A stretch of DNA of 64,000 nucleotides from Nemertoderma westbladi. Taxonomy: Eukaryota > Animalia > Xenacoelomorpha. The position numbers and the translations under genes are program-made. The notes beneath the pieces are model-generated. The model did no database searches, was not told the DNA's origin, and worked only from the letters and a program-made list of their open reading frames with translations. Of this stretch, positions 1-64,000 are shown piece after piece (the stretch's first letter is position 1; each line of letters begins with the position of its first letter). The stretch is from contig JAUCBJ010003424.1 of NCBI GenBank assembly GCA_032718475.1, positions 55,353 to 119,352 of the forward strand, given 5' to 3'.

Positions 1-1
1 A

Positions 2-1338
2 TTAGTAAAAGACGTGTGTCAACGATTCCCACAGGTAACTCATATGTTTGCACCGGTTACGACTAAGGAACCTGTTTCGATTGCGGGTAGTAGTGATATT
101 TCTCCTATCCATGGTGCGACGGAACACAGGTTTGTTATTCCGGACGAGTTTATACCGCCAAGAGCAACGTCGTCGCCCATTCCGAAAGTCAAGGTAAGTA
201 ACCCACCGATTACGGATCGTAGTAGTTTATTGACCGGACCTGCGCTACTGACGACAAAACAGGTGAGTCCACCGTCGACACCTAAACCCGTTACACACTA
301 CGCTTACCCAATGACGTTTCGACCAACAAGGCCTTTGGATTCAAATGCTGTCATTCGCCCACCGAACCAGTTTACATCGCAATCTACGACTTCGAGGAAG
401 ACTTGTGAGCCTACCGAACAACGGAGAACAGTGGAGACGCGACCATTCAACCATTTTACATCGCAATCTACGACTTCGAGGAAGACTTGTGAGCCTACCG
501 AACAACGGAGAACAGTGGAGACGCGACCATTCAACCAGTTTACATCGCAATCTACGACTTCGAGGAAGACTTGTGAGCCTACCGAACAACGGAGAACAGT
601 GGAGACGCGACCATTCAACCATTTTACATCGCAATCTACGACTTCGAGGAAGACTTGTGAGCCTACCGAACAACGGAGAACAGTGGAGACGCGACCATTC
701 AACCAGTTTACATCGCAATCTACGACTTCGAGGAAGACTTGTGAGCCTACCGAACAACGGAGAACAGTGGACGATGTTCCGAAACGAAATGTTAGAATTC
801 GTACGACGCAACGGACGCGAGCACGTCGACCACCATATCCGGATGATAGTAGTACTTCGAGCGAATCGGATTACCCGAAACGCGAATGAATATAAACGCG
901 AGCGTTCAGACAACTCCTTTGCAGATAATCCTCCACAGAATACACCAACACAGAAGGCGTTACAACCAACGGACGCAATTAGTACACAACAGTTCGCCGA
1001 CATTCTGCGACCAGTTGTCAATAAGTTGGCTCAGATCGAGGAACGTCTGGAGGAAGGTTACACCGACAGTTCGAGAAATTCCGAATTCGAACACAATAGA
1101 CACCCGAAGGGACCACAAAGACCGGTACCTTCAAACCCCACATCGTATCAGGGAAAAGCGCCAAGAAGGGAGAACATCAACCAGACTACCAACCAAGGAC
1201 GCGAAACTCTGAACGTTGCCGAGGAGATAGCGAAATTCGCAGCCAGACAGGGATTGCCCTGTACAACAACCACCGAAGTTCTCCGGTAGCTCAAAACACT
1301 GGCATACCTTCGTAGACTATATCGAATCCCAGATCGCC
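2..1338 (+). pseudogene. gag: 5' part of BEL/Pao gag, broken by two frameshifts
   Basis: Frame of ORF 14..889 is open from the window edge and P/S/T-rich. It shifts at ~885 (cgcGAATgaatat) into the 345..1289 frame, then at ~1257-1259 (ttgCCCtgta) into the 1339 frame, which reads PVQQPPKFSGSSKHWHTF...EKFNYL, a typical BEL gag (DUF1759-like) start. Confidence 0.7.
365..770 (+). repeat. 84-bp tandem repeat, ~5 copies, inside gag
   Basis: Units start at 365, 449, 533, 617 and 701 and encode N(Q/H)FTSQSTTSRKTCEPTEQRRTVETRPF. Confidence 0.97.
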
Positions 1339-4300
1339 GTGTGCGCCTTTACATCACGGGAGAAGTTCAATTACCTGCTCCAAACGTTGTCAGGAGAACC
1401 TAAACGTTTGGCGGAGACTTTCGTCGGTGTACCGGACGCTTTCGAACTAGCGTACGATCGTTTGACTTCGATATACGGAGGTACAGTGAGCATGGCCAGG
1501 TCAGTAATAGAGGAACTCTGTAAGGGAGGGGCTATCACTAAACCCGTCGACTTACTAAAACTAGCTGACGAGATCAAGAACGCTATCACTACCTTAAGAT
1601 CAATTGGACAACTTGATTACGGGAATACCCCTACAGTCCTATTAAAGATAATAGGACGACTCCACCATCGACTTCGTCGGGAGTGGAGGAAGGTCGAATA
1701 CCAGCGAGAGGAGCGAGGAGGATTCCTAAAATTAGAAGATGTGTACCTTTTAATATCCAGGGAGGCGGTAGTAGAAACTCGATCTAACTACACCGACCAG
1801 CACATCGTGGCAGAAGGGATCACATTGCCATCCTCCAACCGACAAAAACCCCAGACAACATCCACTAAGACGGCCACTTACACCACACCGACGGAATTAC
1901 GACAATTCTCGGACGGTAGTAGGGTATCTGCGCCCATTGGGACAAAACAGACGAGACAGCAACTCAGCACCGACTTCAACAGCTACCAATACTGCGAGCA
2001 TCCAGGTAAGCGGTATATTGGTCACAAGTTACGAGGTTGTCGACAATTTCGCGAGTTGAACTCGGAAGAACGACGGCTGCAAATACGGCCACTGGACTCT
2101 TGTTGGCGATGTACGCGACACGGACACGTGCGCAAGGATTGCCCAAATACCGACACTTGTCCATCCTGTGGACGCAACCATGACGGTCTGCTCCACACAG
2201 ACAGCCACACGCCGACGAAACGCTTCGCCAGGGAACACCCGGAAGCAGCAGCGAGATGTGATGCGGCTTACCGAAAACGAGAATCGAAAACGACTCCAAC
2301 CTTCGTGACCCATATTGAGGATTGCTTCTCAGAACAATCCGGATCGTCGGACGAAGAATCAGAAGACGACGACGAATATTCCAATGGAGACGAACAACCG
2401 TCGATCGCGCTCCTGACTACTGATCAACTGAAGGGATTCAGTGTAATCCCGATTAAGGTTACTGGCACAAAGGGGAGCAAGAGGATCTATGCGATTCTAG
2501 ATTCAGCCTCATCCCATAGCTACGTGGACGAAAAGATAGCTGACGTCGTGACGGATCTAAAACAAGGTAAGCACGTCAGTTATACAGTAAGTAGTATGCA
2601 CGGACAGCGTGCAATACCAGTGACACGAGTTAAGTTGGACTTAGACTCTCTTCTTCCAAAATCGCAGCACAGCGAGAGGGAGAGGTCTTTGTTGCCCTTT
2701 AGAGATCTAACCTTTGCGGCCACGAAGGACTTTAGTAACCTACTAGGTCCAGTGCCGGAACAATCTCTAGAGGACCGTAAGTATTTCAGACACCTTGGTG
2801 TACCCGAATGTCCTGTCAATTATAGATCGGTAGCAATGCTGATCGGGACGGACCAATTCAACCTACATCAGGTGTGGGAAACCAGACCATCGGCAGTTGT
2901 AGCGGGAAACGCATACGCCTGCAGAACGCCGATAGGGTGGTATACTCGAGCGCCTGTGCGCACACTAGACGTAAGTGACGAGGAAGACGATGTACAGAGT
3001 ACATGTAGTTTATTAACTACAAATTCGATTCATTCCTTTTCACACGACGTGAACCATACTACACTACAGTCGACAAAACACGACAGACGTGTAACTAGTA
3101 TGATAAGTCACAAGGAGCAGCTAACCCACAAGGTGAGTTTAGAACTTGGGGAGAAGACGAGTCAGCTGGAGATTCCATCGACGACAGATGATAGGCTTGC
3201 GAGTCTACCTACCCCAATAACCTCAACAGTGCCAGTCGATATCGATGATGACGCGTTGAGAAATCATCAGTTGGAACAAGCCGCCTTGGACAAGGAATTA
3301 ACGGAGAAGACTATCAGGTGGTTAGAACAAGATACAGCTGAACCTGGTAGCTACGAACCTTGTATGTCGGAACAGGAGAAACAATCTCTGAAGATCATGG
3401 AAGATACTATCCGCCAGACGAAAGACGGACATTATGAGGTAGGTATGTTATGGCGTAGCCAAAGTCCTAAACTTATAAACAACTACCCACTGGCTTTAAG
3501 ACGTCTACACTCAATACGGCAACGTCTATTAAAGGACGAGAAAGCCCATCTGCAGTACAACACTCAGATGGAGACGTATTTGACGAAGGGATACGCTATC
3601 CGAATGACTAACCCGGAGCGAGTGACCGACCAAACGTATTACTTGCCACATCACTACGTGAGACACCCCGACAAACCAGACAAAGTACGTGTAGTCAATG
3701 ACTGTGCGGCTCTGTTTGAGGGAATGTCCCTCAATAGTGAGTTGATGGATGGACCGAACATGAATAATTATCTTATGGGGGTGATTATGCGCTTCCGTCA
3801 GCGTCAAGTAGCCTTTACTTGCGACGTTGAAGCGATGTTTCACCAAGTAAAAGCGTTAGAGCGAGACAGAGACAGTTTGTGGTTCCTCTGGTACCCGGAA
3901 GGAGATTTAAGTCTACCACCGGCGACTTACCAAATGCAAGTTCGCGTTTTCGGTGCCAGAGACAGCCCAAATTGTACGATGTACGCCCTAAAGCAGGCCG
4001 CTAGGGATCAGAAACATCTATATGACCCAGAGATAATTAGAATTGTGGAGCGTGACTTTTACGTTGATGACGGATTACAGAGTTGCGACACAGTAGAACG
4101 TGCTACAACAGTAGCACATCAATTACGGGACTGCTTGGCGGGCGGAGGTTTTAACCTCACCAAATTCGCCTCAAACAGTGCCGAATTAGTAGACTCATTC
4201 GGAACTACTGAGCGTGGAGGTGGTGACATAGACCTAGAGTTCGAACCACTACCGACGACTAAGGTGTTGGGGCTCTTTTGGGACCCAAACACAGACAACT

Positions 4301-7300
4301 TTCGAGTGAAAGTGAGACTGGACAGTCAAGAGAACACACTGACCAAGAGATCATGCTTGTCAAAATTGAGCCGATTGTTCGATCCGTTAGGATTCATCAG
4401 TCCAGTGATACTGCAAGCCCGCATTTATATGCGCAGTATATGGAAGGATGGACTAACATGGGACGAGCCGATTTCATCAGACCAAGTGGACTTATGGAAG
4501 ACCTGGGAGGCGGAATTATCTTCGCTAGAGGATTATTTCATACCCAGGGTTTACTTTCCATTACAAAGTACATTTCCTGACAACTTGGAACTACACTGTT
4601 TTTCTGACGCCAGTGACAACGGTTTTGGTGTGGCAGCGTACCTGCGCAGACAAGTAGAATCAGACGAGTTCGATGTTTCGCTCATTACTTCTAAGGCTAA
4701 GACCATGCCTACTAAGTATATGACGACACCACGAGCCGAGCTACAAGCCGCAACCCTGTCAACCACCATCGTGAACCTCATACAGACAGAACTACAGTCG
4801 AGTTTACAGATATTTTATTGGACTGACGCGACGTTGGTTTTATTTTACATAAACAACGACACACTCGAATTCAAGACATTCGTTGCTAACCGTCGCGCGG
4901 AAATTCTAGACCGTTCAATAAAAGAGGATTGGCGACATTGTCCCGGACCACAAAACCCAGCTGATATTGCGTCGCGAGGAATGATGCCTCAGGAATTCTG
5001 TAAACCGGAGAACAAAGAATTTTGGCAACACGGACCCCAGTTCTTACAGAAATCGACACAAGATTGGCCTCCGTTATACGACAACAAGTCCAACACCATT
5101 CCTAAGGACGCCGAAATCAAGAAACCAAAAAAGGGGAAGACAAAGAAAAAGACAACGGCGGCAAAACTCAAGAAAAAACCGAAGGCGAAATGGAAAGATA
5201 TAACTTCAAAGGTCAAGAGAGGAAGACTTGCGAGCCTTTCTACACCAGACATATCGCCAGACGGTCAAACAGACACGTTACTAGACGGTCAACCAGACAT
5301 TTTGCCAGACATATCACAAAATGTTCCACCAGACGCTAGTAACACACTGACAAACAGTAAAGCCGCAGTTTCCCTATTGGAGCGGCCTTCTATTGACAAA
5401 CAACCAGATACGTTACCAGACGTATCGCCAGACACATTACTAGACAGTCGACCAGACATTAGTAATGTATTGACAAACAGTAAAGCCGCAGTTTCTCTAT
5501 TGGAGCGGCCTTGTATTGACAAACTACCAATTTTGACACACTTGAGCAACCATAAGCACGGTGAAACCTCATGTATTACAGATGTGGGTAGTACCTACGC
5601 TAATGTAAATACAGGTGTTACTTTGCGCTCAAGAGACATACCGAACTTGCAACCTATGGTGAAACCTGGGATTAATATCGGCAGAAAAATTAGTTTACCG
5701 AAACCCACTGATCCCATAGAGTTCAAACCACCATTAACGATCGACTTACAAAGTACCGACAATCAAGGTAAGAAGACAAAGAAGGACAAATTACTTGTAG
5801 ACCCGGACGGATCAACAGTCAACAAGGGAATACCTACCGGCGGACCCGTGGGCCCTTCTAGTAATTCAAAACCTTCCAAATTCGCAATTGACTTACCTGA
5901 TGACGTCACAAATACTCATGTCGACCGTATTGTAAACTTAACAGATTCTTGGACAAGCGCTTGCCGAAAATTAGCGTGGATTGTACGTTTTGTACAATAC
6001 GTTAAAGGCAAACGCGACTTTACGCGTCGACTTACATTGACTGAGATTGACAGTTGTGAGATTAAATTAATTCGCCATTACCAACTGCGATATTTCGCGC
6101 GCGAATTCACATCTATAAATCAAGGTCAACCAATCAAGTCGTCACCAATACTGAGTTGGAGTCCGATAATTTATAATGGCTTAATTTGTCATAAATCTCG
6201 GCTTCAAAACATTGACTTTAACACGAACTTTAGGTACCCAATAATAATACCGCAACACCACGAACTACAACGTGCAATGATACTGGACGCACATCTACAT
6301 CTGAAACACGCTGGAAGACACCACTGTCTTTCCTACTTACGTACTAGATTTGTATTAATTAGACCCAGTAAAGCATTAAGTTCAGTGACACGTACGTGTA
6401 TTATTTGTAAAAAGGTACATTCTAGAATAGGTACCCAAGAAATGAGTGAACTACCACAAGCACGACTTCAAGCATTCAGACCACCTTTTACAGAGACTGG
6501 AATTGATTGCTTTGGTCCCATACATACGAAACGTGGACGTATACTAGTAAAACGCTGGGGACTGATTTTCACATGTATGTCCAGTAGGGCAGTTCATATT
6601 GAACGTGTGATGGATCTTTCCACCAACGCGTTTATACTAGCACTGCGGCGATTTATCGCTAGACGCGGACTAGTGAAATGCTTGTACTCAGACCAAGGGA
6701 CAAACTTTGTTGGTGCTCGGAATGAGATTGCTAGAGCCTTTAAGAAATTAGATCATGATCAAATCTCGAACGAACTGCAACCTCACAAGATTGTTTGGAA
6801 GTTTAATCCTCCAGATAGTCCTTGGAGAGGCGGAGTCTGGGAGAGATTGATTAGATCTATCAAAACGGCCATGGCAAAGGTCATTCCAGTAAACCACATA
6901 TTAACAGACGACCAACTGACAACATTGTTTGTTGAAATCGAGGCAATACTAAATACTAGACCAATAGTATTAGTACCCGATGACAAACAATCTCAGTTTG
7001 CTTTGACACCGGCACACCTGCTTATGCAGGCACCGACAACTTTGACACCTATTTCTATTCCAATAGAAAGCGACAGTTACGGTAGAAAAGCGTGGAAAAT
7101 CACGCAACTACTAGCTACCAAATTCTGGGAAATATGGCAAAACCATTATTTGCCCTCTATTTCTGCCAGAACAAACTGGTACAATAACACCCGCGCATTA
7201 AAGCCGGGAGATCACGTGCTGTTAGCGGAAGTGAATCTAAAAAGACGCTTCTGGATAACAGGTGTAATTTTAGCCACACATCCATCTATGGATGGAGTGA

Positions 7301-7428
7301 CAAGAACTGTGACAGTACGGACAATTGACGGTCGTACAGTAGACAGACCGACTCAACGTCTCGTACTTCTTGAAGAGACTCGTAACGAGTCTGGAGACTA
7401 CAAATCTCCACCTAATACTAGTAAATAA
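1339..7428 (+). CDS. pol: BEL/Pao gag-pol polyprotein (gag C-terminus, Cys/His knuckles, aspartic protease, RT, RNase H, integrase)
   Basis: CWRCTRHGHVRKDC and CPSCGRNHDGLLH; protease AILDSAS; RT YLPHH, DVEAMFHQV, FGARDSP, FYVDD; RNase H LHCFSDAS, PRAELQAA, WTDA, NPADIASRG; integrase HLKHAG/CIIC, GIDCFGP, SDQGTNF, PWRGGVWERLIRS. The true start is upstream of 1339. Confidence 0.97.
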   Translation: MCAFTSREKFNYLLQTLSGEPKRLAETFVGVPDAFELAYDRLTSIYGGTVSMARSVIEELCKGGAITKPVDLLKLADEIKNAITTLRSIGQLDYGNTPTVLLKIIGRLHHRLRREWRKVEYQREERGGFLKLEDVYLLISREAVVETRSNYTDQHIVAEGITLPSSNRQKPQTTSTKTATYTTPTELRQFSDGSRVSAPIGTKQTRQQLSTDFNSYQYCEHPGKRYIGHKLRGCRQFRELNSEERRLQIRPLDSCWRCTRHGHVRKDCPNTDTCPSCGRNHDGLLHTDSHTPTKRFAREHPEAAARCDAAYRKRESKTTPTFVTHIEDCFSEQSGSSDEESEDDDEYSNGDEQPSIALLTTDQLKGFSVIPIKVTGTKGSKRIYAILDSASSHSYVDEKIADVVTDLKQGKHVSYTVSSMHGQRAIPVTRVKLDLDSLLPKSQHSERERSLLPFRDLTFAATKDFSNLLGPVPEQSLEDRKYFRHLGVPECPVNYRSVAMLIGTDQFNLHQVWETRPSAVVAGNAYACRTPIGWYTRAPVRTLDVSDEEDDVQSTCSLLTTNSIHSFSHDVNHTTLQSTKHDRRVTSMISHKEQLTHKVSLELGEKTSQLEIPSTTDDRLASLPTPITSTVPVDIDDDALRNHQLEQAALDKELTEKTIRWLEQDTAEPGSYEPCMSEQEKQSLKIMEDTIRQTKDGHYEVGMLWRSQSPKLINNYPLALRRLHSIRQRLLKDEKAHLQYNTQMETYLTKGYAIRMTNPERVTDQTYYLPHHYVRHPDKPDKVRVVNDCAALFEGMSLNSELMDGPNMNNYLMGVIMRFRQRQVAFTCDVEAMFHQVKALERDRDSLWFLWYPEGDLSLPPATYQMQVRVFGARDSPNCTMYALKQAARDQKHLYDPEIIRIVERDFYVDDGLQSCDTVERATTVAHQLRDCLAGGGFNLTKFASNSAELVDSFGTTERGGGDIDLEFEPLPTTKVLGLFWDPNTDNFRVKVRLDSQENTLTKRSCLSKLSRLFDPLGFISPVILQARIYMRSIWKDGLTWDEPISSDQVDLWKTWEAELSSLEDYFIPRVYFPLQSTFPDNLELHCFSDASDNGFGVAAYLRRQVESDEFDVSLITSKAKTMPTKYMTTPRAELQAATLSTTIVNLIQTELQSSLQIFYWTDATLVLFYINNDTLEFKTFVANRRAEILDRSIKEDWRHCPGPQNPADIASRGMMPQEFCKPENKEFWQHGPQFLQKSTQDWPPLYDNKSNTIPKDAEIKKPKKGKTKKKTTAAKLKKKPKAKWKDITSKVKRGRLASLSTPDISPDGQTDTLLDGQPDILPDISQNVPPDASNTLTNSKAAVSLLERPSIDKQPDTLPDVSPDTLLDSRPDISNVLTNSKAAVSLLERPCIDKLPILTHLSNHKHGETSCITDVGSTYANVNTGVTLRSRDIPNLQPMVKPGINIGRKISLPKPTDPIEFKPPLTIDLQSTDNQGKKTKKDKLLVDPDGSTVNKGIPTGGPVGPSSNSKPSKFAIDLPDDVTNTHVDRIVNLTDSWTSACRKLAWIVRFVQYVKGKRDFTRRLTLTEIDSCEIKLIRHYQLRYFAREFTSINQGQPIKSSPILSWSPIIYNGLICHKSRLQNIDFNTNFRYPIIIPQHHELQRAMILDAHLHLKHAGRHHCLSYLRTRFVLIRPSKALSSVTRTCIICKKVHSRIGTQEMSELPQARLQAFRPPFTETGIDCFGPIHTKRGRILVKRWGLIFTCMSSRAVHIERVMDLSTNAFILALRRFIARRGLVKCLYSDQGTNFVGARNEIARAFKKLDHDQISNELQPHKIVWKFNPPDSPWRGGVWERLIRSIKTAMAKVIPVNHILTDDQLTTLFVEIEAILNTRPIVLVPDDKQSQFALTPAHLLMQAPTTLTPISIPIESDSYGRKAWKITQLLATKFWEIWQNHYLPSISARTNWYNNTRALKPGDHVLLAEVNLKRRFWITGVILATHPSMDGVTRTVTVRTIDGRTVDRPTQRLVLLEETRNESGDYKSPPNTSK

Positions 7429-8083
7429 TTAGGAGTTTACAAATAGATTTCCACGTACCTGTACACCGTAGTAAGGACAGCGGTAGAATTCCATTGTCTT
7501 TATATGTGAACATTGAGGGTAGTACCCTTATGTGTCACATAGGAGCGGGATTTGTAGGTATAAGAAATGGAATTCTACTTGGAACTCACAATATTGAGAC
7601 ATTTTCGAAATTTTAGACAATCCATTTGGATTTGAAAATTTTAAAATTTTCTCCAGTGAATAGATTTCAGGGTACAGTCGGGTGGAACTTAAAATTAGAG
7701 AAACAAGAGAGGAAGACTTGCGAGCCTTTCTTAAAATTTTAATTAAATTTTACACGGTCTTGTTTCAATAAGTTACGTCAAAATAGACTCCCCTATATTT
7801 ATTACTAATTCTTGATTGCTTATTTTCTGATAATAGTTTGGGATCAAAAGGTGAGTATTTTAGACTCACGGCCAGTTTAGCCCAAATTCGTTTTACTTCG
7901 GCAAAAAATTTTAGATAAGAAGCAGCGTGTCATTAAAGAAACCCTAGATCTTAGGCTATGGGTAGGAGGTTAGAGCGTTGTCGAGCCCAAAGGGCAGACG
8001 AAACTCTCACGTCTCCTCACAACTAACTACAAACTCTGTTGTATTCCCTCTAGTAGTAATGATTATGTAACTACACCCTAATT

Positions 8084-11000
8084 ATGGAGAAAGGGATACA
8101 AGGAGAGCCGAGATGGGGATATGATATCCAAGAAGAGGCAGCAGCGCCATTCGAAAGATTTGGAGCCAAGGATTACACTATATTTGGTATAAAAGAATTA
8201 TCGGAAAGTACAGCGAAACTCGCGAGAACTAAATATGACTCGAATGTATTAAAGAGAAGGCAAAACGCATTAAACGAAAGAATCGAAAGTTTGCGCCAAA
8301 CCTTCAACGAACTTTACCCGTACGATGCTTTGTGTGATACGGGAGACATTAGCGAAGACCCCGATACTGAAATTAGTCGTTTGTATCATACCATGCAATA
8401 CCTAAAGGCGCACGAACCTATGCCCGCGGTACGCGATGAATTCGATGGAATGCATCTTTACAGACGAACTCGAGGGGACGATAGAGAAACCAAGGAAGCA
8501 TTTTCAGTTTATAAACTTTATTATCAATGCGGTTCTTGTATGCGCGAACAACGAAATGCGATTCCGATGCGTTTGAATAAGGAAAATCCCGAACCGATAT
8601 TGGCGAGGTGTTCGAATCATCAACAACTACGCTACCAGGAAGGAGGGTATCCTTTATCGAATCCATATCATTCATTTGCTATGACCGGACCAAAGGCGGG
8701 AGAAACTGTCATTTACCCACCTAAGGTTGTTGAACCCGATGTATTTGAACTTACGCTGGACGAGGCGAATCAGTCAACCCGCGAAAAGAAAGAAGCTCTT
8801 AGCCTATACAGAGCCTACAAGGCTTTCGAGAAAGGTGAGATGGAAGAATGGGGTGGAAGACTCGCGAGCCTACCTTGCCATTGGACGTCACACGATCAAA
8901 CTTCAGCTAAGGAGATGACACCGGAAGTTTTCGAGAGCATAAACTTTGCTCAAAACGTTATTCAGAGATTACAGATTGCATCCCCGGAGAGGCCAAGAGA
9001 AATGCAACCGTATAGTACTTCAACTATGAAACCATTGAGTACGACACTCAATTTCCCTATTAGTATACCAGTCCGACAGGATACGACGTACGAAATACCC
9101 ATCGTGGATCATCCAGAAATCATTTCAAACTTGGAGTTTCTTCCTGCAGTTGTTTTCAGCGATATGAGTAAGATATATGATTTACGTAGACATATTACTC
9201 AAAAGGTCGTGAACAACGTTCCACCTCATATTCAAGATTTCAAGGAACTGGATAGAGCTGGTGCCGACATAGCTCCAAGTAATCTGAAAGGATATCTAAC
9301 CAAGACGATTCGTTTATGGATTGGAACCGGAACCTTCGAGTCGGATACAGATATTGCCGCAGATTGGCGAGGTAAGGTTATTCGTTTCGATGAGGATAAG
9401 GATATAGAGAAGATTTGGCAACCTTCGGAAGAATTGTTGGATGAATGGACTAGGACGTTTAGATCGTTTCAGGAAAACGGTTATATGTTTTACGATAACG
9501 AGGGCGGCAGTCATCAGCAGAGTTTGACTTCTAAGACTATACAGATTAGAGCGGCGGACGGAGTCCTGCACGTTTTCAGTAGACAGAGGAGCGACAAACG
9601 AATGCCGATACCTCCAGCGAATACAAAGCGACACCATCTTATCACCGATATAGTAAAGAAGATGGACCAAGCTTGTAATATTGACGCTAGAATGTTACCG
9701 AAGATGGTAAGAAACATGATTTTAGATAAAACTGTTGTAAAGGTTGGATCAGGAGTAAGGGAGGATTTAATTAGCGACTTCGCCGGCATGACGGACAGCG
9801 ATGACCGACTACCGACACCATACGTCGACACTCGACCTCTTATTCTGTGGTCTATAGAACAGGGATATTTTCGTGAGTATAATACTCAGAAGACTGGAAC
9901 TGGATACATTTCCTACCTGCTATTCAATTGGGATTATAAGGAAGGTAAAAGGAACAAGTATATTGAAACTTATGGAGAAGGTGATACTCCAGATATGAGT
10001 GAGTTTGAATCACAGCTTAAATGGAGAGGATGCGTGTATTGGGCTATTACGTCACCTCCAAGAGCGGTCTTACAATATTATTTAGCGATAGAGTCGTCAG
10101 TGAATGTTTGCCTAATCGCCGACATTGTGTCTCGGACTCTCAAAAGACATCCACTTTGTCTCGGAGAAGATCATACGTTCTACATGGAAGGGAGAATTCG
10201 TACCGACGTGTTTAGACGATTCCTTGAACCCTTCTACAACTCCGACGCTCAGTGTAATGCCTTTACTCGAGCAGGATTTAGTATATTTCGAGACGTGTAT
10301 CTTCGCTGTGCGGGATCTCTTATCGAAAGACCATCTATGTTTACATTGTTACCCTATGAAGGAGAACGTATCGTGGAGATTACGGATGAATCACGGCAGA
10401 CGCGCGCGCCTATCGGTCACCTTGGTGATGAATTCGAAGTAACTACTACGATCGCCGACGATCCTTTAGAGGAACTTCTTGAGATAGAAAGGAACCTCCC
10501 GAAGAAATCTCAGACGGAGATTCGACAACTTGAAGCAACAGATGCTATAGTTTGTATACAACCTTCAGAGACCTACCAACCCATAGACCCAGATGATTAC
10601 GATTATAGTATGGGAGGAAGCGCTCGACCGATTGGAGATCTTATATACGAACGAGTGTGGTACCCTGCTAATACGATGTGTAGTAAATGTGGCGTCGCTG
10701 GACATCATATGGCAAAGTGCAGTGGAAAGCACATTACTACGACTCAGCTAATCTGTGGATGGTGTGGGGATCAAGGGTCTCATACCTTTTATACTTGCTG
10801 GAGATTTATGGCTCAATGTACTTACTGCAATATAAAGGGACATCGAGCATCTGAATGCCAACTAAGAGACATACCTTATGAACACGAATCTGTAAAACTC
10901 GTGAGGAAATTATTTGATGAGTGGGAAGATTTAGCCGACGAACATGTATCGGCACAGAGAAGACGGTTTCCGATGAGAGCGCATCTCGGATTTTGGGCGG

Positions 11001-11809
11001 TAAACCCTCAGACGATGATGTCGGAAGGATATATCTCCGCTATGCCCCAATATGACGAACTTATCGAGGTTGTTGATATTTTGCCCCACGACAGCGGATT
11101 CCGAGTGGTGCGCGAGTATCTGTTACAAATTCACCCGGATAACAAAAACACATGGAATTTTCAGAAAGTCGTTAATCGGATTACGTATGGTGAATTCGAT
11201 CGTTTCCGAACTGAAAAGCGGAACAAGGGAGCTTGGTTAACCGTCGCATGGGCGTACCGAGCTGCGTTTTACCACAAACGTATACGAGCAAGCGTATTCG
11301 AGGAAGAGGAGGTCCTAGAGGCGACGAATATACCAGCCACTCCGGTTGCGCCGTCTGCACGTCACCCTCGGGAGGACGGGCAGGGTAGGATCATACGGGT
11401 CCAGAAGGTGGGCCAACAATTGAAGAAAATTATTAATGTAGAAGAACGCAAGGGAGTTGAGCCGACTATTCGAGTTACTCGGGATACGGTATCACTTCCA
11501 AGAGAACCGGTAGGAGGATCGGGACATACACCAGCTGATCAACAGGGGGCGCAAGCTACTCTTGGGTCTGCGTCGTCCACTTCTCGCGCGTTCCCAGACG
11601 TTCTACCAACTGTAGTGACGACTGATCGGTCACGAGGAATCGGTCGAGGTTTTGGGATGCCAAATAGACGAATTTGCGAGGAAATAGTCGCACCGTCTCT
11701 CAACGTCCCAAGTAAACCAGTGACTCGCCCCACAAGTCCCATATCGCGAGCAAAGTCACCTGTGCGCAGTTTTCGAGGACGCGGCAGGGCTCGATCCACT
11801 AAGCGATAA
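8084..11809 (+). CDS. ORF2 of the BEL/Pao element: putative DEDDy (RNase D/WRN-like) 3'-5' exonuclease plus three CCHC zinc knuckles
   Basis: Intact 1241 aa. ExoI-like FYDNEG (9488-9505), TIQIRA, LPKMVRNMILDKTVVKVGSGVREDL (ExoII-like D at 9764), YVDT, and W...LQYYLAIE (ExoIII-like, 10076-10093). Knuckles CSKCGVAGHHMAKC, CGWCGDQGSHTFYTC and CTYCNIKGHRASEC (10679-10860). No obvious signal peptide or TM anchor. Confidence 0.75.
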   Translation: MEKGIQGEPRWGYDIQEEAAAPFERFGAKDYTIFGIKELSESTAKLARTKYDSNVLKRRQNALNERIESLRQTFNELYPYDALCDTGDISEDPDTEISRLYHTMQYLKAHEPMPAVRDEFDGMHLYRRTRGDDRETKEAFSVYKLYYQCGSCMREQRNAIPMRLNKENPEPILARCSNHQQLRYQEGGYPLSNPYHSFAMTGPKAGETVIYPPKVVEPDVFELTLDEANQSTREKKEALSLYRAYKAFEKGEMEEWGGRLASLPCHWTSHDQTSAKEMTPEVFESINFAQNVIQRLQIASPERPREMQPYSTSTMKPLSTTLNFPISIPVRQDTTYEIPIVDHPEIISNLEFLPAVVFSDMSKIYDLRRHITQKVVNNVPPHIQDFKELDRAGADIAPSNLKGYLTKTIRLWIGTGTFESDTDIAADWRGKVIRFDEDKDIEKIWQPSEELLDEWTRTFRSFQENGYMFYDNEGGSHQQSLTSKTIQIRAADGVLHVFSRQRSDKRMPIPPANTKRHHLITDIVKKMDQACNIDARMLPKMVRNMILDKTVVKVGSGVREDLISDFAGMTDSDDRLPTPYVDTRPLILWSIEQGYFREYNTQKTGTGYISYLLFNWDYKEGKRNKYIETYGEGDTPDMSEFESQLKWRGCVYWAITSPPRAVLQYYLAIESSVNVCLIADIVSRTLKRHPLCLGEDHTFYMEGRIRTDVFRRFLEPFYNSDAQCNAFTRAGFSIFRDVYLRCAGSLIERPSMFTLLPYEGERIVEITDESRQTRAPIGHLGDEFEVTTTIADDPLEELLEIERNLPKKSQTEIRQLEATDAIVCIQPSETYQPIDPDDYDYSMGGSARPIGDLIYERVWYPANTMCSKCGVAGHHMAKCSGKHITTTQLICGWCGDQGSHTFYTCWRFMAQCTYCNIKGHRASECQLRDIPYEHESVKLVRKLFDEWEDLADEHVSAQRRRFPMRAHLGFWAVNPQTMMSEGYISAMPQYDELIEVVDILPHDSGFRVVREYLLQIHPDNKNTWNFQKVVNRITYGEFDRFRTEKRNKGAWLTVAWAYRAAFYHKRIRASVFEEEEVLEATNIPATPVAPSARHPREDGQGRIIRVQKVGQQLKKIINVEERKGVEPTIRVTRDTVSLPREPVGGSGHTPADQQGAQATLGSASSTSRAFPDVLPTVVTTDRSRGIGRGFGMPNRRICEEIVAPSLNVPSKPVTRPTSPISRAKSPVRSFRGRGRARSTKR

Positions 11810-11879
11810 AAGGGAGGGCAAGGGTGGACGGAAGACTCGTGGGCCTTTCTTATGATTTGTGATTTATTTTGAATTATAT

Positions 11880-12340
11880 GTTTTATATTTAGAAAATTTA
11901 GTAAAACTTATATTTATATTTGTGTTTATTCCGAACTTATGCAATTTGTATTGTTCCGAATTTATGAAATTTAGAAATAAGAACTTATATTTTGTAAACT
12001 TATATTTAGTAAAACTTATATTTTATATTTGTGATTATTCCGAACTTATGCAATTTATATTATTCCGAACTTATGCAATTTATATTGTTCCGAATATTAT
12101 GCAATCTATATTTTATAAGCAAAAGTTTTATAGTTAGAAAGTTTTGTGCTTAGAAAGACTCATATTTGTAATTATTCCAAACTTATGCAATCTACATTTA
12201 GGTACGAAAGTATTTGTAATTACTTGAATTTATGCAATATTTGAGATGCAATAGTAGATGGAAGACTCGCGAGCCTTTCTTATTGTTTTCATTTATTTGT
12301 ATTTGTAATTGTTTGAATTTATGCAATATTGAGATGCAAT
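11880..12340 (+). repeat. AT-rich 3' UTR with degenerate short direct repeats (TTCCGAACTTATGCAAT)
   Basis: Motif recurs about 8 times, e.g. near 11930, 12038, 12063 and 12176. Confidence 0.7.
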
Positions 12341-12574
12341 AGATTTATATTGGTGAATTTAATTTAGATTTATATTGTACTTACTTAGTAAAGCCTTAAA
12401 TACGTAAAGTTTGAATTTGTAATTATTTTGTATCGAATCATTATGTAGAAAGGAAGTATTGTTCGAAATTTAATTGTAAATATGTAAGTACGCCCTAAGT
12501 ATTCTATAGTTTGATTGATTATTGGTGAAAACCGTATATTTTATGCACGATAATATCCTGTTTTCATGGAGCGG

Positions 12575-13258
12575 TATAGAATTATATTCCCTAAATGCCG
12601 TGGATTTTCAAAATTTTATTTTATTCGAATTAACTTTGTAAAGATTGCTTTGAGTTCTCATTCGTATTGGTTCTATCTATTGTGCACCTATCGGTCAAGT
12701 GGTTCAGTAGCTCAGTCGGTAGAGCGTTGGAAATTATATGTGTAGTAGGTATCGAGTTCGAATCCTAGTAAGTGCGAATTATTTTTTGTGCAGAATTTCA
12801 ACTCATTTAAATTAACCGCTACAAATTAATTGCATTTGTCTGTACCAATGAGACTGTAGTTATTTGATTGTAACCAATGTCGTGCAAGTTATATATTAGC
12901 TGGACCAATAGCTATCTTTAAAACCTTGTTAGAACCCATAGAACAATCGAGAATTTTCTCGATTGATTGCGGCACAAATTTGGTATATAAAGGTGCGATT
13001 CGTTCATTAGTTATCAATCACATTCTATCTATCATTCAATCAATCTCTCTGTCGTGCTTAGTTTATTCTCAGATTACATTGTATTATAATTGTGTCTTCT
13101 GTAATAAAGTCAGAATATTCTCTCAGCTTTTCTATCTGTTTTACTATGAATTCACTACGGTGAACAAACTCAGGGACAGGATGGCCGGCTAGAGATCGGG
13201 CCGCAGCAATGAACGGGAACATCACGGGAATGTAGACGAGAGACAACCCGCAATACCA
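12575..13258 (+). repeat. Putative 3' LTR of the BEL/Pao element
   Basis: PPT-like GGAGCGG at 12568-12574; three CCAAT boxes (~12845, 12874, 12905); TATATAAA at 12984; Inr-like TTAGTT at ~13007; AATAAA at 13103. A canonical TG...CA boundary is not clearly seen. Confidence 0.5.
12701..12776 (+). promoter_or_regulatory. tRNA-like sequence / Pol III internal promoter (A box and B box)
   Basis: TAGCTCAGTCGGTAGAGC (D arm/A box, from 12708) and GAGTTCGAATCC (B box, 12754-12765). Anticodon and acceptor stems do not pair well, so it is not a functional tRNA. Confidence 0.7.
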
Positions 13259-14463
13259 TTTAGAGTTATTCGCCCATCGCCTGAAAGGTTAGACAGCGTT
13301 CGATCCTTGCTACCTAAGTATAAGACCAAAAGATCAAAAGGTAGACGTAGTGACACGCTGTAAGCCCAAAATTACATCATAGGGACTGTACTGTCTTGAT
13401 TCAGGAAAACCCACAGTAGACCTTCACTTTCCTACGGGGGGGGAGGGAGAGAGAGCAGATACTAGTACGCAGATAGGACGTAGGCACACCGGTACAAGGC
13501 ATACACATTGGTTAGGGTGCAGCAAACTGTACGCTTAACTCTTGCTAAGTACAGGTGTGTGTGCGACTATTTGCAGTACGACAGTGTCCATTACATCAGA
13601 ACTTGTAGGCTAGGGGGGTTGCTGTGTTTTCACCTGAATTGGGATTGTACCGTTCAGGCGGTAGGGCAGTTTACGCTAGGCGCAAATAAATTGAGGCTAT
13701 CAGGGATACTAACATCTACCGTGTCCCCGCCAACGCCCTAATAGGAAGTTACCCGGACTACCTGGGTGACTAAAATTCTAGATAGGAGCCAGGATAGCTA
13801 TACGTACGGGTACCCGTACGCCTACAGTAGTAAACTAACACATCTCTTCTTAGTATCAGGGACCTGGTACCTAAAATTGCCGAATTCTGGGCGTAGTATT
13901 AACCTTATGCCTGAATTTGAGTCCTGGAAATACGCAAGAGGGGAAGGAACCTTATCATTCGTGAGTATTGGACCTACAAGTTACAAAATTAGAATATTCG
14001 TAAATGCACACCGTACCCAGTAATTATATATGTGAAGGAGCAAAACTGTTTTGACCGTTCAGAATTAACACACGCGCGTTAGAAATTATTTACACCTCGA
14101 AATATATAAAATTAACTTTGTCCGTACTGTGCTTTGCCCGCTAGTTAGACATCTCCAAATCTCTGCCTGTACCTAGCTAGCGTCTCTTTGCCCAACCATA
14201 TAAATCACACCGCGGCAAAGTATACGAGCCCCTTAGTCCGTCAGTGAGTCAGCCTGATTTTAGGATTCGCTGCGCGGGATTTGTTTTATCGAAGTTTGTC
14301 TGCTCGTAGACTGTTTTCTGCCTCACCGGTTATAAGAGATCGATACTGCAATATATTCGTTTACTTAGAGTTTACTGTTTTGGTGAGAAGGTCGGATTTA
14401 TGATTTGATTTACAAACTTTACAGTAGGATATTGCAGGTATTGTTACCGTCTCTTCCAATATA

Positions 14464-17400
14464 GAGACTATCAAATCAAATAAATCGACATATTCTCACT
14501 AGGACTACCTCGACACAATCCTCTACATGGATACCATCAAATCAAATAAATCGCCATATTCTCACTAGGACTACCTCGACACAATCCTCTACATGGAGAC
14601 TATCAAATCAAATAAATCGACATATTCTCACTAGGACTACCTCGATACAATCCTCTACATGAGACTATCAAATCAAATAAATCGACATATTCTCACTAGG
14701 ACTACCTCGACACAATCCTCTACATGGAGACTATCAAATCAAATAAATCGACATATTCTCACTAGGACTACCTCGACACAATCTACATGGAGACTATCAA
14801 ATTAAATAAATCGACATATTCTCCCTAGGACTACCTCGACACAATCCTCTACATGGAGACTATCAAATAAAATAAATCGACATATTCTCACTAGGACTAC
14901 CTCGACACAATCCTCTACATGGAGACTATCAAATCAAATAAATCGACATATTCTCACTAGGACTACCTCGACACAATCCTCTACATAGAGACTATCAAAT
15001 CAAAGAAATCGACATATTCTCACTAGGACTACCTCGACACAATCCTCTACATGGAGACTATCAAATCAAATAAATCGACATATTCTCACTAGGACTACCT
15101 CGACACAATCCTCCACATGGAGACTATCAAATCAAATAAATCGACATATTCTCACTAGGACTACCTCGACACAATCTACATGGAGACTATCAAATCAAAT
15201 AAATCGACATATTCTCCCTAGGACTACCTCGACACAATCCTCTACATGGAGACTATCAAATAAAATAAATCGACATATTCTCACTAGGACTACCTCGACA
15301 CAATCCTCCACATGGAGACTATCAAATAAAATAAATCGACATATTCTCACTAGGACTACCTCGACACAATCCTCCACATGGAGACTATCAAATCAAATAA
15401 ATCGACATATTCTCACTAGGACTACCTCGACACAATCCTCCACATGGAGACTATCAAATCAAATAAATCGACATATTCTCACTAGGACTATATCGACACA
15501 ATCTACATGGAGACTATCAAATCAAATAAATCGACATATTCTCCCTAGGACTACCTCGACACAATCCTCTACATGGAGACTATCAAATAAAATAAATCGA
15601 CATATTCTCACTAGGACTACCTCGACACAATCCTCTACATGGAGACTATCAAATCAAATAAATCGACATATTCTCACTAGGACTACCTCGACACAATCCT
15701 CTACATAGAGACTATCAAATCAAAGAAATCGACATATTCTCACTAGGACTACCTCGACACAATCCTCTACATGGAGACTATCAAATCAAATAAATCGACA
15801 TATTCTCACTAGGACTACCTCGACACAATCCTCTACATGGAGACTATCAAATCAAATAAATCGACATATTCTCCCTAGGACTACCTCGACACAATCCTCT
15901 ACATGGAGACTATCAAATAAAATAAATCGACATATTCTCACTAGGACTACCTCGACACAATCCTCTACATGGAGACTATCAAATCAAATAAATCGACATA
16001 TTCTCACTAGGACTACCTCGACACAATCCTCTACATAGAGACTATCAAATCAAAGAAATCGACATATTCTCACTAGGACTACCTCGACACAATCCTCTAC
16101 ATGGAGACTATCAAATCAAATAAATCGACATATTCTCACTAGGACTACCTCGACACAATCCTCCACATGGAGACTATCAAATCAAATAAATCGACATATT
16201 CTCACTAGGACTACCTCGACACAATCCTCTACATGGAGACTATCAAATCAAAGAAATCGACATATTCTCACTAGGACTACCTCGACACAATCCTCTACAT
16301 GGAGACTATCAAATCAATTAAATCGACATATTCTCACTAGGACTACCTCGACACAATCCTCTACATAGAGACTATCAAATCAAATAAATCGACATATTCT
16401 CACTAGGACTACCTCGACACAATCCTCTACATGGATACCATCAAATCAAATAAATCGACATATTCTCACTAGGACTACCTCGACACAATCCTCTACATGG
16501 AGACTATCAACTCAAATAAATCGACATATTCTCACTAGGGCTACCTCGACACAATCCTCTACATGGAGACTATCAACTCAAAAAAATCGACATATTCTCA
16601 CTAGGACTACCTCGAAGCAATCCTCTACATATGAGACTATCAAATCAAATAAATCGATATATTCTCACTAGGACTACCTCGACACGATCCTCTACATGGA
16701 GACTATCGAATCAAAGAAATCGACATATTCTCACTAGGACTACCTCGATACAATCCTCTACATGAGACTATCAAATAAAATAAATCGAAATATTCTCACT
16801 AGGACTACCTCGACACAATCCTCTACATGGAGACTATCAAATAAAATAAATCGACACATTCTCACTAGGACTACCTCGACACAATCCTATACATGGAGAC
16901 TATCAAATCAAATAAATCGACACATTCTCACTAGGACTACCTCGACACAATCCTATACATGGAGACTATCAAATCAATTAAATCGACATATTCTCACTAG
17001 GACTACCTAGACACGATCCTCTACATGGAGACTATCAAATCAAATAAATCGACATATTCTCACTAGGACTACCTCGACACAATCCTCTACATGGAGACTA
17101 TCAAATCAAATAAATCGACATATTCTCACTAGGACTACCTCGACACAATCCTCTACATGGAGACTATCAACTCCAATAAATCGACATATTCTCACTAGGG
17201 CTACCTCGACACAATCCTCTACATGGAGACTATCAACTCAAAGAAATCGACCTATTCTCACTAGGACTACCTCGAAGCAATCCTCTACATATGAGACTAT
17301 CAAATCAAATAAATCGATATATTCTCACTAGGACTACCTCGACACGATCCTCTACATGGAGACTATCAAATCAAAGAAATCGACATATTCTCACTAGGAC

Positions 17401-19830
17401 TACCTCGATACAATCCTCTACATGAGACTATCAAATAAAATAAATCGACATATTCTCACTAGGACTACCTCGACACAATCCTCTACATGGAGACTATCAA
17501 ATAAAATAAATCGACACATTCTCACTAGGACTACCTCGACACAATCCTATACATGGAGACTATCAAATCAAATAAATCGACACATTCTCACTAGGACTAC
17601 CTCGACACAATCCTATACATGGAGACTATCAAATCAAATAAATCGACACATTCTCACTAGGACTACCTCGACACAATCTACATGGAGACTATCAAATCAA
17701 AGAAATCGACATATTCTCACTAGGACTACCTCGACACGATCCTCTACATGGAGACTATCAAATCAAATAAATCGACATATTCTCACTAGGACTACCTCGA
17801 CACAATCCTCTACATGGAGACTATCAAATAAAATAAATCGACACATTCTCACTAGGACTACCTCGACACAATCCTATACATGGAGACTATCAAATCAAAT
17901 AAATCGACACATTCTCACTAGGACTACCTCGACACAATCTACATGGAGACTATCAAATCAAAGAAATCGACATATTCTCACTAGGACTACCTCGACACGA
18001 TCCTCTACATGGAGACTATCAAATCAAATAAATCGACATATTCTCACTAGGACTACCTCGACACAATCCTCTACATGGAGACTATCAAATAAAATAAATC
18101 GACACATTCTCACTAGGACTACCTCGACACAATCCTATACATGGAGACTATCAAATCAAATAAATCGACACATTCTCACTAGGACTACCTCGACACAATC
18201 CTCTACATAGAGACTATCAAATCAATTAAATCGACATATTCTCACTAGGACTACCTAGACACGATCCTCTACATGGAGACTATCAAATCAAATAAATCGA
18301 CACATTCTCACTAGGACTACCTCGACACAATCTACATGGAGACTATCAAATCAAAGAAATCGACATATTCTCACTAGGACTACCTCGACACAATCCTCTA
18401 CATGGAGACTATCAAATCAATTAAAACGATATATTCTCACTAGGACTACCTCGACACGATCCTCTACATGGAGACTATCAAATCAAATAAATCGACATAT
18501 TCTCACTAGGACTACCTCGACACAATCCTCTACATGGAGACTATCAAATCAAATAAATCGATATATTCTCACTAGGACTACCTCGACACGATCCTCTACA
18601 TGGAGACTATCAAATCAAAGAAATCGACACATTCTCACTAGGACTACCTCGACACAATCCTCTACATAGAGACTATCAAATCAATTAAATCGACATATTC
18701 TCACTAGGACTACCTAGACACGATCCTCTACATGGAGACTATCAAATCAAATAAATCGACACATTCTCACTAGGACTACCTCGACACAATCTACATGGAG
18801 ACTATCAAATCAAAGAAATCGACATATTCTCACTAGGACTACCTCGACACAATCCTCTACATGGAGACTATCAAATCAATTAAATCGATATATTCTCACT
18901 AGGACTACCTCGACACGATCCTCTACATGGAGACTATCAAATCAAATAAATCGACATATTCTCACTAGGACTACCTCGACACAATCCTCTACATGGAGAC
19001 TATCAAATCAAATAAATCGATATATTCTCACTAGGACTATCTCGACACGATCCTCTACATGGAGACTATCAAATCAAAGAAATCGACACATTCTCACTAG
19101 GACTACCTCGATACAATCCTCTACATGAGACTATCAAATAAAATAAATCGACATATTCTCACTAGGACTACCTCGACACAATCCTCTACATGGAGACTAT
19201 CAAATCAAATAAATCGACATATTCTCACTAGGACTACCTCGACACAATCCTCTACATGGAGACTATCAAATCAAAGAAATCGACACATTCTCACTAGGAC
19301 TACCTCGATACAATCCTCTACATGAGACTATCAAATAAAATAAATCGACATATTCTCACTAGGACTACCTCGACACAATCCTCTACATGGAGACTATCAA
19401 ATCAAAGAAATCGACATATTCTCACTAGGACTACCTCGACACAATCCTCTACATGGAGACTATCAAATCAAATAAATCGACATATTCTCACTAGGACTAC
19501 CTCGACACGATCCTCTACATGGAGACTATCAAATCAAAGAAATCGACACATTCTCACTAGGACAACCTCGACACGATCCTCTACATGGAGACTATCAAAT
19601 CAAAGAAATCGACACATTCTCACTAGGACTACCTCGATACAATCCTCTACATGAGACTATCAAATAATATAAATCGACATATTCTCACTAGGACTACCTC
19701 GACACAATCCTCTACATGGAGACTATCAAATCAAAGAAATCGACATATTCTCACTAGGACTACCTCGACACAATCCTCTACATGGAGACTATCAACTCAA
19801 ATAAATCGACATATTCTCACTAGGACTACC
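14464..19830. repeat. 66-bp tandem satellite, ~80 copies
   Basis: Unit ATGGAGACTATCAAATCAAATAAATCGACATATTCTCACTAGGACTACCTCGACACAATCCTCTAC, with occasional 63-, 65- and 67-bp variants. Confidence 0.98.
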
Positions 19831-20046
19831 ACGCACGGCCCTCATCCCAAACTCTGTAATAACCGGAATCCCTTTCATGAAATAACATCCTCTTGTTCTT
19901 GTAAGTATTGCGGCTTCCTCAAAACTTTATGGTACCATGATTTGGATTGTCTAAAAGCCCCGTCATTATCATTTTAAGCAACATCCCCTTGAATTGTTTG
20001 TAGTAGGTCGAATTAATGCGTCATATTGCGTTCTTTCGATCAATAC

Positions 20047-23000
20047 AATTCATTCCATTCTGATAGTTCATTCCATTCTGATAGTTAATTCCATTCTGAT
20101 AGTTCATTCCATTCTGATAGTTCATTCCATTCTGATAGTTCATTCCATTCTGATAGTTAATTCCATTCTGATAGTTCATTCCATTCTGATAGTTAATTCC
20201 ATTCTGATAGTTCATTCCATTCTGATAGTTAATTCCATTCTGATAGTTCATTCCATTCTGATAGTTCATTCCATTCTGATAGTTCATTCCATTCTGATAG
20301 TTAATTCCATTCTGATAGTTCATTCCATTCTGATAGTTAATTCCATTCTGATAGTTCATTCCATTCTGATAGTTCATTCCATTCTGATAGTTCATTCCAT
20401 TCTGATTGTTCATTCCATTCTGATAGTTAATTCCATTCTGATAGTTCATTCCATTCTGATTGTTAATTCCATTCTGATTGTTCATTCCATTCTGATAGTT
20501 CATTCCATTCTGATAGTTCATTCCATTCTGATAGTTCATTCCATTCTGATAGTTAATTCCATTCTGATTGTTCATTCCATTCTGATAGTTCATTCCATTC
20601 TGATAGTTCATTCCATTCTGATAGTTAATTCCATTCTGATTGTTAATTCCATTCTGATTGTTAATTCCATTCTGATTGTTCATTCCATTCTGATAGTTCA
20701 TTCCATTCTGATAGTTCATTCCATTCTGATAGTTAATTCCATTCTGATAGTTCATTCCATTCTGATTGTTAATTCCATTCTGATTGTTAATTCCATTCTG
20801 ATTGTTCATTCCATTCTGATAGTTCATTCCATTCTGATAGTTCATTCCATTCTGATAGTTCATTCCATTCTGATAGTTCATTCCATTCTGATTGTTAATT
20901 CCATTCTGATAGTTCATTCATTCCATTCTGATAGTTCATTCCATTATGATTGTTCATTCCATTCTGATAGTTCATTCCATTCTGATAGTTCATTCCATTC
21001 TGATAGTTCATTCCATTCTGATAGTTCATTCCATTCTGATAGTTCATTCCATTCTGATTGTTCATTCCATTGTGATAGTTCATTCCATTCTGATTGTTAA
21101 TTCCATTCTGATAGTTCATTCCATTCTGATTGTTAATTCCATTCTGATAGTTCATTCCATTCTGATAGTTCATTCCATTCTGATAGTTCATTCCATTCTG
21201 ATTGTTCATTCCATTCTGATAGTTAATTCTATTCTGATAGTTCATTCCATTCTGATAGTTCATTCCATTCTGATAGTTCATTCCATTCTGATAGTTAATT
21301 CCATTATGATAGTTAATTCCATTCCGATAGTTCATTCCATTCTGATAGTTAATTCTATTCTGATAGTTAATTCTATTCTGATTGTTAATTCCATTCTGAT
21401 TGTTAATTCCATTCTGATTGTTCATTCCATTCTGATAGTTCATTCCATTCTGATAGTTCATTCCATTCTGATAGTTAATTCCATTCTGATAGTTCATTCC
21501 ATTCTGATTGTTAATTCCATTCTGATTGTTCATTCCATTCTGATAGTTCATTCCATTCTGATAGTTCATTCCATTCTGATAGTTCATTCCATTCTGATTG
21601 TTAATTCCATTCTGATAGTTCATTCCATTCTGATAGTTCATTCCATTCTGATAGTTCATTCCATTCTGATTGTTCATTCCATTCTGATAGTTCATTCCAT
21701 TCTGATAGTTCATTCCATTCTGATAGTTCATTCCATTCTGATAGTTTATTCCATTCTGATAGTTCATTCCATTCTGATAGTTCATTCCATTCTGATTGTT
21801 CATTCCATTCTGATAGTTCATTCCATTCTGATAGTTCATTCCATTCTGATAGTTCATTCCATTCTGATAGTTTATTCCATTCTGATAGTTCATTCCATTC
21901 TGATTGTTCATTCCATTCTGATTGTTCATTCCATTCTGATAGTTCATTCCATTCTGATAGTTCATTCCATTCTGATAGTTCATTCCATTCTGATAGTTCA
22001 TTCCATTCTGATAGTTCATTCATTCCATACTGGTTGTTCATTCCGTTCTGATAGTTCATTCCATTCTGATAGTTCATTCATTCCATACTGGTTGTTCATT
22101 CCATTCTGATAGTTCATTCCATTCTGATAGTTCATTCATTCCATTCTGATAGTTCACTCATTCCATTCTGATAGTTCATTCCATTCTGATTGTTCATTCC
22201 ATTCTGATTGTTCATTCCATTCTGATAGTTCATTCCATTCTGATAGTTCATTCCATTCTGATAGTTCATTCATTCCATACTGGTTGTTCATTCCATTCTG
22301 ATAGTTCATTCCATTCTGATAGTTCATTCATTCCATTCTGATAGTTCACTCATTCCATTCAGATAGTTCATTCCATTCTGATTGTTCATTCCATTCTGAT
22401 TGTTCATTCCATTCTGATAGTTCATTCCATTCTGATAGTTCATTCCATTCTGATTGTTCATTCCATTCTGATAGTTCATTCCATTCTGATAGTTCATTCC
22501 ATTCTGATAGTTCATTCCATTCTGATAGTTCATTCCATTCTGATAGTTAATTCCATTCTGATTGTTAATTCCATTCTGATAGTTAATTCCATTCTGATAG
22601 TTAATTCCATTCTGATAGTTCATTCCATTCTGATAGTTCATTCCATTCTGATAGTTCATTCCATTCTGATAGTTCATTCCATTCTGATAGTTCATTCCAT
22701 TCTGATAGTTCATTCCATTCTGATAGTTCATTCCATTCTGATAGTTCATTCCATTCTGATAGTTTATTCCATTCTGATAGTTCATTCCATTCTGATTGTT
22801 AATTCCATTCTGATAGTTCATTCCATTCTGATAGTTCATTCCATTCTGATAGTTCATTCCATTCTGATAGTTCATTCCATTCTGATAGTTCATTCCATTA
22901 TGATTGTTCATTCCATTCTGATAGTTCATTCCATTCTGATAGTTCATTCCATTCTGATAGTTTATTCCATTCTGATAGTTCATTCCATTCTGATTGTTAA

Positions 23001-26000
23001 TTCCATTCTGATAGTTAATTCCATTCTGATTGTTAATTCCATTCTGATTGTTCATTCCATTCTGATAGTTCATTCCATTATGATTGTTCATTCCATTCTG
23101 ATTGTTCATTCCATTCTGATAGTTCATTCCATTCTGATAGTTCATTCATTCCATACTGGTTGTTCATTCCATTCTGATAGTTCATTCCATTCTGATAGTT
23201 CATTCCATTCTGATAGTTCATTCCATTCTGATTGTTAATTCCATTCTGATAGTTAATTCCATTCTGATTGTTCATTCCATTCTGATTGTTCATTCCATTC
23301 TGATAGTTCATTCCATTCTGATAGTTCATTCCATTCTGATAGTTCATTCCATTCTGATAGTTCATTCCATTCTGATAGTTGATTCCATTCTGATAGTTAA
23401 TTCCATTATGATAGTTAATTCCATTCCGATAGTTCATTCCATTCTGATAGTTCATTCCATTCTGATAGTTAATTCCATTCTGATTGTTAATTCCATTCTG
23501 ATTGTTCATTCCATTCTGATAGTTCATTCCATTCTGATTGTTCATTCCATTCTGATTGTTCATTCCATTCTGATAGTTCATTCCATTCTGATAGTTCATT
23601 CCATTCTGATAGTTCATTCCATTCTGATAGTTCATTCCATTCTGATAGTTGATTCCATTCTGATAGTTAATTCCATTATGATAGTTAATTCCATTCCGAT
23701 AGTTCATTCCATTCTGATAGTTCATTCCATTCTGATAGTTCATTCCATTCTGATAGTTCATTCCATTCTGATAGTTCATTCCATTCTGATAGTTAATTCT
23801 ATTCTGATAGTTCATTCCATTCTGATAGTTCATTCCATTCTGATAGTTAATTCCATTATGATAGTTAATTCCATTCTGATAGTTAATTCCATTCTGATAG
23901 TTCATTCCATTCTGATTGTTCATTCCATTCTGATAGTTCATTCATTCCATTCTGATTGTTCATTCCATTCTGATAGTTCATTCCATTCTGATTGTTAATT
24001 CCATTATGATTGTTAATTCCATTCTGATAGTTCATTCCATTCTGATTGTTCATTCCATTCTGATAGTTCATTCATTCCATTCTGATTGTTCATTCCATTC
24101 TGATAGTTCATTCCATTCTGATAGTTAATTCCATTCTGATAGTTTATTCCATTCTGATAGTTAATTCTATTCTGATAGTTCATTCCATTCTGATAGTTCA
24201 TTCCATTCTGATAGTTAATTCCATTATGATAGTTAATTCCATTCTGATAGTTAATTCCATTCTGATAGTTCATTCCATTCTGATTGTTCATTCCATTCTG
24301 ATAGTTCATTCATTCCATTCTGATTGTTCATTCCATTCTGATAGTTCATTCCATTCTGATTGTTCATTCCATTCTGATAGTTCATTCATTCCATTCTGAT
24401 TGTTCATTCCATTCTGATAGTTCATTCCATTCTGATTGTTCATTCCATTCTGATAGTTCATTCCATTCTGATAGTTAATTCCATTCTGATAGTTCATTCC
24501 ATTCTGATAGTTCATTTCATTCTGATAGTTCATTCCATTCTGATTGTTCATTCCATTCTGATAGTTCATTCATTCCATTCTGATTGTTCATTCCATTCTG
24601 ATAGTTCATTCCATTCTGATTGTTAATTCCATTCTGATAGTTCATTCCATTCTGATAGTTAATTCCATTCTGATAGTTCATTCCATTCTGATAGTTCATT
24701 TCATTCTGATAGTTCATTCCATTCTGATTGTTCATTCCATTCTGATTGTTCATTCCATTCTGATAGTTCATTCCATTCTGATAGTTCATTCCATTCTGAT
24801 AGTTCATTCCATTCTGATAGTTCATTCCATTCTGATAGTTAATTCCATTCTGATTGTTAATTCCATTCTGATAGTTAATTCCATTCTGATAGTTAATTCC
24901 ATTCTGATAGTTCATTCCATTCTGATAGTTCATTCCATTCTGATAGTTAATTCCATTCTGATAGTTCATTCCATTCTGATAGTTCATTCCATTCTGATAG
25001 TTCATTCCATTCTGATAGTTAATTCCATTCTGATAGTTAATTCCATTCTGATAGTTCATTCCATTCTGATAGTTCATTCCATTCTGATAGTTAATTCCAT
25101 TCTGATAGTTAATTCCATTCTGATAGTTCATTCCATTCTGATAGTTCATTCCATTCTGATAGTTCATTCCATTCTGATAGTTCATTCCATTCTGATAGTT
25201 CATTCCATTATGATTGTTCATTCCATTCTGATAGTTCATTCCATTCTGATAGTTCATTCATTCCATTCTGATTGTTCATTCTATTCTGATAGTTCATTCC
25301 ATTATGATTGTTCATTCCATTCTGATAGTTAATTCCATTCTGATAGTTCATTCCATTCTGATAGTTAATTCCATTCTGATAGTTCATTCCATTCTGATTG
25401 TTCATTCCATTCTGATAGTTCATTCCATTCTGATAGTTCATTCCATTCTGATAGTTAATTCCATTCTGATAGTTAATTCCATTCTGATAGTTCATTCCAT
25501 TCTGATAGTTCATTCCATTCTGATAGTTCATTCCATTCTGATAGTTCATTCCATTATGATTGTTCATTCCATTCTGATAGTTCATTCCATTCTGATAGTT
25601 CATTCCATTCTGATAGTTCATTCCATTCTGATAGTTCATTCATTCCATTCTGATTGTTCATTCTATTCTGATAGTTCATTCCATTCTGATTGTTCATTCC
25701 ATTCTGATAGTTAATTCCATTCTGATAGTTAATTCCATTCTGATAGTTCATTCCATTCTGATAGTTCATTCCATTCTGATAGTTCATTCCATTCTGATAG
25801 ATCATTCCATTCTGATAGTTCATTCCATTCTGATAGTTCATTCCATTCTGATAGTTCATTCCATTCTGATAGTTTATTCCATTCTGATAGTTCATTCCAT
25901 TCTGATAGTTCATTCCATTCTGATAGTTCATTCCATTCTGATAGATCATTCCATTCTGATAGTTCATTCCATTATGATTGTTCATTCCATTCTGATTGTT

Positions 26001-29000
26001 CATTCCATTCTGATAGTTCATTCCATTCTGATAGTTCATTCCATTCTGATAGTTCATTCCATTCTGATTGTTAATTCCATTATGATTGTTCATTCCATTC
26101 TGATTGTTCATTCCATTCTGATAGTTCATTCCATTCTGATAGTTCATTCCATTCTGATAGTTCATTCCATTCTGATTGTTAATTCCATTATGATTGTTCA
26201 TTCCATTCTGATAGATCATTCCATTCTGATAGTTTATTCCATTCTGATAGTTCATTCCATTCTGATTGTTCATTCCATTCTGATAGTTCATTCCATTCTG
26301 ATTGTTAATTCCATTCTGATAGTTCATTCCATTATGATTGTTCATTCCATTCTGATAGATCATTCCATTCTGATAGTTTATTCCATTCTGATAGTTCATT
26401 CCATTCTGATTGTTCATTCCATTCTGATAGTTCATTCCATTCTGATAGTTTATTCCATTCTGATAGTTCATTCCATTCTGATTGTTCATTCCATTCTGAT
26501 AGATCATTCCATTCTGATAGTTTATTCCATTCTGATAGTTCATTCCATTCTGATTGTTCATTCCATTCTGATAGTTCATTCCATTCTGATAGTTCATTCC
26601 ATTCTGATAGTTCATTCCATTCTGATTGTTAATTCCATTATGATTGTTCATTCCATTCTGATAGATCATTCCATTCTGATAGTTTATTCCATTCTGATAG
26701 TTCATTCCATTCTGATTGTTCATTCCATTCTGATAGTTCATTCCATTCTGATTGTTAATTCCATTCTGATAGTTCATTCCATTATGATTGTTCATTCCAT
26801 TCTGATAGATCATTCCATTCTGATAGTTTATTCCATTCTGATAGTTCATTCCATTCTGATTGTTCATTCCATTCTGATAGTTCATTCCATTCTGATAGTT
26901 TATTCCATTCTGATAGTTCATTCCATTCTGATAGTTCATTCCATTCTGATAGTTCATTCCATTCTGATAGATCATTCCATTCTGATAGTTCATTCCATTA
27001 TGATTGTTCATTCCATTCTGATAGATCATTCCATTCTGATAGTTTATTCCATTCTGATTGTTCATTCATTCCATTCTGATTGTTCATTCTATTCTGATAG
27101 TTCATTCCATTCTGATTGTTCATTCCATTCTGATAGTTCATTCCATTCTGATTGTTAATTCCATTATGATTGTTCATTCCATTCTGATAGATCATTCCAT
27201 TCTGATAGTTTATTCCATTCTGATTGTTCATTCCATTCTGATAGTTTATTCCATTCTGATAGATCATTCCATTCTGATAGTTTATTCCATTCTGATTGTT
27301 CATTCATTCCATTCTGATAGATCATTCCATTCTGATAGTTTATTCCATTCTGATTGTTCATTCCATTCTGATAGTTTATTCCATTCTGATAGATCATTCC
27401 ATTCTGATAGATCATTCCATTCTGATAGTTTATTCCATTCTGATTGTTCATTCCATTCTGATAGTTCATTCCATTCTGATTGTTCATTCCATTCTGATAG
27501 TTCATTCCATTCTGATTGTTAATTCCATTATGATTGTTCATTCCATTCTGATAGATCATTCCATTCTGATAGTTTATTCCATTCTGATAGTTCATTCCAT
27601 TCTGATAGTTCATTCCATTCTGATAGATCATTCCATTCTGATAGTTCATTCCATTATGATTGTTCATTCCATTCTGATAGATCATTCCATTCTGATTGTT
27701 AATTCCATTCTGATAGTTCATTCCATTCTGATAGTTCATTCCATTCTGATTGTTCATTCCATTCTGATAGATCATTCCATTCTGATAGATCATTCCATTC
27801 TGATTGTTCATTCCATTCTGATAGATCATTCCATTCTGATAGTTTATTCCATTCTGATTGTTCATTCCATTCTGATAGTTCATTCCATTCTGATTGTTCA
27901 TTCCATTCTGATAGTTCATTCCATTCTGATTGTTAATTCCATTATGATTGTTCATTCCATTCTGATAGATCATTCCATTCTGATAGTTTATTCCATTCTG
28001 ATAGTTCATTCCATTCTGATAGTTCATTCCATTCTGATAGATCATTCCATTCTGATAGTTCATTCCATTATGATTGTTCATTCCATTCTGATAGATCATT
28101 CCATTCTGATAGTTTATTACATTCTGATTGTTCATTCATTCCATTCTGATTGTTCATTCTATTCTGATAGTTCATTCCATTCTGATTGTTCATTCCATTC
28201 TGATAGTTCATTCCATTCTGATTGTTAATTCCATTATGATTGTTCATTCCATTCTGATAGATCATTCCATTCTGATAGTTTATTCCATTCTGATTGTTCA
28301 TTCCATTCTGATAGTTTATTCCATTCTGATAGTTCATTCCATTCTGATTGTTCATTCCATTCTGATAGATCATTCCATTCTGATAGTTTATTCCATTCTG
28401 ATAGATCATTCCATTCTGATAGTTTATTCCATTCTGATAGTTCATTCCATTCTGATTGTTCATTCCATTCTGATAGTTTATTCCATTCTGATAGATCATT
28501 CCATTCTGATAGTTTATTCCATTCTGATTGTTCATTCATTCCATTCTGATTGTTCATTCTATTCTGATAATTCATTCCATTCTGATTGTTCATTCCATTC
28601 TGATAGTTCATTCCATTCTGATTGTTAATTCCATTATGATTGTTCATTCCATTCTGATAGATCATTCCATTCTGATAGTTTATTCCATTCTGATAGTTCA
28701 TTCCATTCTGATAGTTCATTCCATTCTGATTGTTCATTCCATTCTGATAGATCATTCCATTCTGATAGTTTATTCCATTCTGATAGATCATTCCATTCTG
28801 ATAGTTTATTCCATTCTGATTGTTCATTCATTCCATTCTGATTGTTCATTCTATTCTGATAGTTCATTCCATTCTGATAGTTTATTCCATTCTGATTGTT
28901 CATTCATTCCATTCTGATTGTTCATTCATTCCATTCTGATTGTTCATTCTATTCTGATAGTTCATTCCATTCTGATTGTTCATTCCATTCTGATAGATCA

Positions 29001-32000
29001 TTCCATTCTGATAGTTTATTCCATTCTGATAGATCATTCCATTCTGATAGTTTATTCCATTCTGATAGTTCATTCCATTCTGATAGTTCATTCCATTCTG
29101 ATTGTTCATTCCATTCTGATAGATCATTCCATTCTGATAGTTTATTCCATTCTGATAGATCATTCCATTCTGATAGTTTATTCCATTCTGATTGTTCATT
29201 CATTCCATTCTGATTGTTCATTCTATTCTGATAGTTCATTCCATTCTGATTGTTCATTCCATTCTGATAGTTCATTCCATTCTGATTGTTAATTCCATTA
29301 TGATTGTTCATTCCATTCTGATAGATCATTCCATTCTGATAGTTTATTCCATTCTGATAGATCATTCCATTCTGATAGTTCATTCCATTCTGATTGTTCA
29401 TTCCATTCTGATAGTTCATTCCATTCTGATTGTTCATTCCATTCTGATAGTTCATTCCATTCTGATTGTTCATTCCATTCTGATAGTTCATTCCATTCTG
29501 ATTGTTAATTCCATTCTGATTGTTCATTCCATTCTGATTGTTCATTCCATTCTGATAGTTCATTCCATTCTGATTGTTAATTCCATTATGATTGTTCATT
29601 CCATTCTGATAGATCATTCCATTATGATTGTTCATTCCATTCTGATAGATCATTCCATTCTGATAGTTTATTCCATTCTGATAGTTCATTCCATTCTGAT
29701 TGTTCATTCCATTCTGATAGTTCATTCCATTCTGATTGTTCATTCCATTCTGATAGTTCATTCCATTCTGATTGTTCATTCCATTCTGATAGTTCATTCC
29801 ATTCTGATTGTTAATTCCATTCTGATTGTTCATTCCATTCTGATTGTTCATTCCATTCTGATAGTTCATTCCATTCTGATTGTTAATTCCATTATGATTG
29901 TTCATTCCATTCTGATAGATCATTCCATTCTGATAGTTTATTCCATTCTGATAGTTCATTCCATTCTGATTGTTCATTCCATTCTGATAGTTCATTCCAT
30001 TCTGATTGTTCATTCCATTCTGATAGTTCATTCCATTCTGATTGTTCATTCCATTCTGATAGTTCATTCCATTCTGATAGTTCATTCCATTCTGATTGTT
30101 AATTCCATTCTGATTGTTCATTCCATTCTGATTGTTCATTCCATTCTGATTGTTCATTCCATTCTGATAGTTCATTCCATTCTGATTGTTCATTCCATTC
30201 TGATAGTTCATTCCATTCTGATTGTTAATTCCATTCTGATTGTTCATTCCATTCTGATTGTTCATTCCATTCTGATAGTTCATTCCATTCTGATTGTTAA
30301 TTCCATTATGATTGTTCATTCCATTCTGATAGATCATTCCATTCTGATAGTTTATTCCATTCTGATAGTTCATTCCATTCTGATTGTTCATTCCATTCTG
30401 ATAGTTCATTCCATTCTGATTGTTCATTCCATTCTGATAGTTCATTCCATTCTGATTGTTCATTCCATTCTGATAGTTCATTCCATTCTGATAGTTCATT
30501 CCATTCTGATTGTTAATTCCATTCTGATTGTTCATTCCATTCTGATTGTTCATTCCATTCTGATAGTTCATTCCATTCTGATTGTTAATTCCATTATGAT
30601 TGTTCATTCCATTCTGATAGATCATTCCATTATGATTGTTCATTCCATTCTGATAGTTCATTCCATTCTGATTGTTCATTCCATTCTGATAGTTCATTCC
30701 ATTCTGATAGTTCATTCCATTCTGATAGTTCATTCCATTCTGATAGTTCATTCATTCCATTCTGATTGTTCATTCTATTCTGATAGTTCATTCCATTCTG
30801 ATTGTTCATTCCATTCTGATAGTTAATTCCATTCTGATAGTTAATTCCATTCTGATAGTTCATTCCATTCTGATAGTTCATTCCATTCTGATAGTTCATT
30901 CCATTCTGATAGATCATTCCATTCTGATAGTTCATTCCATTATGATTGTTCATTCCATTCTGATAGATCATTCCATTCTGATAGTTTATTCCATTCTGAT
31001 AGTTCATTCCATTGTGATTGTTCATTCCATTCTGATAGTTCATTCCATTCTGATAGTTCATTCCATTCTGATAGTTCATTCCATTCTGATTGTTAATTCC
31101 ATTATGATTGTTCATTCCATTCTGATAGATCATTCCATTCTGATAGTTTATTCCATTCTGATAGTTCATTCCATTCTGATTGTTCATTCCATTCTGATAG
31201 TTAATTCCATTCTGATAGTTCATTCCATTCTGATAGTTCATTCCATTCTGATTGTTCATTCCATTCTGATAGTTCATTCCATTCTGATTGTTCATTCCAT
31301 TCTGATAGTTCATTCCATTCTGATTGTTAATTCCATTCTGATTGTTCATTCCATTCTGATTGTTCATTCCATTCTGATAGTTCATTCCATTCTGATTGCT
31401 AATTCCATTATGATTGTTCATTCCATTCTGATAGATCATTCCATTCTGATAGTTTATTCCATTCTGATAGTTCATTCCATTCTGATTGTTCATTCCATTC
31501 TGATAGTTCATTCCATTCTGATTGTTCATTCCATTCTGATAGTTCATTCCATTCTGATTGTTCATTCCATTCTGATAGTTCATTCCATTCTGATAGTTCA
31601 TTCCATTCTGATTGTTAATTCCATTCTGATTGTTCATTCCATTCTGATTGTTCATTCCATTCTGATTGTTCATTCCATTCTGATAGTTCATTCCATTCTG
31701 ATTGTTCATTCCATTCTGATAGTTCATTCCATTCTGATTGTTAATTCCATTCTGATTGTTCATTCCATTCTGATTGTTCATTCCATTCTGATAGTTCATT
31801 CCATTCTGATTGTTAATTCCATTATGATTGTTCATTCCATTCTGATAGATCATTCCATTCTGATAGTTTATTCCATTCTGATAGTTCATTCCATTCTGAT
31901 TGTTCATTCCATTCTGATAGTTCATTCCATTCTGATTGTTCATTCCATTCTGATAGTTCATTCCATTCTGATTGTTCATTCCATTCTGATAGTTCATTCC

Positions 32001-35000
32001 ATTCTGATAGTTCATTCCATTCTGATTGTTAATTCCATTCTGATTGTTCATTCCATTCTGATTGTTCATTCCATTCTGATAGTTCATTCCATTCTGATTG
32101 TTAATTCCATTATGATTGTTCATTCCATTCTGATAGATCATTCCATTATGATTGTTCATTCCATTCTGATAGTTCATTCCATTCTGATTGTTCATTCCAT
32201 TCTGATAGTTCATTCCATTCTGATAGTTCATTCCATTCTGATAGTTCATTCCATTCTGATAGTTCATTCATTCCATTCTGATTGTTCATTCTATTCTGAT
32301 AGTTCATTCCATTCTGATTGTTCATTCCATTCTGATAGTTAATTCCATTCTGATAGTTAATTCCATTCTGATAGTTCATTCCATTCTGATAGTTCATTCC
32401 ATTCTGATAGTTCATTCCATTCTGATAGATCATTCCATTCTGATAGTTCATTCCATTATGATTGTTCATTCCATTCTGATAGATCATTCCATTCTGATAG
32501 TTTATTCCATTCTGATAGTTCATTCCATTGTGATTGTTCATTCCATTCTGATAGTTCATTCCATTCTGATAGTTCATTCCATTCTGATAGATCATTCCAT
32601 TCTGATAGTTCATTCCATTCTGATAGTTTATTCCATTCTGATAGTTCATTCCATTCTGATTGTTCATTCCATTCTGATAGTTCATTCCATTCTGATTGTT
32701 AATTCCATTATGATTGTTCATTCCATTCTGATAGATCATTCCATTATGATTGTTCATTCCATTCTGCTAGTTCATTCCATTCTGATTGTTAATTCCATTC
32801 TGATTGTTAATTCCATTATGATTGTTCATTCCATTCTGATAGTTCATTCTATTCTGATTGTTAATTCCATTCTGATAGTTCATTCCATTCTGATTGTTAA
32901 TTCCATTCTGATTGTTAATTCCATTATGATTGTTCATTCCATTCTGATAGATCATTCCATTCTGATAGTTTATTCCATTCTGATAGTTCATTCCATTCTG
33001 ATAGTTCATTCCATTCTGATTGTTAATTCCATTATGATTGTTCATTCCATTCTGATAGTTCATTCCATTCTTATAGTTCATTCCATTCTGATAGTTCATT
33101 CTATTCTGATTGTTAATTCCATTATGATTGTTCATTCCATTCTGATAGATCATTCCATTCTGATAGTTCATTCCATTCTGATAGATCATTCCATTCTGAT
33201 AGTTCATTCCATTATGATAGTTCATTCCATTCTGATAGTTTATTCCATTCTGATAGTTTATTCCATTCTGATTGTTCATTCCATTCTGATAGTTCATTCT
33301 ATTCTGATAGATCATTCCATTCTGATAGTTCATTCCATTCTGATAGTTCATTCCATTCTGATAGTTCATTCCATTCTGATTGTTAATTCCATTCTGATTG
33401 TTAATTCCATTATGATTGTTCATTCCATTCTGATAGTTCATTCTATTCTGATTGTTAATTCCATTCTGATAGTTCATTCCATTCTGATTGTTAATTCCAT
33501 TCTGATTGTTAATTCCATTATGATTGTTCATTCCATTCTGATAGATCATTCCATTCTGATAGTTTATTCCATTCTGATAGTTCATTCCATTCTGATAGTT
33601 CATTCTATTCTGATTGTTAATTCCATTATGATTGTTCATTCCATTCTGATAGATCATTCCATTCTGATAGTTTATTCCATTCTGATAGATCATTCCATTC
33701 TGATAGTTTATTCCATTCTGATAGTTCATTCCATTCTGATTGTTCATTCCATTCTGATAGTTCATTCCATTCTGATTGTTAATTCCATTATGATTGTTCA
33801 TTCCATTCTGATAGATCATTCCATTCTGATAGTTCATTCCATTCTGATAGTTCATTCCATTCTGATAGTTCATTCCATTCTGATAGTTCATTCCATTCTG
33901 ATAGTTCATTCCATTCTGATAGTTCATTCCATTCTGATAGATCATTCCATTCTGATAGTTCATTCCATTATGATTGTTCATTCCATTCTGATAGATCATT
34001 CCATTCTGATAGTTTATTCCATTCTGATAGTTCATTCATTCCATTCTGATTGTTCATTCTATTCTGATAGTTCATTCCATTCTGATTGTTCATTCCATTC
34101 TGATAGTTCATTCCATTCTGATTGTTAATTCCATTATGATTGTTCATTCCATTCTGATAGATCATTCCATTCTGATAGTTTATTCCATTCTGATAGTTCA
34201 TTCCATTCTGATTGTTCATTCCATTCTGATAGTTCATTCCATTCTGATTGTTAATTCCATTCTGATAGTTCATTCCATTATGATTGTTCATTCCATTCTG
34301 ATAGATCATTCCATTCTGATAGTTTATTCCATTCTGATTGTTAATTCCATTCTGATAGTTCATTCATTCCATTCTGATAGTTCATTCATTCCATTCTGAT
34401 TGTTAATTCCATTCTGATAGTTCATTCCATTCTGATAGTTCATTCCATTCTGATAGTTCATTCCATTCTGATAGTTCATTCCATTCTGATAGTTCATTCC
34501 ATTCTGATTGTTCATTCCATTCTGATAGTTCATTCCATTCTGATTGTTAATTCCATTCTGATAGTTCATTCCATTCTGATTGTTCATTCCATTCTGATAC
34601 CGGTAGTTCATTCCATTCTGATAGTTCATTCCATTCTGATAGTTCATTCCATTCTGATAGTTCATTCCATTCTGATAGTTCATTCCATTCTGATAGTTCA
34701 TTCCATTCTGATTGTTCATTCCATTCTGATAGTTAATTCTATTCTGATTGTTAATTCCATTATGATTGTTCATTCCATTCTGATAGATCATTCCATTCTG
34801 ATAGTTCATTCCATTCTGATTGTTCATTCCATTCTGATAGTTCATTCCATTCTGATTGTTAATTCCATTCTGATAGTTCATTCCATTCTGATTGTTCATT
34901 CCATTCTGATACCGGTAGTTCATTCCATTCTGATAGTTCATTCCATTCTGATAGTTCATTCCATTCTGATAGTTCATTCCATTCTGATAGTTCATTCCAT

Positions 35001-38000
35001 TCTGATAGTTCATTCCATTCTGATTGTTCATTCCATTCTGATAGTTAATTCTATTCTGATTGTTAATTCCATTATGATTGTTCATTCCATTCTGATAGAT
35101 CATTCCATTCTGATAGTTTATTCCATTCTGATAGTTCATTCCATTCTGATAGTTCATTCCATTCTGATAGTTCATTCCATTCTGATAGTTCATTCCATTC
35201 TGATAGTTCATTCCATTCTGATTGTTAATTCCATTCTGATAGTTCATTCCATTCTGATTGTTCATTCCATTCTGATAGTTCATTCCATTCTGATAGTTCA
35301 TTCCATTCTGATAGTTCATTCCATTCTGATAGTTCATTCCATTCTGATAGTTCATTCCATTCTGATTGTTCATTCCATTCTGATAGTTCATTCCATTCTG
35401 ATAGTTCATTCCATTCTGATAGTTCATTCCATTCTGATAGTTCATTCCATTCTGATAGTTCATTCCATTCTGATAGTTCATTCCATTCTGATAGTTCATT
35501 CCATTCTGATAGTTCATTCCATTCTGATAGTTCATTCCATTCTGATAGTTCATTCCATTCTGATAGTTCATTCCATTCTGATAGTTCATTCCATTCTGAT
35601 AGTTCATTCCATTCTGATAGTTCATTCCATTCTGATAGTTCATTCCATTCTGATTGTTCATTCCATTCTGATAGTTAATTCTATTCTGATTGTTAATTCC
35701 ATTATGATTGTTCATTCCATTCTGATAGATCATTCCATTCTGATAGTTTATTCCATTCTGATAGATCATTCCATTCTGATAGTTTATTCCATTCTGATAG
35801 TTCATTCCATTCTGATTGTTCATTCCATTCTGATAGTTCATTCCATTCTGATTGTTAATTCCATTCTTATAGTTCATTCCATTCTGATAGATCATTCCAT
35901 TCTGATAGTTCATTCCATTCTGATAGTTAATTCCATTCTGATAGTTCATTCCATTCTGATTGTTCATTCCATTCTGATAGATCATTCCATTCTGATAGTT
36001 CATTCCATTCTGATAGTTCATTCCATTCTGATAGTTCATTCCATTCTGATAGTTAATTCCATTCTGATAGTTCATTCCATTCTGATAGTTCATTCCATTC
36101 TGATAGTTCATTCCATTCTGATAGATCATTCCATTCTGATAGTTCATTCCATTCTGATAGTTCATTCCATTCTGATAGTTCATTCCATTCCGATTGTTCA
36201 TTCCATTCTGATAGTTCATTCCATTCTGATAGTTCATTCCATTCTGATAGTTCATTCCATTCTGATTGTTCATTCCATTCTGATAGTTCATTCCATTCTG
36301 ATAGATCATTCCATTCTGATAGTTCATTCCATTCTGATAGTTCATTCCATTCTGATAGTTCATTCCATTCTGATAGTTCATTCCATTATGATAGTTCATT
36401 CCATTCTGATAGTTCATTCCATTCTGATTGTTCATTCCATTCTGATAGTTCATTCCATTCTGATTGTTAATTCCATTCTTATAGTTCATTCCATTCTGAT
36501 AGATCATTCCATTCTGATAGTTCATTCCATTCTGATAGTTAATTCCATTCTGATAGTTCATTCCATTCTGATTGTTCATTCCATTCTGATAGTTCATTCA
36601 TTCCATTCTGATAGTTCATTCCATTCTGATAGATCATTCCATTCTGATTGTTAATTCCATTCTGATAGTTCATTCCATTCTGATAGATCATTCCATTCTG
36701 ATAGTTCATTCCATTCTGATAGTTAATTCCATTCTGATAGTTTATTCCATTCTGATTGTTAATTCCATTCTTATAGTTCATTCCATTCTGATAGATCATT
36801 CCATTCTGATAGATCATTCCATTCTGATAGTTCATTCCATTCTGATAGTTCATTCCATTCTGATAGTTCATTCCATTCTGATTGTTCATTCCATTCTGAT
36901 AGTTCATTCCATTCTGATAGTTCATTCCATTCTGATAGTTCATTCTATTCTGATAGTTCATTCCATTCTGATAGTTTATTCCATTCTGATTGTTCATTCC
37001 ATTCTGATAGTTTATTCCATTCTGATTGTTAATTCCATTCTGATAGATCATTCCATTCTGATTGTTAATTCCATTCTTATAGTTCATTCCATTCTGATAG
37101 ATCATTCCATTCTGATAGATCATTCCATTCTGATAGTTCATTCCATTCTGATAGTTCATTCCATTCTGATAGTTCATTCCATTCTGATAGTTCATTCCAT
37201 TCTGATAGTTCATTCCATTCTGATCATTCATTCCATTCTGATAGTTCATTCCATTCTGATAGATCATTCCATTCTGATTGTTAATTCCATTCTTATAGTT
37301 CATTCCATTCTGATAGATCATTCCATTCTGATAGTTCATTCCATTCTGATAGTTCATTCCATTCTGATAGTTCATTCCATTCTGATAGTTCATTCCATTC
37401 TGATAGATCATTCCATTCTGATTGTTAATTCCATTCTTATAGTTCATTCCATTCTGATAGATCATTCCATTCTGATAGATCATTCCATTCTTATAGTTCA
37501 TTCCATTCTGATAGATCATTCCATTCTGATTGTTAATTCCATTCTTATAGTTCATTCCATTCTGATAGATCATTCCATTCTGATAGATCATTCCATTCTT
37601 ATAGTTCATTCCATTCTGATAGATCATTCCATTCTGATAGATCATTCCATTCTGATAGTTCATTCCATTCTGATAGATCATTCCATTCTGATTGTTAATT
37701 CCATTCTTATAGTTCATTCCATTCTGATAGATCATTCCATTCTGATAGATCATTCCATTCTGATAGTTCATTCCATTCTGATAGTTCATTCCATTCTGAT
37801 AGTTCATTCCATTCTGATAGTTCATTCCATTCTGATAGTTCATTCCATTCTGATCATTCATTCCATTCTGATAGTTCATTCCATTCTGATAGATCATTCC
37901 ATTCTGATTGTTAATTCCATTCTTATAGTTCATTCCATTCTGATAGATCATTCCATTCTGATAGTTCATTCCATTCTGATAGTTCATTCCATTCTGATTG

Positions 38001-41000
38001 TTAATTCCATTCTGATAGTTAATTCCATTCTGATAGTTTATTCCATTCTGATTGTTCATTCCATTCTGATAGTTCATTCCATTCTGATAGATCATTCCAT
38101 TCTGATTGTTAATTCCATTCTGATAGTTAATTCCATTCTGATAGTTTATTCCATTCTGATAGTTCATTCCATTCTGATAGTTCATTCCATTATGATTGTT
38201 CATTCCATTCTGATAGATCATTCCATTCTGATAGTTCATTCCATTCTGATAGTTCATTCCATTCTGATAGTTCATTCCATTCTGATAGATCATTCCATTC
38301 TGATAGTTCATTCCATTCTGATAGTTCATTCCATTCTGATAGTTCATTCCATTCTGATAGTTAATTCCATTCTGATTGTTCATTCCATTCTGATTGTTCA
38401 TTCCATTATGATTGTTCATTCCATTCTGATAGATCATTCCATTCTGATAGTTCATTCCATTCTGATAGTTCATTCCATTCTGATAGTTTATTCCATTCTG
38501 ATTGTTCATTCCATTCTGATTGTTCATTCCATTCTGATAGATCATTCCATTCTGATAGTTCATTCCATTCTGATAGTTCATTCCATTCTGATAGTTCATT
38601 CCATTCTGATTGTTCATTCCATTCTGATAGATCATTCCATTCTGATAGTTAATTCCATTCTGATAGTTCATTCCATTCTGATAGTTCATTCCATTCTGAT
38701 TGTTAATTCCATTCTGATAGTTCATTCCATTCTGATAGTTCATTCCATTCTGATAGTTCATTCTATTCTGATAGATCATTCCATTCTGATAGATCATTCC
38801 ATTCTGATTGTTAATTCCATTCTGATAGTTCATTCCATTCTGATAGTTCATTCCATTCTGATAGTTCATTCCATTCTGATAGTTCATTCCATTCTGATAG
38901 ATCATTCCATTCTGATAGTTCATTCATTCCATTCTGATAGTTCATTCCATTCTGATAGTTCATTCCATTCTGATAGTTCATTCCATTCTGATAGATCATT
39001 CCATTCTGATAGATCATTCCATTCTGATTGTTAATTCCATTCTGATAGTTAATTCCATTCTGATAGTTTATTCCATTCTGATTGTTCATTCCATTCTGAT
39101 TGTTCATTCCATTCTGATTGTTCATTCCATTCTGATAGTTCATTCCATTCTGATAGTTCATTCCATTCTGATAGTTCATTCCATTCTGATAGTTCATTCC
39201 ATTCTGATAGATCATTCCATTCTGATAGTTCATTCATTCCATTCTGATAGTTCATTCCATTCTGATAGTTCATTCCATTCTGATAGTTCATTCCATTCTG
39301 ATAGATCATTCCATTCTGATAGATCATTCCATTCTGATTGTTAATTCCATTCTGATAGTTAATTCCATTCTGATAGTTTATTCCATTCTGATTGTTCATT
39401 CCATTCTGATTGTTCATTCCATTCTGATTGTTAATTCCATTCTGATAGTTAATTCCATTCTGATAGTTTATTCCATTCTGATTGTTCATTCCATTCTGAT
39501 TGTTCATTCCATTCTGATTGTTCATTCCATTCTGATAGTTCATTCCATTCTGATAGTTCATTCCATTCTGATAGTTCATTCCATTCTGATTGTTCATTCC
39601 ATTCTGATAGATCATTCCATTCTGATAGTTAATTCCATTCTGATAGTTCATTCCATTCTGATAGTTCATTCCATTCTGATTGTTAATTCCATTCTGATAG
39701 TTCATTCCATTCTGATAGATCATTCCATTCTGATAGATCATTCCATTCTGATTGTTAATTCCATTCTGATAGTTAATTCCATTCTGATAGTTTATTCCAT
39801 TCTGATTGTTCATTCCATTCTGATTGTTCATTCCATTCTGATAGATCATTCCATTCTGATAGTTCATTCCATTCTGATAGTTCATTCCATTCTGATAGTT
39901 CATTCCATTCTGATTGTTCATTCCATTCTGATAGATCATTCCATTCTGATAGTTAATTCCATTCTGATAGTTCATTCCATTCTGATAGTTCATTCCATTC
40001 TGATTGTTAATTCCATTCTGATAGTTCATTCCATTCTGATAGTTCATTCCATTCTGATAGTTCATTCTATTCTGATAGATCATTCCATTCTGATAGATCA
40101 TTCCATTCTGATTGTTAATTCCATTCTGATAGTTCATTCCATTCTGATAGTTCATTCCATTCTGATAGTTCATTCCATTCTGATAGTTCATTCCATTCTG
40201 ATAGATCATTCCATTCTGATAGTTCATTCATTCCATTCTGATAGTTCATTCATTCCATTCTGATAGATCATTCCATTCTGATAGTTCATTCCATTCTGAT
40301 AGATCATTCCATTCTGATAGATCATTCCATTCTGATTGTTAATTCCATTCTGATAGTTAATTCCATTCTGATAGTTTATTCCATTCTGATTGTTCATTCC
40401 ATTCTGATTGTTCATTCCATTCTGATTGTTCATTCCATTCTGATAGTTCATTCCATTCTGATAGTTCATTCCATTCTGATAGTTCATTCCATTCTGATAG
40501 ATCATTCCATTCTGATAGTTCATTCCATTCTGATAGATCATTCCATTCTGATAGTTCATTCCATTCTGATAGTTCATTCCATTCTGATAGTTCATTCCAT
40601 TATGATTGTTCATTCCATTCTGATTGTTCATTCCATTCTGATAGATCATTCCATTCTGATAGTTCATTCCATTCTGATAGATCATTCCATTCTGATAGAT
40701 CATTCCATTCTGATTGTTAATTCCATTCTGATAGTTCATTCCATTCTGATAGTTCATTCCATTCTGATAGTTCATTCCATTCTGATAGTTCATTCCATTC
40801 TGATAGATCATTCCATTCTGATAGTTCATTCATTCCATTCTGATAGATCATTCCATTCTGATAGTTCATTCATTCCATTCTGATAGATCATTCCATTCTG
40901 ATAGTTCATTCCATTCTGATAGATCATTCCATTCTGATAGATCATTCCATTCTGATTGTTAATTCCATTCTGATAGTTAATTCCATTCTGATAGTTTATT

Positions 41001-44000
41001 CCATTCTGATTGTTCATTCCATTCTGATTGTTCATTCCATTCTGATTGTTCATTCCATTCTGATAGTTCATTCCATTCTGATAGTTCATTCCATTCTGAT
41101 AGTTCATTCCATTCTGATAGATCATTCCATTCTGATAGTTCATTCCATTCTGATAGATCATTCCATTCTGATAGTTCATTCCATTCTGATAGTTCATTCC
41201 ATTCTGATAGTTCATTCCATTATGATTGTTCATTCCATTCTGATTGTTCATTCCATTCTGATAGATCATTCCATTCTGATAGTTCATTCCATTCTGATAG
41301 ATCATTCCATTCTGATAGATCATTCCATTCTGATTGTTAATTCCATTCTGATAGTTCATTCATTCTGATAGTTCATTCCATTCTGATTGTTCATTCCATT
41401 CTGATTGTTAATTCCATTCTGATAGATCATTCCATTCTGATAGTTCATTCCATTCTGATAGATCATTCCATTATGATTGTTCATTCCATTCTGATTGTTC
41501 ATTCCATTCTGATAGATCATTCCATTCTGATAGATCATTCCATTCTGATAGTTCATTCCATTCTGATAGATCATTCCATTCTGATAGTTCATTCCATTCT
41601 GATAGTTCATTCCATTCTGATAGTTCATTCCATTATGATTGTTCATTCCATTCTGATAGTTCATTCCATTATGATTGTTCATTCCATTCTGATTGTTCAT
41701 TCCATTCTGATAGATCATTCCATTCTGATAGATCATTCCATTCTGATAGTTCATTCCATTCTGATAGATCATTCCATTCTGATAGTTCATTCCATTCTGA
41801 TAGTTCATTCCATTCTGATAGTTCATTCCATTATGATTGTTCATTCCATTCTGATTGTTCATTCCATTCTGATAGATCATTCCATTCTGATAGATCATTC
41901 CATTCTGATAGTTCATTCCATTCTGATAGTTCATTCCATTCTGATAGATCATTCCATTCTGATTGTTAATTCCATTCTGATAGTTCATTCCATTCTGATA
42001 GTTCATTCCATTCTGATTGTTCATTCCATTCTGATAGATCATTCCATTCTGATAGATCATTCCATTCTGATTGTTAATTCCATTCTGATAGTTCATTCCA
42101 TTCTGATTGTTCATTCCATTCTGATAGATCATTCCATTCTGATAGTTCATTCCATTCTGATAGTTCATTCATTCCATTCTGATTGTTCATTCCATTCTGA
42201 TAGTTCATTCCATTATGATTGTTCATTCCATTCTGATAGATCATTCCATTCTGATAGTTAATTCCATTCTGATAGTTCATTCCATTCTGATAGTTCATTC
42301 ATTCCATTCTGATTGTTCATTCTATTCTGATAGATCATTCCATTCTGATTGTTAATTCCATTCTGATTGTTCATTCCATTCTGATTGTTCATTCCATTCT
42401 GATAGTTCATTCCATTCTGATAGTTCATTCCATTCTGATAGTTCATTCCATTCTGATTGTTCATTCCATTCTGATTGTTCATTCCATTCTGATAGTTCAT
42501 TCCATTCTGATAGTTCATTCCATTCTGATAGTTCATTCCATTCTGATAGTTCATTCCATTCTGATAGTTCATTCCATTCTGATTGTTCATTCCATTCTGA
42601 TAGTTCATTCCATTCTGATAGTTCATTCCATTCTGATTGTTAATTCCATTCTGATTGTTCATTCCATTCTGATTGTTCATTCCATTCTGATAGTTCATTC
42701 CATTCTGATAGTTCATTCCATTCTGATTGTTCATTCCATTCTGATAGTTCATTCCATTCTGATTGTTAATTCCATTCTGATTGTTCATTCCATTCTGATT
42801 GTTCATTCCATTCTGATAGTTCATTCCATTCTGATAGTTCATTCCATTCTGATTGTTAATTCCATTCTGATTGTTCATTCCATTCTGATAGTTCATTCCA
42901 TTCTGATAGTTCATTCCATTCTGATAGTTCATTCCATTCTGATTGTTCATTCCATTCTGATAGTTCATTCCATTCTGATAGTTCATTCCATTCTGATTGT
43001 TCATTCCATTCTGATAGTTCATTCCATTCTGATAGTTCATTCCATTCTGATAGTTCATTCCATTATGATTGTTCATTCCATTCTGATAGATCATTCCATT
43101 CTGATAGTTTATTCCATTCTGATAGTTCATTCATTCCATTCTGATTGTTCATTCTATTCTGATAGTTCATTCCATTCTGATTGTTCATTCCATTCTGATA
43201 GTTCATTCCATTCTGATTGTTAATTCCATTATGATAGTTCATTCCATTCTGATAGATCATTCCATTCTGATAGTTTATTCCATTCTGATAGTTCATTCCA
43301 TTCTGATTGTTCATTCCATTCTGATAGTTCATTCCATTCTGATTGTTAATTCCATTCTGATAGTTCATTCCATTATGATTGTTCATTCCATTCTGATAGA
43401 TCATTCCATTCTGATAGTTTATTCCATTCTGATAGTTCATTCATTCCATTCTGATTGTTCATTCTATTCTGATAGTTCATTCCATTCTGATTGTTCATTC
43501 CATTCTGATAGTTCATTCCATTCTGATAGTTCATTCCATTCTGATAGTTCATTCCATTCTGATAGATCATTCCATTCTGATAGTTTATTCCATTCTGATA
43601 GTTCATTCCATTCTGATTGTTAATTCCATTCTGATAGTTCATTCCATTATGATTGTTCATTCCATTCTGATTGTTCATTCCATTCTGATAGTTCATTCCA
43701 TTCTGATTGTTAATTCCATTCTGATAGTTCATTCCATTCTGATTGTTCATTCCATTCTGATAGTTCATTCCATTCTGATAGTTCATTCCATTCTGATAGT
43801 TCATTCCATTCTGATAGTTCATTCCATTCTGATAGTTCATTCCATTCTGATTGTTCATTCCATTCTGATAGTTCATTCCATTCTGATTGTTAATTCCATT
43901 CTGATTGTTCATTCCATTCTGATTGTTCATTCCATTCTGATAGTTCATTCCATTCTGATAGTTCATTCCATTCTGATAGTTTATTCCATTCTGATAGTTC

Positions 44001-47000
44001 ATTCCATTCTGATTGTTAATTCCATTCTGATTGTTCATTCCATTCTGATTGTTCATTCCATTCTGATAGTTCATTCCATTCTGATAGTTCATTCCATTCT
44101 GATAGTTTATTCCATTCTGATAGTTCATTCCATTCTGATTGTTAATTCCATTCTGATTGTTCATTCCATTCTGATTGTTTATTCCATTCTGATAGTTCAT
44201 TCCATTCTGATAGTTCATTCTATTCTGATAGTTAATTCCATTCTGATAGTTCATTCCATTCTGATAGTTCATTCCATTCTGATTGTTCATTCCATTCTGA
44301 TAGTTCATTCCATTCTGATTGTTCATTCCATTCTGATTGTTAATTCCATTATGATAGTTCATTCCATTCTGATAGTTAATTCTATTCTGATAGTTCATTC
44401 CATTCTGATAGTTCATTCATTCCATTCTGATTGTTCATTCTATTCTGATAGTTCATTCCATTCTGATTGTTCATTCCATTCTGATAGTTAATTCCATTCT
44501 GATAGTTAATTCCATTCTGATAGTTCATTCCATTCTGATAGTTCATTCTATTCTGATAGTTCATTCCATTCTGATAGTTAATTCCATTCTGATTGTTAAT
44601 TCCATTCTGATTGTTCATTCCATTCTGATAGTTAATTCCATTCTGATAGTTCATTCCATTCTGATAGTTCATTCCATTCTGATAGTTCATTCCATTCTGA
44701 TAGTTAATTCTATTCTGATAGTTCATTCCATTCTGATAGTTCATTCCATTCTGATAGTTCATTCCATTATGATTGTTCATTCCATTCTGATTGTTAATTC
44801 CATTCTGATTGTTCATTCCATTCTGATTGTTCATTCCATTCTGATTGTTAATTCCATTATGATAGTTCATTCCATTCTGATAGTTAATTCTATTCTGATA
44901 GTTCATTCCATTCTGATAGTTCATTCCATTCTGATAGTTCATTCCATTCTGATAGTTCATTCCATTCTGATAGTTCATTCATTCCATTCTGATTGTTCAT
45001 TCCATTCTGATTGTTAATTCCATTATGATAGTTCATTCCATTCTGATAGTTAATTCTATTCTGATAGTTCATTCCATTCTGATAGTTCATTCCATTATGA
45101 TTGTTCATTCCATTCTGATAGTTCATTCCATTCTGATAGTTAATTCTATTCTGATAGTTCATTCCATTCTGATAGATCATTCCATTCTGATAGTTCATTC
45201 CATTCTGATAGTTCATTCCATTCTGATAGTTCATTCCATTCTGATTGTTAATTCCATTCTGATAGTTCATTCCATTCTGATTGTTAATTCCATTCTGATA
45301 GTTCATTCCATTCTGATAGTTCATTCCATTCTGATAGTTCATTCCATTCTGATTGTTAATTCCATTCTGATAGTTCATTCCATTCTGATTGTTAATTCCA
45401 TTCTGATAGTTCATTCCATTCTGATAGTTCATTCCATTCTGATTGTTCATTCCATTCTGATAGTTCATTCCATTCTGATAGTTCATTCCATTCTGATAGT
45501 TAATTCTATTCTGATAGTTCATTCCATTCTGATAGTTAATTCCATTCTGATTGTTAATTCCATTCTGATAGTTCATTCCATTCTGATTGTTAATTCCATT
45601 CTGATAGTTCATTCCATTCTGATAGTTAATTCTATTCTGATAGTTCATTCCATTCTGATAGTTAATTCCATTCTGATTGTTAATTCCATTCTGATAGTTC
45701 ATTCCATTCTGATTGTTAATTCCATTCTGATAGTTCATTCCATTCTGATAGTTCATTCCATTCTGATTGTTCATTCCATTCTGATAGTTCATTCCATTCT
45801 GATAGTTCATTCCATTCTGATAGTTAATTCTATTCTGATAGTTCATTCCATTCTGATAGTTCATTCCATTCTGATTGTTCATTCCATTCTGATAGTTCAT
45901 TCCATTCTGATAGTTCATTCCATTCTGATAGTTAATTCTATTCTGATAGTTCATTCCATTCTGATAGTTCATTCCATTCTGATAGTTCATTCCATTCTGA
46001 TAGTTAATTCTATTCTGATAGTTCATTCCATTCTGATAGTTAATTCCATTCTGATAGTTCATTCCATTCTGATAGTTCATTCCATTCTGATTGTTCATTC
46101 CATTCTGATAGTTCATTCCATTCTGATAGTTCATTCCATTCTGATAGTTAATTCTATTCTGATAGTTCATTCCATTCTGATAGTTCATTCCATTCTGATT
46201 GTTCATTCCATTCTGATAGTTCATTCCATTCTGATAGTTCATTCCATTCTGATAGTTAATTCTATTCTGATAGTTCATTCCATTCTGATAGTTCATTCCA
46301 TTCTGATAGTTAATTCCATTCTGATTGTTAATTCCATTCTGATAGTTCATTCCATTCTGATTGTTAATTCCATTCTGATAGTTCATTCCATTCTGATAGT
46401 TCATTCCATTCTGATAGTTCATTCCATTCTGATTGTTAATTCCATTCTGATAGTTCATTCCATTCTGATTGTTAATTCCATTCTGATAGTTCATTCCATT
46501 CTGATAGTTCATTCCATTCTGATTGTTCATTCCATTCTGATAGTTCATTCCATTCTGATAGTTCATTCCATTCTGATAGTTAATTCTATTCTGATAGTTC
46601 ATTCCATTCTGATAGTTAATTCCATTCTGATAGTTCATTCCATTATGATTGTTCATTCCATTCTGATTGTTAATTCCATTCTGATAGTTCATTCCATTCT
46701 GATAGTTCATTCCATTCTGATAGTTAATTCCATTCTGATAGTTCATTCCATTCTGATTGTTAATTCCATTCTGATAGTTCATTCCATTATGATTGTTCAT
46801 TCCATTCTGATTGTTAATTCCATTCTGATAGTTCATTCCATTCTGATAGTTTATTCCATTCTGATAGTTCATTCCATTCTGATAGTTCATTCCATTCTGA
46901 TAGTTAAATTCTATTCTGATAGTTCATTCCATTCTGATAGTTCATTCTATTCTGATAGTTCATTCCATTCTGATAGTTCATTCCATTCTGATAGTTCATT

Positions 47001-48060
47001 CCATTCTGATAGTTAAATTATATTCTGATAGTTCATTCCATTCTGATAGTTCATTCCATTCTGATAGTTCATTCCATTCTGATAGTTCATTCCATTCTGA
47101 TAGTTTATTCCATTCTGATAGTTCATTCCATTCTGATAGTTCATTCCATTCTGATAGTTAATTCCATTCTGATAGTTCATTCCATTCTGATTGTTCATTC
47201 CATTCTGATAGTTCATTCCATTCTGATAGTTCATTCCATTCTGATAGTTAAATTCTATTCTGATAGTTCATTCCATTCTGATAGTTAATTCCATTCTGAT
47301 AGTTCATTCCATTATGATTGTTCATTCCATTCTGATTGTTAATTCCATTTTGATAGTTCATTCCATTCTGATAGTTCATTCCATTCTGATAGTTAAATTC
47401 TATTCTGATAGTTCATTCCATTCTGATAGTTAATTCCATTCTGATAGTTCATTCCATTATGATTGTTCATTCCATTCTGATTGTTAATTCCATTTTGATA
47501 GTTCATTCCATTCTGATAGTTCATTCCATTATGATTGTTCATTCCATTCTGATTGTTAATTCCATTTTGATAGTTCATTCCATTCTGATAGTTCATTCCA
47601 TTCTGATTGTTCATTCCATTCTGATAGTTCATTCCATTCTGATAGTTCATTCCATTCTGATTGTTCATTCCATTCTGATTGTTCATTCCATTCTGATTGT
47701 TAATTCCATTCTGATAGTTCATTCCATTCTGATAGTTCATTCCATTCTGATAGTTCATTCCATTATGATTGTTCATTCCATTCTGATTGTTCATTCCATT
47801 CTGATTGTTCATTCCATTCTGATTGTTCATTCCATTCTGATTGTTCATTCCATTCTGATAGTTCATTCCATTCTGATTGTTCATTCCATTCTGATAGTTC
47901 ATTCCATTCTGATTGTTAATTCCATTCTGATTGTTCATTCCATTCTGATAGTTCATTCCATTCTGATAGTTCATTCCATTCTGATAGTTCATTCCATTCT
48001 GATAGTTCATTCCATTCTGATAGTTCATTCCATTCTGATTGTTCATTCCATTCTGATTGT
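20047..48060. repeat. 18-bp tandem satellite, ~28 kb (~1550 copies)
   Basis: Consensus GTTCATTCCATTCTGAT(A/T), with a few recurrent substitutions and 22-bp units carrying an extra CATT. Confidence 0.99.
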
Positions 48061-49301
48061 GATTATTTCTTACTTCATTTTACCCCGAGTTGCGGTGCTA
48101 ATTGATGAATATGAATTTTTTCTATTTCGTATTTCTTCATTTTAGGATACAGAGCGAATTAAATAATTACCGCATTCAATCTTATGCTTTCTATTGGAAT
48201 ATTCCCTTGATTTAATAAAAATATTGCCTTTGTCTTTTATCCCGTCTTAGATCCTGCCATATAACAACCTGAACAGAGCCGCCTCAACTTCAGAGGACAT
48301 TATTTTCGCCGTTAGGACCCTTTGTACAATTCTGTGCTTTGGTGACCGACCACATGGAGAGGAAGGACAATTTCCTTGAATATGCTGATGATGATCTATA
48401 TGGTATTGTGGCGGCGTAACTTATGTCCATAAGTCGGCTTAGCATTATTAAAATGTAAATATATAAATATGTATAATGTAATGTAGCAAGTCTATTATAG
48501 TAGCGTCAAGATAAATTTACTAAAAGAGCAAAAATCTCACAGAAAATGAGCAAATGGATAATCGTCCGGTCATAACTATAAGATTTACGCCAATCATCAA
48601 CAGACAAACAATGTTTGAAAATTGAAACAGCTGTACACCATCCATTAATAAAGGCAACCACACTGAGCGTGCTTAATGCTTACATCGGCACCACAATAAT
48701 TATTAAATTTTTCGCTAGTGATTCAGTTGACATTTACATAAAACTTTGATATTGTAAATGTTCGAGTAACTTTATTACTTATTGTAAAATTTATAATTCA
48801 ACCAATTAAATTGTATAGTTAGTGTCATCTGTAACCGGAAGTCACGCATCCCTGCTGTTAATTTCGTCGTCCATAGTTATGGCACAATCCTCTACGTCGT
48901 TAGAACTTCCCGACCAGATTGTAGCCCCGTAGCCCCGCACCATCACCAAACCCGAGGCCACGCCAACCGCGTCGACCCCACGCAGTGATTCATGGCTTCA
49001 TTGCTTCATTTGTATTCTGGTATTCCACCCATTATAGGCCATTAGTTAGGCAGTAGTGCGGATAGTTAGGCAGTAGTGCGGAAAGGCCTGTGTGTCCACG
49101 GTTGGAATAAACTTGTAACAATATGGTTGGTTACCACGATATTTAACTGTGCAACCAGTATGACCAGGAAAAAAACTGTAAAAGATTAAAGAATCTCAAA
49201 CTATTTCACACATCGTAAACCGATGATTTATGTGTTTATACATTAGTGAATCAATGACGAAACGCGAATATGCTATCCCTCATGATTCGACTTGTCATGT
49301 T

Positions 49302-49429
49302 TAAGCAAGTAAACAGTCGGCCGAAGCCGGACCCCAGTGGTTGAAAGGCTGAGTGGACCATGGCGGGGCTGAACCTACAACCAGATTACAGGACCGGAGC
49401 GCAACCATCTGAGCTACCCCGCGTTAATA
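49302..49429 (-). mobile_element. tRNA-derived SINE, internally deleted copy
   Basis: Reverse complement reads GCGGGGTAGCTCAGATGG...GGTTCAGCCCCG...GGTCCACTCAGCCTTTC...CCGGCTTCGGCCGACTG. 12-bp TSD ACTTGTCATGTT at 49290-49301 and 49430-49441. Confidence 0.85.
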
Positions 49430-49581
49430 ACTTGTCATGTTAAATGAGGTTTAATCTGTCAGAAAATCAAAACAAACTTAACTTCAACTTTTTTAAAATT
49501 GAAGCTGCATGTGAATTAATTTAGAGAATACTGAATGTCTAAATCATTAAATCACTCAATATTGTATTTTTTTTGTTTTAT

Positions 49582-49735
49582 GGGTGGGGTAGCTCAGTTG
49601 TTTGAGCACCGGGCCTGCAATCTATTGGTTGTAGGTTCGAACCCAGCAAGGGTCCACTCAGCCTTTCTATCACTGGGGTCGATGAGTACCAGTTAAAGTC
49701 CTCGGAGTACACCCAACCCACCCAGGGGCAGTACT
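49582..49735 (+). mobile_element. tRNA-derived SINE with MetaSINE-like core, 3' truncated
   Basis: A box TAGCTCAGTTG and B box GGTTCGAACCC, then GGTCCACTCAGCCTTTC...GGGGTCGATGAGTACCAG, which resembles the Meta-SINE core as I recall it. Confidence 0.75.
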
Positions 49736-49736
49736 G

Positions 49737-50143
49737 TAGCGCCCACCCCTACCTTCTGGTAGCTGATATGTGTAGCGCCCATTCCTAACTTCGGGTAGCA
49801 GATAGGAGTATCGCCCACCCCTACCTTCGGGTAGCAGATACTAATAGCGCCCACCCCTGCCTTCGGGTAGCAAATAGGAGTAGCGCCCACCCCTACCTTC
49901 GGGTAGCAGATAGGAGTAGCGTCTACCCCTACTTTCGGGTAGCAGATAGGAGTAGCGCCCACCCTTACCTTCGGGTAGCAGATAGGAGTAGCGCCCACCC
50001 CTACCTTTGGGTAGCAGATAGGAGTAGCGCCCACCCCTACCTTCGGGTAGCAGATAGGAGTAGCGCCCACCCCTACCTTCGGGTATTAGATATGAGTAGC
50101 ACCCACCACCTTCGGGTAGCAGTTAGGAGTAGCGCCCACCCCT
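49737..50143. repeat. 36-bp minisatellite, ~11 copies
   Basis: Unit GCGCCCACCCCTACCTTCGGGTAGCAGATAGGAGTA. Confidence 0.95.
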
Positions 50144-50147
50144 AAAC

Positions 50148-50684
50148 TGCCAAAACTAGCCACTACAAAAATAAAGTCCCGGTTATGGGTACACATACTG
50201 TAGTAGTGCCAAAACTAGCTACTACCAATAAAATCCCGGTTATGGGTACACATACTGTATTAGTGCCAAAACTAGTGCCAAAACTAGCTACTACAAATAA
50301 AATCCCGGTTATGGGTACACATACTATAGTAGTGCCAAAACTTAAGGTACTACAAAAAAAATCCCGGTTATGGGTACACATACTGTAGTAGTGTCAAAAC
50401 TAGCTACTACAAAAAAATTCCGGTTATGGGTACACATACTGTAGTAGTGCCAAAACTAGCTACTACCAATAAAATCCCGGTTATGGGTACACATACTGTA
50501 TTAGTGCCAAAACTAGCTACTACAAATAAAATCCCGGTTATGGGTAGGCCTACACATACTGTAGTAATGCCAAAACTAGCTACTACAAAAAAAAATCCCG
50601 GTTATGGGTAGACATACTGTAGTAGTGTCAAAACTAGCTACTACAAAAAAATTCCGGTTATGGGTACACATACTGTAGCAGTGC
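50148..50684. repeat. 57-bp minisatellite, ~9 copies
   Basis: Unit GTGCCAAAACTAGCTACTACAAATAAAATCCCGGTTATGGGTACACATACTGTAGTA. Confidence 0.95.
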
Positions 50685-50699
50685 CTACCTTCGGGTAGC

Positions 50700-51167
50700 G
50701 ATGCCATTGAACAATTGGGGGAAGATGGGTCCATTATTAAACAACCCTGCAGACAAGGGGAACAAAACTGTTGTTTTAGAAAGGTAGGAATGCCGAAACC
50801 GAAAAAATGAAAGCAATTACTATGGATGGAACCATTTTACTAAACTGCAGTCTAATCCGGCTGGTCGGTATGAAAGGGCTGTAAATTCCACTCTAAAAAC
50901 TCTTACAGACTCAGGAGAAAATATGAACTCACTGCGCACCAAGTTAGGGTCCCACCGCCACCATTCAGAACTACCTTATACCTACCCTACGGTAACCAAA
51001 AAGTCAACAAGGATGGTGTTTCACTTCGTAATATAGTGGCTTTCACCAACGCCCCATGTGGTAAAGTAGCTACTTATCTAGCTTTACTTATGTCTATATC
51101 GGTGTATTTGGATCAAGGTGAATCATACATAAAGAACTCAACCGCGTTCATAGATGGGTTAAATAGT

Positions 51168-51200
<33 letters not shown>

Positions 51201-52740
51201 GATATACAGTAGGGTAGGTCGATTTTTACTTTTTTTGGATATCTAGATTTTCTCATTGATAAAAAGTGGCCTTGGGTCCTAAAACTTTGTAGAAACGAAA
51301 TTTTAACTCCTAAAAATCATGTTTGACCCCTGCACTGGACGTCGTCCAGTTCCCGCCCTAGCCGCTAGTGAGTCATTTTCCCAATTATTGTGATGATCAA
51401 CTTCTAGTATTCCTACCGCATTGATATTATGCTCATTAGAACCGCAATGACCGATTTAGTTGGTGTAAACACCTTCAAAACAAGCATAGAGCGAGTAGTT
51501 TTTGAGATATTGCAGAATATGTGAAGTCCGGTACAAGTCAACATTAGCGCCTTGATGCGGTATTGACAAATACACTAAAAATGATACTTCTAATTATCTC
51601 AAGGCATCCACAATTTACACATAACTGCAATGATCAATTTAGGGGATGTTGACACTCTAAAAATATTAATTGAGTGATTAGTTTTCGAGTTATTGTACAA
51701 AATGTCAAGGTTAGGTCCACCAATTAATGACCTTATATTGAGCTGACTCAGTCCAGACGTTTTGTACAATAACTCGAGAACTAATCACTGAACTCATATT
51801 ATTAGAGTTTCAACATCCCCTAAATTGATCACTGCAGTTATGTGTAAATTGTGGATGCCTTGAGATAATTAAAAGTATCATTTTTAGTGTATTTGTCAAT
51901 ACCGCATCAAGGCGCTAATGTTGACTTGTACCGGACTTCACATATTCTGCAATATCTCAAAAACTACTCGCTCTATGCTTGTTTTGAAGGTGTCTACACC
52001 AACTAAATCGGTCATTGCGGTTCTAATGAGCATAATATCAATGCGGTAGGAATACTAGAAGTTGATCATCACAATAATTGGGAAAATGACTCACTAGCGG
52101 CTAGGGCGGGAACTGGACGACGTCCAGTGCAGGGGTCAAACATAATTTTTAGCGCTCTATGCTTGTTTTGAAGGTGTCTACACCAACTAAATCGGTCATT
52201 GCGGTTCTAATGAGCATAATATCAATGCGGTAGGAATACTAGAAGTTGATCATCACAATAATTGGGAAAATGACTCACTAGCGGCTAGGGCGGGAACTGG
52301 ACGACGTCCAGTGCAGGGGTCAAACATAATTTTTAGGAGTTAAAATTTCGTTTCTACAAAGTTTTAGGACCCAAGGCCACTTTTTATCAATGAGAAAATC
52401 TAGATATCCAAAAAAAGTAAAAATCGACCTACCCTAATATATACAGGTCAGTCTCGACGTTATCAATATGTTTTGAAACGTACCGAAAGATGTAGGAGAA
52501 AACTCTTATATATCTTAGAAAGAATTTCCTCGAATTTACTAAGGGGACACAAACCCAAAACCCAGCCAAGAGGGGTGGTTTACAAAATACCGTGTACATG
52601 TGGAAACGTTTAAAACGTTTATGGGTGAGACTCAATACTCGATAGATGTCCGCATCCGTAAACACCATGCAGACTTAATGAATCAGCGATGGGGAGCGAC
52701 AGATTTGGCTTTCCAACACGGGAAAACGGGACATGTACGT
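50700..52740 (+). pseudogene. Decayed Penelope-like retroelement (RT N-terminal half plus GIY-YIG), interrupted by a MITE
   Basis: Manual translation gives PADKGNKTVVLE (~50747), YGNQKVNKDGVSLRNIVAFTNAPCGKVATYLA and SYIKNSTAFI. After the insertion it continues IQVSLDVINMF*NVP, then GVVYKIPCTCGNV..MGETQYSIDVRIRKH (GIY-YIG). Stops and frameshifts are present. Confidence 0.85.
51210..52436. mobile_element. Foldback non-autonomous DNA transposon (hAT-like, TAGGG termini)
   Basis: ~500-bp near-perfect inverted arms (51210-51706 vs 51756-52436). ATATACAG lies at 51202-51209 and again at 52439-52446, offset by an extra AT. Confidence 0.85.
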
Positions 52741-53365
52741 ATTAAATGATTCGTTCTGAGAAAACCCCGAAAATGCCCGTTTGCCACAATATGATAGGAT
52801 AATTGGCCTTGAAATAATTAATGGAGTGATTTTTGAAGTAGGTCTACTGTATTACAGTAGTATTAGAATGAATAGGTTGCCTATGCCTACTCAACACCTA
52901 ACAGTATATTTAAATGAGTCAATGGCGCGGATTGACCGCAAACACAAAATAAATTTTCGTGGGTTTGAAAAATTAATTTAATTTAAATAAAAACATTAAG
53001 GGAAAGGAGCAGGTTACATTGGCAGTATTTTGCTAACCAATACAATAAACTATACATTATTTCACTTGCGGTCAATTTGCGCTGAAGATCACGATTTTCG
53101 CATGCGGTCAAAGTAGGCCTACGCCACTATCTGATTTAAATAGCTGGAAATTTGTAAAGCTTATTTTAACCTTTGACGAAAATCTGGGGGGGGGGGGGGG
53201 GTCCAGTTACACACTACTACTACGACTGTAGGATCGGCACGCTGCATTGTAGCTGCATTTTTAAGAATGCTGTGCCGGCTTATCGACAAAATTGCACCGC
53301 CACAACTCCCTATCACCCATGACATTTGCTAGATCATCTGCATCTTTAAGGCCAGTGTCCTTTAA

Positions 53366-54634
53366 CCCTATTACCACTGGGGTGTTTTGACCATTAGCAC
53401 CACTGGGGGGGGGGGGGGGGGGGGGCGATTCGGCCCACCCACTATATTTTTGTAGTCGTCTAATGAAATCCTACAAAATTTGGGATGTTGGTGAAACAAC
53501 TATAGATGAACACTACCAAATCTTAAAAAGTTAAAATTTCATGAGCAGGGTCTCATAATTTTGATTAAAAATAAAAGTAGTCCCAGGACAAAATTACAAA
53601 ATTTTTCGTTTTCTAAAAACTAATAGTGTGGCAGTGTTGGCTAGATTTAGTAGGTTTTTCCAGACGCTGAATCGAATGTGATTATATTCCACTTCCAAAA
53701 ATTGAAGTGGATGCTATTTTTCGTGCACCTAAGAAGTGGGCGTGGCACTTCAAATTTTGAAAAATTAGATATTCAGAAAATGCCCCTAATTTTTTTATTT
53801 CAACGCATATTTATGGGTTTTCTGGGCCGCTGAATCGATTGAAAGTAATATAGAAGCCTGAAGACTGAGTGGTTCGCCATTTTTGGTGCACCAAAATTAG
53901 GGCGTGGCACTTCAAATTTTGAAAAATACGAGATTCGGAAAATAAACCAAAATTGAAATTTTAACGGATTTATATAGGTTTTCCAGACCGCTGAATCGAT
54001 TGAAAGAAATATAGAAGCCTGAAGACTTAGAAGTTAGCCATTTTTTGAAATCAAAACTTTAGTGTTTTTTCCGAATAAAGAAATTTTGAAAATTTGAAGT
54101 GCCACGCCCTAATTTTGGTGCACCGAAAATTACGTACACAAAGGATTTGAGGCTTCTATATTACTTTCAATCGATTCAGCGCTCCAGAAAACCTATAAAA
54201 TTAATTTGAAATCAAAACTTTAGTGAATTTTCCGAATCTCGTATTTGTCAAAATTTGAAGTGCCACGCCCTAATTTTGGTGCTCCAAAAATGACGTACCA
54301 CTACACTTACATACTTGTATAGAGCATTAGAGTGATCCCTACCAATAAAAATAAATAAAAATAGCCCAAACATAAATAATTACTAAATCACGAATGACTT
54401 TGTAAAATTCGAAAATTTCAAAAAATTTGGTGCTGGAGACCAAATTTTGAGGTGGCACCCACATCGAAAAGTAGAAATCCAATTGCAACGGCGTTTTTTG
54501 CAAAAGATGCGGCATTAAATTTGGCTAATTCTCACAAAAAATTGGGCCGGTACGTAATGTGGTTGCATAGTTACAGCAACTAAAAACAAGGAAGGGGCCG
54601 ATTCGGCCCCCCCCCCCCCCCAGTGGTAATAGGG
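53366..54634. mobile_element. piggyBac-type MITE
   Basis: TTAA|CCCTATTACCACTGGGG ... CCCCAGTGGTAATAGGG|TTAA, with internal direct and inverted subrepeats (GGGCGTGGCACTTCAAATTTTGA). Confidence 0.88.
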
Positions 54635-54638
54635 TTAA

Positions 54639-56175
54639 CCCTATTAAACCCGGGGGTTTTCCCTCCCGTGGTTTTATTATAGTAATTCTGAAACAAACGC
54701 AGTTGGGAATCTGAAATTTTATGACTTTTCCTAAAAATAGTAGTGAAAACCGTTTTCAAAAATATTGGGTAGTTTTCGAGTTATAGCACCATTTTTTAAC
54801 CCTACTTTTGGCACTTTTTTGGAGACGTTTTTTGAAAATTACATTTCATTAAATATTAATTGTAACATCTCTATTTTTGATTTACACCGGTATTTTGGTG
54901 TTAGCAATTGGATGGAATTTATATAAATTGATTTAGAAATTTCAAACTTGTTTTTTTCGGCGGGTGCCGAATTTTGGTGCCAGCACCAAATTTTGAAATA
55001 TGTCAATTTTGTAAATTGATTGTTTGAAACTTGTTTTTTACGCAATTGGGGTTTTTTGGGGTTCTGGTTTCGATGAAATATATAAGAGCTGCACCAAGCG
55101 TATCAAACTTGTATTTTTCGGTGCTGTGTGCAAATTTTGGTGCTAGCACGAAATTTTGAAAATCCATTCAATAGATAAAATTGCTTGTGACAAATTATTT
55201 CTTGCATTTTAGAGGTTTATGACTGTTCTGAATTCAATGGAATATATATTTATCGAACTAGACATCTCAAACTTGTATTTTTCGGAAGTGGGTGCAAAAT
55301 CTGGTGCTAGCACCAAATTTTGAAAACCATCAAATATATTAATTGATTGTGTCATCTTGTTTCTTGCGTTATACGGGTTTGTTAGGGTTCTGAATTCAAT
55401 GGAATCAGTAAAAATTTCATAGGAGTTTTCAAACTTGTATTTTTCGCCGGTGGGTGAAATTGTTGTGCCAGCACCAAATTTTGGAAAATGAGTAAATTGA
55501 TCAGTAGATAGTATCACCTTGTTTCTTGCGTTATACGGGTTTATGGGGGTCCCGAATCCGATGGAATCAATAAAAACAGCACTGGGCATGGCAAACATGT
55601 ACTTTTTGGTGATGGGTACGAAATTTAGTGCTAGCACCAAGATTTTCCAAATTACGCCGAAAAATACAAGTAGCAATGATCTGGCATATTTGAAATGTAT
55701 TCCATTAGAATCAGCGCCCTAAAAAACCTGAAAATGTGAATTTATAGCATCGTATAAGTGAGTTAAAAAATTTGCGTTCTAACTGAAAAGTGCTGGTTAC
55801 TTGTTTTTTTCATTTTTTTCCTACGCATAGAGGACTAAACATCCATTTATGGTAATCATATCATTTTTAAATATTTTCCAATGTATTTTGCGCCCCAGAA
55901 AACCTGTATTGAAAAACAATTTGCCGAAAAATGTAACTTTCAAATTTTGTGAAAATTGTGCACTAATTGTAATTTTGGTGCTGCAATATTACCACCCCAG
56001 TACATTTTTTCGAAATTTTTTTTTTTCGGTCGGATCCAGACTAGTGATACCTACGTACAAACAAAAAATCAGACGTTTTCGTTAATATTTGCAGATTTTA
56101 GAGGGAGGGGTCAATATGACCCCCCCCCCCCCCCCCGGTATTTGTACAGCATTTTATAGCCCGGTACTAATAGGG
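54639..56175. mobile_element. Second piggyBac-type MITE, directly adjacent to the first
   Basis: TTAA|CCCTATTAAACCCGGG ... CCCGGTACTAATAGGG|TTAA, with internal ~160-180-bp degenerate repeats containing TGGTGCTAGCACCA. Confidence 0.82.
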
Positions 56176-56554
56176 TTAAGATGCGTCTCAAGAAAGTCAT
56201 GGGCTGTCCACCATGCTTATTCACTCCATGAGGCTGCCAAAGTACAAGATTATGCACTGGCTGGTCCTCACGGCGAAAGCAATGTCCTGCAAAACGCAGG
56301 CGATTAGGCCTATTACACTATAGAGTATGTGTTCTTTAGTCTCAGGTAATAGACAGATCTCATTTAATGATTGTCAGTCATTAAACATTACCACTGCAGA
56401 AGGCTTATATCCAAAATTGTTTATTTCTCAAAATATTAGGCTTATTATTTTTTGATGGGATTTCGGTGTATTTAATTGTCTAAGTTTTCAGAGGCATTGA
56501 CAGTATATTAAATAAATTATTTGAATATCATTCATTACTGCATCGACTGTATTT

Positions 56555-57018
56555 AGTACTGCGTTGATTATATTCCTATAAACCACCTGGCTTCGCATAT
56601 TGAACGTGCGATTGGAAATAAGTTCGTGCTACCTTTCCGTGGGTGGTAGATGTCGCGGTTATGTATTGGTGGATGAGAAGGGTGGCGGGGGGGGGGGGGG
56701 GGTGCAGATTAAAAGGGCTGAACACGTGCTGTCCCTCTTTCTTTGATTGATTGTCGGTGTGGTTAAATTTCTAAATTTTACTAATTTATGGCGGGGTAGC
56801 TCAGTTGGTTGAGCGCCGGGCCTGCAATCTATTGGTTGTAGGTTCAGCCCCGCTATCGAAAGAGGAGCCTTCGGGTCGCCTCCGGCTTCGGCCGACTGTT
56901 TGCTTTTTGCTTTTTACTAATTTATAAAGTTAAATACTGATTTTGTGATACAGTCGCTCGATTTTAATTTGTATCTCATAATTGGGCCTCGTGCTGCGCG
57001 AAGGCCCCACGAACGTGT
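56555..57018 (+). repeat. Dispersed repeat copy, inverted relative to 61988-62286 and containing a SINE insertion
   Basis: Reverse-complement match along its length, ending GGGCCTCGTGCTGCGCGAAGGCCCCACGAACGTGT. Confidence 0.85.
56790..56911 (+). mobile_element. tRNA-derived SINE (head plus tail, core missing)
   Basis: GGCGGGGTAGCTCAGTTGG...GGTTCAGCCCCG, then GAGGAGCCTTCGGGTCGCCTCCGGCTTCGGCCGACTG. 14-bp TSD TTTTACTAATTTAT at 56776-56789 and 56912-56925. Confidence 0.9.
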
Positions 57019-57674
57019 TCTGTTGTTCTGTCGTTCAGTCGATTGTTGTGTCCAATTTTAAACGTTAATAACTCAGCCAAATGTTAATGAAATTTAACCA
57101 AACGTGGTACACATGTAGTCTGGCAAAAGTTTAGAAATTTTCCAAGTTGAATTTTCGTGTGGCCTTCGAGAAGCTAAGATAATTGCAATTAATTAGTTAA
57201 TTAAATTGATTACGGTAAAAACTGCATTTTCAACCTGCCTTTTAAAGGAAATTAATTATTTTGCAGTATAAGATTTAAATAATTATACTCAAAAATTATA
57301 CAGATGTAATCCACATACCCAATTCTACAGTATTATAGTTTATAATTAGTTCAAGTGATTTGCTTTAAATAAATGTGTCTTTAATTGATCTAAACGTAAT
57401 TAAAGCGGCACAATTATTGAGTACAAATTTAATCCTTCCCATTATTGGTCAACATAGTCTCTGCGGGGGTGTAGAGCTGTTAGCTGGCTGGGAGATGTTG
57501 GTGTAGGCTTACCAGAGGGGAATTGTACTGTAATAGGCAGCCAGTAGTATTGCTATAGCAACCCAGACATAAATCCCACCATACACTGCCTGTATTTCAA
57601 TTCATATTGACTCTATACTATAAATGTGGGGCGAGCGACGAAAGTAAGCGAGCTTAGCATACAGGTACCACTAG
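57019..57674 (+). mobile_element. Non-autonomous Helitron/HINE-like repeat, copy 1
   Basis: (TCTGT)-type microsatellite, ACCAAACGTGGTACACATGTAGTCT motif and CTAG at 57671-57674. About 500 bp is repeated directly at 60268-60739. Confidence 0.5.
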
Positions 57675-57708
57675 CTCAATCGGTGTGTCTGTTGCTCTGT
57701 TGTTCTGT

Positions 57709-57985
57709 TGTTGTAAGGGAAATACCCAAACATGAAACAGTACGACACTGTCAAGTATAATAAAACGTAAAAGGTCTCATAAACTAATAACTGTATAATA
57801 TAATAAGATAGAACTGACAGGAATATAATATAACAGTATAGAACCACACAGTAAGGGACGCATCAGCTGGATAGCCCAATCACCATGATAGTCACTATGA
57901 ATATAATCAACTTACAATGAGTAAACTAATAACTACTATATATGGATAATATATGACCTATCTATACACGAATATATTTCGTACA
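57709..57985 (-). repeat. Putative 3' LTR of the second BEL/Pao element
   Basis: On the minus strand a PPT-like GGCGCGCGGGAG (57986-57997) precedes TGTACG... and the segment ends ...TACAACA. Confidence 0.65.
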
Positions 57986-58337
57986 CTCCCGCGCGCCAAA
58001 AAATTTTTTTACACAATTAAATATATTACAGAATTAACTATTAACCTTCATACGTACCTGATATATATTATACATACCATAAATTAAAGGGGGTAAAGTA
58101 AAATATTTCAATTATAACAATAACGAGGTCAAAAATAACAAATATACATATAGTTATTAACATGTACTGTTTGATCAAAAAAAAATTCACTATAAATATT
58201 TCATATAGGTTTTTACAAAATTTTGCACATAAATTGGTCATACGTAAATAGGGGCTTACTTAATAAAAACTTCCAGTGCGACTATTATTTTATTTTATAT
58301 TTTATTTTATTACATACGTTATGGTTTGATATACTAC

Positions 58338-60267
58338 TTATTCTGATTCGTAGTCTGAACTTGAATCATTTGTGGACATTATTTTGATTTTTTGTTTAGC
58401 CTCTTTAGCTGCTAAACGCTGAGGTCGTTCCATTGTTTTGATATCAGTCGGGGAAGCAGCTGGTTTAGGTGTAACATTCGCCGCTGTTATTTCACTCTCT
58501 TTAGCCGTAATTTCTAAAGGGTATAATCGTTTAACTGGTCTGGTTGTCCGCCCTTTATTGGTTCTAATGGTAACGTAACGAGTCTGGCCGTCGTTTCCAG
58601 GATGAAGTTCTAGAACCTTGGCTAATCTCCACTGTAGTCGAGGGGTGTGTTTGCTTCCTTCCACAAGAACAATGTCACCCTCTTTTACTTGGGGTCCCTT
58701 TTTCTCGTTCCATCTATGCTGTTCACGTAATGCCAATAAATACTCGGCAGACCAACGATTTCTGAAATCCCGCAATATCTTCTGTAAACGGTTTAGACGA
58801 TCGTTTATATTGGAGGTATTAATATAATCAGGATCCAAAAGATCGCCAATATCTGGATTACTGTCCGGAATATCAGTTAACCTATAACCACATAGTAATT
58901 GAGATGGTGTAATTGGTAGTAGGTCTTTGATATCGGAAGATACATAGGTTAGAGGTCTGTCATTGAGTATCGCCTCAACCCCTATAAGAAACGTTCTGAG
59001 TTCGCTAATAGTAAGTAACGCCTTTCCAATTACGCGTTTTATTGTAAGTTTTGTACAACGAATCATCCTTTCCCACATACCGCCCATCCAAGGGCTGGCC
59101 TTAGGAATAAGATCCCATTTTAACCGCTTTTCCAGCAGGTAGTCGCGAACCATAGGATCTTGTTGAATATTTAGTAGAATTTGTCTGGAAGAAGTGAAGG
59201 TGGTTGAATTATCACTTATTAGAATGGATGGGTAACCTCTTCTTCCAACAAAGGAACGGAAGGCTAAAAGAAATTCCAATGTTGAATTATCGAGAACCAA
59301 TTCAAGATGAATAGCTCTGGAAACAGTGCATGTAAATAGGGCAATATAAACCTTGAATACTTCTCCATTTTGTTTTGCTGCTAAACTTCCTGTATAATCA
59401 ACACCTACAGCTGAGAAAGGACGTTGAAATTGGACTCTGTAGTTAGGAAGTGGAGGAGGTAATGGAGACGCGTAAGGTTTACCTTGAATCCTAAGGCATT
59501 GTTCACATTTGCGAATCATAATTTTCACGCGTTGTCTACTAGATGGTATCCACCATCTTTGTCGAAGATATGCAACAGTACTAGACGTACCCTCATGACC
59601 ATTCCTACTGTGAGCATCTCGGATAATAAGATCTGTAAGATAGTGTTTCTTCGGTAATAATATGGGCTGCTTGGAATTCCAATCCAAATCAGCATTGGAT
59701 AATCTCCCATTGCTCTTTATAATATCGTCACTTAGAAATAACTGTAACTGTCTTACAAGATTTGGAGTGTTAAATTTCTTTTTGCTCAACAAAAATTCGA
59801 TTTCCTCCCCAAAACTTTCCCGCTGAACTTTATCGAATCCACCAATGCTCAGCTGTTTTGATGTCTTTCACTAACAAATATGGCTTCTGTTTGGTAATTC
59901 TCGTATCAGAATTACTATGCATAAGAATGCTGCCAACTTGTTGATGTTTTAATAAAATACTTTTTCGAATGTTGTCGATGTATTTCAAAATCCATGCAGT
60001 TACCTTCAACAGACGACTGTAACTGCTAAATAATTCCAAATTTATTGCTACTGGTTCAACTTCCGGAGGGTTAGAAGATTCTCCAACTCCGCATACTACA
60101 TCAACATCATTGTCCATAGTCTTGCATTGGAGAGACAACACCTTCTGTTGTGGCCAACTGGAATGATTTATTAACCATGGCGGACCGTGCCACCACTGGT
60201 CAGAAGATAACAAATTGTTAGCTGTAGTCCCCCTTGAAATAAGATCAGCTGGATAGAGGCTGGATAG
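58338..60267 (-). pseudogene. pol: 3' pol fragment (RNase H end plus integrase) of a second, distinct BEL/Pao family
   Basis: PADLISRG, WWHGPPWL, HxxNGH/CEQC, GVDYTG, SDNSTTF and SPWMGGMWERMIR. A 1-nt frameshift lies at ~59832 and the element is 5' truncated at ~60267. Confidence 0.93.
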
Positions 60268-60739
60268 GTAGTCTGGCAAAAGTTTAGAAATTATCCAAGT
60301 TGAATTTCCGTGTGGCCTTCGAGAAGCTAAGATAATAGCAATTAATTAGTTAATTAAGTTGATTACGGTAAAAACTGCTTTTTCAACCTGCCTGTTAAAG
60401 GAAATTACTTATTTTACAGTATAAGATTTAAATAATTATACTTAAAAATTATACAGATGTAATCCACATACCCCATTCTATTATAGTTTTTAATTAGTTC
60501 AAGTAATTTACATCAATAATTGTGTCTTTAATTGATCTAAACTAATAAATTTAATCCTGCCCATTATTGGTCAACAATAGTCTCTACGGGGGTGTACAGC
60601 TGCTAGCTGGCTGGGAGATGTTGGTGTAGCCTTACCAGAGGGGAATTCTTCTGTAATAGGCAGCCAGTAGTATTGCTATAGCAACCCAGACATAACTCCA
60701 AACATACACTGCCTGTATTTAAATTCCTATTGACTCTAT
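60268..60739 (+). mobile_element. Helitron/HINE-like repeat, copy 2 (partial)
   Basis: Direct repeat of ~57116-57616; resumes briefly at 61725-61743 after the hAT insertion. Confidence 0.55.
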
Positions 60740-61724
60740 TAGAGTTGAAACAGAGACCTATTTTTCTTAATCCCGGTGAACCAGAGACCTACCCAGAGAA
60801 TTATTTTGGAAAATACCGGAGACCAGAGCCAGAGATTAGAGATTTTGCTTATTTTTGTTCTTATAATTTGGTTATAGCAAAAAACAGGTACGTATGAACT
60901 GAGAACTATTTATGGTTGAATTACAGTAAATCCAACCGATTCAACCCTTACCTAATAAAAAAAATAAGCGCAAGTACAGTTTGGGTTAATGTTAAAAGAT
61001 ACATTAATTTGTTTTGCTACATAGGGACTTTGTGAAATATAAAAGGCACTGAATTCACAACTATTAAAATCATATACCTTTTAATGGACTCTATAAACTT
61101 GGTCATTTACGAATATAGTTAGTGCACAGGTCCAGTACTCTACTCGACCCTATTGCAAGTCTCGTTACGCTCGTTCTGTTCATTTGGTCGCCGTAATATA
61201 TAGCCTACAACAAGGTGAAAAGAGCTCAGCCTATACTATTACAAGTAAACTTTATGGTTTATGGCTCAAATTAAGCACCCTTATTAAATAAGAACTCTCT
61301 TTAGGTGCAAATTGAACTTAAAACTTATTAATTAAATTCCATTGTCAATTTAACATATTCACAAATGCAGAGTCTTATAATTATACTTAAAATGAAACGC
61401 ACCTTAAATTAAATAGAAGATTACCGGTTCATTTAGTGTGAGTCATGCTTAAAAATACGATAGAAGTTGCTATATAATTTTGTTGAAGCGGAGTATTAAA
61501 AATAGTTAAAAATTAAAGTAATTATTTTTATAGTAAAAAAATTGTTGTGATAAAATCTTCATTTATCATTTTATCTTGTACAAAATAAATATATATTTTT
61601 AATTTGAAAAATCGCTGATCTCTGGGTAAATTGTGTGTTTTCAATACCCGGGAACCAGAGACCGAAAAACTGCCCGGAGAATCCAGAGAACAGAGATCAG
61701 TGCCAAGTCTCCGTTTCAACTCTA
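60740..61724. mobile_element. hAT-type MITE
   Basis: TIR TAGAGTTGAAAC(A/G)GAGAC; perfect 8-bp TSD GACTCTAT at 60732-60739 and 61725-61732; subterminal CCAGAGA repeats. The empty site is visible in copy 1 at ~57609. Confidence 0.93.
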
Positions 61725-61987
61725 GACTCTATACTATAAATGTTGTATTACTTACTGTCTCAGGTGACAGAAGATATAATGACTGTTGTAGGCTTATAAC
61801 TGAAATAGTTTATTCCGCAATATATTTGTCTGGTTATTTTTTAATTGAATTTTTGCAAAGTAGTAAAATTAATGTTCTTAAAAATAATATTATTATTTTA
61901 TATGTAACCTAGGAAATTATCTACATTTTTTCGCTGCAGCTTTAAGAGTGTACATTGATTTAATATTATTTCCATACCCATATTACT

Positions 61988-62286
61988 ACACGTTCGTGGG
62001 GCCTTCGCGCAGCACGAGGCCCAGTTATGAGATACAAATTAAAATTGTGCGACTGTATCACAAAATCAGGTTATGAGAGATTAACCCACACCACCAATTA
62101 ATCAAAGAAAGGGGGACAGTACGTGTTCACCCCTTTTAATCTGCACCCCCCCCCCCCCCTCCCCACACCCACCAATACGTAACCGCGACATCTACCACCC
62201 ACGGAAGGGTAGCACGAACTTATTTCCAAACGCACGTTCAATATGCAAAGCCAGGTGGTTTATAGGAATATAATCAATGCAGTACT
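61988..62286 (-). repeat. Dispersed repeat copy, inverted partner of 56555-57018 (no SINE)
   Basis: Direct reverse-complement comparison. Confidence 0.85.
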
Positions 62287-62370
62287 CGTCTTCATTATAA
62301 GCCTCTTTGCGTTCGACCTGTTTTATATTAAAATATATTTGTTAAACGCAGGCTGACGCTCTTTATAATA

Positions 62371-62673
62371 CTAATACCTAGGGATGCCAGCTTCCAGACT
62401 TTCAATCTTTACTGCCACGCAAACCCCGCAGAGGAAGTCTTGGTTTGAGAGATCAAGCCCATCGGCAATTGGTGTTTCAATTTCGGTCCAGGAACTCTGA
62501 CAATGGGAGCATTCAATCTTAGCTGTGGTCCATTCCCATGGTTTCGGCTTCCTTTTCTTCGTCCCAATGACAGATTCTTCTGAAGACGTTCGATTCGCTT
62601 TCAGTTTATTGTTGGCGTTTGTGTTTTGAAGTTGTATTCGAGTGGACAGTCGCGCCGGTTTCGAGGTAACCAT
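62371..62673 (-). other. Short ORF with CxxC...CxxC, possibly a LINE ORF1 zinc-finger remnant
   Basis: CSHC-x21-CGVC preceded by a basic patch (KKRKPK); no further support. Confidence 0.3.
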
Positions 62674-63029
62674 ACCGACCTGTGATAAGCGTTGGTTTTG
62701 TGGGTAATATATATAATTTAGATAACTATTTTATATCTGTACTGTTGAGCAAACTCTACATAAATTCCAACCTGTGTATCGCCGGTAGTGCTGTTGCTGT
62801 GCAAGTGCTGAAATGCTAGTTGCCACCGGTCAGCCGGTACCGGTAGTAGGGTGGTACCATGGCCTACTACACACAGGCCATGACAAGGACTTTGCTGTGA
62901 AATTAGCGTAGGCTGACTGCTGAATTATGAAATATTATATTTTCCACGAATGCAGGGTCCATATTTAAAAGAAGATAAGTAGATTTTCGTAAATAATTTA
63001 ATTGAAACAGTATTTAATAATTAATAAAT

Positions 63030-63372
63030 TAATTAACGCTCGAGTTCCTGCAGCTTTTATTTGTTTGTGGCTGCCTCTGGCTATGTTTGTGGCAGGAATG
63101 TTTGAACGCTTATAAGTCAGTCAATCAAGGATGAAATGGAACCAAACTTGGTACACATGTAGTCTATAACAAATTTTGAAATTCTACACACAGATAGACT
63201 TATACAGTTCCCCTGTCTGCCGCTAGGGGGCGAATTAACAGGAACGTAAAAATACGAGCATTGCCTAAGAGCATTGCTTAATTAGAAATTCTACAGAGAC
63301 TTTTACAGTTCCTGTCTGCCGCTAGTGGGGAATTGTTAGAGCTCCAGTTCAACGTGCTTAGCACGGTTTAAT
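63030..63372 (+). mobile_element. HINE/Helentron-like non-autonomous element
   Basis: ACCAAACTTGGTACACATGTAGTCT (shared with 57098), two copies of CTGTCTGCCGCTAG, subterminal GCTC(G/C)AGTTC at both ends and a 3' hairpin CGTGC-TTA-GCACG. Confidence 0.5.
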
Positions 63373-64000
63373 AAACAATAAATTAATTATTTTATTCAAT
63401 ACAGTAATTATAACAGTAAAATGCAATGTATTCTATTTTTTAGTAAAATCAAGAGACAGGAGGGGGGTGGGACTGGACGCAAATCCCATCTTGGCGAATT
63501 AATATCCCGCCTCAATATTAATTTCTCAATTTTGGGAAAGGAGCAGGTTACAGTGGCACGTTATTTTAACCAAAACAATAAAGTAAACACAATAGAACAG
63601 GTTACAGTTTTATTTTTTAATGAGTAATTATTTGCGTTTGTTGTTATTTGCGTCCAATTTCCGCTGGAGAGGGATGAATTTTTATTGCGTCCAGTCCCCC
63701 CCCCCCCCCCCCCCCTATCTTGAAATCAAATACCAAAAATATATTTATTATATGAACAATCTATTTGGAAATTGTAAGTTCGGCCTATCTCTTTACCATA
63801 AGCTCAGTATCTTTATCTGGTGTGTTTTTATTATTTTACCAATTATTTAATACGTTTGATAGAATTGAACAACACCGCCCAACACAACCAACTCTCTATC
63901 CGCCTCGAGCTGTCGAGCATCGAGAATACGAGAAACTCGATCGAAATACCTGCTTATCCCAGTAGTATCCGTCCATAGGCACCAAACCGCTGCGGTCCAA

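Follow-up and report, generated by a model that had tools for sequence, protein, structure and literature searches.

A BEL/Pao retrotransposon of the xenacoelomorph Nemertoderma westbladi very probably carries, in the slot where an env gene would be, a gene for an additional protein, here called ORF3, that joins a remote exonuclease-like domain to three zinc knuckles and, after these, another conserved module. The window in which it was found, i.e., the whole stretch of DNA analysed, is 64,000 nucleotides long, and its features are collected in Table 1. ORF3 is a variant on a type of cargo already known from rotifer elements and not a new principle, because these elements, which belong to another group, carry something similar. 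As for its function, the reading that we prefer, with a probability of about 0.4, is that exonuclease and knuckles together grip single-stranded RNA and trim its 3' end, most likely that of host small-RNA intermediates, so that silencing is weakened.

Table 1. Features of the BEL/Pao element and of ORF3 (positions in the window; aa, residues of ORF3)
Feature	Position	Strand	Remarks
gag region, 5' part	14..1289	+	two frames in the present copy; element already running at window start
84-bp tandem repeat	365-771	+	inside the 5' gag region; carries five copies of the 21-nt motif
gag-pol ORF	1339..7428	+	open, 2029 aa
28-nt block with 21-nt motif	5214..5241 (pol) = 7704-7731 (spacer)	+	identical
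Other 21-nt motif copies	396, 480, 564, 648, 732, 8855, 11830, 12260	+
Candidate splice acceptor	8023..8053	+	CTAAC as putative branch site, then a pyrimidine tract and TAG
ORF3	8084..11809	+	1241 aa, without stop, intronless, without transmembrane segment
EXD2/WRN-type 3'-5' exonuclease-like domain	9374..10183 (aa ~430-700)	+	motifs, profile, fold matches
Putative catalytic residues	D471 (9494), E473 (9500), D561 (9764), Y666 (10079), E670 (10091)	+
Three tandem CCHC zinc knuckles	10679..10858 (aa 866-925)	+	pattern match
Conserved unnamed module 3' of the knuckles	10900..11090	+	E-x2-AD ... R ... GF ... Y-x2-L; common to three relatives
Candidate polypurine tract	12447..12456	+	purine run AGAAAGGAAG, read from sequence
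Candidate 3' LTR	12460..13166	+	707 bp, TGTTC...GAACA ends

The host element was assigned from its long upstream ORF, which in a Pfam search matched Peptidase_A17 (E 6e-42) together with DUF5641 and DUF1759. This ORF runs from a Gag C-part with Cys-His motifs through protease, RT (YVDD), RNase H and integrase (DDE) to DUF5641; the order protease-RT-RNase H-integrase and the Pao-type Pfam domains are those of a Belpaoviridae pol. The best 120 pol relatives are 30-44% identical and all carry PF05380, and a locus search with pol gave no usable locus. At the other end, the window holds a single LTR, a 3' candidate, and the 5' LTR and target-site duplication lie beyond it. This candidate has a TATA box at 12984, AATAAA at 13103 and high read depth, and the GC content jumps from ~30% to ~48% directly past it. 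An alternative LTR of 2 kb, with its end at 14461 (TATTG...CAATA), was set aside: several contigs run on past 14461 with the letters unchanged, which is compatible with a separate repeat cut by satellite. It is on the TG...CA ends, the TATA box, AATAAA and the GC step that 12460-13166 is preferred, and it stays a candidate, as the read data do not settle the choice. Neither a tandem copy nor a self-priming site was found 3' of the LTR (85-179 of 200 shuffles pair equally well), and a tRNA-like piece inside it was called neither by ARAGORN nor by Rfam.

The preliminary description of this DNA reported an intact frame of 1241 aa between the BEL/Pao pol and the candidate 3' LTR, and so it is: there is no internal stop, and the chance expectation for such an open frame is ~4e-24. 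Residues 1-430 match no recognised family, the linker between exonuclease and knuckles is acidic and ~160 aa long, and the tail, from ~aa 1076, is basic and rich in Pro and Ser. ORF3 was also considered as an env and rejected: it lacks both a hydrophobic segment (the highest mean over 19 aa is 1.38) and a furin site, and contains a single sequon. A donor-like AG|GTGAG occurs at 7849, upstream of the candidate acceptor.

Is this protein an exonuclease? The RNase D/WRN-type order of motifs that had been described is present: YDNEG (470-474), TIQIRA (485), MLPKMV..MILDKTVVKVGSGVREDL (537-562), YVDTR (580), LKWRG (645) and YYLAIE (665-670). With ORF3 alone as query, Pfam and PDB searches returned weak zf-CCHC matches and nothing else, the exonuclease going undetected by Pfam. 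A family profile of ORF3 and its three relatives placed human EXD2 on top (E 4.4e-4) in an alignment that covers Exo I and Exo II, and a search on ESM features took the exonuclease to PF01612 (0.93). The structure model is weak (pLDDT 46, pTM 0.47), Foldseek gave no match at E<=0.001 with it, and a viral structure library gave nothing significant. In a fold search with the same model, 50/50 listed matches were titled as DnaQ-type nucleases or as polymerases bearing one; the top match was the WRN exonuclease, at rmsd 5.2 across 135 residues and a Z of 6.6 that falls below the tool's level and may reflect a common arrangement only. The DnaQ-like fold, which had been put forward for checking by profile and structure, agrees with the profile match and, from a weak model, with the fold matches, and residues ~430-700 very probably adopt it. 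As for the nearest host type, EXD2, WRN and Nibbler match best and Rrp6, named earlier, ranks lower.

The DxE of Exo I and the Asp of Exo II (D471, E473, D561) are found in 4/4 sequences and align to EXD2; in place of the canonical YxxxD, Exo III of ORF3 reads YLAIE. Because of this YxxxE, the domain is classed as DEDDy-like and not as canonical. The preliminary description was right that the last acid is Glu; taking this as a sign of decay is not supported, since one of the three relatives (P0003) has YxxxE as well and RICE1, an active plant RNase, has Glu as its last acid (PMC5451212). RICE1 is a weak precedent, being atypical (metal-independent). The last acid is Asp in two relatives and Glu in one, and on this ground Glu is probably a lineage trait; catalysis with it is more likely than not.

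The predicted knuckles are borne out by their patterns, CX2CX4HX4C (866), CX2CX5HX4C (891) and CX2CX4HX4C (912). Word-seeded protein searches gave no relative of ORF3, and an exhaustive one gave five matches, two of which (P0001, P0004) were dropped, their similarity being confined to the knuckles. The three kept, P0002, P0003 and P0005, are metagenomic proteins, 24-29% identical to ORF3, on contigs of 7.5, 11.3 and 3.0 kb, and they share exonuclease, knuckles and the extra module. Among the four sequences, D471, E473, D561 and Y666 are invariant despite pairwise identities of 23-29%. A profile built from the relatives alone, which had themselves been chosen by similarity to ORF3, scores it at 60.9 bits over the exonuclease and 39.2 bits over knuckles and module, against a best of 2.9 among 501 shuffled or reversed sequences. 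Judging by these alignments, exonuclease, triple knuckle and module form a conserved family. No locus of ORF3 or its relatives was found in the viral contigs, metagenome contigs and prokaryote genomes searched.

The novelty implied earlier for an exonuclease in the env slot does not stand, as DEDDy ORF3s, with similar guesses at their function, were published in 2017 for the bdelloid rotifer LTR elements Juno and Vesta (PMC5408684); Athena/Terminon elements likewise have a DEDDy-type ORF (PMC5408684; PMC6431247). ORF3 resembles those of Juno and Vesta in being RNase D-like, separate, placed after pol in the env slot, free of a transmembrane part and altered in one acid. The present element differs in being BEL/Pao, a term absent from the available text on the rotifer elements (PMC5408684), and the altered acid is the last one (DEDE instead of DEED); ORF3 further adds the three knuckles, the conserved module and 430 residues at its N-terminus. 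The available text mentions no more than a Cys-His-Cys motif, in two Vesta ORFs (PMC5408684). The literature search found no exonuclease ORF3 in BEL/Pao, or fused to knuckles. Finding such cargo in BEL/Pao as well as in rotifer elements suggests repeated independent capture and so a real benefit. For the bdelloid proteins no clear relation to copy number was seen (PMC5408684), which counts against the reading preferred here.

The domain order, with tandem CCHC knuckles C-terminal to the exonuclease, is that of TbRND, the RNase D of Trypanosoma brucei, which has four CCHC fingers and trims small RNAs (PMC7797062; PDB 7c42). Its fingers supply RNA binding and raise cleavage, and its overexpression reduces total gRNA (PMC7797062). 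TbRND is, however, a cellular kinetoplastid enzyme with a linker of ~28 aa, whereas ORF3 has three knuckles, a much longer acidic linker and extra domains. In the profile search 7c42 aligned over the knuckles alone (E 0.019). It ranked just 33rd in the fold search (Z 4.4, with the weak ORF3 model), and the resemblance therefore probably arose by convergence. EXD2, WRN and Nibbler (MUT-7), of Pfam DNA_pol_A_exo1, share with ORF3 the Exo I DxE and the segment LP..L.D..I.KVG...ED; ORF3 differs in being very remote (no Pfam match), in its Exo III Glu and in residing in a mobile element, and these host proteins are not known to have CCHC knuckles. Among mobile elements, the BEL/Pao members Atlas, Cer13 and Tas also have a coding region after integrase, described there as a fusion glycoprotein env (PMC9094657, PMC3118150). 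Dada (DEDDy) and KolobokD (DEDDh) bear a DnaQ-type 3'-5' exonuclease as well, yet these are DNA transposons, and DNA ends are what the domain has been suggested to process there, with no knuckle triplet reported in the available text (PMC3706591, PMC9587614).

What could such a protein do? Unlike the bare rotifer domains, this exonuclease has its own predicted RNA-binding module, one whose role is solved in TbRND; the question of the substrate of element-encoded DEDD nucleases therefore becomes testable with one purified fragment. ORF3 would somewhat more probably than otherwise be expressed from a spliced subgenomic RNA and act in trans. Its knuckles would hold single-stranded RNA, its exonuclease would shorten it from the 3' end, and the main target, at 0.35-0.4 overall, may be host small-RNA intermediates, with the silencing of the element weakened as the effect. 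That the substrate is RNA, not DNA, is likely. Mature piRNAs, though, are 3'-methylated and bound by PIWI, and this shielding counts against a small-RNA target. WRN also cuts DNA. EXD2 is described as acting on both RNA and DNA (PMC6648332), and DNA cutting by these two enzymes counts against RNA trimming.

Alternatively, ORF3 may serve the element's own replication by trimming the 3' ends of its RNA, primer or cDNA, guided by the knuckles, possibly to the repeated 21-nt motif. Such a role, which we consider unlikely though not negligible, was suggested for the bdelloid ORF3s (PMC5408684) and, in a DNA-end version, for Dada transposons (PMC3706591), and it would suit the processing of both RNA and DNA described for EXD2 (PMC6648332). 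The motif is specific to the element, and its ten copies could be protein-binding sites; but it has no convincing hairpin fold or covariation, with z < -1.8 in just 2/6 folded copies and the covariation equalled by 75/500 shuffles. Moreover, ORF3 is separate from Gag-Pol, without a known route into the particle, and usual BEL/Pao elements are described as replicating on gag and pol alone (PMC3118150).

It is also conceivable, if rather improbable, that ORF3 is a weak or dead nuclease retained as an RNA-binding adaptor or decoy, as EXD1 and Maelstrom are in piRNA pathways. The change of Asp to Glu in Exo III of ORF3 and P0003 would fit, as would the presence of Exd1 and Egalitarian among the listed fold matches. 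Dead nuclease copies usually lose several acids; here the other three and the Tyr are kept in four very distant sequences, which counts against a decoy, and two relatives have the canonical YxxxD. EXD1 and Maelstrom, for their part, are inactive DEDD derivatives that still bind RNA (PMC5408684).

Could ORF3 instead be a host retrogene or an independent insertion lying by chance between pol and LTR? No contig covers pol and ORF3 together, and the outer boundary of the element lies beyond the window. Nevertheless, the 21-bp motif said to tie ORF3 to the element is real, with more copies than first stated: ten at <=4 mismatches, all on the + strand, span 396 to 12280 and fall only in gag, pol, spacer, ORF3 (within it and on either side) and 3' region, against none in the other 51.5 kb of the window and none in 30 shuffles. 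A search of viral contigs with the motif pattern gave no match. Read depth is high and continuous from gag to LTR in three DNA runs, and of the same order over ORF3 and pol, with diverged pieces present; ORF3 is multicopy. Its GC content is in line with that of pol (0.454 vs 0.457), and within the window neither terminal repeats nor a second LTR bracket it. A chance neighbour is thus very unlikely, and ORF3 very probably belongs to the element, as the non-env cargo that had been proposed: it has no env features, shares the motif and is multicopy. All four listed ORF3 variants are synonymous (0.33 expected, p ~0.01, four sites only, none shown to fall in a catalytic codon). Some copies have frameshifting deletions in the exonuclease part, seen in 3/3 DNA runs, which counts against the trimming reading. 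Last, proofreading for the element's RT is highly improbable: family A polymerases, which proofread with the same fold, are among the listed matches, but ORF3 is neither fused to nor co-translated with the RT, and tandem knuckles indicate single-stranded RNA.

If the small-RNA reading is true, the element would have a counter-defence of a kind that is rare among transposons, namely an enzyme by which small-RNA silencing in animals is suppressed; the animal case for comparison, TART-A, is described as hitting the piRNA machinery through a sequence in common with nxf2 (PMC7785250). In its boldest form, which we hold to be doubtful, ORF3 would be the first member to be recognised in a so far undescribed group of retroelement small-RNA nucleases, spread across animal mobile elements. 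This group would suppress piRNA or siRNA silencing in that it destroys guides which are untrimmed or U-tailed, much as TbRND removes gRNAs. A last point, as a lead only, is that the closest language-model match of P0002 is a euglenozoan cluster with PF01612 and zf-CCHC (0.87).

Placed between the gag-pol ORF and the candidate 3' LTR of a BEL/Pao retrotransposon, ORF3 looks like a real accessory gene, apparently conserved, and its assignment to the DnaQ fold is highly probable when profiles, structural search and ESM features are taken together, none being decisive alone. By itself, ORF3 gave only a weak zf-CCHC match in Pfam and nothing in the PDB or in a word-seeded protein search. When aa 331-1060 were compared exhaustively with 1.84 billion representative sequences, five matches came back: two match only the CCHC knuckles, and three metagenomic relatives (P0002, P0003 and P0005; unnamed ENA singletons) align over the whole module, from the exonuclease motifs through an acidic linker and the knuckle triplet to one more conserved block. 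A profile of these relatives scored ORF3 at 60.9 and 39.2 bits (two parts), against 2.9 for the best of 501 controls.

With regard to known structures, the four-sequence exonuclease profile placed human EXD2 first in the PDB (E 4.4e-4), the following matches being unrelated (E at least 0.038). A longer profile was led by the knuckles of Air2 and Lin28, with EXD2 (0.012) and WRN (0.04) also listed, and matched the RNase D of Trypanosoma brucei (TbRND) at 0.006-0.019 over the knuckles only. The AlphaFold model of the four sequences is weak (pLDDT 46). In a wide structural search, all 50 entries listed are, by title, DnaQ-type nucleases or polymerases bearing such a domain; the WRN exonuclease comes first (Z 6.6, rmsd 5.2, 135 aligned, with this weak model), and RICE2/At5g06450, RNase D and Nibbler lie near the top. 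The DnaQ-like fold proposed in the preliminary description agrees with the profile and with this search; Foldseek gave nothing significant with the same model (top: NrnC, Nibbler and EXD2). By ESM features, ORF3 lies at 0.93 to a PF01612 cluster, ranked after three unnamed clusters; for P0002, a euglenozoan cluster combining PF01612 with zf-CCHC scores 0.87. No family could be assigned to aa 1-430, and no second ORF3 homologue was found elsewhere in the window.

What might such a protein do? TbRND has the same design, an exonuclease followed by CCHC fingers; according to PMC7797062, the fingers provide RNA binding and strongly boost cleavage, the enzyme favours U-rich 3' ends, and its overexpression reduces total guide RNA. 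Because of this shared design, and because the plant RNase RICE1, of DnaQ fold, works with Glu as its last acid, though metal-free (PMC5451212), ORF3 may be read as a 3'-5' exoribonuclease guided by its knuckles, which would be translated from its own message and work in trans, with host small-RNA intermediates as our first candidate for its target. We give this full chain a probability of about 0.4, and we infer every step beyond the fold. Second in order, and rather unlikely, is action on the element's own intermediates; both 3'-end processing and silencing have been discussed for the DEDDy ORF3s of bdelloid rotifers (PMC5408684). Third, and unlikely, is a dead RNA-binding decoy. The active site comprises D471, E473, D561, Y666 and E670, so that the last acid is indeed E and not D, as had been noted, but a reading of this as a sign of decay is not supported: YxxxD is found in two of the three relatives and YxxxE in the third, hence the family includes canonical members and Glu recurs.

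Exonuclease cargo is already a known concept. DEDDy ORF3s occur in the bdelloid LTR elements Juno and Vesta, and also in Athena elements (Rodriguez et al. 2017, PMC5408684), with DEDD altered to DEED (PMC5408684); DnaQ-type nucleases are carried by the DNA transposons Dada (PMC3706591) and KolobokD (PMC9587614) and are present in Terminons (PMC6431247). For BEL/Pao, the portions covered of PMC9094657 and PMC3118150 give env only as extra cargo, and the word "exonuclease" does not occur in the latter. The literature listings searched, together with the papers named here, showed no exonuclease-bearing BEL/Pao, although one may already stand in a catalogue such as Repbase, Dfam or GyDB. Within this scope, neither a BEL/Pao carrier for such a gene, nor its fusion to knuckles, nor this protein family appears to have been described. 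ORF3 differs from the usual env cargo, as first proposed: env features were looked for in it and none was found.

ORF3 is present, whole or in part, in five of the nine sequencing runs listed (one organism, three studies), four of them with two-thirds or more of its words. Depth in the two deep runs, which is not copy number, is of similar order for ORF3 (20-56 thousand) and gag-pol (31-91 thousand), and ORF3 pieces of 85-90% identity are present. Of 601 variant places, 40 are listed; leaving out five outside the pol and ORF3 ORFs, synonymous changes account for 4/4 in ORF3 and 22/31 in pol, against a fraction of ~0.33 for random transitions. The ORF3 excess (p ~0.01, four listed sites) points, weakly, to purifying selection. 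A deep contig over 10006-10260, E670 codon included, has one difference somewhere along its length. Two runs show a deletion joint at 8223-10256, and one run shows another at 8243-10368. Both deletions remove the exonuclease and shift the frame; therefore, ORF3-less derivatives of the element family exist.

The tie between ORF3 and the element through a shared motif holds: a 21-nt motif with the core GGAAGACTYGYGRGCCTW occurs in 10 copies (up to four mismatches) between 396 and 12280, in gag, pol, the spacer, ORF3 (one copy) and the 3' region, against none in the other 51.5 kb of the window and none in 30 shuffles. It is translated in one frame (GRL[AV]SL) in pol, ORF3 and one of the two gag frames; a hairpin in it is unproven. 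In the four runs mapped on 1-15000, cover is continuous from gag to LTR, and no piece joining pol and ORF3 was found. That the two are neighbours by chance is very improbable, and an exonuclease proofreading for RT, last in order, is slightly more so.

As for the element, among the proteins listed as relatives of its RT-RNase H part the best 120 all belong to PF05380, with 30-44% identity, the named hosts being sea urchins, mussel, fishes, cnidarians, sea cucumber and spider; by sequence, it is therefore a BEL/Pao without a close described relative. Its upstream gag region is broken across frames in this copy and, since the window opens within gag, the 5' LTR is absent. The stretch read as 3' LTR has ends placed by inference rather than by read mapping; GC goes from ~30% to ~48% just past it, and a primer site looked for on its 3' side was not found. 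Acceptor-like signals before ORF3, whose frame is open as claimed, suggest an env-like spliced message, and 7849-8070 might hold a small 5'-UTR intron and take part in translational control. The tRNA-like piece within the candidate LTR may represent either the head of a SINE or a Pol III promoter carried by the LTR; it has no ARAGORN or Rfam call and folds poorly (z -0.8).

Features of the element and of the rest of the window
Feature	Position	Strand	Remarks
Pol insertion	~5060-5900		low-complexity, Lys-rich, roughly 250 aa, separating RNase H from integrase; contains repeats of 24 bp and 123 bp
Donor-like AG/GTGAG	7849		upstream of the candidate acceptor
Candidate acceptor	8053		branch site, pyrimidine tract and AG, 31-61 nt upstream of ORF3 start
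Short upstream ATGs	8059, 8065		precede ORF3 start
ORF3	8084-11809	+	1241 aa
Purine tract	12447-12456	+	after ORF3 and AT-rich stretch
Candidate 3' LTR	12460-13166	+	707 bp; TGTTC...GAACA ends
tRNA-like piece	12700-12780		clean Pol III promoter boxes, A at 12708 and B at 12756
TATATAAA	12984	+	in candidate 3' LTR
AATAAA	13103	+	in candidate 3' LTR
High-depth repeat	13167-14461		after LTR, separate; without long ORF; cut at 14461 by satellite
66-bp satellite	14464-19830		82 copies; yields long spurious ORFs
28-kb satellite	20049-48057		18-bp unit, 1546 copies; yields long spurious ORFs
Second LTR-retrotransposon fragment	58338-60279	-	RNase H end and integrase

Other copies of the high-depth repeat run on past 14461 with common sequence. 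The second retrotransposon fragment is, by its motifs, presumably BEL/Pao-like.
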